Of a stretch of 64,000 bases of DNA, positions 1 through 64,000 are shown one piece after another (positions within the stretch are counted from its first letter, which is position 1; each line of letters starts with the position of its first letter). The DNA is from Obrimoposthia wandeli (Eukaryota). The translations under genes were made by a program, and so were the position numbers. The DNA is taken from the NCBI GenBank assembly GCA_977020255.1, contig CDROCS010001419.1:372001-436000 (forward strand), in the 5' to 3' direction. Under the pieces are notes generated by a model. That model was not told where the DNA came from. It saw only the letters and a program-made list of their open reading frames with translations, and searched no databases.

Positions 1-1237
1 TTGAATTATATTGAAAAAATTTAACATAAAATTTAACATAAAATTGTGCATTAAAAAACCTTAAAATTTATAGTTTATTATGAATTTTATTTCATCTTTC
101 TGAATATTATTTTTGTAGAAAAATTTGTATACAAATTATATGAAATCAAGTGGCAAGTGTAAGCAGGAACTTATTGTGCACTTTAAAATAGAAATATTCT
201 CAGCTATGTTTGGTTTTGTAATCACCATTATATTGATAAAAACTTATTGAAATTTGAAAATCTTACTTCAATTAGTTTTAGAAGAAAGGCCGATAACGAT
301 AATTGTTGTCTAAAATAAAATAGTTGGGATTTAAAGTATAAATCAAAGAAAGATGATCGTATTTTTAGGTATATAATATAAGTTTTACAATAGTTTGCCA
401 TTGATAGTAAAAATGTGATAATTTGAAGAATTAAAAATACACATCAAGATGTTTCCATTTAGAAAATACTGAGTTTGCTCCAATAGAACCTTCTAGGTTC
501 TATTTAATTGTTTTAAATTTTATTCAGATTATATTGGAGAAATTTTACGTGTATATTTAAATATAAAATTACATGAATTCATCTTCATCTTTATTTGGAA
601 GCTGTTCAGCATATTTGTTTGTCAACATCTGCGTCAATCGTTGCTTCATATAAATGATGGCTCTCCATTAAACACTCTATCATGTCAGTATCGGAATTCT
701 TTGATGAATTTGAAAGTGTGTATTGTTTCATCAATGCCCTTAGCTGATTTTCTGAAATGTAGTTTCAGGAAACATGGACTCTTCAATTTCAGCATCAGTT
801 ATTTGATATAAATAACAAATTTAATTAAATTGTAAAATTATTATTTTTTTTTTTTAAATTTGAAGCCACCCATTACTTGCCACGAACTTGGAACTTGAAT
901 AGCTTTTCCTGCACATATATTGTCAAACAGTATCTGTGATTTGTGTGTAATACATTTTATCAGAGATTCGGGTTGCATTTCATTAATTTAAAATAACTCT
1001 GTAATGAAATAAATGTGAACTAAACTTATTATTTTTTGATATTCGGTAAAGTTAATATGGAAATTTTTTATATATAATTTTTTAAATATTTAATTTTACC
1101 GTCACAAATTTTATATTTGAATTTTTTAAAGTTTTTTATATAAAATTGATTTAAAACTAAAATTCATAACTTATAATTCACATGAGCACTTTATTGTTGA
1201 TTTTTTCTGTTTTAAATTATTTTAATTTTTTGCGTCT

Positions 1238-1291
1238 ATGGATAATTCTGATATTAACTTAGAAATAGAAAACTTGAGCATAAAATTAGGG
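1238..1291 (+). CDS. CRAL-TRIO gene exon 1 (start codon)
   Basis: ATG at 1238, 18 codons, GT donor at 1292; the following 36-nt intron contains in-frame stops. Confidence 0.65.
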
Positions 1292-4200
1292 GTAACAATT
1301 AATTTTTTTAAATTAAGTTAGTTTTAGAATAATTTCAATGATGAAGAATTAGATGTTAGTTTTCAGTAATAATATTATATTTTTACCGAAATTTAGAATA
1401 TTGATGATTTGCTTAAATCTCGGTTCATTAGAGCATATTTTACAGCCGATGTAGCTTTTGAAAAAATATCTAGCTATCTTATTTGGAGAAAAGACTTTGA
1501 AGTGGACAAATTAACAATGAACGATCCTGATATTCAAACAGAGTCAAGTAAAAATTGTGCCACAATTCTGAGTTGTCACGACAAATTCGATAGGTAATAA
1601 ACATTTATAATATTTCTATGTTTATATATAAAATATAAGGTGTTAGAATAATGACAAACTATAGTGTACATTTAGTGACGTAATTTTTTCCCGACGGGAT
1701 TCTACAAAAAATTATTTCACTAAGGAATAAAACTCTGATCGATCTGAAATTTGGCAAGCAAGTTGTGATCGATGTCTGGCCACCATTTCCAAAGTTTCAT
1801 TCCCAAATATTATAAACTTCCGGAGATATTCTCCCGCAAAGCCGGTTTAATCAGCATTTATACATTTCTGCAACTACATTTTATTAAGGGACTTCATAAA
1901 CAGTAGACTACCTAATTATCTGTGTGTTCACGAAGTCTTTCAAAGTGATTTTCATAAAGGTACAAAATGATTTTATCGAATTGGTCATTACCTATATAGA
2001 ATACTTCGTTTATTGTTAATATTTTACTTAAATAACATCTTCAAAATATCTGGTTCTCAGGATGATTCAAGAATCGTTTTATTCACATTTTCGTTACTTA
2101 ACTATTTTAGGATTATTATATCTTCAGCAAATTATAGCTTCATTTTGCATAAATATTGAAAGTTGTTTTAATAAATAGTAAATATAACAACTTTTTTAAC
2201 TCATTTATAAAAAAACAATTTATCAAATATGCATCGGAATTTGTTTAAATCAATTTAGAAAACAGTTACCTAAAATATATATATATCTCGACTATGATGA
2301 ATCAAGATGTCTGCAAATAAAGATGAGTTCAATTTTGTAGAGAAACCATTTTATATCAAGATTCATAATATCAATTGTCTGTTTATTTTTCGATGTGATA
2401 ATGAAAAGTAATTATAAGGTTTTGGTTATGAATTATAAGATTTAACAGACTTTTTTAATATGTTCTTCTGTGAAAAAGAAAATATTTTGTTGAACAAATA
2501 TGGTATTTTTTAAGTGCGATTTTTACGATAATTGGAAATAAAACTTTAATTCATTTAACCTTTAAAAAAATTAATTAAAACAATACTAAACTTATTTAGA
2601 TTTACAAATTTTAAATTGATCTAAATTCTTTTTCTATTTGCAAATATAGCATATAAACTTGATATTGTCCAGGTTGATTTCGTCATAGACTCCACAGCAG
2701 TCCTGGTGAAACCATGCATTGCAGTTGTCACAGGCAATCTGTTAATATACAAGTCTTAATAAAATAAAATGTTTTTAAAATACTAAATTTAAAGAATTTA
2801 ATTCAACATAACCATTTGTTGACTTTAGTACTGGTTCTGGAAGGCTGTCGCATTGCACATATACTGCAAAATCCTCTATCAGGACTGTTCAGTTTTTCTG
2901 AATTGAAGGAAAATTTTAAAAATTGAAAAAAACATTTCAATTATATATATAAATATATGTCAATCTTATACTTACTATAAGCTACAAGTAATACGTCGGC
3001 TATTTGATTTCTAAGTAAAGTCATTGACCTCTCATTTGTCGAAAAAATCAAATGTTCTCCTGTCATCAAACGCCGTAATAATTGAATGTTAAAAAATTTA
3101 TATGAAACATATTTAATTGATTACTTCACAAATTATGATCCCACAACTGACGGAATCTGTCTGAGTCGAGGCTCCAGTTGAGAAACTAACTTTTCAAAAA
3201 ATTCTGATGGCTGTGTTCCAGTTTTCAGTTTTTCTATGAATACCTGTGCTTTTGATTCCGACGTTCTTCTAAATCCTACTTCATCGTTTGAGTGATTTCT
3301 TAAACCTTCGATGTTTATAATTATACTTAAATTTTCTGAGGATTTTATTACGTCAAGTTTTCCAAAAGGAACTTACAGCAATTTGGGAAAGTACAATACG
3401 TGCTGCATTTTACATACCATTGATTTTTAGGATATTTTCTTGAAGTCATTGATGAAACTTCTGATAGTTTAAAGGCTAACTCACAGAGATTTTTTTTTCT
3501 CGCATCATTTTAATGATTGCTTTTTTAAATTTTGTACAAATAGACCATATACATTTTGACTTTTGTACAGGCTTAATTGAATTCCACGTAGTTCGATCAA
3601 TAGCCACGTTTTCTTCATACACTTCAATAGAATTCGTTTTTTTAATTTCACAAAATTTCTCTCTGATACTATTTGTTTGTTCAGAGTCCGGATAATCTTC
3701 TTCAATGTTCCTTATAGTTAAGATATATTAACATTATCAATTTTTGTATCCATTACATTTGAAAGTTCTTTATCTTTTAGTAAATTGGAATTCTTGTTTC
3801 TACTTCAATAACTTTATTTAAATTTTCTGTTTGAAAGAACGTTTTTGTAACTCAAACTTCTAACAAATTTTCCCCACACAGAATTACTGTTCGTTGGTCC
3901 TTTGAAGTTTCCCATTGTTTTATTTACTGCCAAATGAAAATCATTTCCATTGAAGTTTGCACCAGAAAGCTGAAAAGGCAGATTAATGTTACATATATAA
4001 TGGATAAGGTGATAATAATTTGAGTACTTTAAATATATATCAAAAACTATTCCAACAATCTTTAATATGTTACAAAATTTGGAAGAATCTACTTACTCAT
4101 TTCTGCCATGTAAGTTTTAAAGTGGCCATTGTCTTACTATAGTATATAAACGTATATACGTACATTATATCATAGAAAATAAACCATATTTTTCAGTGAT

Positions 4201-7200
4201 GCACCAAAATAGGTATGTGACAACAATCAACATGAAAAGAAATTAGCAAGAAAAGATCTTAAATCAGAAAAATAAATCTGAATCTCATATTCCAATGACA
4301 TTTATCTCGCCCGGTGATAAAATATTTTCCTCTCTTCAAATGCATTGTTGGTAGTAATATACAGAAACGATCAGTGAAATAGAAAAACATTTTTAGACAA
4401 TACATTAAAAATATTCAAATAAAATTTTGAAAAGTCAATTAAAAGCTTATTTAGTTACTATTTAAATAATTTTATTTCGTCAAGAAATCATTACAACATA
4501 TTATGCAATAATAACTAAACCTAAAAGTTAAAAATCAATTTTTTTTCTCGAACATTTATAAAATGTAAACACTTTTAATAACATATACGTTATAACATAA
4601 ATTAAACAGAAAAACGAATGCACAAAATACCTTACCAAATGAAAACATTTCCCATTATAATGCAGTAAAAAACACTTGTGGAAATATAAAAAAATAAACT
4701 AAAGCACAAAAAGGTTATAATTTAAAAAATTAAATTAAGAAATAATTTTACCTTGCTAATTTGCTAACAAACAAAATTATTATCAATGTTTAATAAATTG
4801 TTGTGTACATATTTTTTTTAAAAATGAGTTAAGAAAGTTGTTATATTTACTATTTATTAAAACAACTTTCAATATTTATGCAAAATGAAGCTATAATTTG
4901 CTGAAGATATAATAATCCTAAAATAGTTAAGTAACGAAAATGTGAATAAAACGGTTCTTGAATCATACCGAGAACAAAATATTTTGAAGATGTTATTTAA
5001 GTAAAATATTAACAATAAACGAAGTATTCTATATAGGTAATGGCCAATGCGATAAAATCATTTTGTACCTTTATGAAAATCACTTTGAAAGACTTCGTGA
5101 ACACACAGATAATTGGGTGGTCTTCTGTTTATGAAGTCCCTTAATAAAATGTAGTTGCAGAAATGTATAAATGCTGATCAAACCGGCTTTGCGGGAGAAT
5201 ATCTCCGGAAATAATTGATATTTGTGAATGAAACGTTGGAAATGGTGGCCAGACATCGATCACAACTTGCTTGCCAAATTTCAGATCGATCAGAGTTTTA
5301 TTCCTCAGTGAAATAATTTTTTGTAGAATCCCGGTTGGGAAAGATGACGTACGTTTTGGAACGAGCATACTCAACCGCAAATGAAAATGTAATTCATCGT
5401 GTGTCGTAAGCAGAGGTGTATTGAAACGGTAATTATCCTAAACCATAGATCACTTGACGATGAGTGAGACAAGAATTGTTTTGTACTACGTTATGAAATT
5501 TTGTACAGCTGGGAAATACTGATCCTAAAGGAAACATTTTAATATAGAAAAGATTGTTCGATATACAGGGGATCCAAAAAGAATCCAAACGGCTAAAAAC
5601 CTGTAAATGAAATTGAGAAACTGCAATACAGCGACATAGAGTCCTCTAAAATTTAGTGCAAATATTAATAAGATCAATGTAGAACCCGAGAGGGTAAGGT
5701 CGCTTTATGACAACGTAATCTACAGTGGGAAGCAATAGAAAGTGACCCTTTGTTGTGTTTTTAAATGTATTGCACATTCAATATTTTGCTTTGAGTATAC
5801 TACATTAATGAAATAAACCCTATATTAAAAAAAATTGTATCGATTTGTTAAACATTTTTGTTTGAATAATTTACCTCTAAATCGGTGTAATTTATTAAAT
5901 CACAAATCTGCTTCATATTTATAAAATATTCCCCAAAAAATTGTTAAGAATAATGTTAAAATATTAGCTCTTCAAAAACTTTATCAGAGATATAAATAAA
6001 ACACATTATTAAATTTGGATATAATAATGTTGTTTAAATGCTTCGTTGCTAAGGGTTCCATAAATTTATGCATTTAAAAATAATAATTGATGTTAAGCAA
6101 AGTTGAGATAATTTATAAACTCTCAAAAATACAAAGAATGAAATAAGAATCAAGGAATATGTGTTTAACAACAAAAACATAATATATTTAAAATTTTAAA
6201 AATGTAGATACATTTGGTGCAATTGTAACTTAAACAAACAAATAGATGACTATATAAATGTCTTTTAAAATAATGAATTTGGGGAGTAAATATTTTGCTA
6301 CCCAAATTGTTTTAAAATATATAAGTAAATTTGAAAATATTGTAAAAATCTGTCATCTCTTTCGCGAACTTCCATTGTTAGTTAAAGTAAATAATTATAA
6401 CGAAATCCTTGCACACTTAATAATTCGTATTTTACAATGTGAAAACAAAATTTCAAACTACAATATAATTCTAGACCTTCATTTTAAATATTAAAACTAA
6501 ATTTATATTGACTTTAATTTAATTATTTTTGATATCATGTTTTTATAATCAATTTAATAAATTTATACCAAAAAGATAAATATTTGTAATCAAAAAGTTT
6601 ACAAAAATATTTAAACTCTGATAGTATAAAAGTCAAATATCAAAAAATGTATTATATCAAAACTTATTTGCGAAATTCAGAATAATAATTCTAAACACAC
6701 AGAATAGGGCAGTTTTACTGTTTATTCCTGTTTCATATATACAAAAAGCTCGCCAATCGCATTACGCCTGGATTAGAGTGTTTGGCAGGCATGAGAGTGA
6801 GGCAACCGACAAGAAAAAGAAGGGAGACAAACAATTTTTAAAAATTGGCCAGTGCCCGAGACATAAAAACATGTAACGCTCTAGTGAGCATTGAGCAGAG
6901 TCAAAACACATCGAATTGCCATTTTATTTGGAAGGTCCCAAACGTACACGCCCATGTCTTGTCTGGTTATAGCAAGTTCTCCTGATCCCGACTTGGGAAA
7001 TCTGCCGGGTTCTGCTTTGAAGACACTAATTGAATCTGCAGCAGCTTGATTGTCCCGATTACTTGCATGGCTATAAGTATACCCCAATTCGATGTTCTTG
7101 TTGGTATTCTTTTACTCTTGTTCCCATGAACCAGTGCCATATTGTCACAAAATCGTATCTATATTTCCTGCCATACAAATGAGACAAAGCAGCGCTCGGG

Positions 7201-10200
7201 CTTCTTGCATAATTATGTCATCTTTTGGCATTGAAAATATTACAAAATTATTCAAAAATAAAGTTCTATTTAAAGTACCAAAACTGTGAAGACGCAAAGT
7301 ATAGGAAATATAGAACTAATTTTGGGTTTATTCTCCGCGCACAATATAAATCGATGTTACATCTTGTAAAGCGAATGTTTAGAAGCACTGGGGATATGAC
7401 GTCCTCAACTTTCCCCCAAACTTTAAATGAGAACAACTTCATTGGTCAGAGTCCGAAGTTAATTCAGTGTTTCTTGAATATGAAGCTGCAATTTTTGAAT
7501 GCCACGATGATATATTGGTTACACAATGATCAGTAAAGCTTGCAGATACAATTTAACGGTCAATAACCAGCAACAAAACCATCAATTTGTGTGCACGATT
7601 GTGTTGCATTTGGCGAGACTTGCTTTATCGAACGTCGTTGTTTATTTGTTCACTGGTACTTTTAGTTTCAAATTGATTATGGCTTTCGAATGTGACAAAT
7701 CTGTCTTCAAATGGTTTCTCAACGCATTGTACAATAAGATTAAAATATAAAAGACAAATTAGTATATGATGTTAAAACGATATTTTTAGAGTTTCAAAGC
7801 TTTCTCAGAAGACAGGCATGTAGGAAAATTGTACCGACTAAACAAAGTCAATTATTGTAACAATATGCAATAAGTGTCAACGGAGTGAGTAAATATAATA
7901 ACAATGAATCGAATTGAAGCCGGCACGTTTTATAAAATTATTATCCACTTTGTTAGCTAGCTAAAAACAGAACTAAAATAAGTTATTTTCCTAATTGACA
8001 GTCAATTGTAATCGTAATTTACCAAGTGATATTTTTCTAATTTTAATACTTTAACTTATGAATAATAGTTTTGGGGGTGATCCAAGTATAGCAATAATAT
8101 ATTTAACCTAGCACTAATATCTAATAAAACTATGATTTATTACCCAAAAGGTGCTTCCAGTTTTCAAAGGTAGATCTTTTCTGAATTTTTCAATATTGTT
8201 ACGGTTTCTTATATTTATCTGTAAATTGTTCAAAAGATTCAGAGCATAAATTATAAATATCCCATCACTCTGTTTGTTATTTGAGAATTTCTTAACCAAT
8301 CTGCAATGATCATCGTATCATCCCAAGTAGTAAACGTGAAATTAACTGTTGCTGATATGGGTGTAAAATAAACAACAAACCATCATCCGAGACTGTATCC
8401 CATGCTAAAATGCATCACTGGAAAGTACAAAGGCACGATATGGTAGTTCGAGAAGTATATGCCTTACTTAAACTTTCCCTAAACTACTACGGTAATGGAT
8501 GACAGTGGCAATATTCAGCGAACAAGACCAGATATTACGGTAAAAGGTAGAACCTATATCCACTATGTGGAAATTTAAGTTCCCTTTGACAGTAATATGA
8601 GTCAAAATAATAGTTACAGCAAAGTAATGGACAAATATCAGAATCTAGTCGAGACTACGCGGAAAGAAAATAGGGACAAGATGGTAGAACTCTATGTCAT
8701 TAAAGTGGGGACCCTCGGGTTCTGGAATACCGATAACAACCAACTTTTCCAGGCTTACAAATATTCAGCGGCAGAAAGAAGAATATTAAAATACGTATCG
8801 CATGTAAAGTCATAGAACATACTTGTGTCCAGTGGAATTGCGGTGTCAGAAACTGTGGATACAATACCTGATTGAGTAGATGCCCTGACTGCCGACAAAT
8901 TGGAGAGGATTGAAAAGTGGATGTATGTATTATAAAATTAAATTTCTGAACAATACTTTTTGGAAGAAACTGAAATACCAGAAAATATAATATTTACCTT
9001 TTCAATACTCAAAATACTCAGAAAATGTTATTACAAGCTGAGAAACTACAAAGCAGTGACATACAACAATATCCACTGGAGATTCATTGGTCCTATATGA
9101 AGTAGAAGACACCTTACGTGTATTGCTATAGGGGATTTAACTGCATGTATGTGTTACTATGAATGTAGTTTTCTTATCTTATTTTATGATATATATATAT
9201 ATATATATATACGTGCTCACTGCTCCAGGCTCGGAAAAATCATATAAAATATTGAGCTTTTGTGAGAAAATACATTTGTGATAATAAGCTAGATATCTTA
9301 TTAAATTCTGGTATTGATCTATAGCCAACGAAGCTTTATTAAACGTTCACTTGTATAAGCACGTTTCCTTAATTTGAATATAATTCTTATGGCTTAGTTA
9401 ATTTTTTTGCAATCGGTTTATTTGTTAAATTGGAATTTTAAACAACAAATAATTTTGAATATCATATATTGATGTAATAATCGCATGCGCTGTAGTTATC
9501 TCAGTAATTAGGTATTTTCTTGTTATTAATGATTTTTATCACTTTATTAATATAACAGTTTATTGTAATATTTTCATCAAGGACAAACCAATTTTTTATT
9601 TTACTTTTTAAATTAATAAAACTTCTATCGACATCTATCACCTACTAACATGCTTCGTTTCTACTGACGAAAATATTAAACTGATAAAGGATGGTCGTCT
9701 CACAATTCCCATAATTGAAGCTACATTATATTATAGTTTCGGTCTTGTTCAATCTATTTTACATTATATATTTCTAATAAGCAAGTTGAACACGTGATGG
9801 CTATAAAGGTTATCAAGGAAAGAGATTGACGAAAGAGCAAAAAACTGTGATGATGCAGTATGCCGCCAAATTCTTCTAATTTGTAAAAAAAATAAAATAA
9901 AACAAATTTACAAAAATACTAAGAAGATTAGACGGGGTATTCATTTTTAACCTTATAAAAAGCAAATGTCCAAGATTATAATAAGTCAGCAAAAGCTAAT
10001 GTCATGCTAAGCATGAATAAAATAATGGTTTCTGTTTTGAGACCCTTATGGAATTCTTTTAATTGATTATAAAACCAATGATACATTCATTGTTTATGAA
10101 TACTTTATAAATTTGATTTCACCAACAGTGAGGAGATCTCTGGAAAATTAAATAAGAGCCAAACTTACTGTCACTGTGTTATTTGGCATCACATCAAAGC

Positions 10201-13200
10201 TTCTCAAGGCATTTGCATGTGATGAGTTTATTTAATCACACGGCGTATATATATGTATTATCCCACTTTAAGTCTAATTTTTAATGTAAAGATGGATGTA
10301 GAAGAAATAGATTTTTAAAATATTTTACAGTGAAATAACACTTCATTTTTATTATTAAAAAGTAAATAGAGCATGTAGATCAGCAGAAGTTGTAGTTAAA
10401 ATCCTTTGCAAATACAACAAATTAATAAACGATGTTTCTACTTAATTTCCGTTGAATAATGAAAAATTATTACAGGAAAATTAGACTTAAAGTGGCCTAA
10501 AATATTTTATGTGATTTTAAAATATCAACTTACTTTTTAGCTCCACCAACATTTTGATTACTCCTAGTAACTTGACTCGGAAGATATTATGTAGGATCTT
10601 CTATTTACAGACCCACCGTGTACATCAGTGTAAAGAATCACTTTGTTCAGACTCGAAACATGGACAGCTTGGTGAAGTACATGATCTTTATCATAGTGAG
10701 TTTGGTGTAGCTTTTCATAACATAAAATATTTTATTCGGTATTTAAAATTCTTTGACATTATAGATAAGTTAGTCCATAGTCAAATTAGCGAAATCTATT
10801 TAAAATGATAGTTGCTAAGCAAATCTTGTAACCATATCAACGGTTTCTAAGTAAAATAATTTTTTGTTGTAATAATTCACAAAAAATATCACTAATAAGT
10901 TTAATAATTAATTTTGGTATTTACAAGGAAATAATCGCAAGGCTGATCCTTCAATCTTATTCATATTAATTTTATAGGATGACAACTTTATACATAATAT
11001 TGGATACAAAACCTTGATTAACAGAGAAAGTCAGCATTAAAAAGTAAATAAATGTCTTGTTTTAAGTTAATAATATTTCAAATTATATGCTTACAAATTG
11101 TGAATGATTTGATGTAAAGTTTCCACGATGAGTAACAAAATGCATTTTCTTGATTCACAATTGGACTACTTTCCTCAAAACTGTGGAGCTTATAGTAAAG
11201 AGCAAGGTGAGAGATTTCACCAAGATATAGCTACAATTGAGCAACATTACCAGGGAAACTAGAATCGATCAGTGATGGTTGACTCATGGTAGTGTCATAT
11301 ATAAAGGAAATTCGAAACACATTATATGAAGTCAATTAATTGAAAATAAATCATTGTAACTATAACAATGCATGCACCTTTATTATATTAGTCTCTTTGT
11401 GTGTATTTTATGTATATATATTAGTTTGTATTTCATGAATGTTTATTTTATTTTTTTATTTACGGTTTATAAAAATTGTAATGTGATACAAAAAATAAGT
11501 AACATTTTGAATTCAGCCTAAAAAAATTAACAAATTCACACCTAGTTTCTTTGTGCATCATAACTCATAAGAGAAAATAAGTAATACACATGGTTAATTT
11601 TTTTAATAATTCAACTAGTAAGCTCATTAAAGTTGTTTAAAATGTAATTTAAAATGTTAAATCTAATGAGTTGAAAATAAAATACCCTTTTTTAAAAGTT
11701 ATAATATTTGTTAAATAAATAAAGGTTACAAAATTTAATTTGAACTTCATAATAATTCAAGAGTTTTAATATTATTAACATCAGTTTTAATTATATGAAA
11801 AATTTAGTATAACTTATTTCGTTGCAAAACATACATGCATAATTGTAGAAAATAATTCTTTCAAATCCAATTTCGCTTGAAATTTGGACTATTTAAGAGT
11901 TTTTAAACAAAATTAATTTAATATTTTATTTCAATTTTCTCAGTATTTTCAAACATTTAGTAGTTATGAATGATTAATTGATATATTTTAAACGTTTATC
12001 TTTATTTAAAGTTTATTACCCAGTAGGATTATTCTCTTAAGGTACTAAGGCAATAAATTAACTTATATTATTATTATATTGTATGTTTTTATTTAATTTA
12101 TGACAGCTTTTAATTTAATTCTTAGCATATAATTTAGAACAAAAACCTAAATAATTTAAAAATGAAAATAAAACTGTTTTATTTATGAAATAATATTTTA
12201 CTTAATAGTTTAAGTAGTATGAAACAGTAAATCTATTTTCTATTGACAACATATGGGTTTTAAAGTCAATATTTGTCAATTGTTATAATTTCTTTCAATG
12301 CTAACAGAAGTTTTTTTGAGTTACATAATTACTGTCTTTTTGTAAGATTTTGTACCATTTAGAATACTTTCAATTCAATAAATTATGTGGTCTATTAAAA
12401 ATAATTAATGTTTCATTAATTGTTTATATATTTTGTATTTTATAGTATATTAATTAGTCGATTAGATTGCATATTTATTTTTCTTTAAATTATTAAACTT
12501 TCTAATACTATTCACAAATAGCAAATTAATGAATTTATTATTAAATTTTTATATTTCTACTTTATTATAATTATAATAAAAGTTGGTTCAATAACTGAAA
12601 CCAATTAAAAAAACGCATAAAAATGACAAAAATACGTTGATTGACATGTTCTAAACATACTTCAAAATTCACAGAAAACTTTTAAAATATTTTAAATACC
12701 ACTTTTCATTTCATCACTTACAATTCTTTCAAAAGGTGCACATTATATAGTCTTTTTATTATATCGTCTTTAAACCAATTTCATATTTCCACTTTCTTAT
12801 TGTCATATTAGGCGGCAAAGGGGGTTTGTGCATAAATTCATATGATTCACTAACTATTTATTCATCACTGTCAATTCACAACTCGTACTTTTAACTCACA
12901 ATCACAATCCTTGACAAAACTAAAAAAAGAATGGTAATTAACAAAATTTTAATTTTAAAATTAAATTTATTATACAAACACATGCACTCTAAAGTGTAAC
13001 ATTTGAAACTCAAACCGGGCTAATTGACCAATTCTCCAATTAGCCCGGCCTATCAAGAAAATGACTCAGCAAAAATGCTGAGTCACATTATGAAATGTAC
13101 TATATGTACATTTCATAATGTAAATTTCCAACATAGCCCCCTTCATGATCGAACCCAATCATCAAACAAACATCTCAGGGAGGTACAAAACACATCCTAA

Positions 13201-16200
13201 CAACATCAACATACCCAAACAACTCGCACCAAAAGCAAATCTCCATTCTACCCTGCTCCTGACTACCTCAAATTACCTACATAAATTCTACATACAACCT
13301 TAATCCGCATTTATCAAACATAACTTATTAATTGCTCTAACTATCTCTGTACTTTGACTTTTTATTCTCGCAACTCTAACTTTACCATCACTGCCTGCCA
13401 TCAATTCGATTACCCTCCCTAACGGCCAAGTTCCTCTTTCATTTTTATTGTCTTTTATTTTTAAGGGATACCTTTTCTCGCACCACCCATTGATGAATTA
13501 CCTCTTCCATCTATCGATTCCACAAATGTTAGTTAAGCTCTTGAATTAACCTCCAACGGCAACTGAGTCCTCTTTTGCTTTCAAATGAGCTATTTGTGAA
13601 ACCTTCACCTATAAGAGAATGGTTGGGATTTAACGCCTCGGGATTACCTTTGTTGTTCTATAACTAATTGGTCTTGAATTATCCAGCTGTTCTATTTCTA
13701 TCAAAATGTGTTTAATTCCTCATCGTTCACCTCCGTATTGTTCAAGATCTTATACATGGCTTGTTTCACAGACTTTACCATAGCTTCGAAAATTCCTCGA
13801 AAATGTGGCGCTCTGGGTGGAATAAACATCCATCTAATCCTGTTTACTACCATTTCATTTTGCAATTTGAGTTCATCAATCTCTAGCTCATCTAAATCAT
13901 TCGCAGCTTCCACAAAATTCTTCCCATTACCTAATATAAATGAATGTGGTCGGCCACGTCTACATATGAATCGTTTTAAGCCCTTACACGTGCGCAGTGT
14001 CCAGGCTGTAGGTTAGTTCCAAAAGAATGGCTCTCGTTTATAAACAAGTAAATAAACAAACATATATCTTCCCCCGTGTTCTTTTTATACCTTGCTTGGT
14101 TAAAAATGGTCCAGCGAAATCTACCTCAACTTTCGAAACGAAAACTGGGCAATGGTGCCATTATTTGAGACATGTGCCTTTCTTTAAATTTGGTACACGC
14201 ATTGGTTTTCTACTTTTCTAAACATTGTCTCACCTTTAGTATCATAAACCGGCGTTGTATTACGTTTAATATATGTTGAACACCCACATAATGTTTGTGT
14301 TTCAAATGTTCCTCGTTGATTAATAGCCAAGTCATCCAACCTTTTCCTGATAAAATTATGGGATATTGCGAATCAAAGTTTAAAAACTGTGCATGAACTA
14401 GTCTGGAATTGGAACGCATAAGTTGAGAATCATCTAAATTTGGGTTCATTTTTAACAGTTTGATTGATCTCTTCACTTTTCCAAACAAATTCAATTATTT
14501 TACTTCATCGTAAAATATTTATTTTAATGTTTCTTGAATACCTTCAATTCACTAAATTCTAATTCTTTCATGCCTAATTCCCCAGTCGTCAGTTTCCACT
14601 AACATTACAATTATTAATATATCGCATAATCCAAGATCGTACTCTCACCAATCTACTAATACTGGAATAAATCTCCACCTGGTAACCATTTGAAACCGAA
14701 GTGATTAACGCTATTATAGGTTTCTTTCTTTCTGCATCATTACTCACCTTTTGAAAACTCAGAGTTGTTGATAATTTTTTCTTTTTTGATGAAAAACATC
14801 TGATCGATGCCACATTATTAGCACATTGAAATGCGTCATAGCCACGAGACAAAATATCAGCTGGATTTTGTTGAGACGGAACATGTCGCCGTTCAGGAAT
14901 TGTGTAGTCTTGTATCCGTCCTACGCCATTAGCCACACAAGTTTTATAGCACCTGCTGGGATTTTTTGTCGACCAAATAACGGTGTCACTGTCACACCAA
15001 AACACAATTACTTTAACGTCCTTCTTCCAAGCGTTTGTTATTTACTTTGCCAATCGAACACCTTTGTATGCCGCTATTAGCTCTAATTGCTTTCTTATTT
15101 TAAAGGTGTAACTTTTGCTTTTGATACAATTAGTTGAACTTCCACTTAATCCAAATTGGTTTCTCGTATATACGCTACGGTTTCATAAGCTTCAATAGAA
15201 GCATCCAAAAATAAATGTATTTTTGAAGCTTTGCCATCTTTTTTATTAAGCAACGTGGAAATTGAACCTTAACTAAGGCCTGACAACCTTTTTTCAACTT
15301 GAAATATCTTCTTTCAAAACGTTACTTAAACTGTCATCCCATCCACTTCCGGACAACCAAATTCGCTACATAATTATCTTAGTCACTACCACCATAGAGC
15401 TTATTAATCCTAAATGATCGAATATTCTGGCCAAAAAAACAAAATAATTTCGTAGGTTATCATTCAAATTTACTGAAAACGTAAAAACATAATGTGTAGC
15501 ATGCCAGCTAAGCCTAAAGTTTTTATTATTACTGAGCCTTCATATTCTATTTAAACGGTGGCTTTCTCTACTTCAATAGTATGATTTACATCGTCATTAT
15601 TGCTAATCCACATTTTCATCACCATTCCAGCTGCTTTCCAAACTTCAGTCAAATCATTTCTCAAACTTATTGATTCTTCCACCGAGTCAACCGAATCTAA
15701 TGTGTCGTCCATATAGGTAGATTCAAGCACTGATTCAGCGACTCTTGGTAAGGTATGCTTAAATTTATAAGCATTTTCTCTTATTATTAACTGTGCTAAA
15801 TTGTGATGGGTTTAATCCAAATACAACTATTTCATATTCATAAATCCACAGTTTCACTTCGTCATTCTTTCACAGAAATCATAACCATCTTCGGTTCTGT
15901 TGATTAACAATTATTTGCAAATACATTTCAGAAACATCGCACACTAGAGCTACCTTTCTCTGTCTGAAACGCAAAGGTCTTTTTGCCAGATTATCTTGTA
16001 GTTTAGGTCAAATTCAATGACATCATTTAGACACATTCCATTTACTTTTGTTATAGTTTCTTTATCCATTCGGACAACTGGAAAATGAGGCAAATATTAC
16101 AAATATATTATTAATGCCATTTTGTATTTCATCCTTTGATTCATCTGTCACCTTTAAATATCCTTTCTCTATTTGGTTATTGATAATTCTTTCATATTCA

Positions 16201-19200
16201 CTCTTCAAAAAGTCATCCTTATTTTGTCGTCTATACAAATCTTCCAATCTATTTAATATAACCATTCTATTTGAGAGTAATTGATCTTTATGTTGTTTTC
16301 ATGGTATTTTTATTGATTATCGCCAATCCGATCACGTAATTGACTGAACCGTTGATTGATATATTTATTTATCGGTTTTATACATAACATATTCTTCATT
16401 TTATCAATTTCCGCAAATCTTTTTAACTGAACATCAAGTTCAGCATTTATTGAAAACATGTGAATGAAATTTGTTTGATTTTGTACAGTTCTGCTAACCT
16501 TTACTTTCCCTACGCATGTCCATCCTAGTGGAGTGAACCTAGCTATTTCTAACGATTTCTCTAATTGACCGTTGGTCAGCACCAAGGAATATATTGACTT
16601 CTCTTACTTTTCCTATCGAAGAAAACCTAATCCCCACCTAAGATGTTTAAATTTCATGCTGCATCAGCCCAATCTACTACATTTAATTCGGCTGCTACTT
16701 GTTTAACTGGCAAAACATTTATAAGTTTACTTACCTGTATATTATAACTTTGAATATTGCAGCTTACCTCCCGACAACTCATTAACTCATTTCTTCCTCT
16801 AATAGTTCCAATAGGTATTGCCTTCATGTGACCTTTTAAATTTAGACAGACAGCAACTAATAAAACTGAATGTACTGACATCATCCAGTAGAGCATTTAT
16901 CGTAACCTCTTTATGGCCTTTACGTATTATGATAGGAATTGTTCTTAGTGCTACTATTTGATTTTTACAACTTGTGTATCTTGTTAAGTGAGATATCTCC
17001 TATTCATCGAAAATTTTCCTAGACTTAAAATCGTTGAAGTAATCCTTGTGTAACTGCGTTTGAAGATACATCCTTTCCTTCGATATCATTTTATGACTAC
17101 AATCTCTAGCACAATGACCTTTTTTTTAACTATTATTACAGTTTAATCCATTTTATTCGTTCTTCTACCTGATTTATCTACCAGTTTAACGTTTCGCACT
17201 GAACAGAATAGTGACTTTTACCGCTTATTAAACACTTTATTCTAATCTGTATTTCATTTGCTTTGATGAAAACGTGTTTCTTTTGCGTCAATTTCATTTG
17301 CTCTACTAAGAAAGGTCTGCTTATAATCACTTTTCCTTTCACATTTTAAAATGTCTTCTGTATTTCTAAAATCTTTCGTTTCTTACTGGGTCCATTTTAA
17401 CAGATTACTACAATTTTCTTCAAAATCTTTAGTTCGTATCCATCAAGTTCAATTTACTATTTTAATTTGTGGTAGCTTTTTTTAAATATTTTGAAATTGA
17501 GACCCATTTTGTAACTCATTTTCTCCATTTAAATGTTTCAATCTGATTATTAATGTTTCGAACATTTCTACAAATCTTTCTAGGATTTTGCTATCACCAC
17601 ATCTTACGGGCTTTAATTTATCGATATTCTCTATCACATTTCTACAACCTCTTTCTACACCAATGTACTTGTTGTCTAATCGTCCAAGAGCTACATCATA
17701 TGATTCTACCGTAAAGTCTAGATTCTCTATTAATCTCAACGGTTCTTTCCCCAAATATTGCTGTATATGTAATAACTTTCGAATTTTTCTGCTGTTACAT
17801 TATTTATTAAGGCGTTAAATGTGGCTTTCCAACTCTCAAATTCATATGCGTTTCTCTTAAAACTAGGAAGCGTCAACTTTTTCAATTGTCCTAGACCTCT
17901 ATCTACTCTTTCAATACTGCTTCGCTAGCCAACCTCTGATAAATGTAATTCCTTTGTAGATATTTCCTCTAAAATTCGTTCTTGCTTCTCATTAAATTCA
18001 TCATATAAGGTATTTATTTCACTGATATCCTTTTCTATCTCTTCCTGTTTATCCTCCATATGTTATACCTCTTCCAACGTTTGAATCTCATTTAATTGTG
18101 ATAACGTTCTTAAAAACAATCTCCGTATCTTTAAATTTTCTCTTTGCTGTTCTCATTTCTTGTTGATCTAATGTCAGTGTTTCTAGTCTTTGTCAACATA
18201 CCTTTCCATATTCGTTTCTGTTTGATTAACTTACTTAACTTAGCTTCGTCCTCCATACATCCACATAATTTTAAAATAATATTAATTTTACTTTATTTAT
18301 TTTTAATTTGACCGTATGGAAGGGGCTTTCCATTCTGTTGTAACCAAAACTGTTTGATATTTATTTTTAATAACTTAGCTATGATGACTTTTAGATCTAA
18401 TTTTATCGTTTTAAAATTGTATTTTATTTTATACTCCTTATATTTCCAGTCTTTCACTGTTATTAATCTATCTAAACTTAATGCTTTATCTTTTTTCTTA
18501 TTATGTATACACTTTCTATTAAATAAGCCTATTTTATAGCCAGACAAACACATCCACTCTAAAGTGCAATATTTGAATCTCAAACCAGGCTAATTGGCCA
18601 ATCCTACAATTAACCCGGCCTGTCAACAAAATGACTCAGAAAAAATGTTGAATAACATTATGAAATGTATAGTAAATTTCATAATGTAGATTTTCAACAA
18701 GGTTTATTAAAAATGTTTAAAATAATTTGTCTTGGCAAAGGCAGAAATGAGCTTTATGAAATGGATGACGATCACAAGGTTAAAAGTCCCGTGAAGTGGA
18801 AGTGGTACATCTTCACACTCCACTTGACTGAGTTGACTACCACTTTCTATTCGATTTCCAGAATTGAGTATGCCGACAGGCTGAGTTGATGGAGGACTAC
18901 AGTAATTATTCACCTATAAGGGGGCCCACCTATAAGGGTGTCCGGTCACCGAAAATTTCACGCTTCACCTATAATAGTACCTTTCCAAGCTTTTAAATAA
19001 TGCATCTATAAGTGATTCGGTGTCGGTCTCTCTCAAAAACATGTTTTAATGAATACCCTTACAGGTGAATAATTACTGTATGTCGTTATCAAGGTATCAG
19101 CTACCTAACGCCATTCAACTCGGAAGACGAAACCGAATTTTTGCTTCTATGGGTGTGTTCTTAGTCTTGTTGCAGTTTCGCGCCATTGTCAGATTGTCCA

Positions 19201-22200
19201 TTTTGTCGAAAGGGCACTTGATGTGATGAAAAAAAAGCGGTACATACACTCGCTTATAAGAAAGCTTAAGAAAATGACTAATTGTAAAATTATACTTTAG
19301 TAAATATGATGAATTTTGAAAATGATGATTAAAATTCTTAGATATTTCCTTAGTTAAATTTATATTTCCGGATAGTTTTCTAAAATACGTTAAGGGAAAA
19401 TAAAATTATCTCTTGATGTTTTTCTAAGTAAGTTTAATAAATGCGGCCCTTAGGTTCAACGTTTTTACGCTATTTTTGAAAGCTGTTGTATGTACAACTG
19501 TCCAAATTAGTGAAACAATAATTTCAAATTCTTTGAAAAAAATATCCCTGCATACTTGAGCATATATAATTTTATTAAGTACTGCAAACGTAATAATAAT
19601 ATTATACAAAACTATAATCAAGTGCTCACCAATATTTTATTAATTTGGACATGTCAGTTTTAAAAATTAGCGACAATATGAAGAAGCAACGAAAAGAACA
19701 TATTGATGATAAATGGAGTTTTCAATTAAATTCCTGAATAAATACCTGTTTAATTTTGACTCATTGTTTTAATTTAATAAAAACATTTGTCTTAAAGATA
19801 CATCCAAAAAATCATGAATTATTACGTATTACTACATTTTAAAAATACGTACAAAGCGTAAAAAATATTTTTAACATAACAATATGTATTTTGGGGTATT
19901 ATTGAACCAAAAGTCATAACATCGAAAATGCGGCAACTTTTCGAATATTCATAACACCAGAAATTTTGATTACATTTTGTGTAAAAAGGTAGAATAGCGG
20001 AAAATATTTTTTAAATCAAGCAAACCAAACCGTATTTCACTATTCTTCAATATAGATTTGATTATTTTCGTTTACTCTTTTTCATTTATAATCAGAAAAA
20101 ATACTGTAATATCGGTGCTACAATAAAAGTTAAATTTTGATCTTAAGAAACTTTGCAATTTACGTTTCGAAGTTATGGAAATGGGAAAAATAACCAGACT
20201 TTCCGGAAGCTGTACATCAGAGATTGTCAAAGAAGAGGAAACTTGTGCTGTGAGCACTTTTTGAACCTGCAATTCTTACATGCTAATGTGCGTCCACTTT
20301 CACAACTTTGTGTTTGTGTATGTTCAGTACTCCTTTTATGATTATAAACTTGCTGCGGCTTGTGAAAATACAAGATCTTTAAACTCAACACCTGATGCAC
20401 TCCAAAGTCAGATAAAATTCATTAGAATACATTGTGCCAGAAAACATTTCAGTCGCTGCTTTTGATGATTATAAATTGACAAAACTCTGCCTTTTTTCAT
20501 AATTAAAATTTGCAAATCGGGGAAAGCACGGTAGGCGTAATGCAACTAAATGATTTATTGTGCAATAAAAATTGGAAATAATCTGGATCAGACGAAACGA
20601 AATCAGCGAAATGGAACATATGCAGTCAATGCTTTGATTTGAATTGTAGTAATGTTGAAAGTTTTTAATTTTGTGCCATTAGAAAAATTGACGTTTTGTA
20701 TAGAATAAAATAATTTTGAAGCAACATCTTTAGTTGTAATTTTATTTCTTGGAAGTTTTTCATGCTTATATGTTATTTTATGGTGTTTGTTTTATTAATT
20801 ACTTCAACGTAATTGCATATATTTTTATTTGATTATCTTCTACTAATAACTGTCACTAGGAAATGTATGGTTTTTACAACTTCATTGTGTCTGCATAAAA
20901 TATATTACAAAAATACTCGAATATGCTTCACACAGTCTGTTATGGTATTAAGGATGAATTTAGACTCTGATCAGCAAAGTCTCACATGGTACAATTGCAA
21001 TAATTTTAAATCTAAACTTATATACAAAAGCTATTTGAAACTTTCTTTCCAATTTTTGAATTTGTTTGTATAATTTATTTAGACACGGAAATAACATCAA
21101 AAATCACAACAATCCGCACCCAATCCAAATCCTCTTATCCGCTTTTGACAATTAGACGGTAAAATAAATGTTAAATTATTACGGAAAATCAGACTGAATC
21201 GCTCTTTCAAGAATTGGAGAAATCTGTAGGAAAACAACATTTATCTGCCTCTCCTTTGGGGATGTTAGTTATTGAGAAGAATAAACAGTTTCCCCCTATA
21301 GTGTCATAGTTAAGTCAATTGACACAGTAAACATCCATTGTCAATAAATTAATAACGGCATGCTGTTACGCATTCCAACATCGCTATCTCACTTCTTTGC
21401 CCCCATTCATGCACTTACTTTCACACGTTCACCTTTTATTTCACTTTCACTTTCTCATTCAATCACTCACTTATAAACTTATTCATCCACCCCTCAGTCA
21501 AATTTACTCACTCAACTCCCACTCATCCAGTTACTTATCCAAGCACTATTTCACGTAGTTAATTACTTATTTATTTATACAAACTTCCTAAAAAAGTTAA
21601 CCACACTGTAAAAAATATCGTGTAAAATTTTATAGAAATCATATTCCACTTACTCAGTTTCATTTGTCCGAGAATTAAGCCTCATACGAATTTTTGTATT
21701 AAACCCTACCTGCATTTTGCAGTTTGTATGAAATTGCTGAAACAGTAAATCGGTTAAACTGGGTTTTAACGAATATTTATAAAAAAACTTTCTGACTTAA
21801 TTCTACTCCATGTAGTCTTCCTAAACACATTTTTATCTCCAAGTCTTATTCTTTTAAAATATTTCATTCTTAGATATATAATGTTTCGAATTGAAATATA
21901 TGCTTTAGATTATGTCATGTAATAAGAATTTTTGGAATAAAGTACTACAGTGACTTTGGAGGGGAAATAACAATGCTTTTTATGCATCTTCATCTCACTA
22001 AAGGCGACGTATTACCAAAATAGTCACCAACGTGATCGGTCTTCATTAGACCAACAGTCCACACTAAACAACAACACCCCACCAATACTCACTACTTTCG
22101 CCTTCCAGAAAGTAGGTTTCATAAGCACTGTTGACCGTTCACCGTAAGCACGCCTAATTATAAATTGTAATGAATCTTCAGTTCGAACCCATGACGAGGG

Positions 22201-25200
22201 GTAAGTCTCCGATTTTTTATACCATTGATCACCATCATAACTAAATGTGTCCCAGGAGTTCGGGGTATCAACGACTAATTCCTGATTTTTGATGCCAAGA
22301 GTGCCAAACAAAACAAAGGAATTCGTGCTAAGCATTATTTTGTATATAAAATTACGTTTAAAGATATTTTCTTTTGAATTTTTGAACTATTTAAAAGGTT
22401 TTTGTAATTCTTATATTTTTAAAATTTAATTTTTAAGATAGCATTTTACAATATTTGAATTAAAAATATAAAATTGATATCATAAAATATATTCAAAATA
22501 TATATTTAAAAATGCTGTTCTAATATAATATTGAAACACATTTTTAAAGTTATAACTAAACATATTTTCATTTTTATACATTCACACAAATGTCGAATAA
22601 ATTAGGAAAAGCTATTTTTCAACAAAAAAAGAAAATTTTATGTAATATTGTGTAACTGTTACACGTACGTGTAAGGTTTACTCAAAAAATTGCTTGTGCG
22701 AGATTTAGATTATGTTATTGCTACTTTATTGTTTTACACCTTTTGTAACTTAGTAGGTTAGATTCAGATATTTACTAAGTTAAAAAATTAATAATTTTAG
22801 CTAATTTGAATTTAGAGTCAATATATAGTTGTCAATATGATTTTGTGATCAATTTTATTATATTTCCCTAAAATTGAAGTCCAAATAAAATCATTTTTTA
22901 AATTTCATCTTTATTATTTAGTTTTATATAATTTAACCTGGTAAATTCAATTCTAACCTACTATATGGCCAGAAATGAGACGATATCCTATCAGCGATAT
23001 GATCTGTAATTGGAATTTAACCTCGATTGTAGGTATTAATTTAGTAAATGTCTCATTTTTAATTGCTAATATAAAATAGGTGTATAGTGAAGCCAGTAAA
23101 ATTCCTTACTTACTCTCACTCACTCACTTACTCACAGTCATTCATATTCCAGTATGTCTTTACTTTTGGCTGAGATTTTGTGTGGTAGGGATGATGGATT
23201 ACAATGCTATATATATATATGTACTGGAAGCGTAGTAGACAAATATAGCAAACTCTTTCTGAGAACTCACTCATTGCCATATACTATATCCTATGACTCT
23301 ACGAAGCAGGAAGAAATCAAAGCGACAGCCAATAATTGAAAATCAAAAATGATATCAATGATATCTAATCACATTATCTCAATTCCTTTAACCTTTTGGT
23401 CTCTTGGAAGATGAAACCAAAAGGGGAAACTGAAGCATTGTACCTTGACTATACAGAAACACAACACTCTACCAGTTAGTATGTATAGTTTTGTTCATCC
23501 AGAAATGTTTTCTCTTTCTTAATCGATTTTATTGAAGATTTTATGTTTATATAATCACCTTATTTGATTCTATTAAACTGTGACATAAACATTTTCTAAT
23601 ATAAAAAAATATAATTGATTAGTACAAGAAAGACGATTGGTTTCTTTCATTTTATATTAATAATGCTAAAATATTTAGATAAACCATGTAATTTTGCAAA
23701 TTCAACATAACCTCAATGCTATTTCAATTTACATTAAGGAAGGTTTACATCAGCGCCCGGGAAAGTCCGGCCCTCGGGCCGGATCCGGCCCGCGGTGTGG
23801 TTTAATCCGGCCCGCGTAAAGTTTTGGATAATGTAATGAAACCACCACTTTCGTTAGTTTTTCAGAGTTACGTAACAGCCAGTTAATCGTAATTTGTTAT
23901 GACGTAAGGTTCAATCCTGTACTGTTGAGTGCGTCAGTCAGTTAGCAGCTGTGACTTAAATTCGGAAGTAAACAGGTTCTCAAAAAATTGTACGAAGTGA
24001 AGAATTAAAATACATTATTTTCCATTATTTTCAAATAATTTTTACCAATGTAAAAATGGCATTCAAGAAACGTAAAGTTGACTCTGAAAATCGTACGTTT
24101 AATGAGGACTGGACAAGAGACTATTTTTTTGTGGAGAACAGAGGAAACATTGTCTGCCTTATATGCACAGAAACGATCGCTGTTGCCAAAGTAAGCAATG
24201 TCAAACGTCATTACATGTCAAAACACTCTTCCAAGTTTGATGAGTGGCAAGGAGAACAAAGAGCTGTGAAAGTCAAAGAACTGAAGGGAAAGCTGTCATC
24301 TCAACAAAATGTGTTTACCAAATCAGAAGGAGAATTCAAAAAATCCACAAAGGCGAGCTACATAGTTTCAGAGATAATTGCAAAGAGGATGAAACCATTC
24401 AGTGACGGAGAGTTTGTGAATTAGTGTGTGAAAGCAGTTTTTGACTCAATGTGCCCAGAGAAAGCTCCTATTTTAAACAGTCTCAGCCTGAGTGCTAGGA
24501 CAATCGGTACGAGGATCGAGGAATTGTCAAAAAATCTCTCTGACCAGTTGCACACAGCAGCCTCTCAGTTTAAAGTGTTTTCCTTGGCACTTGACGAGAG
24601 CACGGACATTTCAGATACTGCTCAGTTGGCCATTTTCGTGCGAGGTGTTGATGATGAGTTCAATATAACTGAGGAACTTCTTGCTCTGTGCCCCATGAAG
24701 GACACTTGTACTGGAAAGGACGTGTTTCAGGAGTGTGATTCAGCAATGAAGAAAGCGAATTTGAATTATGAAAAACTCGTTGGAATTGCCTCAGATGGTG
24801 CACCTGCAATGGTCGGGGAGCAGAAAGGATTTCAAGGCATGTTAAAGAAAGAGCTCCAAACCAGAAACATTCCCCAAACGTTGATATGGTGCCACTGCAT
24901 AATACACCAAGAATCTTTGTGCACGAAGGTCATTGGTTTCCAGGAAATCATGGCTAAAATATTATCAACTGTGAATTTCATCCATGCTCGGGCACTGAAT
25001 CATCGCCAATTCAAAGAACTTTTGGAGGAATTGGCTGCGAATTACAAAGACGTTCTGTACTTTTCTCAAGTGAGATGGCTGAGTAGAGGGCGCACTCTGA
25101 AACGGGTGTGGGAGCTGAGAGAAGAAATTGCACAGTTCATGGAGTCGAAAGGAAGGCCTCTACTGGAATTCTCTGATGAACAGTGGCTCTGCGACTTTGC

Positions 25201-28200
25201 TTTCTTGGTCGACATTACTGAAAAGTTGAATCAATTGAATGTGTCTATGCAGGGAAAGGACAAACTCGTTCACAATCTCTTTGGTGATATCAAGTCGTTT
25301 GAAGCCAAGCTGCTTCTTTGGAAAGGTCAATTGGAGAACAATGTTTTCGATCATTTCCCTTGTCTGAAAGGTCAGAAAGAATTGAAGCCAGAAGGAGGAA
25401 GATACTCCACTGAAATCGAAAAACTCACAGCAGAGTTTTCTCGGCGTTTTCAAGAGTTTCGGGCAAACGAAAATGACTTCAAGATCTTCTCAATGCCTTT
25501 TTCTGTTGATCCAGTGACAGCTCCCACGAATCTGCAGTTAGAATTGATTGATCTGCAGAACAATATGGATTTGAGTGCACAATTCTTGTCAAAACCACTA
25601 GTCGAGTTCTACAAAGACTGTGTCTCTGATGAATCTTCTCCGAACCTTCTTCATCATGCAATGAAAACAGTGACGCTGTTCGGCAGCACTTATCTCTGTG
25701 AGCAATTCTTTTCCAAGTTGAAGTACTGAAAATCGAAGAACAGAAACTCTATTTCAGATGAACATTTGGAAAACACTGAGAATCGCTTCCTCGGGGATGA
25801 AACCAGACATATGCGCTATTATGAATCAGAAGAAGCAGTTCCCATTGACAGGAATTGTACAGTTATACGTGAAATACAGTCTTTTTAGCCCTGTCATGTG
25901 GTTGTTTTAGGGATTTTTTATGAACTGTGGTTTTTTTTTCGCATTTCTGGCCCCGAGCGTTCAAAAAATCTACATTTTGGCCCGCCAAATGAAAAGTTTC
26001 CCGGGCACTGGTTTACATGCTTAGGTTTCATCATTCAAAAAATGTCTATAATTTTAACTCTGATTCGAATTTATTTTTTAAGCGTTTTCAAATGATAAAT
26101 ACACTCTAATTTGTATTTTTAATTATATATATTTTTATAAAATAATTTTAAGTTTAAAGTTAAAAAATAAATTTACGTCATATTCTATTTTTGAAATAAG
26201 GAGTCATTTGAAATTTTAGAAAGGATTCAAAAAGTTTAAAAGTTTGGTATCCTCTGGTTTAGAAAAAGGAAGTTGTCATATTGAAAAAAAGTATTGGGGT
26301 TATACGCCCAGAAAAAAGTGAAATTTCTATTTACTAATGATAATTCATATGAATTTACTTCTCTATAATGTCTCATTTAGTGTATTATTTAAATGTTTTA
26401 TTTATAAAGTGAGTAACTCTCCAATTAAGATAGAAAGTTAAATCTTCATGTTTTCATTGTAAATTACTACTTTATATTCAATTGTATTTAGAAATTATGT
26501 ACTATATATAATTTAATACCCAGATAGTTTGTTCAAAAACTATTTTATTTAAAAATAAGTTGGTTCAAAAATAACCCTTAACCCAAACTAAATTATTTTT
26601 TAAATAAATTTTTTTGTTCCAACTATTTGGGTATCGAAAATGTTAAAGTGACTAAGATTTGCGAACATATGTAGTCGTCGATGTTCAATTTGACCTGTTA
26701 TTTTCTGTTTGATTTGTAGTCAAATGACGATACTTAAATTGACTGCATATAATTAAAATCGATATTCATATTTTGTGCAGTCAATCGTTGTTTCACAAAC
26801 AGGTAGTACAGTCAAATTGCCCTTGAATAGTTGGATATTATGACAAGAACTATGCAGCATAATTTACAATGATTCTGAGACCTTTTTGTGTAGGAACGCC
26901 TTTGCGAGAAATGCACTCCGAAACAGGACCAAGTGTGTGTAGTGTTTGACCTTGGCGGTTTCACAATGTCGAACATGGATTATGCTTTTGTGCGCCAACT
27001 GATGCATCTGTTCACGACCTACTACCCGGAGCGTCTGGGTGTCTGTCTCGTCACCAATGCGCCATACATCTTCCAAGGGTGCTGGCTCATCGTTCGCAGA
27101 TGGTCAGTCATCTCGAAATACTGACATTTTTAATGCCTAATTTTATTTTTAATCGCATCAAACTTTTATTTTATTCAAAATCATAGCAAAAATATTTATA
27201 ATTAAATTATTATTGTATGTGTAGATATCGGATACATTAGTAATATAAAAAGTGTTTCGAAGCCATATCCTCTGGCGATGCGCTTCACACTGAATGGTAG
27301 TAATTTCCAAAGGAGGCATGCGAAAGGAGACATGAGAAGTTTAACTGAAATGTAATTTCCATAACCTATATAAATAAAAATATATGTACATATACTAATT
27401 TTTAGAATATTATAATAAACTATATTAAACAAGCACATCAATCGCATTAGAAATGAATATGTATATACAGGGTAAAACCTTGTTACTATTTCGTTAACAC
27501 GTTTTTTGTCTCATTTTTGTCTTATTAGATTTTTTTCATTTAAAAATGTGCCTTTGATACTTGATTAAATATAGAGGATGTGCCAATATTCGATCTTTCT
27601 CAAAGGGAAGCGTAGTTACATAAACATTGAAAAGCACTACCGTAGGGCGTACTTGGGACAATCTATATTTTTAATTATGTTTTTTTTCATTAAAATAGAC
27701 ACTCAACTTCGAAAGACAACACTTTTAATACCCACTTATGTAGCCTGGTGAGCTACATCTTTGAATTCTCGAGGATGATGAACATGATTAAATAAACTTT
27801 TGTTAAAATCGGTCATGTGTGAGATAAATGAGGATACGTCTTCAGACAGATACCTCATTTTCAAATCTGATTTTCTATCCTACTGAAACTACAGGGTGGT
27901 CCGTAGAAAACCAAAGGATTTAAATAAATTTATTTACATTTATAATAAATGTTCAAAATGTTTTCCTTCATTATCCCGACATGTTTGAAGACGTTTTATC
28001 CATGATGATGTAGCTTTTCGTATGGTATCCAGACTAATATTATCCCAAGCTTGCGTTAAAAATAGTTTGAGTTCATCGATTGTGGAAACCTCTTCGCGTA
28101 CTAACTGCAATTCATGTAGCACTATTCCCCAAATAGCATAGTCCATAACATTTAAGTCTGGACTTTTTGAGGGCCAATCAAGTGGCATAATTAAACTTGG

Positions 28201-29632
28201 TACATTCTCTTGAAGCCATGAAATAGTCGCATTGGCTGTGTGTGCTGTAGCGCCATCTTGTTGCCAAATCCACGATTCACCATCCATTACGTTGATTATG
28301 TCTTGGAACATTGGGGGGAACATCTCATTACGATACACATGCTGATTAACTGTTTTCTTTTTTCTTTTTGAAGAACCAACATTATTCGGTACTTCAGCGA
28401 AGCCTTCAATAAATCTTAGTTGTGATTTTCCATGCCACGATACTGCACCATAAATCATTATTGATGGCTGCTGTCGATCAACTTCAACAATTAATTCTTC
28501 GTTTGGAATATCGGTTTTCACCGTAACTTCTCTGTATATGCGTTCATTTTGACTATTTATTGGAGGAGAGATATTGAATGAGGCTTCATCAGAGAACCAA
28601 ACTTTTTTCCATAAATCCTCATGTTGGAAACGTTCTAGCAAGTTAATTGATTTCAAGTTTCGAGCTTCTTTGTGACGTTCTGTCAGTTTGTGACATTGTA
28701 TACGTTTATAACATTTTAGAGAACATATTCGTAATTCTCTAAAGACTGATGTCTTTGATATTCCTAATTTTTTAGCAATTTGTCTTTGGCTGCTATGCCT
28801 ATGACGAGGACTGCTTACAGGGGTTACAGCCAGTGCTTTTATTTCCTGCTTCATTGGAGTAGTTATTATTTTTAAACTTCCTGATCCTTTCTTTCTTTTT
28901 TTAGCCATCTTCAACCGAACACATGCTGCATAAAACTGATTTTCAGTTATTTTACTAAAAAACTGGGGTAAAATGCTTTTACATTTTTCAAGTCCCCACT
29001 TAGGATTTTCTTCTTTAAATAAAATAATTACTTGCCTTTGAAAATTAGAAATTTGTGGCGTCATAATTTAAATCTAATAAAATTTTAATATTTTATAATA
29101 TTTAAAACTTACATTTATTGAAAATAGATAAAAATAATTCTTTTAAACAAATCCTTTGGTTTTCTACGGACCACCCTGTAATTCAACAGCATGTTTGTTC
29201 ACACTCACAGAACACAAATTCAACAAGGAAAAGTCTTCACTTATCCTTGATCTGTTTTATATAGATACAAAGATACCCACATTCACTAAACATCCAATGT
29301 TTCAGAGCCAGGATAACTCATTACAATGTGCCTTTCCTATTTATTATGTAATTTCTATTTAAGTTAGTTATAGATAAATTCATTTTTTATTGAAATAAAA
29401 TGCGTCAAACTATTTGATAGAATTGAAATTATGTCAGAGAAATAAAAGGGTAAACCTGTAATTGTTGTCGATATGGTAGATGTCGAAGCGGGGGAATCCT
29501 GGTGCAGTTTCTTTGTTAACAGAGTTTCACCATATTGCTTTCAGGATGTCTGAGGTGACCCAGAAGAAGATTGTGTTCTGCAACTCTATAGAGCAGCTTT
29601 CCATCTACCTGGACCCGATTATTCTTCCATAG
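1238..29632 (+). CDS. CRAL-TRIO (Sec14-like) lipid-binding/transfer protein gene, 6 coding exons, 219 aa
   Basis: Exons 1238-1291, 1328-1354, 1397-1593, 10611-10695, 26894-27102 and 29545-29632 all have GT-AG introns with matching phases and join to 660 nt. The product reads [42 protein letters not shown]...[12 protein letters not shown]...[17 protein letters not shown]...KYMIFII-ERLC...[17 protein letters not shown]...[40 protein letters not shown]...YLDPIILP*, a typical CRAL-TRIO N-domain plus Sec14 domain. Confidence 0.9.
1328..1354 (+). CDS. CRAL-TRIO gene 27-nt micro-exon 2 (NNFNDEELD)
   Basis: Acceptor ttttag at 1327 and donor gttagt at 1355, phase 0 on both sides; it could also be skipped without a frameshift. 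Confidence 0.5.
1397..1593 (+). CDS. CRAL-TRIO gene exon 3 (CRAL-TRIO N-terminal domain)
   Basis: Acceptor atttag; [11 protein letters not shown]...YLIWRKDF motif; phase-2 donor AG|gtaata. Confidence 0.85.
1678..5351 (-). mobile_element. Foldback/MuDR-like DNA element with ~535-bp terminal inverted repeats and a decayed internal gene
   Basis: About 1678-2212 is the reverse complement of about 4812-5351 over hundreds of bases. The interior has broken minus-strand coding blocks. No TSD identified. Confidence 0.75.
2634..2900 (-). pseudogene. Spliced PHD-finger relic at the 3' end of the foldback element's internal gene
   Basis: Reads [21 protein letters not shown] / intron / [34 protein letters not shown] (C4HC3). 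The junction is one base short of a clean W-I splice. Confidence 0.75.
8330..8830 (+). mobile_element. Non-LTR retrotransposon 3' relic with restriction-like endonuclease (R2/R4/NeSL-type)
   Basis: CCHC remnant (YGCK...ETVSH...RHDMVV), then RPDITV...EI*VPFD...KYQNL...KVGTLGFW, matching the PD-(D/E)xK RLE domain; stops present. Confidence 0.7.
9189..9211. repeat. (AT)n microsatellite
   Basis: Uninterrupted AT run. Confidence 0.9.
10611..10695 (+). CDS. CRAL-TRIO gene exon 4 ([29 protein letters not shown])
   Basis: Acceptor tttacag and donor gtgagt; completes the split Arg codon and supplies the missing 'RP+Y' strand of Sec14. Confidence 0.88.
11040..11320 (+). mobile_element. DNA transposase C-terminal relic, Chapaev3/Transib-like (CMC)
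   Basis: [41 protein letters not shown] matches the KxHFLHSHLDFFP..[15 protein letters not shown] motif; superfamily name is from memory. Confidence 0.6.
12970..13133 (-). repeat. BEL/Pao 3' LTR (alignable part)
   Basis: Begins TGTTGG on the minus strand right after the PPT; homologous to about 18545-18699. Confidence 0.75.
18351..18699 (-). repeat. BEL/Pao 5' LTR
   Basis: TGTTG...AAACA on the minus strand, followed by gttttggtt (PBS-like position); similar to 12970-13133 but diverged. Confidence 0.7.
18900..19078. mobile_element. Tc1/mariner-type MITE
   Basis: 22-bp TIR CAGTAATTATTCACCT(A/G)TAAGG with one mismatch, flanked by TA on both sides; non-coding interior. Confidence 0.9.
23751..26010 (+). 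mobile_element. Full-length hAT transposon, SPIN/GTF2IRD2-type
   Basis: TIR CAG(C/T)GCCCGGGAAA; perfect 8-bp TSD GTTTACAT at 23743-50 and 26011-18; subterminal GGCCC repeats. Confidence 0.95.
24056..25890 (+). pseudogene. hAT transposase (BED-like zinc finger, DDE, dimerisation domain) with two nonsense codons and a terminal frameshift
   Basis: ORFs 24056-24424 and 24428-25729 are in the same frame, split by one TAG. Motifs CLIC...[30 protein letters not shown] at 25727 is followed by the [13 protein letters not shown] tail and a frameshift. Confidence 0.92.
26894..27102 (+). CDS. CRAL-TRIO gene exon 5 (Sec14 core)
   Basis: Acceptor ttgtgtag; VFDLGGF..NMD and YYPERLG..NAPYIF motifs; phase-2 donor TG|gtcagt. 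Confidence 0.92.
27892..29178 (-). mobile_element. Intact Tc1/mariner superfamily transposon, DD37D (maT) family
   Basis: Perfect 30-bp TIR CAGGGTGGTCCGTAGAAAACCAAAGGATTT, TA target duplications, 1287 bp. Confidence 0.95.
27940..29064 (-). CDS. DD37D transposase, 374 aa, uninterrupted
   Basis: [17 protein letters not shown] and [13 protein letters not shown], with 37 residues between the second and third Asp; HTH region in the N-half. Confidence 0.95.
   Translation of the reverse strand: MTPQISNFQRQVIILFKEENPKWGLEKCKSILPQFFSKITENQFYAACVRLKMAKKRKKGSGSLKIITTPMKQEIKALAVTPVSSPRHRHSSQRQIAKKLGISKTSVFRELRICSLKCYKRIQCHKLTERHKEARNLKSINLLERFQHEDLWKKVWFSDEASFNISPPINSQNERIYREVTVKTDIPNEELIVEVDRQQPSIMIYGAVSWHGKSQLRFIEGFAEVPNNVGSSKRKKKTVNQHVYRNEMFPPMFQDIINVMDGESWIWQQDGATAHTANATISWLQENVPSLIMPLDWPSKSPDLNVMDYAIWGIVLHELQLVREEVSTIDELKLFLTQAWDNISLDTIRKATSSWIKRLQTCRDNEGKHFEHLL
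29545..29632 (+). CDS. CRAL-TRIO gene terminal exon 6
   Basis: Acceptor ctttcag; the first G completes Trp; [11 protein letters not shown]...YLDPIILP then TAG; AATAAA signals near 29884 and 29931. Confidence 0.88.
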
Positions 29633-30652
29633 ACACAACCCACTCTACAGTGTGCCGTCTACTGGAGACTTCCTTGGGTTCTCTTGGAATTATTTTCCTT
29701 CCATTTGGTCTGTCCTGTTAATCAACACCTCAGATATTTATTTTGAAATTGTAGATGACCTTCTCATGACTTATCACCGATTTAAGTCATTTAATTCAAC
29801 ATCATATATATCTTTATACACCAACTTTGAATTAAACACAAATATATGAGATGCATTGTGTTAAGATTTTACAACTGAAATCAATAAAATTGTAGATGTT
29901 CCGTCAAATCCTGGTTCTACATGAGCGTCGAATAAAAGTCTAGTTTTAGAGAATGAACAACTCGAATGAATATCACTAGTGATCAGGAAAAAGAAAACAC
30001 ATTTAAAAGTTGATTTCTAAATCATTACCTTTTTTTCTCAATTAAAATACTCCAAATGCCTTCAAGAATTATCACATCATTTATTATACTAGTTATAAAA
30101 TATTCATGAATTTACTTCAGATTTATAAAATGGACACGAGATAGATATTTATGAATTCATATCGAGTGAAGATTTTCAGAGTTTGAAGAAATTTGTGCAT
30201 ATTTTATAAAGTTATTGTAAAACTTTATTTTGTAAATCAGTATGAGCATAAGTACTGCATCATTTACGATGTTAACACAAAATTGTATTTTCTTCTTTGC
30301 TCATACTTATAGTCAAATTATAGGTCGAATGATTGTTGACTGTCACATATCTGGTGGGAAATTTTCTAATTGTTTTTAATCATCTTTGATGTTTTGCTCG
30401 TGTTATTACTGCCTCCCATTTCACTGCAAATCTGTACTACAATGACGAGACTTGACATTTTGACTACAAATTAATTAAATAGCTGCAGTAATGACATGTT
30501 TTGCATGTATTATTGTTTAAGTAACATACAACATATATTTGATCATCGACTGCAATCAGAGACATAGCCCAATAGACAAGCCCAAATATCTAATCACAGA
30601 ACGTTTCATGAGTGATAATCAGTTATGCAGCAGTTTACAATGTCTTTAAGAA

Positions 30653-31597
30653 GAATGTAGTACGTTTAGGATTAGGACGCTTCCGACTTTACATATTTAT
30701 GTAGAAAATGGTGTTTTTTCTAATAGGCTCTATGGGTAAATTCAGAAAATGTCATTTTTATTATTTTATAAAATATTACAGTTCAATCAAATAATCAATC
30801 AGACTTAGATGTTTGGCTGTCCACCTCCCAAGTTGTGGCTAATGCCTCGAAAGAAATCAGGGATAGCACTGTCAACGACAAACCCAACCAAATCTTCACA
30901 TTTTCCACTAGTGAAAACCCTATCAACTTCCTCAAGTACGACAACGGCCCAGGTGCTGAGGAAAGTGTAATCGTATTCGCAACTAAGTTCCACCGGCACC
31001 GTCTTACTTCTTGTGACACTTGATGCATGGACGGTACTTTTGCTGTTGCACCTCACATCTTCCACCAGCTGCATGTGACAGCCAAACCTTACTGTAAAAA
31101 TTGTGATAAATAAATGATTGAACTGTAATATTTAGTTTTAATATTTTCTTATAAAATAATAAAATGTAAAAATCTGAATTGACTCAAATCTATTTTTTTT
31201 ATAAAAGTTACAAATAACATTCTAAGCAATGGATCACTCGGCTCAGTCGTCGATGAAGAACGCAGCAAACTGTGTGAATTAATGTGAATCGCACAACGCT
31301 CTGATCATTGACATTTTGAACGCATATTGCGGCTACGGGTCAACCTGTAGCCACGTCTAATTCAGTGTCGGCATTATACTTATCGTTACGTCCAATAGTA
31401 ACGTTTTGAGAGTTCACTTTAACATTGTTAAGGTGTCTCTTTAAGGTGATAGTTGTATCTTAAAATTCTTATAAATTGACTCAAAAAATTTATTAAAAAT
31501 AATATCAATTTCTACCAAAAAAAAACCATTAAAATTTCGAAACGCCAACTTTAAAAATGCCAGTCCGAAATGTCCGAATCCGAAACGTCATGCATCC
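30653..31597 (+). mobile_element. Internally deleted Mutator-like element (MULE) with long TIRs
   Basis: Transposase remnant FLKYDNGPG..VIVFAT..LTSCDT*CMDGTFAVAPHIFHQL at 30835-31080; imperfect long inverted ends; (c)tttaagaa 8-9-bp target duplication on both sides. Confidence 0.8.
31216..31371 (+). rRNA. 5.8S rRNA: Isolated 5.8S rRNA copy (probably pseudogenic), followed by ~100 nt of possible ITS2
   Basis: ctaagcaatggatcactcggctc..gtcgatgaagaacgcagc, the conserved gaattaatgtgaa and ttgaacgcatattgcggc motifs, and the terminal hairpin; no 18S or 28S nearby. Confidence 0.92.
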
Positions 31598-34500
31598 TTT
31601 AAGAAGCAAGAAGGAACAGGATCCACTGAGTGACAATCGGAAGTAGGAAACTATCTCAAGCCCGAAACAGACATCGAGTCAGCGAAATCAGTCTTCCAAT
31701 ACTACGATACAGTTTGTTATGCTGGTTTCCATGCTTATGAAAGTCTTAGATAATAGCTCTCAATTGTATAATGTGAATAAGTGTGTCTTATACAAATATT
31801 TTTGCTATATTACATATACCAAATATATATGCAGGTAATCGTTGTACATGTGTACAGATATAAACCATACTTATGGTATACCATTAGATAAAATCTGTAA
31901 TATTGAAAAATTGTCCGAAAAAATAGGTTAATTAAAATAGTGTAAAACATTTGAATAGAGTCATTTGTAATAAATGTGGTGTGTAAAATATTTGAAAATT
32001 TGAAAACAGTCAGGTAAAATGGAAATTTTGCTAAAAAATTGGTAAAATAGACAGCACGTTCACGGGCCTGTCATCTATTTTGTGTAAAATAGTTGGAAGC
32101 AGTTTTTGCATATATTGTATTACATTTAGCGCAAAATGGGGTTGACTTAGAATGAATTTTAAGTTCTCAACAGCGTCATTGATTACTTTGGGAGCTCATG
32201 AAATGTCGATACTTGTAAAACGAAAATAACTCACAACAGATTGTTCATTTCCCGCTGTTTTCCAACGTGAACTTTGAACGCATTTCAAATATGTGCCAGA
32301 AACATAGCTCGTGAATTCAAGTATCCATTTTACTATTTACGACTATGTATATCAAAATTCAATCATTTACAATCGCAATATCTATAAGACACCAATACTG
32401 TTTTGGTTCACAAAGTAGCCAAGATAATTCACTCTTCGCATTCCCTTGTTATATAATGCAATCATTGCAGGAATTTTGATGCCTTGTTGCGACAATTTCG
32501 TTTTCGACCATCTCTCGAAAATTTCCTTAGATTATTCTATGAAGTAAGAGTTAGTTTCGACAGTGACACTTATTTTCCAACCATTTTCCAAACTCGATGT
32601 TATTTTTCTTGTCGAATTACGTTCTTTATCAGTGCTAAAAGAACATTTTTGGTTCTATTCTCACGAATGGTTCCAACAGAAATGATATCTTTTTTAAAGT
32701 GTCGACAAAAGATAGTAGCTTGTGAAGAAATTATTCACAAAACACAGTGTTCTGATGAAACACTTGCTTCTTGAATGAAGTGGAGAACTACCTTGCAACT
32801 CAAACACAATTTATCATGATTAATATTGTTATTTTATAGGAAAACATGATTTTTGTATGTATGAAGCTATCTACGATTGACTAGAAATTGGGAGATGCTA
32901 CAATTGGCACAGCCTGAGTAAAAATACAAAAAATATAACAGAGAGTATGCTTTAAAATATTACCTGTTTAATTTATCTTTCGAATTGATATCCTTTGAAT
33001 TAAATTTTATTATTATTTTTGAATTGTATCATTATCAATTTGAAGCAGTACAACAATTGCATTAACAAGGGTTTATAGAAAAATCGTACAGTATTATAGT
33101 TTTCAGTATGATGGTTCATATAGACGCTTTCTGTTTTCTAATTCTAGTCGAACTTCATCTGTAAAAACCACTTTTTGCCAAGAATTATAATTCCAATTCA
33201 TTATAGAATTACAAGAATCTAATCGTTTCTTTTAAATAATTTTAAGCGATTGAAGTAACCCTGCATATTTCTTAAATAATTTAAATTGAAAACTAATGAT
33301 TTCCAGGACTTTCCTGGAAGAAAAAAATGGATTCTGATTAATACTTCTTTTGATTTTCAGCTTTACATAATTGTTTAAGGATTCTTTTTGCGAATAATGA
33401 TGATTAATAATACCTTTCTTAATATGAACTCTGTTTAGAAAATTAGCAATTGTAGAATGGTCTCGATTAAATATTTTGTCAATTTCCCGATATGTTCTCC
33501 ATCATTGAGCTTATTTGAAATTAGAATTTTTTATTCATGTGTCATTTGCTTTCTTATTTCATATGCGCTGTACACTTCTAAAATTTATAATTCATATTTT
33601 AAATATAAAATATTTACCGGTAAGAGTATGGTGAATTTCAAATGTCGTAATAATTTGTGTACATAGGCTTAATAAATATAACTTATTACTATTTTTGATA
33701 AAATAAATTGTAAATTGCTTAATATGTTTTAATTTAAGTAGAGTTAACAAATTAATAAGTAAATAAATTAATCAATCTTTTGAAAAAAAATTATATTTTT
33801 AATGTGGAATTTCAAGTGTAGTATATGTATGAGAATTTGTAGTTTGTAGTATTACGAATTTCATATAATGTTTTAATATATTTATGTTTAAAATATTAAA
33901 ATAAATACGTTTCTTTTTAATAACTAGCTTAAGGCGAAGCAAAATTATTACACATTACTCTATGTATTATTGACCTATTGGTACTTTAAATGTGTCTTAT
34001 TCAATGTATTTATCTGATTAATTGCCTATCCTTTAAAAATCGTCTAGCATAAAATAATGGTAAAGTTCATAACTCACAATAACTATAAAATAGTTCCTGT
34101 CGAAACAACGACGCACTACATCAATTGTAAAAGTCTTTAATATATTTATTGCACTTTACTTATTTTAATTGAATATTTGACTACTTTTGGAAAGCTTATA
34201 TTTAATATTAATACATATATTCTTTAAACAATGAAACATTTCAGTCAGAACGTTCATTATATTACAAAAAATTTGTTATATAGAACATACACCTTCAAAA
34301 TTATTTCGAAAATGAAGATTAGGATATTTAGGTTCAGAATGTACAAAAATTATTTATAAAAGTTTTTATCATGTAGAAAAATCGAAACGCTTTAAAGCAT
34401 GTGTAAATCAATAAATGTAAATGTTAAATTCATTATAAAATAATTAAGCCAAATGTTTTATATGAAAATGGGGCTTATATTTTCTAAACTTTTTCAAAAA

Positions 34501-35499
34501 TGCTGACTCTAAAAGAACTAAAGAATGGGGAGATTAAAAAAATATGTATGTTAAGTAAAGAAAAATGTGGAAAATCAAAACATAATTGCAGGAGGATGTT
34601 TAAATCTAACATTACCAGTTCTTGAGCAATGACTCAAACATAGGATATGCTCAAATGGAAAAAAATTAAAAGTATCTATGAAGTCGATTCATTTAAGATT
34701 GACAAGTACATTAGAGGAAATGATTTATCTATTCACCAAAAGATTATATGCACAATTTAATTCCCTATCCGGCAACTATTCCAGTGATTGCTGAATTGGT
34801 AAAAATGCATGAGAAGCAATACCAAATGAGAAGAGAAACAGTCGATAAAAGTGCGATCAATTAATACTGAACTTGATGGTTCTGAAGATCACTTGATTGA
34901 ATGCATTTCAAAGCGAAGCAAATAAATACTGTTGATTAATGCTGACAGAACAACGAAGTAAAGAAAAAAGTACAAATTAACAAAAATTAAGAAGACCGAG
35001 CAGATTAGGATATAATTGGGATTTCGAAGAAACAATATAGAATGGTGCGATTCTGATGAGTCAAACTGAGCTGTTAAACCAAATATTTTATATGTCTTGT
35101 TATCTTCCTGTTTTATTTTGTTAACTTTCTTATAGTTTTATTTCATAATCGCTGAAGAAATTTTTTCCGAATGTTAAAAATCGCTAATAAAATTGAGAAA
35201 ATCTTCATTTGATTTCCGCTTCCTTTGTTTGTTATCGTGGATTTTCTAATTTTATTGTTTATTGGCCGGCAATAATGTATAAAAATAATAAAATACTTGA
35301 AAAGATTCTTTTTCAATCTGGATTAAATTTTCAAATTTGGTTCTTACTCAAACTTCTCTATACGTCAGACAAAAAACTCACGTTCATGCCCTTCAAAGCT
35401 GCAATTCAACTTTATATTGGATATGTCGTTGTTTTTTTCTGTAAAATTTAACAATAAATACACCAACTAGTGATATTAACTCATGATTATAAGAATAGA

Positions 35500-36433
35500 A
35501 TTAATGAAAAAACTTATTTAAAGATTAAAAATCCTATCAATCTGTAAAGTCAATGGCTTCGAAAAGTCTGATGATGATCGAGTCTGTATTGATTGCAGAT
35601 CCTCTATCTGGTTTTGACCAGGGAAGGGATCAGACAGCTCAAAGATGTTGGTCCAATTTCTCAAAGAGCACATTAATGAACAATTTTGGAAAACGAAATT
35701 AATCAATAAATATATAGCACCGGCAATTGTTCGCAAATCTCTCAATATTTGTCTGAACAAGTCAAAGTTGATTATTTTCAGTTATGGAAAATTCGATTTG
35801 ATCTTTTCACAATTAGTCTCCTATTTGTAATTGACATAGATTATAGAGATATTTTGCTTAGAAAAATATTAATCTTGAAAATATTATTAAAGATTATAAT
35901 GTTAAAAAAGATAATTTAAAAAAAAACATGAGATACATCAAATTTATATGATGTTCCGTCTTTTAAATGTTTATTAAATTTTGTGTTATATGTAAGATTA
36001 GTTTTTTTATTATTGCAACTTTCAAATATATCTCCAAATATGGAAGATACTCATCCTCTAATTCTCTTTTTATAAATTTTTACCTTTTGATTCTTTTTGA
36101 TAATGTTTTAATTATTCTTATCATTTTTAGACCACATAACCATGTTAAACCTCGAGAAGAAGAACAATAACTTGAATCTATTTCATAATGTTCTAAACAG
36201 ACATTTCTAAAGTTTTCAAATATATCAGATAAGATAAACACATCAAATTTTAAATCTTTCATAGTGTAATGATACAATGTTTTACAACTTAAATCTTTCC
36301 AATTAATTTCAGATGCTTCATAATCATCTTTGGATATTTTAGAAAGTATTAACATTATAAAGAATTTATTATGTGGAGGTAATTGTGTTTCATTCATTAT
36401 ATCTTCAATATCATTAAAATCATTTTAATATTT

Positions 36434-36478
<45 letters not shown>

Positions 36479-36900
36479 TTAAAATTTGATAATCTTCAAG
36501 TTTTAAAGTTTTACCGATTGCTTCTAAACTAAAAGGTGTGAAGAATCTGAGAATCTGGAAGCATATAGAATTATAATCTTTCCAATTTGTACAAATATAT
36601 ATTCTTCATCAGTTTTTGAGCATATTTAAACTTTTATATTTTTAATAATTTAATAAAGATTAAATGTATATCATATTTCGAACCATTGTAAAAGTTAAAG
36701 TACATAGGTACAAAATCTATAAATTTAGCTTTTAGATTACATTTGGAATATGCAGCACATATATATTTTCCATTTGAATGATCATGATCTCTAACTTTAT
36801 TTTTTTACTATTCTTTTTACTATTTAGTAAATTAATAGATTCATTACAATAAAAACATTTATCAGAATTCATATATTCTTCTTTTTTTAATTGTTATATT
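35500..36900 (-). mobile_element. Polinton/Maverick protein-primed DNA polymerase B relic, downstream part
   Basis: KVRDHDHSNGKY..A..KCNL (EndoVII-like), RFSDSS, ETQLPP..ISKDDY..LKFDVFILSDIFENFRNVCLEHYEID..GLTW..LK; left end approximate. Confidence 0.78.
36439..36474. repeat. (AT)n microsatellite
   Basis: Uninterrupted AT run. Confidence 0.9.
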
Positions 36901-36980
36901 CATTTCTATATTTATTTTAAAATATTATTAAAGCCTTTTGCTAGAGCTATGAATGTTTTCATAAAGTTTTCTGTTGCATC

Positions 36981-39020
36981 ATGTCCATAATGAGTAATAC
37001 ATTGAGATTTATTGTGAAGAAATTGTGGTTGTATGAAATAAGTCTGGCATCAAAGATCGGTATTGGAGATAATATTGTGAAATTTGCGCTAGTCGCTGGC
37101 CTGCCTTCAGACACTTCAGAAGCTCTGGAGATTTCGATGAAGTCTGGAAACTGTTCCTTAGAGCAAGTTATAGCTGAAGCCCGGATTAGGATGACAAAAT
37201 TGGAATTAAAGGTATCTTCCAAGTTGGAGATGTCGCAGCTCATTATAGAAAAAGGATAATTAGTTCCGGAATCAAATGCTTCCGATGTGGAGATGAAAGC
37301 CATGTTTCTAGAAACTGCTATGTGGAAGAAAAACGCAGATGCTACATCTGTAATATAGTTGGTCACTTGGCGTCAGTATGTCCCAAACGAGAATCAAAAA
37401 ACCACGAAGGGAGTTCGTATGCGCCAGCAGCTCTCCCAATGATACGGCGTATATTCCAACAGTTATCATCCATGTTGAAACTAAAGCTTTAAGAGCAATG
37501 GTTGATACGGGAAGTCGTGGATGTCGTGGACAAGGATTTCCATGCAAAGTTCGAGAATGGCAGATGGATGGCGAGATGGGAATGGAAAGAAGGAATCATG
37601 AAGCCAGCTCTACAGAACCAGGTAAGTCAATATCGGGTAAAGGATGAGGCACTAAATCAATTTGAAGAAGAGATTGAAGAATGGATAGAACAAAGTTGTC
37701 TGAGAAAGTATGATGGTGAGCACATTGGTGTAATACCTTCCATGGGCGTTCTACAGCAAATCAAAGGAAAAGTTCGTCCTGTGATGGATTACCGAGAGCT
37801 TAACGATTATGTTTCCAGCCATACAGCTCAAAGTTAAGTATGCGGCGAAAAGCTGAGAGAAAGGAGGAGATTGGGAGACAACTTGAGCATTGTTGATTTA
37901 AGGAAGGCTTATCTACAAATCCATGTTGACCCAAGTCTGTGGAAGTATCAGGTTTTATTTTACAAAGGAGTTCGATACTGTTTAACGCGTCTTGGTTTTG
38001 GACTCAACGTAGCTCCAAAGATTATGTCAGCAATCGTAAGGAAAGTTTTGTCAATGGATCAGACGGTGGCGAGTGGAACGGATTCTTACGTAGATGATAT
38101 AGTTGTTAATGAAGAGGTAGTATCTACTGAAGAGGTTATAAATATGTTATTAAAGTACGGTTTGGAATCGAAGCCGCCAGAAAAACTGAATGGTGGTAGA
38201 GTGCTGGGACTGCAAATTCAACAAAACCAAAATGTGATGGTATGGAAGTGCGACAATGTACTAGCTAAAGTGAATGACACTTTAACACGAAGGCAAATGT
38301 TTTCTCATTGCGGTCAAATGATTGGACACTTTCTCAAAGTTGGATGGTTGAGACCGGCGTGTAGTTATTTGAAAAGATTGACAAATGGTACTAATTGGGA
38401 AGACAACGTCGAGACCAAAATTGTTGAAAAGCTAAAAGAAATTGAGGAACGTGTTTCGGAAAACGATCCTGTGCGATGAGTCTGGAGTGACTGATACGAT
38501 TGAATGAACAGTATGGTGTGATGCTAGTAGTCTCGCAATGGGAGTCGTAGTGGAAATTGATGGTTCGGTAGTTGAAGACTTCAGTTGGTTACGGAAAGAA
38601 GATGACTCCTCTCATATCAATTTGGTAGAGTTAGAAGCAGTTGTCAAAGGACTTAATTATGCGATCAAAGGGAGGCTGTCGCAAATTCTTGTTTATGCAG
38701 ATTCATCTACGGTCCATGGTTAGATAAAGTAAATTACATCGGGATACAAACGAGTAAAAACGGATGGTCTTGGATTGGCACTAGCTAATAGGCGACTGAA
38801 TCTATTGAAAACCATAATAGAAGAATGCAGACTAACTGTTAATATCAGGCTAGTAAAGTCATCAGGAAACAAAGCCGATGAGCTTACCAGAGTTTCCCAA
38901 AAGTGGCTCAATTGTGCAAGTGTGGCATGCAGTAGCGTAATCGGCAAAGAAGCAGAAATATTGGCAGTACACAAGCTGAATCATTTTGGCGTTGACAGAA
39001 CGGCCAGAGACAATTGCGAA
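36981..39020 (+). mobile_element. Ty3/Gypsy retrotransposon fragment (gag with two CCHC knuckles, protease start, RT, RNase H, integrase start)
   Basis: CFRCGDESHVSRNC and CYICNIVGHLASVC; MVDTGS; VMDYRELN, DLRKAYLQI, RLGFGLNVAP, YVDDI; WCDASSL, HINLVELEAV; HKLNHFGVDRT; several stops and a deletion. Confidence 0.9.
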
Positions 39021-39319
39021 TGAAGGAGAAGAAGAAGTCGCTTCCGAGGGTGCCAGAGAATGCTCACAAAGGGCCGTACGGCTACTGGCCTATTTAAAAG
39101 ACTATGTGTGATCTAGTCATCATGGGCGATTGTTGTTTGAAGTCTTGTTTTAATAATGTATAATCCGTGAAACGGCAGAATTTAAATATATTTTTCTCCA
39201 AGCCATCTTGGATTTGGGATTCGACTACAATAAACAACATCATAATTTTTACTATTATTTATTTAATTTAATTTATTTTGTTTAATTTATTTACAATTTA
39301 ATTTGAAATTAAGTCACGA

Positions 39320-41235
39320 CATTTAACTTTTCCCCTAGGTTACGGAGTAACAGAGAAGGATTAAAACGAGAGAATACATTGGAACATGTTGAAAGTAACA
39401 AGGAAATTAGAACATTGAAACGAATTAAGGGGTGTGGGTGTCGAAAGAAATTGTGCTTCAAATGTGAAGGCTTTTAAGGTTGAGAGGGTATTATGGGTGA
39501 GTCGGTTATAGGTTATTATGGTGGTTATCCTGTTCCACAGTAGTTGTTTTTGAGAGTTTATGTGGTTGTTTGGGTTGAATGAGAAGTGAGTTTTTTTAGT
39601 GGTTATTTTGATCCACGTTAATGGGTTTGAGGATTTTTAAGAGTTTACTGTTTTAGTTTTGTTTTTAAATGTTATGTGTTTTTTTTATTTTGTTGGTGGT
39701 GAGACTATTTCGACGTTACGGTTGCTAATTAGTGTCGGGTTTTGTTTTCTATTGATTAATTGTATTGTAGTTATTTTGTTTTATTATGGTGTATGGACCT
39801 TCGTATTTTGGTTCCAATTGTTTAGTGTTATGTAGTTTAATGTAAGCTTGTTTGTTTTTAAGAATGGATTTGTTCGTTTTAATGTAGTGTACACGTAGAT
39901 TGTGTTGAAGTGTTCGTTGTGCTGGACTTCTGTTGTCTTGTCTCTGTGGTGTTTTGCGTATTCCCATCATGACTATGTCTATATTTTCTGGTCAGTTTTG
40001 CGTTTTTTCGTAGCAATATATGCTTTCTTTAATGCGTCGGTGCATTCTTTCTATTTTCAGTTGGATTGTGGGTTATAAGTAGTGATAGTTGTATGTTTGA
40101 TGTTGTGTTTGTTGCAAAAGTCATTAAAGGTGTCATCTATGAATTGTCTGCCTTGGTCTGAGATTATTTTGGATGGGTATCCGTATACCGTAAACCAATG
40201 TTTGTTCATTTTTTAATTTTTGTTTAAGCAGATGTTTCTTTTATTGTGGTGGCTGTGCACCAACTTTTTGTTGTTGTCTTTCATTGTTAGTAAGTGTGAG
40301 TATTTGTTATGTAAAGGTAACGGACCTACTAAATCAATGTGAATTGTGTGAAAATGTGTATCGCATGTGATGTGTAGTTTTTGTGTTTAGCATGTTTTAG
40401 TGATTTATAAAGATTACATTCTATACATGATTTGACGTAATTCTGAATGTCTTTTCGCATGTTTTTCCAAATGTAATGTTGTCTAACAATATCGAATGTA
40501 GCTTTGATTCCTGTGTGATGAGTATTGTGGTAGTGTTTAATGCATTTCTGTCTACGTTCTTTTGGTAAATTAGTTCTGATCAGTCCTGGGGTTGTTATTT
40601 CGTACCATATTCCGTTTGAGTTTGAATGTTGGAAGATTTTGGCGAAGTTCGTTTATGTTTTGTTTATTTATTATTTCGTGTTTTTCGAAGAGTTGTTCTA
40701 TATTGTTGATTGTTTCAGATGGTCTCGATAATGTATCGACTGGATATGTTGGATGAAACTGGAATATAATTTATGGATGTATTGAATTGTGAAATGTAAT
40801 TGAGTTGTATCGACTGTCAAGGGGTAGGGTGTTTCATTGTGAGTGCATGTATGAGTGGCTTGTGATCGGTGAATGTGTTGAATGTTTTGTCAATTAGTAT
40901 GTTTTCGAAGTGTTTTATAGCTTGATGGATGACGAGAATTTCTCTGTCGACCATGGATTGTTTAATTTGCTGAATTTTCAGTTTTTGTGAGAAAATGATA
41001 ATGGGAATGTGTTGTTGTTTTTGCCGGTTAGGTTCATGACTGCTCCTTTTGCTGTGTTTGATGCGTATGTGGTTAAGGTGAATTTAATGTATGTCAACGG
41101 GTATGTTGGTGTTGTGGCTGTAAGATGTGCGTTTTTTGCGTTATCAAAATGTTTCATTTGTTGTGGGTCTAATTTAATTTCCGCTGTTTTGTGTTTATTT
41201 TGGAAAATTTGATTAATATGTATAATTTGTAACAT
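39320..41235 (-). mobile_element. Second Ty3/Gypsy fragment (RNase H and integrase, CsRn1-like), decayed
   Basis: FTLTTYASNTA.GAV, IFTDHKPL, IDLVGPLP, WFTVYGYPSKIISDQGRQF, YNPQSN..IERMHRR; PPT-like aggggaaaag next to TGTCG at about 39321. Confidence 0.82.
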
Positions 41236-41249
41236 ATAAGCTTTTATTC

Positions 41250-42290
41250 AAATAGTTTTCCACTATCGCTATCACCTTTATCATTGAAAGATTCAAAATC
41301 TATATATATATTGATAAGGCTACCATATTTTTAAAATGAAATTTATTAAATTTTAAATATTCTTTATTATGGTAACTATTTATAATTGCTTCAGAATCTT
41401 TACATTGTCCAAGATGATTATCTTAACATGTTGACTACTAAATTATGTAAAACATCTTAAACAGGGGAAAGATATATGATCCCTAGAATGTTTACGACAC
41501 TTACTGACCAATTTCCCTATTATTATAATATAAAAGATTACAACCTTAATGTTCATAATGCTCAATCATCAATTTCATAAAGGTTTACTTTTACCATGTT
41601 TTGTTTGTTAAACCTTTTGATTTAATTTAATTTTAGTTTAAAAATCTATACCTTCTCAATTTAAATCATTTTTATATTTTAATTTCTTATAATCTGATAA
41701 TTTATCATAATGATCTGCATCAGGATGAAGATAGGCAATTGTATACTATCCAAAACAATAAGCATCTTATTTATTTCTTGATATTTATTTAGATTTAGAA
41801 AGAAAAAGGTATATATGTTCCACCCAATTGAGATTTATATTGAAGAACTTTTAAAGTTATAGATTTAACTTCTATTAATACTAAACAACTTCCAAAACCT
41901 TTAAACTCTTGTTGTTGAATGTTTAGTTTACTTTGGATATTTATAACATCTTTATCTATGCTTTGATTACGACAAACTGTTGCATTTGACACAAACTCTT
42001 TTAAAATATTTACAAATATTCTAATATGATGTTTGAAAGGTTTTCTTATTGTTTAACTTATAATAACTGTCCGTTAGATTAAAAAAGATAGAGCTGTAAA
42101 ATTTTTCGGGTACTGATTTTGTATTAGGTTTAAAAGTTGTGATAAATCTATTCAGTACATTACTTTTAAAACCGTTTTCTAACTTCTAAATTATTATTAT
42201 ATATTGCATCACTTTATTCTTTGTACGGTTTGTATCTTGATAATCTTTATATTCTTCAACTACTTGTTAAATATCCTCATTATCTAAATT
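41250..42290 (-). mobile_element. Polinton pPolB relic, upstream part
   Basis: QEFKGFGSCL..I..LKVLQYKSQLGGTYIP and FPCLRCFT.FSSQH..NHLGQC motifs typical of the pPolB N-terminus. Confidence 0.65.
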
Positions 42291-45289
42291 CTTTAAATGT
42301 GTTTTAGATTTTATGACTTTTATAAGCTGTTAAAGTTTGAAAACTTTATTACAAACATCACAATAAAAATGGGTTTGGTATTGGTTTGTTATCTTTTTAA
42401 AAAAAAGGTTTACAGATTTTTAAAAATTGCAAAATTGGAAAAAATTGGGCAATCCCAAGGATTTATTTGTCAGTTTTTTTCTTCTTAATTTTAGTGAAAT
42501 TTCCAAAATGAACAAAGAAAAATGTTGCAACAGGTTGTAAATATGCAAGTAATGGGAATATATATAGGTCAGAGCACCACCCGATTGAGGAGAGAAAACG
42601 ACGATGGTCATCTGTTATCCATATTCCTATTACTAATATTGTTTTATGCACATTTCTTAGTTGTGTTATTGAGAAAACTTACTAACCCCGTGACCCGTTG
42701 TAAAATTCCCGGCTGTGGCAAACTCATTTAAAATCAATATCAAAAGTAATTGTGTAATTCAGTAAAATTTATGTGGACGTATAAATAATACAATGATGCT
42801 CAATCCAACTTTACCTCATCGATTCCAAATCTTTAAGAAATTTCATCCCTACAATCTGGATTCCATAAAGGATCAACAACTATATCATATCTCAGAATTA
42901 AAATTTTCTAAAGTTCTCATACTATTTAGATAATATGCAATTGCCCATTTTGTTTATATGTCTCCTTTTGGAGTGATATACAAAGGAGAAAACGACCAGG
43001 ACATAGAAGCTCGATAGACGATGGCCAACCAGCTTAAATGAATATAACAAAGCTTAGCTTGTATTTAATTTGTAAATAACAGCGGCGTGGTATTGTATAA
43101 TTATGAAATTGCACGTTCTGTTTGAATGTGTGATTTTAATGCATTATACAGTTTCAAATTCAATATATATATTCGTCTTCTTCCATTCCATATCTTATAA
43201 CTTCAATATATTAATGGCTTTCTTGTAAGAGTGATATGAGGATTTCATTAACCAGCAAATGTACAATATTTAAAATCAAATTTCAGAACAAATGCGGGAA
43301 CAGTGCGCCAGTTTTGATGTTCATTAGTCTAATTTTGTCTGTCAGCCATTAGTCTGACATCCTGATCATTAGGGTCCCCCTTGTCTTGTAGCTGAGCGGG
43401 AGCGTATGCATTCTACATACCATATATATATTTTGTCTATCTCAAAAATCACGGAATCTGTGAAGGAACTGAAACTCAATTTCTGTTTTTTATTTACGAA
43501 AGATTTTTTGTGTTCAAATGGTTAATTTGAATGTTTCCGACACATCTATTCAATTTAAAAAACCTTAAATGTATCGTAAAATGTTTGCCCTGCTTTGTCA
43601 AAAATATGCTCTAAAATCTAGCCCATAAACCGCGGTTAAAATTTAAAATGAAATTAATCGGTACAATGTCTAACAATTAATTCAAATATTTTTTTGTTAC
43701 TTTGAAACACTTTCAAATTTTTAATAATGATTTAAAATGTTGCAAATAAGTTCTATTATTCTTAAGAACTACAGTGTATTTTTTATTTATCAATATGGAC
43801 TTTTTTGTAACTATATTTGAAATAACTTCTCATAGTACATCAAACCCTAATTCTACATGTTTGTGTAAGACTATTTTAACCTCTGTCCAAAATGGAAATT
43901 TAAACACAATAATATAATCTATAGCTATCATTTCTTAAAATTACCTCAGCAAATTAACTTTTAAAACAATATTATAATGTATTTAATTCTTTTATTCGAG
44001 TTTATTTATAATTTAATCACAATGTTACATTTTAAAAATCCCAAAAAGGAGCTCGATTGTGAAAATTATTTTAAAACATTATCAATTCAACAATAGATAT
44101 TACAAGCATTCATTTTGTAAAGCAGTAAATAATGAATATCCTTTGTCAAAAAACATAACAATGGAAGCCAACTGTGAAAATTTTCTCCATTTTTCAACAT
44201 ATTCCTAATACGTTTTGTAACTGCTGGAAACTTTTCAACAGGCTTATCTTGTTCAGTCCAATAATATGCTGTTTCTTTGGCTGCAATAAAGAACGTTTTT
44301 ATTTTGTTATAGTTTTCTTATTTTTTTACACAATTAAAGCATAAGTAATAAATAAATGAAGAAATCATCTCTTAGTTTAATCGTATTTTTTAAAAAAATT
44401 ATACGAATCTCTATATCAATAAGTTTTCAAAGTTGTAACTTGATTCAAAATCTGTTTCTCAAATGAAACATATTTCAATAACCTCACATTTTTGAGATTT
44501 TTAAAATTTTATTTCTCTAAAAAAATTGGAAAGAAGATTTTTAAATAAACCAGTTTTTTTAAACATCCATCTGGAAATATGCATATTCAAAAATAACAAA
44601 ATGTTACAATTTTCAGCTACAATTTGCCATATATTTTATTGGAATACGTCGTATTTTTTGCGATAGAATGTTACAACAGTCAATATACAGGTGAAAATAC
44701 ACATAAAATTTCGTAAACAACTTTTAAATAATCTTTTTATAAGTTTGGGTTAAAACATTTTGTTATTTCTGTAATCTTATCTTTCGTTTAAGTCATTTTA
44801 AAAATCTGATATAAATTACGTTATAAAGATAATAAAAACAATGACGTATTATTAAAACGTATTTTATTGATCTAGAACGAAATTTAAACTCGTAACCATT
44901 ATCTTCATCAACTTCGACATTCTTCTGTTGAATCTTCTTTTTTTTAATTTTCATTCATTCCCTTAGTTGCAGCAGTATGTTGTTGTCTTCTTGCTCTCAC
45001 TGATGATCCGAATAATTTTAAATTGTTTTTCCTTGCTTTTGGTTTTGTGGCTAGGGCTGTATTATTTATCATATTTTATATGTCGATTTTTCATATTTTA
45101 TCATATACGTTACTAAATATTAAAATGTTTTCCTTTAAATCATCGTAACTACTCAATCTAAATTTTTTATTTTTTGTGTCTGATAATTTGTAGTGGATTT
45201 GGAAATACTTTTCTAAAATGAGGACGAATCAGAAAAATGTGGTCTGCATCCTGAGGTAAATTTCTTGACAATATTTACAATACATGCAT

Positions 45290-45980
45290 ACATTTCGTTT
45301 ACAGAAAGTAATGAAACCCCCATTTATCATTTATGCAAAAGCCAACCTCTTCATATCATGGCGTATCCGGAAGAAATTGTTGCCATTAAGTTCCTCAATA
45401 AGAACTGAAAACATAACTAAAATTATTGTGAACTGTGTTACAGGAGATTTTCAGTCATTGTCATTCACCGATGGAATGGGAATTCAAAACCTACTACTAT
45501 TTGTGGAATCAAATTATCATTAACCTTGTCACAAAACTGTTCTAACAAATTTGAAGTTGGAATAAGAAAAAAATGCAAACAATTTCCGATTTAATATAAT
45601 CAAAGACTATGATCGTATCTCAATGGAGTACTACATTGATGATGATTGGGAGCAAAAATCTGTTAACATTGACTCTCATTCCGTAGAATAAAGTTACACA
45701 GACGAAGCATTCCCAAAGACACAGGATATGAGCTGCTTTTGCTGAACTCACGACACCGTGGTCAGCAGGAAAAAAACACTAAGTTTGACAATTAGAATGA
45801 AACACAGTATTGTACGTATGGCTTATTTACTCCAGAACGTTATTCGTGACTTGCTTGAAAACAGGACTGCTCAAGTCAGTGAAATTTTCAGTAGAATATT
45901 CAACATTACAGTTTTGGTAAGATGATCTGAAACATTGCTGAGCATATTTCGAAAAAAATCGAGACAAACGACTACCTTAT
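45290..45980 (+). mobile_element. hAT (Ac/ZBED-like) transposase relic
   Basis: ITKIIVNCVTGDFQSLSFTDGMGIQNLLLFVESNY and YYIDDDWEQKSV...AYLLQNVIRD align by eye to hAT transposase blocks; many stops. Confidence 0.65.
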
Positions 45981-48309
45981 ATGAACTAGCGACAGCTACA
46001 AATTTTCAAATATTATACAATTGAATTTCACATACATTATGCCTGAAACATTTAATAGTTTACATACAGAGATTGACTTTATAATGAAAACAAATATATG
46101 GCTTAGTTCAAACAAAAAAATACGGCTTGATTTTTCATTTATTCATTTAAGCTTTATACGTGAGATAATCTAAATATTAAGACCTCTAACTGGACACCAA
46201 GCATAAAGAAGAAAAGAATGTATCTACCTCATCTGTTAATCCTATCATCTTCGCAATGCTTGAAAATTTCAAAAAGTAGAAGATTACACATCCGAACTTT
46301 GGCAAACTAATGAAATAACTTACAGAAAATATGGAATTTCGATTAAATGTAATCGAAGAAACTGTCCTTAAGTTGAAACCCCCTCAATTTTTGGAAGGAT
46401 TATTGTAATACTTATCATCAATTTGCTGAAAGTCTGACGACTTCTTTTCTTCATTCAACAACACAAATTAGCACAAGAGAATGCATATGTATAAAAAGGA
46501 AACAGCTACTGCATTTGTTTTTTTACATCACAATAATGATTTTTAAGTAATTTTGTTTCTAAATATGCTGCTTTTGTTATCTAAAAATAAGGGCTCATTT
46601 CTGTAAGCATATTTCACAGGCGTAGCCTCATGTATTCCTTGGATATTTATACATACATTGAAAAAGTAAACGTCTAGCATGTTAAATTTTTTTAACTACA
46701 CCAATCCCTATTCGTAGCAATACTGTGTAAGGTAACATAAAGGATTTCAGAAATGTAATTGTTTATATTTAAGACTTTATTGAACATAAAATTTTAATTT
46801 TTGAGCTATCAGTTTTTCAGCATTATTATTTCAATAGATTGTAAATTATGTCAGGATATTAAAACGGTTCTTTTTAGGACTGAATCTAATAGTTTTATGT
46901 AAAACAGTAAAATTAATTTTTTTTTATAATAATTTTTTTTGTCTAAAAATATTATAAAATTCCATAAACATATTCCTAGCCCCAAGGCATTGGGACCGGA
47001 ATCGTAGCTACAGCCATAACACTGTTGCAAATATCTCCGACTCAGGCTCAAGATTATTTGTCATTTAATTTTTAAAACTTTGCTGACTTTTTTGATAATT
47101 TCTTTATTAAAGTATTATTTTGTGTCATAATAGTACATAAAATATATTACCCAACGTTTTTGAATAAAAACTAATCTACAGATGGTGCCATGTAAATCAT
47201 GTAGGCTTAAACGGTATAAAGCGTTTCAGGGAAAATATCCTTGGCAATTCTTCCCATTCCTTCATTGCAGGTTGATAAATTGGTAGTTTATTTGAAGGCG
47301 ATCAGTTACTTCGAAATTGTCTATTCAACATGGTTATAAACTGCAATGTTTCAATTAACAAATATTTCACCTAATTAGAGTATTATGATTTAAAAACGAC
47401 TTTAATAAGAAGAACTAAAATTACTATCTAAAGAGAAGTTTCAAAATTCTATGCCTTTGAACAATTGAGAATAGAACAATAGATCTGTGAATGAACCCAC
47501 GCCTTTGAGTTACGTAAGGGTTTTGTGTCCTTCGGAATTTTCGTTACATTAACCCTGTGTATGTCTAGAATTTTTATTCAAGACTGCCACAAGTTTATTT
47601 TCTACTCCTTTCCCAATTTCAAACAATTGATAATGATAAATATTTCAAAGACTCTCAATCGACCATAATTCTGCAATCACTTTTCCGACAGCTAAAATAG
47701 CTACAAATCGATACTTATTATCAGGAAATATGTAGGAAGTTGATTGTCACGAAAAAAAAACACATTGTAAATATAGAGATGAATAACGAAAAACAAGTTT
47801 ATATTTATTATAAATGAATTTTGCTTTTGACATTTATATAATGTTTGTTTGAGGCTTGATTTACTAAACTCTGGTCTACAGATAATTTTCAATATTTTCG
47901 AGCAGTAATTTGGATTCTATCTCATAATAAACATACCAACTCTTTGCATTGCACGACTTTTTTCAATGATCAAAAAAGTTTCTTTGTAACCATATTTGAT
48001 TACATAAAATCTTGGGCAAGTCAATTTTTTTGTTCAACATGAAAATGTTTTTTGTGGCCGTCATTTACATTAAGTCCTATACCGACTGTCAATTCAGTTG
48101 ATACAGAGTATTCATTGGGGCATATACATCTAATCAAAGTCGATATTGCCGATAGCAATATGCTTAGTGCCGCTGACTCGTAAGTTTGTACTTTTTATGT
48201 GTTTTTTTAATAATTTTAGAATAAAATTGGATTATTATACATGAATAAGACAATAAAAGGTGATTATTTTATCAAAATTATATTAAAATGAACTCAGGTA
48301 CCAAAAATG

Positions 48310-48516
48310 TCATATTTGAATTGTATTGTGAGATCCGAGAAATTGAACCATATCTATCAGTGTCGTGTATGGATTTTGATCCCACTTCTCCAATAACAAA
48401 TTCACCGCCGTTTTTTGATTTTGATACTCCCTGCTGATATTATTAGTTTGATTATATCCGCAAACAATTGCCCTGACTGTGTGCGCTCCTTTATAAAAAG
48501 AAGGCGCCAGTCTCAT
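48310..48516 (-). mobile_element. Possible MULE transposase C-terminal relic
   Basis: REYQNQKTAVNLLLEKWDQNPYTTLIDMVQFLGSHN resembles MULE C-terminal tails; weak. Confidence 0.35.
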
Positions 48517-49980
48517 GCTTCAATCAAGGCCTCTTTGAGCTCAGAGGATATTATAAATTATGAAGAAAACTACATTTTCCTATGATTTTCTCTGAAAAAC
48601 GACTAACACCGGAGTTACATCAGTCCTAAAGTTTTTTAAAATATAATATTATAAACCATAATCTCCGAATGTTCATAAAACATTTAATAGTTCTTAAACT
48701 ACCATCCTTTCATCGTTAGAGGTATATTTTCTATGTATTTTAATCAAAAAAGCTGCACTTATGACTTTTTACGGCACTATTCAATTTTTTAACACACCCT
48801 ATAGTAAAAAATCACAAACAACTTTTTTATTTTGCCCTGTAGGTGTGTGACTGCATGCATTCTATAGTAAGTAATTATTCAGTTTTTACGGCAAAATTCA
48901 TTTTGGATAGATGCTGTTTTTTATCGGTAAGTTTTACTATGTATTATTATTAATCTTATCTTATACTATAGGATTGTGTGCCGACTTTTTACAACGGCAC
49001 TAATCAGTTAGATTAGGTGTATTTGTATGTCTAATCATGCCGTTAATCTTTAGTGAAATTCGATGTTCACATATAAGAAATAAAACAATCAATCCAAATG
49101 GTACACTGTAAAAAACTGTATTTTATAAAGATTATGAGTGTCTAGATCTATTTTTATGCTGATTATATAAAACCACTCTTGAATTTGTATCACATCTATT
49201 TTTCTCGCAAAATGCACATAAGCTATTTGTACAATACTGTTAGGATTAGGATTTGATAAATTTTAAATAATTAATCTAATTTATATCAAAATAAAATCCG
49301 TGAAAGTAAGGTTATAAATTAAATAAAAAATTATATTGTTAAAATAAATCGATGAGAGTAAAAGGCAAATTAAATATTTAGGACCTTGAAAGGTCATGTT
49401 CAATGTGTTGTATATAAGGAAGTTAAAGTTAAATTAAAAAGGACCAAAAAATTAATTAAGAAATAGAAGAAGAACAAGAATTAAGGTAATATTAGCAATT
49501 GACTGAATTATTCAACAAGAATTAAGGTCAAACGTCAGAAATCTCGCGACGCAGCAGCAACAGTGAATCATCGTGAGTCACCCAGGAAGTAAGGTGATAA
49601 TAGAAATTGATTGAATTATTCATCACACAATTAAGGTCAACTGTCAGAAATCTCTGCCCATCGTGAATCACCAGCCGACAAGAGGATTATTGCTCGCGGA
49701 CACACAGTCGCTTATCTCGGTCGAGAGTGGAATTTAGCAGACACACACAAGAAAATAGAAGCAACAGCTGTTTCGTGGGGTGAGTGTCGATTAGTAATCA
49801 GATCGATTAATCATTGCCTTGCAGGACCGTAAGAAGAGAAGGAAGGAAATTCGAGTGACAGCGACACACCACGAGAAATTTAGACTATATAAGTCTAAAT
49901 TATTATTAAATTTGGCAGTAGCAGTTATTATTTTGCCGAAAGTTGGAATCAGAAAGACTCGTGATTAAATCCGAGCGGAA

Positions 49981-50197
49981 ATTTGTTAAGGAAAATCTCG
50001 GCGATAGATTCCGAGTACCCAAATCAAGAGCGACAATTTGTTAAAGTAAGTCTTGGCGATATATTCCGAGCAACAAAATCAAGAGCGACAATTTGTTAAA
50101 GAAAGTCTCGGCGATAGATTCCGAGCACCCCAATCAAGAGCGACAATTTGTTAAAGAAAAACTCGGCGATAGATTCCGAACAACCAGATCAAGAGAA
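49981..50197 (+). repeat. 55-bp tandem repeat (~4 copies) in solo LTR
   Basis: ATTTGTTAA recurs at 49981, 50036, 50091 and 50146; each unit holds a CTCGG-N9-CCGAG-like hairpin. Confidence 0.9.
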
Positions 50198-50394
50198 GCA
50201 AAAAGCGAAAATAAAGAAGAAGTACAACTAAAAACGAGGAGAGACCGTCAGAATCACCCAGAGCGAGAACCGTACAGTGCGATCACAGCACGCCAAGGGT
50301 ACCGAGTAAAGGATTCGACTGACATCTGAGGAGGCAATCTAGACCGGACGCCAGGTTATACGGAAGAGGTAAGGAACAAGCGCGGAGATAAAAG

Positions 50395-50720
50395 TAGAAC
50401 GTGATTTTAAATAAGTAATTGTGAAACCGATTTTGGAGAATTTATAACTTGATTTTAAATAAGTAATTTTGAAGCCGATTTTGGAGAATTGAGAATTTGA
50501 TTTAAATAGTAAAGTGAAAGACGATTTTGAGAATTTGATTTAAATAGTAAAGTGAAAGACGATTTTGAGAATTTGATTAAAATAGTAATTTGGAGACCGA
50601 TTTTGAGAATTTAGAGCTTGATTAAAATAGCAATTTGGAAGTCGATTTTGAGAGTTTTGAGTTGAGATAAATAGTAATTTGAGAACCGATTTTGAAAGTT
50701 TTGAGCCGTAATTTATAATT
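50395..50720 (+). repeat. Degenerate ~38-bp tandem repeat in solo LTR
   Basis: About 8 copies of gattttgagaattt..gattnaaatagtaa. Confidence 0.8.
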
Positions 50721-51335
50721 TGGATATCGTACAATTTGATAAACATATAAATTTGATATCGTAAAATTTGATATCATATACTTTGATTTGAAAGCCTCTA
50801 TAAATTAGAGCAAGTTTGTAATCGTTAAATTACTAGAAAGACTCTATAAATTAGAGCAAGTTTTGATTTTGTGCAATCACCAATATACTAGAAAGACTTT
50901 ATAAACCTTCAACCCTAAAATTAAAATCGATACGTGGATCAATCCCACTTGTGTAGAGACTTACAGAAGTCTTAGGAATTTTATTGTAACTTTTTAGAAA
51001 TACGTACTTAAACGTATTAATTCGTGTTAGTCTAGTGTGTTAATAAATAAACGATTTCCTACAACTAGAAAGCATCGTTCTAACCCCTTCAGATTAAGAC
51101 ACAACAAAAAACCTTCAGATAAGAATTGAGACAGGCAAGCATAACATTAAGTAGGCCACAACCAACCTTAAGTCCTGCGTCTATAGAACTCACGTTGGGG
51201 CCCTCCATTCAAGAGGATCTATATTAGAACACAGTTTCATATAGAAACCCCAACAATACTATATATTTTAAAATATACAAACATTTAAATTCATCAAATA
51301 TTTTCTTTTTGATAATCTGTTAGAGTTTGATTGAG

Positions 51336-51593
51336 AAATATCTTGCCTTAAACTTCATGAGTGGTAAGAAAATAACATTAGAGGTCAAGTCAGATGAGTA
51401 AGTGGAGAGTATCTAAGCAAAAATTGAAGATAAGAAGTGTATTTCATCAGATAAACAAAGACTTAGTTTTGAAGGTAAAGTACAACAAGATAATCATATG
51501 CTGACTGAGAACGGAATAAAGAGAAGAAGCACCATCTACTTGGAATTACAATTAAAATGTGAAACAAAGGGGATGATCCAAGTAAATGAATAA
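51336..51593 (+). pseudogene. Diverged ubiquitin-like pseudogene
   Basis: MSGKKITLEVKSDE*VESI*AKIEDKKCISSDKQRLSFEGKVQQDNHMLTENGIKRRSTIYLELQL aligns with ubiquitin [36 protein letters not shown]; two stops; no terminal GG. Confidence 0.8.
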
Positions 51594-54341
51594 TGGGAAA
51601 GCGGTTATTAAAAACGCAACTCATGATAAGGCGTAATATAGTGAAGCGAGTATTTAGGACAGACAAATAAGTGAAGATAAAGATGGGGAATTATGAGCAA
51701 AGGTAGGCGAATAGCTAAATCGAATTTTGTAAATGGCTATTGAGTTGGAAGAAGAAAACCGAGAAGAGGAGTTACAAAGAGATTTAAACGAGTTTGAAAA
51801 ATTACATGTAGGGTTTTGTCACCAAATTGAACAACATACATAAATAGAAATAGAACGTTGAAGAATGTTCAAGTAGAATGAAAGTAAGAAAATATTTAAC
51901 TAAATTAAGAAACTTAACATTGGAAATATTTAATGGAAAGTCCTATGCATATCAATTTAGAAAGCGACATTCAACGTATTGATTTAATATGTGGCGGATG
52001 ATAAGACGAGTTAGCTTCTTCGTCTGCATCAGTATTTGGGACGTGATTTCCGGAATATTTTTATGTAACTTTGTTTTCTGAGTAATTTAAAGGATTCCAA
52101 ATCTATTATACTATATCATTTTCGTTGAAGTTTTGCTATTGATAATTTTCAAAGTGTTGTAATGCCTAAATCTATTGAAGTGTTTTAAAGTGTTATTTTA
52201 CCTTAATTTCAAGAAACCTTTACTAAATTAAGTACAAATTGTGTTTTGTTTTTTAATGAAAATGAAATATTACCATTCACATATTAGTAGCAGGTAATTA
52301 TAGGTAGAAACTTACTTATAAAAGCAAAGTATAGAAAATGCTCTTTCTAAGTCTCAAAATGGATATCAACGTGTCAAAGATAATTTCTCTTGAAAAGAAA
52401 TGATAGCCCCAGAGAAATGTGATCCATTATTCACTTTGACTTTGAGCTGAATGATTAAAGGACATTAAGCTGTAATTGAAGCCTCGGTTAACTTTCACAA
52501 TGTCATTGATAATAAATGTAAAATTGGTTGCGAAGAGTTTCCATTAATTTTGGTAATTATCATTTACAATAATTATTCCAGTGATAAACAAGCAAACACA
52601 TATTACTCTTTTATTAGAAACTTCTTGAACTATCGTAATAACACTATATGAAAGTGTAACTTTTATCAAATTGCACATTTAAAGGTTTCAAAATGTATAA
52701 AGATATTAATTATTTCAAATTTAGTCATTTATTTCTATCAATATCATTTGTATTTTTATCATTGCGTGACATTTATATGACTAGGATCATTTTTAAATCC
52801 CCTTTTTCCCATAACTAAAAATAAATATATATATAACATTACAGTGATCAAAAACACTCATCCAGTTTATCAATGAGGACAGTAGGTAAACTTTAGAAAA
52901 TTTCTATTTTGTACTCATATTGCCTGACATGATCAGAAAGACCATCTTAAAGAATATATTTCTGTTAGAAAAACAATAAAAAAACTACACAAGAAAACAG
53001 CTAAGCAAATTTAGTATTTAATGCCAGTTAACAGACAACAGCCGTACAGATCCTACAGAGAATTTTAGTCATAATATTTCTGATGATTAAGATAATTTCA
53101 ATGGAATCCTGGTTGTGACTTGAATAAAAGTTTAAGTCAAAATGCCAAAAATCAAAATATTTTTTCCTAAAAATTATCTGACACCAGAGAACATGATTTT
53201 GATCCCACTTAACAGACCACAACCGTATACAACAGATGACATATTTCCTGAACCTACAATGATGATTATCATATTCGCCTAATATCTTTGAATGTCATCA
53301 GCAGAGAAAGAATACTTTCATATATGATACCAGATAATTAATATATTATGGTTTTATGGTTTCTAAAAAAAGGAAGTATTTCTAGAAAGATAATATTATT
53401 TTATTAATATCTTATTTTTGTAACGCATTTTGTTATTTTATATTATTTCATACATTTCTATGTATCCTATGTTAAATTCCAAATTTGATAAAAATAATTA
53501 TTTGATAATTAATTATGATAAGAAAATCGTGAATGTGAATAACAGTATTTATCTACATCGTATTAGCAGATAATGAAACGAAAATTTATTGCTACATCTA
53601 CTGAGGTGGAAGAAAAGTTAACTAGCGGTTAGTTTGTCACAAATATTGAAATGGGGATAGAGAAGGCTAAGAAGCACGTTTCAATTAAGACGTTACAGGA
53701 TAGCAATTTGGCTCAACTATTGTCAAATAAAATAATAAAGCTAATATTTAAAGTATTGGACAATATAATTATTCATTATTAATTCTGCGATAATGATGTA
53801 ATTATTGACCTCAACTTCAATAAAAACAATATCGTTAGATTAATAATGAATAATTCTATATTGTTTTCTTTTGTTTGACGGCATTTCAAAATAAATCATG
53901 GTAATTAACTTTTTCCAGTAGTAAGATTCTCAAAATTTTGTAATAATGCAGTAGAATCTTGTGAAATTGAAAACGTAATAGTATAAAAAACATGCTTAAT
54001 CAGTAATTGTAGACAACATGCAACATTGGTATCATATGATACTATGATAACCAAGTGATATAAAATATATAATTTTGACCTATACTCATACAATGTAATT
54101 TGTCATTATTTTTATGCATAGCTAAACAATGTATATAAATTTGGTCAATATACCTAATTAAAATAAACTGAATAAGCATGTACAAAATAATAATACCAAA
54201 TTTGCGAAAACAATTTTGCAAAATTGTCAATTGACTCAAGCATCAATTTTGCAAAATAGTGCTTATTTTATTAATTAGGTAAAAAGAAGCGATTTGCATT
54301 TGTTTTTCTATTTACAAGAATATTTATTTCACAATTTGAAA

Positions 54342-54785
54342 ATGGATCCAATGCGCAAACTATTTGAAGATAAAATAGCCCAGATGATCAAATCCAAAGG
54401 AGTGAATGCCTCTGCTGTGATGTCGAGACAACAGTACGACGAGATCCTGATTCGATTACGACATCTGGAGTCGGATACGGACTCAAAGAAGAGTGCCAAG
54501 GACTATCGACTTATGAGGAAATACGATATTATAGAGTATGGCGTCGACGATACTGCGGTAAGCAAACTCGCAAAAAAAGCTACTGCTTTGCAATTCATCT
54601 GTGTTGATGGGCTCTTCAATGTGACCCATACAAATCATCTCGCTGAAGGACATGGAGGACCACGAATTACATATAGAGCAGTTTGTGAAAAATATGCCAA
54701 TGTAACTCTGGAACAGATTGAGGTGTACCGGAATATATGTGAGGACTGTCAATTGAAGAAAAGCATTAATAGCATTTACCAATAA
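54342..54785 (+). pseudogene. Ginger/KRBA2-SCAND3-like integrase N-terminal fragment (HHCC zinc finger), truncated before the catalytic core
   Basis: HLAEGHGGPRITYRAVCEKYANVTLEQIEVYRNICEDCQLKK; no DDE core follows. Confidence 0.7.
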
Positions 54786-56150
54786 GCAACAACTTTGAGA
54801 AATTGTGGTCAATACAACAATTTGATCTAACATATCTAATGAATATCGAGAAATAGCTTTTAAATTATAAAATAATTACTCATTTCAATTTGTATTTTAA
54901 TACATGTTTTATTCTTTGTTTCAGATATATAGCTATAAATTTAAAAGTGAAGCAAAATCGTTTTCGAAGATGGTTTACTACTTTAGTAATCCTTCTTGAT
55001 GCCAGCGTGTCAATGAAGTTGTTGAAAAAGAAAATGATGCAGAATGAAGATGACAATGAATTCAGAAATGAAGAGAATTCAGATGATGACAGTTATGTTT
55101 TACTTCGTAAACATAATTCAAAAGAGTCAGATTCTACAAACAGAATAATTATTTTAAATACGAACAATTAAACAAATTATATTGGCATGCTGTTTCTGGC
55201 TTCTGATTTGTACATGAGTATGTTGCCAAGAAAACTAAGCCAAATAACCAAAGTTGAATGATGACAGTTAATGGGATTGGAAATTTTGCATATCATATAT
55301 GTTTATAAGCGGTAGCAAAGCTAATTATTATGCAATTGTTTAGTTTGATGTTTTGTGCAAATTGAGCATCATAATACATTTATATCAACAATATTTATAC
55401 TAAAAAATGTAGTTTTTTCAAACTTTTCAATTTTTGATTTGATTACCCCGATTCAAAATAGAATTACACAAAACTAATGTTTAATATGTTTGGTAACAAA
55501 AGAGTTAAATGTATATTTCAACTGTAGCATTTTACGCCCTAGTGAGCTGTTGATATTAATGTTTGCGAAGAATAACTATATATAATAGAATATAAAAGTG
55601 TATTGATAAAATAAATTCGCAGTTTTATATCTTGAAGACAACACAGTTTGTACTAATCACATAGATGAAGAACTATTCAAATATACAGGCATTTTAAAAT
55701 ATTTTATACAGATAAGATAATTTTACATGGTTATCTGATTGTTTATTTAGTAGGAAATGTTTTTAAGTAATGTTGAACAATTATTTAATTTAGGGGAATA
55801 TTATATGGGTAACTTATTACACCATATCTAATGTTTTATTTGTCCTTATAAAACTAAATACATCATTTTAAAGTGCATATAAAATTGGGTTGAGTTCAAA
55901 AGATTCTGCAGTCTGTTTACTTCAAATGCAATTGCTATATAACTGTTGGGGTTTCTATACGAAACTTGGTATAGAGCCTCTTAGTGTGCGGAGGGCCCCA
56001 ACGTGAGTTCGATTAGAAGCAGGTCTTAAAGTTGGTCGTGGCCTACTTAGTGTTATGGTTGCCTAATCTCTTGTACTATCTGAAGGTGTTTGATTTGATG
56101 TCTCTTAGTCTGAAGGGTGTAAAAACAACTTGTTCTAATGTAGGAAATTG

Positions 56151-56156
56151 TTTATT
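56151..56156 (-). terminator. Candidate LTR polyadenylation signal AATAAA
   Basis: Same position relative to the LTR end as the AATAAA in the solo LTR. Confidence 0.5.
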
Positions 56157-56426
56157 CAAAATTCACGTAACTAACACCACAATACGTTTATGTACGTATT
56201 TCTAAAAAGTATGATAAAATTCCTAAAGGACTTCCGTGAGTCTCTACAAGAAGTGGGGATGAACCACGTATCGATTTTACGTTCAGGTGATTAAGTTTCT
56301 TAGGTTTAGTCTTCTTACTCAGGTTGGTTAATCTATAACGCAACTCTCTTAATTTTCTTCGCTCCTACTTCTTATCTCTAGCTAAATGTTTCTTTGTTCC
56401 TTACTCTCTCTGTGTGTGTTTGACCC

Positions 56427-56858
56427 AAATTGTCTACTGTAGACAAGGGATCTCCTAAAAACCTAATTGTCAAGATGACAATAAAAACTTACTCCTAATT
56501 GTCAACTACGGACAATGAACGAACCGAATTGTCAGCTAGTGGACAATGAGTCTTACCGAATTGTCTACTAGGGACAATGAATATTTATCCGAATTACCAA
56601 CTAGGGGCAATGAAGGAACCTAATTGTCAGCTAGGGACAATGAATCTTACGGGAAAAACGTCTGGTAGGTTTCCTAATTGTCGCTGGGGACAATGAATAA
56701 AGGTCCGATCCTAATTACCAACTAGGGGCAATGATTGTGGTAAAGAGACAGTGATCCTAATTACCAGCTAGGGGCAATGAATTTGTGTATGATTAAGAAA
56801 ATATAGAATTACCAACTAGGGGTAATGAATATATCCTAATTGCCTACTAGGGGCAATG
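56427..56858 (-). repeat. Array of 12 palindromic ~23-bp units separated by unique 7-31-nt spacers
   Basis: Minus-strand consensus cATTG(T/C)C-CCTAG(T/C)N-G(A/G)CAATt with a 6-bp stem and usually a 7-nt loop. Confidence 0.9.
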
Positions 56859-56958
56859 ACTGAACCTAGTCTGTGTTCTTACCAGTTACAGCAACTCGTG
56901 GGACGTCCGGTGTAGGGTCCGTATGTGGTGTTTGCGAGCCTGGCGGAATCGTCTTCGA

Positions 56959-57453
56959 AATCGACTGTTCGTCTCTTCAATCAACGGTTCGTCTTCTTAA
57001 ATCAACGGTTCGACTCTTCAATCAACGGTTCGACTCTTCAATCAACGGTTCGACTCTTCAATCAACGGTTCGACTCTTCAATCAACGGTTCGACTCTTCA
57101 ATCAACGGTTCGACTCTTCAATCAACGGTTCGACTCTTCAATCAACGGTTCGACTCTTAAATCAACGGTTCGACTCTTAAATCAACGGTTCGACTCTTAA
57201 ATCAACGGTTCGACTCTTAAATCAACGGTTCGACTCTTAAATCAACGGTTCGACTCTTCAATCAACGGTTCGACTCTTAAATCAACGGTTCGACTCTTCA
57301 ATCAACGGTTCGACTCTTAAATCAACGGTTCGACTCTTCAATCAACGGTTCGACTCTTCAATCAACGGTTCGACTCTTAAATCAACGGTTCGACTCTTCA
57401 ATCAACGGTTCGACTCTTAAATCAACGGTTCGACTCTTAAATCAACGGTTCGT
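56959..57453. repeat. 20-bp tandem array (ATCAACGGTTCGACTCTT[C/A]A), 22 exact units plus flanking degenerate units
   Basis: Exact 20-nt periodicity from 57001 to 57440 with a single variable site. Confidence 0.98.
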
Positions 57454-57531
57454 CTGACGAGGGGATTGTTGCTTCCTGTCTTTGTTTCTTCTGGCGATTC
57501 CGTATTTGTGATTCTAGCTGGAAAACCTGCC

Positions 57532-57539
57532 TTTATATA
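57532..57539 (-). promoter_or_regulatory. Candidate LTR TATA box (TATATAAA)
   Basis: Lies on the minus strand upstream of both arrays, preceded by two GCAGC.GTCAA.TGAT.GAC repeats. Confidence 0.55.
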
Positions 57540-58221
57540 TTGGCACTGGACGTCAATCAGTTGACGGCTGCGTTGAGTCTTTCTTCAGCGAACCCGGAGA
57601 GAATATTGCAATGTCAATCAATTGACAGCTGCAAACAAAATTTAGTTTATTGCACGAAAATGTGCTTACCTTGGGGATCCTTGAGCGACGGTTGTAATTA
57701 ACCGTTTTTCTTTTAATTAACTAAATTTCTTGCGACTTCTGGGTTAATTAATTTAACTTATATACATCTCACATTGTACACGACCTTCGTGGTCCTCCTA
57801 ATTTTACCCTAATATTTCACTATTTTTACTTCTAAAACTTAAATTAATATTTTAATTTAATTTTCGACCTTGCTTTCAAGGATTTTTATTTTAGTATTTA
57901 ATCAACTAAAATATTTAATTTTCTTAATTCTCAACCTTAACATACCTCGGGGGTTCCAAAAAAGTTACGTCCCCGGAACGTATCGATTTTACTTAAATAA
58001 GCCTTTGGCTGTTGATTTTAGGTTCATCCCTACAAAATCAATCATTCAACCTCAACAAACATGCCCAAAAAAATTTTTTCCAAAATCCCGGTTTTTAGTG
58101 GGAAACATAATATATAAGTTGGAACATGTCTCAATTTATACACTATTACTTATAACAACTAAAATTTACATACAAGATTACACGATAACCAAGGTCAGGA
58201 AGGAAAGAAGGGAGGAAAGGA

Positions 58222-58758
58222 TTAATTGTCGTATGTCAAGTCAATTGTAATTGTTGGCTGGTTCCGACTGGCCAGGTAGCGTAGAACCTGTTCCAGGGGA
58301 AGGTCGGGAAAGGACGGACTGTCCCCGTTGTACAAATGGAGTTGCTGGCTCCGGGTCAAATGCGGGCTGTCGATGAACAGGTCGAAGTGCTGCCTGTTCA
58401 TGTTATGGCTTTCAATCCAGTGCCGTCTGGCCTGGAACCACGAGTGGCAGTCTCGACTAGACCGCCATCTCTCGCGGACGCCCAGTTGTGTGTCGCGCCG
58501 GCGTGCGAGACACACGTAGCATTGGCAATGGATGCCACCAATGCAGCTGGCAGGCGATCGGGTGCCTTTGTGTCTTCCGCGGCTCTGGAGTGTCCATTTG
58601 GCGAAGGGTGTCCGGCACAGTGGACAGGTGATTTGTCCGGTGGTTCGAACCTTGGTCCACAAATAGAGGCACTCCTCGTGAAATTTGTGACGGCAGCCGA
58701 CAGGGGATGCTGATACCGCCCAAATCTTCTCCATGCATACGGAGCACAACATCTGCAT
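58222..58758 (-). CDS. RING-H2 protein 3 (178 aa) with a CxCxxC cluster and a C-terminal SIM-like ITIDLT
   Basis: CSVC..CRHKFHEEC..W..CPLC; intact ORF. Confidence 0.9.
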   Translation of the reverse strand: MQMLCSVCMEKIWAVSASPVGCRHKFHEECLYLWTKVRTTGQITCPLCRTPFAKWTLQSRGRHKGTRSPASCIGGIHCQCYVCLARRRDTQLGVRERWRSSRDCHSWFQARRHWIESHNMNRQHFDLFIDSPHLTRSQQLHLYNGDSPSFPDLPLEQVLRYLASRNQPTITIDLTYDN

Positions 58759-59092
58759 GAGAAAATGACTCCTTTCAATTTGGGGTTCACCGTTCTCATC
58801 GTTAATTTAAATTCTATTTCAAAATGAATCCTTAGTTATCTAATCCTACCGAGTTTTGTTTCGATTTTAGGCATGTTTACGCATTCACACTAAGCATAAA
58901 AATTGTCTTTTTTAGAAATTCAGTATAATAATTACAATTTCAGTTAAACATCATACATAAAAATGGTAATGGTCAATTTACAGTTCACAAGATTATATAA
59001 TTATGATTACAATTATGGTAGCTAATTTATCGCGGTATGCGATACACAGGGTAGTTCATGATGTCACGTTCAAGTCAGAAAGTTACCTTCGA

Positions 59093-59398
59093 TTATTGTT
59101 GGGGATTGGGCTGGCCTGTGCTTCGCTCCTCCACGCAGAACGAGCACCAGCAATCGCAGATGGTTTTCCAGCAGTGTACGATGGGTACCACTGCTTGGAG
59201 GCTGTCTTGGTTGTACACGTAGTGTACTGAGAAGGTCGCTCTGCACATCGGGCAGGTTGGGAAGTCGAGGGGATTGTTGCTGTTGGCAATGGGGATCCAC
59301 GTCTCGAGGCATTCGACGTGGAAAAGGTGGTCGCAGTTGTTGGGCTTGGTGTAGAAGTCCACGATGCTCTCGTAGCAGATGGAACATTCTCCAGACAT
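59093..59398 (-). CDS. RING-H2 protein 2 (101 aa) with C-terminal Cys cluster
   Basis: CSIC..CDHLFHVEC..W..CPMC, then CWKTICDCWCSFC. Confidence 0.9.
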   Translation of the reverse strand: MSGECSICYESIVDFYTKPNNCDHLFHVECLETWIPIANSNNPLDFPTCPMCRATFSVHYVYNQDSLQAVVPIVHCWKTICDCWCSFCVEERSTGQPNPQQ

Positions 59399-59458
59399 TA
59401 CTGTGGGAGGGTTGATGTTGAATTTGGGCTCGATTGAGGACTGGTGGTTGTGTGATCT

Positions 59459-59758
59459 TTACACAAAAGTGGTCTGATTTTGTCGATCTGACAAACAGTA
59501 ATAACACCAACACTCTCCGAAATTCTTCCAGCAGAATACCACCTGTACATATACATCCCTTTGGTTGGGTTCTAACATGACGAATCTTGCGAATTGTCTT
59601 CTGCATATAGGGCAACGAGGGTATGTTGGGTGTCCGAACTGTCCATAAGTTCTGATCCATGTCGATAAACATTCCTCGTGGTGTAAATGGTTGCAGGTTT
59701 CGGGTCTTGTTCTTCGTTCGGTTAGATCTTCTAAACATATTGGGCATTCTTCGGCCAT
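59459..59758 (-). CDS. RING-H2 protein 1 (99 aa) with C-terminal Cys cluster
   Basis: CPIC..CNHLHHEEC..W..CPIC, then CWKNFGECWCYYC. Confidence 0.9.
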   Translation of the reverse strand: MAEECPICLEDLTERRTRPETCNHLHHEECLSTWIRTYGQFGHPTYPRCPICRRQFARFVMLEPNQRDVYVQVVFCWKNFGECWCYYCLSDRQNQTTFV

Positions 59759-59794
59759 TCTAAATACATGATGATGATTAATTTCTACATGAGT

Positions 59795-59802
59795 TTTATA
59801 TA
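59795..59802 (-). promoter_or_regulatory. Candidate internal TATA box for the RING cluster
   Basis: TATATAAA about 37 nt upstream of the RING1 ATG, in an AT-rich spacer. Confidence 0.45.
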
Positions 59803-59881
59803 CTGCTACTATTTGTACAATCGCTTCTAGATATTTCTACATATTTCACACACTAATTTATCTACAACCTCCTCTGACTCA

Positions 59882-62134
59882 TCATATCTTGATGGGAGGT
59901 GGAGGTAAGGGTCGCAATTCCACTTCCTCCATGATGGGTGTGTCACAGCATCGCAATCCTTCGCATTTTCGTCGTATTCCTGGGCATACTTGACTGCCTT
60001 TTACGCACACGATTGTAAGTAGAACCACCGCTGTTGACACTACGGCCATTCCAATTAGGGCATTGACTGCTGTTATTCCGCTGTCTGATGTTTTATAATC
60101 ATACTTCATTTTGTTGTTTGTTGGTTCGAATGATATTTCCATGGGTTTTGATCGGTTTCCATGTATTATATCCGATTTTCTAAAAATTCGGGGATTTGGG
60201 TGTTTTGTTTCTGATGGAACAGGTATTATTATTTTGGATTGGAAATGATGTTTGGGATCTAGTGGGATCGTTCCCCTCACTCTTGTCCTCTTAATAATTG
60301 TACTTTGGTTTCTGGGATTGGACTCTTTTTCTTTCGCTTCTGTCTTTGTTTTGATCACTGTCGGTTTCTTGGAATGTCGTTTACTTTCGATTACCTTTGC
60401 CTTCTTTTTGACTAGGATTGGTCTTCTGGGAATGATTTTCCTGGGTTTGATACTTATACCGTATCTGCGAAATCGACGGTTCTGGTATCTTAGAGTTATG
60501 TAGAATATTTCACCTGTTATTATCATGATTATGGTCGAGGTCTCTGTAGAATTACTGGCAATTCGATTACACAGACATTCTGTGTTAAAATGTGGTACTA
60601 ACATTTGGCTTTGGATTTCGAATCTGATTACGCCATCTGGGTTGGGACACATTACTGTCACGCTGTCAGTTTCTAGCAATCTGAAAAATAACCTAACGGA
60701 ATTCCATACGGCTTTACGTCGTCTACCTGTGATCATAATCCTGTCGACAATTTTCCAGATGCGCTCATCTCTAGGTAATATTAATGACTTTGTTCGGATA
60801 CTTTGGATAATCCGCTTCCTCTTTGATATTGTTATCCGTAGGTATAACACTCTTTCATGATGCAATAATATTAAATTGTAAACGGGTGTATGTTGGTCGA
60901 TTTTTATTCTGACCTGTCGGATGACATACAATTTCTGATCGATATTGTCAGTTGCTGACGTCTGTAGATGAATGTCTACTACGTGATTTGTTTTTAGTAG
61001 GGGAATTTCTATGTATATTGCCCGTATTACGTCTTGTCTCCATTTACTGATCATGATCTCATAACTAGCCTTGGTAGTGGTGATTTGTACGATCAGCATG
61101 ATTCCTATGATCGTTCGATTCCTAAACTCAGGAACTTCAATGAAACAAGTCAAATTACTCATATAGTACGGTCTTTCCTCGATGTGTTCGTATATCGTTG
61201 GCTGGTACTCTGGTGCTGGTTCATCTAAAAATGGTGGTCTTGGTATTATTGTGTTGAATTTTTGTAAGTTCATTTGACCTGTTCGTCTTGCGAGATCATG
61301 ACGTTTCTTTTTTGATCTCGACTCTATCTTTGAACAACAAAACAAGATGAGTAATATTAATATTATAAATCCAATGATCAGTGCGAGTATTGGATTAACC
61401 AATTCTAGAATACCATAACGTACTGCTGGTATTCCTTTACTCTTGATGGTTAATATCTTAAATTTGTGTGCACTTTGGTTGGACATGTCACTGAGAAGCA
61501 CTATTTTAGTTTGTCCAAATATGTAGTCTTCACATGTGACAACACTAACTCCATAATGTCCATTAAGTGTTATCATTTCGGTCGCTGGGACTATACACAT
61601 TCGTCCTGGACATCCTTTTACACACATGATCATCACGGCTCTACTGTGGGATGTCTTGATTATTTCTAGAGTGTTGTCTAGATTTCTCAAATGTAAATTA
61701 TATTCGGATAGTGTCATCAATTCGGCTTTACTGGTTGGCATGGCTTGCAGTACCAATCCAATTACTATTCCATAGATCAATCCTTGTGCAACGGTGCACA
61801 GGGCCTTGACTGACCTTTTGCAAAGGGTTTTAATTATCAATCGTTTGAGAGATATCTGCTTCTGATTTGTTCGTTTTGTTGTCTGTCGTTGTTTTGACAT
61901 CTCCTCGATTCCATCTCGTCCGATAATCAACTGTACCGGTTTACCTTGTATCGTCAACTTTCCGAATCCATTTTTGGCGGACAAGCATGTTTTATGTCCT
62001 TCCATTGTTTCAATTATCACTCTCTTACTTCCATACTCACGTGTTTTGATGACATCGCCGTTGAATATATACGTTGGTCCTTTTGTGTCAGCATCTTTTG
62101 TATTTCCTTTACAACTCGTTTTCTCCGCTTGCAT
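59882..62134 (-). CDS. 750-aa membrane polyprotein of unknown family (two signal-like segments, two TM anchors), in an env-like position
   Basis: Uninterrupted ORF with hydrophobic blocks GLIYGIVIGLVLQA, ILALIIGFIILILLILFCC, IIGIMLIVQI and ALIGMAVVSTAVVLLTIVCV. Confidence 0.75.
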   Translation of the reverse strand: MQAEKTSCKGNTKDADTKGPTYIFNGDVIKTREYGSKRVIIETMEGHKTCLSAKNGFGKLTIQGKPVQLIIGRDGIEEMSKQRQTTKRTNQKQISLKRLIIKTLCKRSVKALCTVAQGLIYGIVIGLVLQAMPTSKAELMTLSEYNLHLRNLDNTLEIIKTSHSRAVMIMCVKGCPGRMCIVPATEMITLNGHYGVSVVTCEDYIFGQTKIVLLSDMSNQSAHKFKILTIKSKGIPAVRYGILELVNPILALIIGFIILILLILFCCSKIESRSKKKRHDLARRTGQMNLQKFNTIIPRPPFLDEPAPEYQPTIYEHIEERPYYMSNLTCFIEVPEFRNRTIIGIMLIVQITTTKASYEIMISKWRQDVIRAIYIEIPLLKTNHVVDIHLQTSATDNIDQKLYVIRQVRIKIDQHTPVYNLILLHHERVLYLRITISKRKRIIQSIRTKSLILPRDERIWKIVDRIMITGRRRKAVWNSVRLFFRLLETDSVTVMCPNPDGVIRFEIQSQMLVPHFNTECLCNRIASNSTETSTIIMIITGEIFYITLRYQNRRFRRYGISIKPRKIIPRRPILVKKKAKVIESKRHSKKPTVIKTKTEAKEKESNPRNQSTIIKRTRVRGTIPLDPKHHFQSKIIIPVPSETKHPNPRIFRKSDIIHGNRSKPMEISFEPTNNKMKYDYKTSDSGITAVNALIGMAVVSTAVVLLTIVCVKGSQVCPGIRRKCEGLRCCDTPIMEEVELRPLPPPPIKI

Positions 62135-64000
62135 CCGGCGAATGTTGTTGATATTCGGTCAAGTGTGTGCTGTCGGTCAGCTTCGTAATCTATTCGGAAT
62201 TGATTCAGTATTCTGTTTTGTGGGTAAAATATCGCTTCATTTACTATGTTGTCTTCGATCCTTTCGTCTAGATACACAAGCACTTTGTTCGTTGGTCCAT
62301 TTGGTCTCTTCATCTTTACAAACTGAAATCTTTTACTGTCGGTTCTCATAGATCGAAGACATTTTCGGATGATCCACACATCAATTAGTCCTAACAACAC
62401 TAATAGCATCATCAGTGCCGGTGTATGGTACTGTATGGTGTAATTGTGGATTTCGTTGAACCAGGAACTATTTCCATGGTTGGAGCCTATTTCCTGTGCT
62501 CCCGTTATCGGCATTAAACAACTTAACAAGCCTATCGCTAGCAATCTTTGGTATTGAAAGCTGGGCACTGTTGTTGTAGCTTCATTTGTTTCTCGTTGTT
62601 GTTTCCTCTTTTCGGTGTATTTTTCTATTTCTCGAACGAGTAACGGTTTGAATTCCGTATTCGGTCTATTCTGTTTGATGTAGACCATCGCTTCTTCTGG
62701 CGTGTGACCATGGTACTCTACCAACAAGGATACACCTATGGTAGGCGCTAACATCGTACCTTTTTTCTGATATATCAGAACGCCGTTTCCTTCTGTGACT
62801 TCCGCTTGGATGGTTTGAGTCAATTTCGTCAGATGTTGTTGTGCATCGTTTATCTCTCGATTAGAAGCATGTATGTATCGAGTGGTGTCGTCTTCAGTAT
62901 TTTGACACAGACTAATTATCTCGTTTCCGACTTCAACAATATTGATTACTCGGTTGATACTGTGGAACTTTAATCCAGCAGTATCTATATCTCCTGGATG
63001 ACATAAAAATACTTTTGGCATTATCTGTGTAATTTTGTCGACTCCGGCTAAAAATAACCCAGTCAGTGATAATGCTTGGAGGAAATTCTTTTCCTTTGGA
63101 TCCTCAGGAATGTCGTCCATCCGTCTTTGTTCTTGCAACAGAAGTTGGTAATTTGCCAACTGTCCCAAAAAATTAAGATTTGGGTTTGCAATACTTCTTC
63201 TCTCCTGTAGGTATTTTAACGCTTCTAGTACCTGCATTCGTCTAGTCTTTATTAGATATGCTAATACTAGGGTTGCTGATCGAGAAATTCCTTTCTGACA
63301 ATGTACCAACACTTTTCCTTGGTTTCGGAGTTCTCTGTGAAGTATTTCGTTTGTTTCTACGAACCATTCGAGAAGATTAGCGTCCATTGAGTCTTTTACT
63401 CTTAATGTCATAGCTCTGATCGTCTGGTATTGCGATTTGTGATTCATTGTAACGTTGATCACATATGTTATCCCTTGTTCCAACAGTTTCTTTTCATCTG
63501 TTGCATCCTCCACATTTCCGAGGTATAACTTACCTGGAATGATCTCACTCATTGGTGGCATTAATTCTGACTCTTCAAGTTTTAGTCTTTCTAATCTCTT
63601 CTCTATCTGTTCGTCGATGTTAGTTAGTTTTGCCAGTTTCTTTCCTCTCAGCATTCGTATTGCTGGAGGGATATTCATCTTTGTCTCTGATGTCTGTTCC
63701 TTTGTTGAGTCTTCTTCCGACTCGGTCTCCTCTGCAGATTTAATTCGTCTTTCTTGTATATTCTGTTTCACGAATTCTATATTTTGTCTTTTTCTGCTCT
63801 CTTTAGCGAATTCAACCTCCATGGTTCTTCCGAATCGCTCTATTATGTTATCTTCGGATTCTGTTGATTCTGTATCGTTACTTTCCGGTTCGCTGTCTTC
63901 ACTAGACTCGCTCGAAGGGTATTCTGGTATGTCTGTCTGGACTGAAATTAATGAAGGTGTTAGAATAATTGGATTGATTTCCCCTTCGTATTTGTGAATC
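62017..64000 (-). CDS. Dual-specificity phosphatase plus pseudophosphatase polyprotein with a downstream membrane module; 5'-partial
   Basis: IIPGKLYLGN...VHCQKGISRS...RSIANPNLNF, then a second DSP-fold repeat lacking the catalytic motif. The frame stays open upstream of Met 63822 to the window edge (at least 660 codons). Confidence 0.9.
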   Translation of the reverse strand, partial: IHKYEGEINPIILTPSLISVQTDIPEYPSSESSEDSEPESNDTESTESEDNIIERFGRTMEVEFAKESRKRQNIEFVKQNIQERRIKSAEETESEEDSTKEQTSETKMNIPPAIRMLRGKKLAKLTNIDEQIEKRLERLKLEESELMPPMSEIIPGKLYLGNVEDATDEKKLLEQGITYVINVTMNHKSQYQTIRAMTLRVKDSMDANLLEWFVETNEILHRELRNQGKVLVHCQKGISRSATLVLAYLIKTRRMQVLEALKYLQERRSIANPNLNFLGQLANYQLLLQEQRRMDDIPEDPKEKNFLQALSLTGLFLAGVDKITQIMPKVFLCHPGDIDTAGLKFHSINRVINIVEVGNEIISLCQNTEDDTTRYIHASNREINDAQQHLTKLTQTIQAEVTEGNGVLIYQKKGTMLAPTIGVSLLVEYHGHTPEEAMVYIKQNRPNTEFKPLLVREIEKYTEKRKQQRETNEATTTVPSFQYQRLLAIGLLSCLMPITGAQEIGSNHGNSSWFNEIHNYTIQYHTPALMMLLVLLGLIDVWIIRKCLRSMRTDSKRFQFVKMKRPNGPTNKVLVYLDERIEDNIVNEAIFYPQNRILNQFRIDYEADRQHTLDRISTTFAGCKRRKRVVKEIQKMLTQKDQRIYSTAMSSKHVSMEVRE

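What the first reader, a model, noticed from the sequence alone, without database searches (positions are those of the whole stretch)
56427..56858. CRISPR-like architecture in an LTR: 12 conserved RNA hairpins with unique spacers and compensatory mutations
Twelve ~23-bp palindromic units are separated by unrelated spacers of 7-31 nt. Stem variants covary: AUUGUC/GACAAU, AUUGCC/GGCAAU and AUUACC/GGUAAU are all perfect. The three AUUGCC/GGUAAU copies pair as G-U on the minus (element sense) strand but would be A-C mismatches on the plus strand. That polarity argues for selection on RNA structure. The 7-nt loop keeps a self-complementary CUAG (CCUAGUU/A), as kissing-loop dimerisation signals do. 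Lying between the TATA and AATAAA, the array would be at both ends of the genomic RNA. Inferred roles are a multivalent Gag-packaging or dimerisation scaffold, an RBP landing pad, or a processed small-RNA array. An alternative is paired Sox-type ACAAT DNA sites.
Basis: partly seen in the sequence, partly recalled or inferred. Interest (0 to 1): 0.85.

Follow-up and report, generated by a model that had tools for sequence, protein, structure and literature searches.

The report
Palindrome-unit minisatellite inside an LTR
The twelve small palindromes are real, but they are monomers of a decaying ~30-bp tandem repeat in the fast-changing middle of a retrotransposon LTR, not a CRISPR-like array, and the case for a selected RNA structure rests on only two compensatory changes.

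Summary
The sequence observation holds. Twelve units of the form ATTRYC-loop-GRYAAT lie at 56429-56857 and nowhere else in the 64 kb (8 exact pattern hits against 0.08 expected). On the minus strand 71 of 72 stem cells pair; on the plus strand 68 of 72.

The "unique spacers" do not hold. The array is a tandem repeat of ~30-31 bp with a 95-bp, three-monomer higher-order duplication. Its linkers are paralogous, and there is a 13th, decayed unit.

It sits in a ~2-kb LTR-like repeat, R (55944-57942, TG...CA ends). A second, inverted copy, L (49238-51255), has a 4-bp target duplication. L aligns with R only over the first ~100 nt and the last ~350 nt. At the same place L carries unrelated repeats with no predicted structure.

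The covariation is real but thin: at least two double substitutions, all in five related units. The G-U polarity amounts to one event. Each hairpin is weak (-3.6 to -5.9 kcal/mol) and alternative pairings out-compete it in the predicted ensemble. There is no Rfam match and no relative in any collection searched.

Best reading (0.4): a lineage-specific multimerised inverted-repeat module in the variable, U3-type part of an LTR. Rivals: a functionless minisatellite kept symmetric by template switching (0.3), and a sense-strand RNA hairpin array (0.25).

The parts
56429..56857 (-). Array of 12 inverted-repeat units. Each has a 6-bp stem (ATTRYC/GRYAAT) and a 5-8-nt loop. Start-to-start spacing is 37, 32, 30, 32, 33, 30, 54, 37, 46, 48, 31.
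   Evidence: covariation
56477..56650 (.). Higher-order duplication: a 95-bp block of three monomers present 1.8 times at 83% identity. The underlying period is 30-31 bp.
   Evidence: linker paralogy
56734..56755 (.). Decayed 13th unit lying inside the linker after unit 9. Its arms no longer pair.
   Evidence: 14 of 22 identical in register to the real unit at 56623-56644; only 14 of 55,000 background positions reach that level
55944..57942 (-). LTR-like repeat R (1999 bp) that holds the array. On the plus strand it begins TGTTGGGG and ends CCTTAACA. Flanks are TAAC / TACC (3 of 4 match). No PBS or PPT is recognisable on either side.
57533..57539 (-). TATA-type motif on the minus strand, upstream of both arrays and set in a small palindrome (57528-57545).
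   Evidence: copy L has the counterpart at 49886 inside a perfect 10-nt palindrome
56151..56156 (-). AATAAA on the minus strand. It is the only AATAAA or ATTAAA downstream of the 57539 TATA, and it is conserved in copy L.
55944..56287 (-). Conserved 3' block of the LTR (78% identical to L). It may hold promoter-proximal sequence, R and U5.
57845..57942 (-). Conserved 5' end of the LTR (74% identical to L).
56949..57455 (.). Second, young tandem array in the same LTR: 20-bp unit, about 25 copies, 94-97% matches, with 40- and 60-bp higher orders.
49238..51255 (+). Related LTR copy L (2018 bp), inverted relative to R. It has the 4-bp target duplication ATAC, so it is a solo LTR. The layout is the same, but it carries unrelated 38-48-bp and 55-bp repeats where R has its arrays.

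Best explanation
The array is a degenerate, higher-order tandem repeat in the fast-evolving middle of a retrotransposon LTR.

Shown:
- The monomer is about 30-31 bp: a conserved stretch of about 26 nt containing a 6-bp inverted repeat, plus a short variable linker.
- A three-monomer block of 95 bp was duplicated.
- The linkers fall into a few paralogous types.
- One monomer has decayed.
- A related LTR has quite different repeats at the same position.

Inferred:
- The array grew by slippage, unequal exchange or template jumps between monomers.
- The symmetry of the arms was kept by a symmetry-preserving process.
- The array most likely acts as LTR tandem repeats usually do: as a lineage-specific, multimerised cis-regulatory module in the U3-type variable region, read on the DNA by a factor that recognises the roughly 26-bp inverted-repeat unit.
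- Because it lies upstream of the LTR poly(A) signal, it is also carried passively in the 3' end of any transcript that ends there.
For: - Tandem and higher-order periodicity and paralogous linkers.
- A decayed unit.
- The whole 26-nt unit is conserved, loop and non-pairing flanks included, not the stem in particular.
- L and R align only at their first ~100 nt and last ~350 nt, as expected if the middle is a variable U3-type region.
- L has unrelated, unstructured repeats at the same place.
- A second, young array lies next door in R.
- LTR identity: TG...CA ends and a 4-bp target duplication around L.
- Tandem repeats in LTRs and UTRs of LTR elements are a described, hypervariable feature (PMC9659126, PMC7004042).
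- A cluster of twelve ~26-bp protein sites in a retrotransposon is known from gypsy (PMC6385973, PMC7800606).
Against: - Arm-to-arm covariation is not something a dimeric DNA-binding factor selects for: 5 units changed both half-sites in a matching way.
- The half-site spacing varies from 5 to 8 bp in 4 of 12 units, which dimeric factors seldom tolerate.
- No factor is identified.
- If the TATA at 57539 is the promoter, the array is downstream of the start site, not in U3.
- There is only one copy of the array, so nothing shows conservation across insertions.
Confidence: 0.4

Rival explanations
1. A functionless minisatellite. The LTR's middle region spawns tandem repeats. This one happens to have an inverted-repeat monomer. 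Arm symmetry is restored or extended by intra-strand template switching during DNA replication or reverse transcription, and the cores are homogenised by conversion between monomers.
For: L carries wholly different repeats at the same site. There is a higher-order duplication, a decayed unit and a very homogeneous neighbouring array. Units 1 and 2 lost the usual loop but gained extra inner pairs, as template switching would produce. Unit 6 has the linker of unit 3's type but a core identical to unit 9, which fits conversion. Template switching is documented as a selection-free source of compensatory changes in hairpins (PMC8794818, PMC5453318).
Against: The cores are far better kept than the linker centres. 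For example, units 3 and 5 differ at 2 of 19 core positions, while their linkers share little beyond their ends. Without selection, that needs conversion limited to the cores, or hypermutable junctions.
Confidence: 0.3
2. One reading: on the minus (sense) transcript the units fold into about twelve short stem-loops with a 7-nt CCUAG-type loop. These act as a multivalent RNA scaffold for protein binding, export, packaging or loop-loop contacts. They would be present at the 3' end of every transcript, and at the 5' end too if the 57539 TATA is the promoter.
For: All 12 units fold on the minus strand, against 9 of 12 on the plus strand. On minus, 71 of 72 stem cells pair, two pairs show double changes and one shows a G-U intermediate. 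Within-unit pairing exceeds pairing with other units' arms (98.6% against 93.2%). Stems persist despite loop-length changes. The minus strand is the sense strand by the TATA/AATAAA order in both copies.
Against: There are at least two independent double substitutions and not clearly more, all in five related units, and the polarity rests on one event. Hairpins are marginal (-3.6 to -5.9 kcal/mol) and mostly displaced in the predicted ensemble. The antisense strand folds at least as well. The 4-bp CUAG self-duplex is weak (-2.9 to -3.4 kcal/mol). Loops and unpaired flanks are as conserved as the stems. The related LTR has no counterpart, which speaks against an essential role such as packaging. 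There is no Rfam match.
Confidence: 0.25
3. A homologous-region-type repeat (palindromes acting as enhancer or origin) belonging to an integrated large DNA virus, represented by the neighbouring minus-strand block of RING-finger, phosphatase and orphan ORFs.
For: The neighbouring 58225-63999 is denser in long intronless ORFs and richer in G+C than the rest of the window. The 750-aa ORF has no relative anywhere.
Against: The array is inside a dispersed 2-kb repeat with LTR ends, and the other copy has its own target duplication. There is a single array, not several dispersed ones. Nothing was found in the viral contig scans.
Confidence: 0.03
4. A CRISPR-like memory array with acquired spacers, or a processed small-RNA array.
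For: Only the superficial look of repeats alternating with variable stretches.
Against: The linkers are 11-35 nt, paralogous to each other and part of the repeat period. The context is an animal genome rich in transposon debris. No cas-type domain appears in the neighbours. The 6-bp stems are far too short for miRNA-type precursors.
Confidence: 0.01

Closest known systems
Hypervariable tandem-repeat regions of LTR retrotransposons (for example the 3' UTR repeats of plant Ogre elements; PMC9659126 citing Macas et al. 2009; PMC7004042)
   Same: Short tandem arrays inside the non-coding part of an LTR element. They differ completely between related lineages, have higher-order structure, and vary in copy number and decay.
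   Different: Here the array is in the LTR itself, and its monomer is an inverted repeat with matching changes in the two arms.
Su(Hw) site cluster (insulator) of the Drosophila gypsy retrotransposon (PMC6385973, PMC7800606)
   Same: About twelve copies of a ~26-bp protein-binding unit with variable linkers, within a few hundred bp of transcribed non-coding retrotransposon sequence.
   Different: The gypsy cluster lies in the 5' UTR downstream of the LTR, and from my own knowledge its sites are not palindromes. No sequence likeness was tested here.
Tandem enhancer repeats in the U3 of retroviral LTRs (my own knowledge)
   Same: Multimerised short modules in the most variable part of the LTR, differing between close lineages.
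   Different: Those usually have 2-4 copies of 40-100 bp. Here there are 12-13 copies of ~30 bp, and whether the position is U3 or R is unsettled.
Multi-stem-loop response or dimerisation elements in retroviral RNAs (my own knowledge)
   Same: Structured RNA derived from LTR or leader sequence that binds several copies of a protein or contacts a second RNA.
   Different: Those are single complex folds conserved among relatives. This is a repeat of weak 6-bp hairpins, absent from the only relative seen.
Template-switch-generated and template-switch-maintained hairpins (PMC8794818, PMC5453318)
   Same: Compensatory-looking changes in both arms of a short inverted repeat without selection.
   Different: Described for single hairpins in host genomes, not for arrays in an LTR. 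Not testable from one copy.
CRISPR arrays
   Same: Partly palindromic repeats alternating with variable stretches.
   Different: The linkers are paralogous and short. The genome is eukaryotic, there are no cas genes, and the repeats are only ~82% alike.

Membership tests
CRISPR array | Spacers of similar length that are unrelated to each other | tested here: not met
   Linkers are 11-35 nt. 13 of 55 pairs score at or above the level reached by at most 5% of shuffles, and there is a 95-bp higher-order duplication.
CRISPR array | Prokaryotic or viral context with cas genes or a leader nearby | tested here: not met
   Neighbours are RING-finger, phosphatase and transposon-derived ORFs. The window also holds a Bel/Pao-type gag fragment and a 5.8S rRNA.
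LTR of an LTR retroelement | TG...CA ends with a short terminal inverted repeat | tested here: met
   In sense orientation both copies begin TGTTA(A/G)G and end CCCCAACA.
LTR of an LTR retroelement | 4-6-bp target-site duplication | tested here: met
   ATAC lies on both sides of copy L. For copy R, which holds the array, the flanks are TAAC / TACC, 3 of 4.
LTR of an LTR retroelement | Two direct copies around an internal gag-pol region, with a PBS and a PPT next to the LTRs | tested here: inconclusive
   No second direct copy lies in the window. No tRNA-type primer site or purine tract is seen next to R. The window ends 6 kb to the right, and the ORFs there are not gag or pol.
LTR of an LTR retroelement | Promoter and poly(A) signals in order on one strand | tested here: met
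   TATA at 57539, then AATAAA at 56156 on minus, with the same order in L. This is sequence level only; no transcript data.
Selected structured RNA | Covariation at several pairs from several independent events | tested here: inconclusive
   2 of 6 pairs have double changes and 3 never vary. All variant units share one change, so there are at least two events. Shuffle control 1/500.
Selected structured RNA | Structure kept in relatives | tested here: not met
   Copy L has no inverted-repeat units there, and its repeat region folds no better than shuffles (z -0.09).
Selected structured RNA | Match to a described RNA family | tested here: not met
   No Rfam match up to E = 5 over 55500-58300.
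Retroviral kissing-loop dimerisation signal | Self-complementary loop on a stable stem in the 5' leader, conserved among relatives | tested here: not met
   A 4-nt CTAG is in 8 of 12 loops, with self-duplex only -2.9 to -3.4 kcal/mol. The location is in the LTR, not a leader after a primer site, and it is absent from L.
Minisatellite / higher-order tandem repeat | Head-to-tail period with homologous full monomers and block duplications | tested here: met
   Periods of 30 and 95 bp, paralogous linkers and a decayed monomer.
Homotypic cluster of protein-binding sites (gypsy insulator type) | Many copies of one 20-26-bp motif with variable linkers | tested here: met
   A conserved unit of about 26 nt is present 12 times.
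Homotypic cluster of protein-binding sites (gypsy insulator type) | A known protein that binds the motif | not testable with these tools
   No motif library or occupancy data is on hand. The Sox-type ACAAT core is lost from both arms in 5 of 12 units.
Homologous region (hr) of large DNA viruses | Several dispersed palindrome arrays in a viral genome | tested here: not met
   There is a single array, inside an LTR-like repeat, and no viral contig matches.

The most novel reading that the evidence does not exclude
The units are read on the sense transcript as a dozen short stem-loops with a shared CCUAG-type loop. That would form a multivalent RNA landing pad in the LTR-derived end(s) of the RNA of a retroelement, evolved by tandem multiplication. 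It would be a natural counterpart of engineered hairpin arrays.
Probability: 0.25. Interest if true: 0.65.

Novelty: new member of a known kind. Interest (0 to 1): 0.3.

Why it matters
If the array is only an LTR minisatellite, it is one more example of how quickly LTR interiors breed tandem repeats. It is also a caution that palindromic monomers imitate 'conserved hairpins with unique spacers'. If further copies showed that the stems are maintained, it would be a rare natural case of a multimerised hairpin module in a retroelement. It would also be a clean test bed for telling selection on RNA structure apart from template-switch mutation.

Tried and rejected
- **Looking for other copies.** The unit pattern found nothing in viral contigs. 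In metagenome contigs it found two single chance palindromes and no arrays. The 20-bp neighbour repeat found nothing in viral contigs. So no cross-copy covariation test was possible.
- **Identifying the host or element through proteins.** The four neighbouring ORFs are not in the protein collection. The 750-aa ORF has no homolog in either protein search. The phosphatase ORF's best hits are about 34% identical animal DUSP-type proteins. The Tc1-like transposase's best hit is a 63% identical environmental protein. Viral loci searches with two ORFs found nothing.
- **Structure of the 750-aa ORF.** Mean pLDDT was 38.8, too poor for a fold search, so none was run.
- **Decayed units in all long linkers.** Only the one at 56734 is supported.
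- **A shared GACAATT motif in the repeats of both LTR copies.** There are three tandem copies in L, effectively one event, so it is not significant.
- **Foldback-type element with L and R as long inverted arms.** Rejected. L has its own perfect 4-bp duplication, and the arms align only at their ends.
- **Consensus lines.** The alignment tool printed consensus lines by itself.

Full report
**1. What is in the sequence**

Between 56429 and 56857 there are twelve units of the form ATTRYC, a loop of 5-8 nt, then GRYAAT. A search with a variable gap finds 11 of them. The twelfth (unit 1) has a changed last base but pairs further inward. None occurs anywhere else in the 64 kb. With a fixed 7-nt gap there are 8 matches against 0.08 expected from shuffles.

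| Stem type (left arm / right arm) | Units |
|---|---|
| GTC / GAC | seven units |
| ACC / GGC | 6, 9, 10 |
| ACC / GGT | 11 |
| GCC / GGC | 12 |

**2. It is a tandem repeat, not repeats with unique spacers**

- Tandem Repeats Finder reports a 30-bp period (4.9 copies, 74% matches). It also reports a 95-bp period (1.8 copies, 83%) over 56477-56650, which is a duplicated three-monomer block.
- Start-to-start spacing is 30-33 bp for most of the left half of the array (units 2-7; the first interval is 37 bp) and 31-54 bp further on.
- The linkers share their ends. Of 55 linker pairs, 13 score at or above the level reached by at most 5% of shuffles, where about 3 are expected. Linkers 5/11, 8/11, 3/6 and 4/7 are the closest pairs.
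- The linker after unit 9 contains a 13th unit that has decayed. It matches the real unit at 56623-56644 at 14 of 22 positions in register, a level reached at 14 of 55,000 background positions. A gapped test did not support decayed units in the other long linkers.
- The conserved stretch is about 26 nt. The loop and the non-pairing flanks are as well kept as the stem, and only the 4-8 nt at the linker centre is free.

**3. Pairing and covariation**

| Measure | Minus strand | Plus strand |
|---|---|---|
| Units folding alone into a 6-7-bp hairpin | 12 of 12 (-3.6 to -5.9 kcal/mol) | 9 of 12 (units 6, 9, 10 have an A.C) |
| Stem cells forming standard pairs | 71 of 72 | 68 of 72 |
| Shuffles reaching the observed covariation score | 1 of 500 | 0 of 500 |

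- Two of the six pairs show changes on both sides, and three never vary.
- Within-unit pairing (98.6%) is only a little above pairing of a left arm with another unit's right arm (93.2%), or with the neighbour's (63 of 66).
- All five variant units share the U-A to C-G change. Within them one pair runs G-C, G-U, A-U.
- The smallest history is therefore two double substitutions, and the G-U state is one event later copied three times. As evidence of strand polarity that is one event with even odds.

**4. Folding of the whole array**

- The minus strand gives z = -2.79 and the plus strand z = -3.77.
- In the predicted ensemble the local stems have a mean probability of about 0.29 on minus and 0.23 on plus. 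The right half of one unit pairs well with the left half of the next.
- The 4-bp CUAG loop self-duplex is worth -2.9 to -3.4 kcal/mol.
- No Rfam family matches the region.

**5. Context: an LTR**

- The array lies in a 1999-bp repeat, R (55944-57942).
- A second copy, L (49238-51255), lies inverted 4.7 kb to the left.
- In sense orientation both begin TGTTA(A/G)G and end CCCCAACA. L is flanked by ATAC on both sides, so it is a solo LTR. R is flanked by TAAC and TACC.
- L and R align only over the first ~100 nt (74%) and the last ~350 nt (78%).
- Between those ends both have the same layout: a repeat region, a short G+C-richer stretch, a second repeat region, and a TATA-type motif inside a small palindrome.
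- The repeats themselves are unrelated. L has 38-48-bp and 55-bp repeats, with no inverted-repeat units, and folds no better than shuffles (z -0.09).
- R's second array is a very homogeneous 20-bp unit in about 25 copies.

**6. Strand, and U3 or R**

- On the minus strand of R the order is TATA (57539), both arrays, then AATAAA (56156). There is no other poly(A) signal between them.
- L has the same order on its own sense strand, and the AATAAA is conserved. Minus is therefore the likelier sense strand.
- If that TATA is the promoter, R would be about 1.4 kb, which is unusually long to my knowledge.
- The conservation pattern fits the usual LTR plan at least as well: variable U3, conserved promoter-proximal sequence, R and U5. 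On that plan the start site would be inside 56160-56290 and the array would be in U3.
- Either way the array sits upstream of the poly(A) signal, so it would be in the 3' end of transcripts ending there. Its presence at the 5' end is not established.

**7. Neighbours**

To the right of R, on the minus strand, lie:
- three RING-finger ORFs within 58225-59836;
- an ORF open over 59885-62158 (its ATG-to-stop ORF codes for 750 aa) with predicted membrane helices and no homolog in either protein search, and an unusable structure model;
- a dual-specificity phosphatase ORF that is open to the window end (62020-63999).

No gag or pol is seen there. No primer-binding site or polypurine tract is recognisable next to R. 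R may therefore be a solo LTR next to unrelated genes, or the 3' LTR of an unusual element. The window cannot tell which.

**8. Weighing the readings**

*What favours structure or symmetry over a dimeric DNA-binding factor:*
- the matching arm changes;
- the persistence of stems through loop-length changes;
- the extra inner pairs in units 1 and 2.

Template switching gives the same picture without selection (PMC8794818).

*What speaks against an essential RNA role such as packaging or dimerisation, and fits an LTR's variable regulatory or minisatellite region (PMC9659126, PMC7004042):*
- the absence of anything similar in L;
- the weak hairpins;
- the decayed unit;
- the higher-order duplication.

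*What favours some constraint:* the cores are better kept than the linker centres.

My estimates are:
- 0.4 for a lineage-specific multimerised cis-module of the LTR;
- 0.3 for a functionless minisatellite;
- 0.25 for a sense-strand RNA hairpin array;
- the remainder for the viral hr-type and CRISPR-like readings.

**9. Limits and a slip**

- Only one copy of the array could be studied. No collection on hand holds the source genome or a relative.

Noticed in passing
window 56949-57455: A 20-bp unit repeated about 25 times at 94-97% identity, with alternating C/A variants that give 40- and 60-bp higher orders. It lies in the same LTR, about 90 bp from the palindrome array, and is far younger-looking than that array.
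   Followed up: partly
window 58225-63999 (minus strand): A compact block richer in G+C: three RING-finger ORFs (58225-59836), an orphan ORF open over 59885-62158 (750 aa from its first ATG) with predicted membrane helices and no homolog among 1.84 billion representatives, and a dual-specificity phosphatase ORF still open at the window end. It is unclear whether it belongs to the LTR element, to another inserted element or to the host.
   Followed up: partly
window 31218-31370: A complete 5.8S rRNA (130 bits, model 1-154). No 18S or 28S match appears anywhere in the window at gathering score, nor within several kb on either side (26000-37000) in the more permissive E-value search. It is an isolated copy or an rDNA fragment.
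   Followed up: partly
window 56266-56280 and 57978-57992; also 50922-50935 in copy L: A 15-nt stretch of the LTR's conserved 3' block recurs exactly, in the same orientation, about 35 nt outside the other end of R. The E-value is borderline (0.023 in a small search). Unexplained.
   Followed up: partly
window 55934-55943 and 51256-51270: Both LTR copies have TATATA within 2-4 nt of the U5-side junction. This hints at a preference for TATA-like target sites.
   Followed up: no
window 57528-57545 and 49877-49901: In both LTR copies the TATA-type motif sits at the centre of a small palindrome, perfect 10-nt arms in L, although the sequences differ.
   Followed up: no
window 12974-18669: 126-bp direct repeats 5570 bp apart (88%) bracket minus-strand fragments of a Bel/Pao-type gag (DUF1759) and an integrase core. 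No ORF there exceeds 138 aa. This is a much-decayed LTR element, and it marks the host as an animal. The breaks were not counted.
   Followed up: partly
window 27940-29064, 24428-25729, 37871-38479, 54279-55168, 51417-51590: Other mobile-element debris: an intact-looking Tc1-like transposase ORF (374 aa; best relative 63%, environmental), a DUF4371 ORF, a reverse-transcriptase/DUF7047 fragment, an integrase zinc-finger fragment on the plus strand between L and R, and a ubiquitin fragment.
   Followed up: partly

Follow-up and report, generated by a model that had tools for sequence, protein, structure and literature searches.

Does a retrotransposon encode a ubiquitin ligase that recognises SUMO-modified proteins, and might it use that ligase against host silencing? 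The question was raised by an open reading frame, RING3, in a window of 64,000 nucleotides from Obrimoposthia wandeli (contig CDROCS010001419.1, positions 372,001 to 436,000), which an initial annotation had described as a transposon-encoded SUMO-targeted ubiquitin ligase (STUbL). The frame exists as described: it occupies 58222-58758 on the minus strand with 178 codons, its N-terminal RING-H2 domain covers residues 4-49 (PF13639, 33 bits against a cut-off of 27.3), and it ends QPTITIDLTYDN*. The features of the locus are as follows.

55944..57942, minus strand: 3' LTR, TG...CA, about 2 kb, containing a variable 20-bp tandem array at 56949-57455
58222..58752, minus strand: RING3 coding sequence, 176 aa from the likely start, which is the third codon of the 58222-58758 ORF
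58234..58248, minus strand: T-I-D-L-T, a SIMb-like motif in the predicted disordered tail, missing from short alleles
58258..58491, minus strand: predicted four-helix domain, residues 90-167, in long and short alleles, of no known family
58510..58545, minus strand: second Cys cluster, C-x4/5-C-x-C-x2-C, common to RING1 and RING2, putatively zinc-binding
58612..58746, minus strand: RING-H2 domain, C5-R49, including helix Trp34, Pro46 and Arg49
58753..58756, minus strand: GCAG, a splice-acceptor-like site directly 5' of the ATG, the same in the window and in 16/16 divergent lineages
59093..59398, minus strand: RING2, a 101-aa RING3 paralogue without the helical domain or tail
59459..59758, minus strand: RING1, a 99-aa RING3 paralogue without the helical domain or tail
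59882..62134, minus strand: accessory ORF, 750 aa, with hydrophobic membrane-like segments and no Pfam family above cut-off
62017..64000, minus strand: accessory ORF with a dual-specificity phosphatase (DUSP) domain, running past the window, 838 aa from its ATG

RING3 is carried by a transposon, and this part of the earlier description was borne out by the LTRs, target-site duplications (TSDs) and gypsy polyprotein that surround it. Three paralogous RING-H2 genes are found shortly before the 3' LTR of a gypsy retrotransposon of about 24 kb, and RING3 is the last of them; 280 bases separate its end from the 2-kb LTR (57942 to 55944 in the window, TG...CA), and the sequence past the LTR edge differs between element copies. 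The 20-bp array at 56949-57455 within the LTR was variable in copy number, and many element copies had a different sequence there. In the one other copy examined, which spans about 24 kb, LTRs of 2,193 bp with 2 differing sites were accompanied by a 4-bp TSD, and the polyprotein was encoded as one 3,792-codon frame. The polyprotein contained a CCHC knuckle, a weak ubiquitin-like match, a mononegavirus-type fusion glycoprotein, a protease, a BIR, a RING, a second protease, RT, RNase H and integrase, with Pfam matches to PF24664 (the fusion glycoprotein, E 2e-89), BIR, zf-C3HC4_3 and zf-CCHC. The hallmarks of gypsy elements were present (TG...CA LTRs, 4-bp TSDs and the order PR-RT-RH-IN), and the polyprotein, which also bore BIR and RING cargo, had an env-like fusion glycoprotein in frame after gag and before pol. 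Two aspartic-protease-like domains flanked the BIR/RING region (L035:3145-9999, L036:3-4517), and a primer-binding-site-like TGGTGCC..., which we take to match the end of elongator tRNA-Met, followed a short spacer downstream of the 5' LTR (L035:2020-2050). The DUSP ORF came next after the polyprotein; a homologue search with it returned 24 cellular phosphatases and no close retrotransposon relative. The family is large: a pattern built on the RING of RING3 gave 5,332 matches in the genome, compared with 0 for the control. Elsewhere in the window, outside the element, a 147-aa ORF at 54342-54785 on the plus strand had a weak integrase zinc-binding match (PF17921, E 0.002) and is probably a fragment of another transposon, and degenerate tandem repeats of 26-55 bp were clustered at 49973-50785.

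We filed the element as Burro-like on the basis of its domain content set against the published description of Burro and GYPSM1, the planarian gypsy giants (PMC6431247). In the accessible portion of that description they share with it thousands of copies, accessory ORFs, and a single polyprotein with a CCHC gag, a hint of a ubiquitin-like domain, an in-frame fusion glycoprotein between gag and pol, BIR, RING and PR-RT-RH-IN. Burro exceeds 30 kb and has a 4,873-aa polyprotein, whereas the element here spans about 24 kb, its LTRs are 2 kb long and its polyprotein has about 3,800 aa. For the MATH, ankyrin, BCL2 and dUTPase domains of Burro1-4 we found no Pfam match at E≤0.05, and for ubiquitin only a weak one (E 0.043), the published calls having been made with HHpred. 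Three RING-H2 genes clustered at the 3' end, an ORF for a DUSP and a SUMO-interacting motif (SIM) are not mentioned in the same portion of the Burro description.

The translation start of RING3 is likely to be 58752, the third codon of the frame, because ATG stands at codon 1 in just 3 of 16 other lineages, whereas the GCAG|ATG of the third codon was invariant (16/16). RING2 had ACAG two bases ahead of its ATG in 11/11 matches (59401-59404 in the window), RING1 had TTTAG one base ahead in 9/9 (59760-59764 in the window), 12 loci having been scanned, and the DUSP ORF began CAG|ATG (L031:2534-2536); the 750-aa ORF had no AG at its first ATG. An acceptor-like AG therefore lies 0-2 bases before the ATG of RING3, RING2, RING1 and the DUSP ORF, and is kept across lineages for the three RING genes. 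Spliced-leader trans-splicing occurs in flatworms, and we infer that the RING genes may be expressed from spliced subgenomic RNAs produced either in cis or by spliced-leader trans-splicing. Four sequencing runs from one sample contained no joint at the acceptor sites and covered spacers and ORFs alike, and so were uninformative on expression.

RING3 has both the C3H2C3 zinc ligands and the RING fold. A hydrophobic residue at C+2, the helix Trp, a Pro and the Arg after the last Cys are E2-binding residues with a role in E2 activation. Among the long ORFs, Val or Ile at C+2 was present in 28/28, Trp in 28/28, Pro in 26/28 and Arg in 28/28, and in the matched short ORFs each was kept in 25-26 of 26. 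The helix Trp presumably resembles the Trp linked to monomeric activity in cellular STUbLs. The whole ORF is under purifying selection: among 41 indel-free sequences of 49 close copies there were 31 synonymous and 15 non-synonymous shared variants (pN/pS 0.14), and in 10 lineages of the long form, whose identity to the window copy was 56-85%, it was 0.37. The RING residues support, as a prediction from sequence, the assignment of RING3 as an active E3 ubiquitin ligase.

RING1, RING2 and RING3 align over the RING and second Cys cluster at 29-37% identity, and about 90 extra residues are found only in RING3. A comparison with 5.8 billion proteins gave 0/17 candidates at E≤0.001 (candidate lengths 97-312 only), so that no relative was seen beyond this genome. 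Host RING-H2 genes (20 distinct frames at 30 loci in a PF13639 search) aligned to RING3 only over the RING, at 18-25 bits, and contained no [IV]DLT; a donor gene was not found among them. A large intronless host family of about 300-335 aa, in which a RING-H2 at the N terminus is followed by a helical middle and, at the C terminus, by a Cys/His cluster, was seen at loci L050, L052, L055-L062, L068-L075 and G000:C289:858310-914234, often clustered or in tandem arrays, one with a 3.28-kb unit; it is unrelated to RING3 beyond the RING. The initial annotation had taken a GC and CpG content far above that of the neighbours as a hint of separate acquisition. RING3 (GC 0.559) does exceed RING1 (0.42) and the TM, DUSP and pol ORFs (0.375-0.395), but RING2 is equally GC-rich (0.542) and surpasses it in GC3 (0.755 versus 0.676), and the CpG observed/expected ratio of RING3 (0.87) lies within the range of neighbouring ORFs (0.75-1.0), so that its CpG excess reflects GC content alone. 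All 51 RING3 ORFs measured, both long and 166-167-aa forms, had a GC of 0.55-0.60; high GC is therefore a maintained property and not the trace of a recent capture. We rejected recent separate capture of RING3 since its GC is shared with RING2 and is old, holding across lineages with pS of about 0.5, and since it is paralogous to RING1 and RING2.

The reading of RING3 as a STUbL turns on four residues of its tail. A match to [IV]DLT is expected by chance with a probability of about 0.006 per 178-aa protein and about 0.2 over the roughly 5,800 coding residues of the element, so that the match in itself carries modest weight; it is its conservation that goes beyond chance. We examined copies chosen by a RING pattern without the motif in it, to avoid circularity. 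The top 150 copies, being 96-100% identical, were uninformative on motif conservation and were set aside, as was a second subfamily found with a motif-containing pattern, which would have been circular. The sample consisted of 90 of the first 100 matches listed, leaving out 5 that had already been sampled (3 with the motif, 2 short) and the last 5; addition of 20 further loci picked through RING1/RING2 variants gave 57 distinct unbroken ORFs in all, 28 of them of 177-181 aa, 27 of 174 aa or less, and 2 of 182-183 aa with frameshifted tails, both of which were set aside.

[IV]DLT was present in 28 of 28 distinct unbroken long ORFs. Across 10 lineages the motif had a pS of 0.81 and a pN of 0.037, giving a pN/pS of 0.05, where the protein as a whole had 0.37; the values are pairwise and uncorrected, come from related sequences and do not amount to a formal test. 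Five of the 6 Leu codons were used within the motif, the residues before and after it varied, in residues 91-170 just 3 of 77 windows of four residues equalled its conservation, and a 3-codon insertion ahead of it in two lineages left it unmoved. As third positions were saturated while the amino acids were held, and as the motif survived the insertion, we concluded that it is under purifying selection at the protein level. The same observations largely refute the idea that the motif matched by chance or reflects a nucleic-acid constraint close to the LTR, with RING3 an ordinary RING accessory protein, an idea that would agree with the chance expectation over the element and with repeated loss of the motif; we regard it as very improbable. 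No other SIM-like match was found in RING3 under the scan used, and neither RING1 nor RING2 has such a tail.

Conservation in long ORFs is one side of the result; about 40% of copies lacked the motif through truncation. At the DNA level 42 of the 90 sampled copies had the motif, 38 were truncated before or inside it, and 10 were unclear; the truncated copies comprised 32 of a 167-aa form ending ahead of the motif and 6 of 172-174 aa ending DVD[DN] or D[IT]ID. Loss in the sample was by truncation only and never by in-frame substitution. Genome-wide, tail patterns gave 3,220 matches with the motif (control 96) versus 2,121 short (control 91). Readthrough of the stop as a means of restoring a SIM in short alleles was considered and not adopted; SIM-like words after the stop were present in some and were unconserved among them.

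The short alleles show purifying selection and recent insertion rather than decay. Their pN/pS was 0.18 (22 ORFs) versus 0.28 for the long 178-aa set (23 ORFs), and the median nearest-neighbour distance was 2.0% for short versus 2.1% for long alleles. An upstream LTR-like match was found in 7 of 10 short-allele copies checked, 3 of which had whole LTRs with 4-bp TSDs and LTR pairs 99.85, 99.4 and 98.9% identical; among long-allele copies a match was found in 10/10, with best pieces at 85-99.3%. Since about 40% of copies are motif-less and recently inserted, the motif is unnecessary in cis, that is, it is selected where present and dispensable in cis. At 11 of 30 loci RING2 was 96-99% identical to that of the window and RING3 just 74-77%, so a young backbone held in common carries old RING3 alleles, a situation that is most simply explained by allele exchange through recombination. 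A tree built without the tail showed 3 changes of long/short state in all bootstrap trees; its well-supported branches force only 1 change, and recombination blurs the tree.

We asked what structure prediction would add. In a model of full RING3 (24 sequences; pLDDT 67, pTM 0.43) the RING and a helical part could be made out, the Cys cluster was unresolved, and the tail was disordered, with residues 170-178 below pLDDT 50. Fold searches returned RING domains alone, none at E≤0.001, as did a sequence search of solved structures. Modelled alone, the helical domain reached pLDDT 77 and pTM 0.66; Pfam gave nothing above cut-off for it and Foldseek nothing, and its best fold matches were POU-specific, XRE and CUT domains (Z up to 5.0; rmsd 2.5-3.0 and 61-62 aligned residues for Oct4), tied with unrelated helical bundles at Z 4.8-4.5. 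A likeness of the last helix to an F-box, seen in 6 of 37 members (best E 0.037), was not adopted; a whole F-box would not fit.

The genome encodes SUMO, and its SUMO exon is closest to flatworm SUMOs (77-79%). The complex prediction with SUMO that the initial annotation had proposed came out weakly in its favour: residues 146-178 with a flatworm stand-in for SUMO scored 0.35, and the best of 3 controls 0.06. Contact agreement in these runs was at least 69% and partner pLDDT at least 56, with no interface given. The mark used for complexes was reached by 51 of 78 solved pairs versus 2 of 108 mismatched pairs, but at scores of 0.60 or below by only 5 of 78 solved pairs and by all 4 passing mismatches; the SUMO-complex pass may also be the model's memory of solved SUMO-SIM structures. 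Tandem 267-270-bp units were seen on several contigs, each a ubiquitin-like domain ending ARLR or MRLR with in-frame stops between (L222:139-1557, L226:181-1236), and ubiquitin-like domains were seen inside long retroelement-like frames of another family (L224, L225, L227).

The conserved core and its predicted setting are consistent with a SIM. SIMs lie in disordered segments (PMC8161396), the cores of RNF4 SIM2/3 and of PIAS SIMb are VDLT and VIDLT, respectively (PMC3901395), and in the accessible part of a further study the fourth core position is the most constrained, others being more permissive (PMC12751080). The claim that IDLT belongs to the hydrophobic-D-L-T class is borne out only in part: [IV]DLT is kept in all 28 long ORFs, but 27 of them have Thr at the preceding position and one has Ile, where PIAS VIDLT has Val. 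The fourth core position is Leu in RING3. The acidic residue said to follow the motif does exist, but two places past its last Thr and varying among D, E and N, with Asn in some lineages, so the acidic flank is thin. Taken with selection on the motif in the face of saturated synonymous change, its disordered position and the weak complex score support the interpretation of the tail motif as a candidate SIM.

CtBP-type corepressors bind a PxDLS motif, and x-I-D-L-T resembles motifs of that type. The tail might thus bind some other protein, for example such a corepressor at a non-canonical PxDLS-like site, and have no role with SUMO, a reading that the thin acidic flank and the weak complex score would suit. 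We consider it improbable, as the first position is Thr or Ile and never Pro, and the last is always Thr, never Ser, with three codons in use (28/28), which fits a DLT-class SIM better.

Of the interpretations weighed here, the one that we prefer, at a little short of an even chance, is that RING3 acts as an E3 ligase and that, in the long allele, a single C-terminal TIDLT also lets it recognise SUMO in a STUbL-like manner. The DLT-class core, the disordered tail, the presence of SUMO in the host and the retained RING hallmarks speak for this reading, and the lone motif, its first Thr, the thin acidic flank and the roughly 40% of copies without it speak against it. It is not an RNF4-type STUbL, as judged from the single predicted motif in place of a SIM cluster. 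Within the accessible parts of the sources, RNF4 and RNF111/Arkadia are alike in joining a DLT-class motif in a disordered segment to a RING, but in them the RING is C-terminal and is preceded by a cluster of 3-4 SUMO-binding motifs, and they act by avidity (PMC8161396, PMC3901395), in contrast to RING3, whose RING comes first and which has one motif and two further domains. Binding by a lone SIM is weak when no acidic residues flank it, and several SIMs are present in each of RNF4, RNF111 and ICP0 (PMC8161396, PMC3174244, PMC3901395).

A true SIM could also do no more than dock or localise RING3, for instance at nuclear bodies rich in SUMO, or promote RING3's own SUMOylation, with substrates picked by the Cys cluster and helical domain and perhaps being cell-death or immune signalling proteins. 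That the one motif is weak, that its loss is tolerated in about 40% of copies whose remaining ORF is still constrained, and that RING1 and RING2 have no tail would all accord with such a role, as would, for substrates of this kind, the BIR and RING of the polyprotein and the DUSP of the next ORF. We nevertheless regard it as unlikely in comparison with the STUbL-like reading, since the pN/pS of the four motif residues lies far below that of the whole protein and since HSV-1 ICP0 attaches ubiquitin to chains of SUMO-2 in vitro with one functional SIM (PMC3174244). ICP0 and its orthologues likewise combine a RING with SIM-like sequence in a genetic parasite, and the one dominant SIM that, according to the accessible text, can drive SUMO-dependent ubiquitination may be likened to the lone RING3 motif. 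ICP0 is much larger, with seven SIM-like sequences (the functional one IVISDS), whereas RING3 has 176 aa, a RING-H2 and one optional C-terminal DLT motif (PMC3174244). We found no homology between the two beyond the RING fold (fold search rank 47, E 0.29).

In the STUbL-like reading that we prefer, RING3 RNA would be spliced at the acceptor-like AG before the ATG, and the RING would bind an E2. The helical domain, because it is kept in both alleles, would make the main contact with substrate or chromatin. The tail would give a weak SUMO contact that biases the ligase toward the SUMOylated form of its target, more in the manner of ICP0 than by the avidity of RNF4, and the long allele would ubiquitinate SUMO-modified host proteins. 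The tail would then be an optional module, and elements without the motif would either manage without it or use the protein of other copies in trans.

Whether RING3 acts against piRNA-guided silencing, as the initial annotation proposed, we consider doubtful; the link rests on outside knowledge from Drosophila SUMO and planarian SMEDWI-2 work. In Drosophila, piRNA-guided silencing requires SUMO (10.1101/533091), and in planarians SMEDWI-2, a PIWI protein of the nucleus, represses Burro elements via H3K9 methylation, SUMO being absent from the main text of that study (PMC8532177). In the literature searched, transposon proteins that counter silencing have been described mainly for plant VANDALs. 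VANC of Arabidopsis VANDAL is similar in being an accessory protein of a transposon proposed to counter host silencing, but it comes from a DNA transposon of plants, binds DNA sequence-specifically and has an activity that has been demonstrated (PMC5735166), whereas RING3 is a predicted ligase. A literature search in which subscription literature, including the original Burro paper and supplements, lay mostly beyond scope found no retrotransposon-encoded RING-SIM protein. The fullest version of the proposal, similarly doubtful, is that the element would use a STUbL of its own to remove SUMOylated effectors of piRNA silencing, that two old alleles would be kept and swapped by recombination on one active backbone, and that motif-less elements would ride free in trans.

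With thousands of copies in its family, a small RING protein whose SIM-like tail is under selection offers a concrete and cheaply testable candidate for transposon counter-defence in an animal. The natural pair of long and short alleles provides a built-in control and a case in which helper and free-rider dynamics could be studied. Even if the anti-silencing proposal fails, the three acceptor-bearing RING genes constitute a layer of accessory genes in Burro-like elements that we have not met in the literature searched.

Follow-up and report, generated by a model that had tools for sequence, protein, structure and literature searches.

The window, a stretch of 64,000 nucleotides from Obrimoposthia wandeli (GCA_977020255.1 CDROCS010001419.1:372001-436000), carries on its minus strand a copy of a giant, 22.9-kb Ty3/gypsy element. 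In the same genome, frame analysis identifies a natural copy consisting of a single frame of 5,478 codons between LTRs, with the first Met at codon 119 and a polyprotein of ca. 5,400 amino acids. The LTRs of this natural copy are 1,721 bp long with TG..CA ends and are 99.88% identical (BLAST). The window copy shares 96.3% identity with it across 20 kb, is interrupted several times, and lies on a contig that ends before the 5' LTR. Copy number is high, with at least 137 exact matches to a junction pattern in this genome.

Pfam searches establish the domain order of the polyprotein, beginning with Gag with CCHC, ubiquitin-like and BCL2-like domains, a signal, a gB-type fusion protein and a TM segment, followed by protease-like, BIR and RING domains and then PR, RT, RNase H and IN. 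Beyond the integrase are a 380-amino-acid region, a DSP, a second, dead DSP and a membrane cassette, with three RING ORFs past the end of the polyprotein. The gB-type fusogen (PF24664, E 5e-94) is located between the CCHC Gag and PR-RT-RH-IN, and the BIR domain is detected at E 2e-9. The ubiquitin (E 0.005) and Bcl-2 (E 0.04) matches are both below the cut-off, at positions published for Burro. Two aspartic-protease-like domains are present in the element, one of them between env and BIR; the related proteins P0005, P0006 and P0009 contain three, one being post-integrase. The 380-amino-acid region between integrase and DSP (L026:1143-2282) shows apparent internal repeats, matches no Pfam family and has a shared-variant dN/dS of 0.09.

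Within the window, the DSPc phosphatase domain spans 63,145-63,528 (Pfam E 9e-41; residues 158-285 of the frame 62,020-63,999), upstream of the cassette. It is predicted to be cytosolic and has an intact HCxxGxSRS loop (63,277-63,303). A second stretch of DSPc similarity follows at approximately 62,600-63,080 and is catalytically dead by sequence, with YQKKGTMLA replacing the P-loop (62,746-62,772). Three small RING-finger ORFs (58,225-59,836; zf-RING_2, E 5e-10, 8e-9 and 8e-8) separate the polyprotein from the 3' LTR. This LTR occupies 55,944-57,942 by BLAST to the 1,721-bp LTR, and a 20-bp array of tandem repeats identified by TRF (56,949-57,455) adds to its length. All of these features are on the minus strand, as is the cassette described below.

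The membrane region is the C-terminal end of a Gag-gB-type Env-Pol-phosphatase polyprotein of a Burro-like Ty3/gypsy element. GAG-ENV-POL errantiviruses with an HSV/gB-type env have been described from Platyhelminthes, Nematoda and Bryozoa (Chary and Hayashi, PMC13524379). With these, as presented in the text of that paper, the element shares a PF24664 env between gag and pol, flanking signal and TM segments, LTRs and multiple near-identical copies; its PR-RT-RH-IN order likewise agrees with the group. By eye, its env resembles Smed_errantivirus_1, a row of the supplement (PMC13524379), a likeness that together with the layout points to a triclad flatworm as the probable host. The passages of the same paper that were consulted mention no second membrane protein behind the integrase, and nothing fibronectin-like, accessory or phosphatase. 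Burro/GYPSM1 is a planarian giant gypsy element with a single ORF of ca. 4,900-5,100 amino acids, a length above 30 kb and a very high copy number (PMC6431247). As far as that account goes, both have Gag, ubiquitin-like and BCL2-like domains, an in-frame env between gag and pol, BIR and PR-RT-RH-IN. The element is classed as Burro-like only, because it measures 22.9 kb as opposed to more than 30 kb and its frame has no Pfam match to ankyrin, MATH or Smc. The DSP pair, the three post-integrase membrane units and the three RING ORFs are features of this element that section 7 of PMC6431247 does not mention for Burro.

The membrane cassette and the frame break

A first-pass annotation of this DNA described the cassette as an env-position polyprotein predicted to be cut into two type I membrane proteins. 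The 750-amino-acid frame is indeed present (stop-to-stop 59,882-62,158, ATG at 62,134), as are all the segments described for it, namely the PTSKA↓E signal, a four-Cys ectodomain, a TM with CC, a tail with PRPPF, PAPEY, IYEHI and PYY, the TTTKA↓S signal, a basic ectodomain, a further TM and an LPPPPI tail. As an independent gene it does not hold, being a fragment of the longer polyprotein. Among 60 scored copies from the same genome, at 98-100% identity, the match begins at residue 8-9 within a longer frame of 774-5,478 codons in 43, while 17 share the break of the window copy, and this ranking favours copies that share it. Of the 137 junction-pattern matches, 100 were listed; 85 of these are in frame, 10 have the window copy's break and 5 are otherwise out of frame. 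Twenty loci fetched by likeness to the broken form comprised 16 with the break and 4 that read through. At the break, near 62,095, there is a short run of one base, and copies out of frame in either direction are found. A length variant at this site is found in all four short-read runs at a small share of the depth, with dips in depth and contigs too short for allele counts; the break may be genomic or an assembly error.

Could the 750-amino-acid ORF nevertheless be translated on its own, from its own ATG, as an env-like gene that is under selection in a subfamily? The recurrence of the break among the top-scoring copies and the listed matches, together with an ATG upstream of it, would fit such a gene. 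This is contradicted by the predominance of read-through among the listed matches, by frame loss in both directions at a single-base run, by purifying selection on the linker across the break in the continuous frame, by the other interruptions of the window copy and by the presence of the fusogen elsewhere, so that the proposal is very improbable and largely refuted. The start of the ORF is a product of the frame break, and the name env-position polyprotein therefore misleads, given that the gB-type fusogen sits between gag and pol and that read-through copies contain three signal-ectodomain-TM units rather than two. The additional unit lies upstream, in the phosphatase frame (62,544-62,368), and what had been called a basic leader is the second half of the 189-residue cytoplasmic tail of membrane protein 1.

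Membrane protein 1 begins behind SP1 (62,497-62,544), an internal signal peptide ending PITGA↓Q that is predicted from hydropathy and c-region conservation. Its ectodomain (62,419-62,496) has only 26 amino acids, with an NSS N-glycosylation sequon. TM1 (62,368-62,418) contains an Asp in the window copy and is followed by a polybasic patch (6 K/R on its C side), and the cytoplasmic tail (61,799-62,367), uninterrupted in read-through copies, includes the break site in the window.

Membrane protein 2 follows SP2 (61,724-61,798), a predicted signal ending PTSKA↓E, with a hydrophobic segment of 19 residues and 6 K/R on its N side against 1 on its C side. The ectodomain (61,397-61,723) comprises 109 amino acids, with 4 Cys and an NQS sequon. 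TM2 (61,334-61,396) is strongly hydrophobic (KD 3.5) and ends in FCC, the Cys-Cys pair being predicted, from the motif only, to be palmitoylated. Tail 2 (61,115-61,333) carries KKKRH, EPAPEYQP (core 61,205-61,219) and TIYEHIEE (core 61,181-61,195). To the coupling of Tyr motifs and phosphatase that the first-pass annotation proposed, the analysis adds that both belong to one polyprotein.

Membrane protein 3 is preceded by SP3 (61,067-61,114), the weakest of the three predicted signals, with a core of 11 residues and the end TTTKA↓S. A 199-amino-acid, Ile-rich head (60,470-61,066), predicted to be beta-rich, passes into a basic Thr/Ser/Pro-rich stalk (60,065-60,469; 26% K+R, T+S+P fraction 0.26), the two forming an ectodomain of 334 amino acids with 66 K+R against 29 D+E. 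The last segment (59,882-60,064) contains TM3 and a tail with 4 Cys, which ends LPPPPIKI (FP4-type motif at 59,894-59,908) at the end of the polyprotein.

Six hydrophobic segments thus alternate as signal and TM after the phosphatases. Flanking charge fits the positive-inside rule for this alternating topology at TM1, SP2, TM2 and TM3 (4 K/R on the C side of TM3, 1 on the N side), and is weak or uninformative at SP1 and SP3. The c-regions of SP1 and SP2 (PITGA, PTSKA) have the same form as those of the env signals of relatives (PTTGA, PATGA, PSVKA), SP1 matching the form of the P0005 env signal in particular. Cleavage by signal peptidase into type I proteins, as first annotated, is accordingly supported as a prediction, by hydropathy, by charge at four of the segments, by the small residues conserved at -3 and -1 and by this c-region likeness, with SP3 weak by charge.

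Several short motifs in the tails call for caution. In shuffled tails, PxxP occurs in 56%, YxxPhi in 65%, [IVL]Y[ED]x[ILVP] in 2% and [FYWL]PxPP in 1%, the patterns having been written after the motifs were seen. The Ena/VASP EVH1 motif is [FWYL]PxPhiP (PMC8789275), and LPPPP fits this FP4 type, although the motif is weak and common. A candidate furin site, RFRR at residue 554, was rejected, as it is found in half of the shuffles, is absent from all 30 subfamily-B copies (see below) and is followed by basic sequence. The annotators' remark that the arrangement lacks a furin site and fusion peptide consequently stands. Class I or F-type env features (a conserved furin site with a hydrophobic fusion peptide, or an env Pfam match) were not found in the 750-amino-acid region, where no Pfam family scores above the cut-off.

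Conservation across copies and relatives

The cassette is under purifying selection. Across its nine segments, in up to 29 copies, dN/dS for shared variants (those present in at least 2 copies) ranges from 0.12 to 0.40 and is below that for singletons (0.13-1.09) in 8 of 9; the SP3 value rests on two variants. Individual shared-variant values are 0.12 for tail 1 and 0.21 for head 3, with 0.09 for the DSP and 0.07 for the dead DSP upstream. The stalk of membrane protein 3 is the fastest-evolving part of the cassette (0.38).

A second subfamily, B, represented by 150 scored copies in the same genome of which 30 were fetched, is 70-92% identical to the element depending on the segment; an older, degenerate subfamily was too broken and was left out. 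In subfamily B the three cleavage sites still have small residues, and the Cys residues of the ectodomains and the CC of TM2 are conserved. The SP1 c-region reads PITGA or PTTGA in 22/22 A and 23/27 B copies, and the NSS sequon of protein 1 is present in the same proportions (22/22 A, 23/27 B), while a second sequon, NYT, is absent in B. In tail 2, 78% identical otherwise, KKKRH is kept in about 24/30 to 25/29 B copies and EPAPEYQP and TIYEHIEE in 24/30 each. LPPPPIK persists in 21/28. PRPPF is missing from all four of the commonest B forms, PYY is retained in about 1/29, and the NST sequon in the ectodomain of protein 3 is absent. At SP3 the B site is TTTEA↓G, the small residues at -3 and -1 being constant and those at -2 and +1 variable.

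Beyond this genome's A and B copies, six relatives were counted: P0005, P0006, P0009, P0010, L064 and family S. With env as bait, six longer proteins were recovered, four of which extend past the integrase; P0007 and P0008 end before it and were left out. A metagenome scan covering 36 of 64 parts gave two loci, of which L064 has a complete frame and L063 ends inside env and was not counted. Family S (L039 / L051-L062) is a smaller gag-env-pol family of the O. wandeli genome with at least 150 copies. Their RT-RH-IN regions are 46-57% identical to that of the element (46-54% for family S). A signal-ectodomain-TM-tail unit follows the integrase in five of the six (P0005, P0006, P0010, L064 and family S), the TM of P0005 being above threshold in one hydropathy run and below it in another; P0009 has no signal-ectodomain-TM unit after the integrase within its ORF. 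The five unit-bearing relatives are spread over a seven-row midpoint-rooted tree in which P0005 and P0006 are sisters.

The ectodomains of these units differ. FN3-like motifs are seen by eye in P0005/P0006 and in family S, and those of P0010 and L064 are Cys-rich. Family S has one post-integrase membrane protein, which combines its FN3-like motifs with a Thr-rich stalk and matches nothing in Pfam or PDB. With the exception of P0005 with P0006, hhalign detects no homology between relatives' ectodomains and those of the element or each other (probabilities <2%), and neither BLAST nor hhalign relates the protein-3 head to family S. The best ectodomain pair shares RIW..CP..D..I, a pattern equalled by 4/40 shuffles. 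As the ectodomains are not detectably homologous, the notion of the same attachment protein in all of these elements is one of position and layout only.

The relatives also bear on whether SP3 is a translocation signal at all. If it were not, the basic 334-amino-acid domain would be cytosolic, matrix-like or RNA-binding, anchored C-terminally, and the element would have fewer surface proteins. The brevity of the SP3 core, its lack of clear charge asymmetry, the 66 K+R of the domain and the sequon lost in subfamily B all point this way. Nevertheless, the -3/-1 residues stay constant while their neighbours vary, the charge around TM3 fits a cytosolic tail, and relatives have this arrangement with a signal that is long and clear. 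Basicity is no argument against a luminal location, because the family-S ectodomain is equally basic (58 K+R against 24 D+E). A cytosolic domain is on balance improbable, and a luminal protein 3 behind SP3 is the reading retained here.

Possible roles in attachment and spread

Database searches of the cassette return little. No homologue was found among 6,311 candidates, 7,998 shorter candidates and 1.84 billion representatives; the ESM Atlas gives leads only, below 0.9 (0.79, 0.83), with bunyaviral envelope polyprotein leads below 0.8. Viral contigs contained no relative of the element's env. Pfam, PDB and protein searches produced no match to a conventional host receptor; such a match would have spoken against the original annotation. 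The fold comparison that it had proposed gave no fold, AlphaFold reaching pLDDT 39.7 alone and 37.4 (head of protein 3) with 26 own-genome copies; Foldseek on the latter returned nothing at E≤0.001, a result that is uninformative. The sole PDB sequence match of the protein-3 head is an FcgRIII Ig domain at a sub-threshold E of 0.86, and no FN3 or Ig Pfam match occurs in 26 rows, leaving a beta-sandwich head as a lead only. The ectodomain of membrane protein 2 has no significant Pfam or PDB match. Further sub-threshold matches are to poxvirus 2L (E 0.15) and Pfam WBP-1 (E 0.03; 15.5 bits against a cut-off of 28), and a WBP1/Shisa-like PY adaptor reading of protein 2 finds no [LP]PxY in tail 2.

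In organisation, the cassette is reminiscent of known viral precursors. Glycoprotein precursors processed by signal peptidase include bunyavirus M and the structural polyproteins of alphaviruses and flaviviruses, and internal signals alternate with anchors there as here. Herpesvirus entry is a multi-protein process in which gB acts with gD and gH/gL, so that the element, like herpesviruses, would have a class III fusogen with separate partner proteins. Other class III fusogens, such as rhabdovirus G and baculovirus gp64, function on their own. No sequence or fold kinship was found with those viral precursors or with the herpesvirus partners.

On this evidence the cassette is probably, though far from certainly, cut by the host's signal peptidase to give three type I membrane proteins, which likely act as accessory attachment or cell-to-cell spread proteins beside the gB-type fusogen. 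Every internal signal would direct the ribosome to the ER anew, which would produce the alternating topology and leave Pol and the phosphatases in the cytosol. Since each signal is expected to remain attached to the cytosolic part before it, the two phosphatases and the Tyr tail would end up anchored in one membrane, barring further trimming. Protein 3, with its beta-rich head and basic Thr/Pro-rich stalk, may represent the clade-wide attachment protein and bind a receptor or acidic glycans on the cell surface; proteins 1 and 2 would be additions of this lineage. Tails 1 and 2 (polybasic patch, CC, IYEHI, PAPEY) and the LPPPP of protein 3 could bring in adaptors for trafficking or for actin at sites of budding or of contact between cells.

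The same processing is compatible with a different role, in which the element has captured all three proteins as host-modulating cargo, either decoy receptors or adaptors in signalling, that acts on the expressing cell alongside the phosphatases, BIR, BCL2-like and RING domains and takes no part in entry. The element is rich in signalling and anti-death modules, ectodomains vary from lineage to lineage in the way expected of exchanged cargo, and the FcgRIII, poxvirus 2L and WBP-1 matches are host-like, if weak. All of those matches are below significance, however, and a post-integrase unit is found even in the small relatives P0010, L064 and family S, whose polyproteins otherwise carry little cargo; this fits a role in the core life cycle. 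A cargo function for the three proteins is therefore considered unlikely.

Returning to accessory attachment and spread proteins, similarities exist to FAST proteins and the retrotransposon sORF2, which have an ectodomain of ca. 30 amino acids, a TM and a polybasic patch and are encoded by stand-alone ORFs of 63-200 amino acids (PMC11952523, in the part consulted). Protein 1 is alike in its 26-amino-acid ectodomain, TM and juxtamembrane polybasic patch (9 K/R in 25 residues), and protein 2 resembles FAST in its TM-CC-basic arrangement with a Tyr motif and a weak Pfam match to Orthoreo_P10 (E 0.013). Unlike these proteins as characterised there, protein 1 lacks N-myristoylation (its predicted N-terminus is Gln), is 232 amino acids in length and would be cut from a polyprotein by a predicted signal; furthermore, the element possesses a true fusogen as well. 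For the amphipathic motifs that FAST and sORF2 proteins have in ectodomain and tail, the ectodomain of protein 1 is matched by 97/2,000 shuffles and its tail by 1,319/2,000. The tyrosine tail of FAST p14 recruits actin machinery (PMC7244324), and the Grb2 motif of p14, as given in that source, is absent from the element's tails.

A broader and more speculative proposal, which we regard as rather unlikely when taken as a whole, is that gB-type gag-env-pol retroelements have a hitherto unrecognised two-part entry machine, composed of a pre-pol fusogen and a fast-evolving post-integrase attachment protein. In the present element, a FAST-like small protein and Tyr/EVH1 tails would then drive actin-based spread, tuned by membrane-tethered phosphatases, with four type I proteins in one polyprotein.

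To our knowledge, accounts of envelope-bearing retrotransposons give them a single envelope protein. Within the paper listings and passages searched, nothing describes a membrane protein after the integrase in gag-env-pol elements; such units escape notice since annotation counts them as pol. The novelty lies in the membrane cassette behind the integrase and in meeting such units again in other gag-env-pol elements, the kind of element itself being known. If the proposed role is correct, a second surface protein, held in a fixed place after the integrase across lineages ca. 50% alike in Pol and tripled here, would be a candidate determinant of tropism, and movement of non-insect errantiviruses between cells would become directly testable in a flatworm.

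Terminal repeats and neighbouring remnants

A few bases after the 5' LTR, at L024:6759-6790, lies a primer-binding-site-like sequence, TGGTGCCCCG, which resembles the 3' end of an elongator tRNA-Met, and a 4-bp target-site duplication was noted as well. Inside the LTR of the window copy, a degenerate repeat of ca. 30 bp with a CTAGGGGCAATGA core (56,477-56,850) accompanies the 20-bp array, which has 25 copies; read depth drops sharply in the LTR repeats, suggesting that copies differ. An inverted LTR-end fragment at 50,914-51,265, 78% identical, is probably an older insertion. Short contigs mostly 90-99% like the element, at a depth of 3-10, occur in run X5, labelled marine metagenome, and may derive from host tissue or contamination. 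Remnants of other elements in the window include a hAT-like DUF4371 (24,425-25,729), a Tc1/mariner-like DDE_3 with HTH (27,940-29,067), an RT with DUF7047 (37,838-38,479) and an integrase zinc-finger fragment (54,279-54,785).
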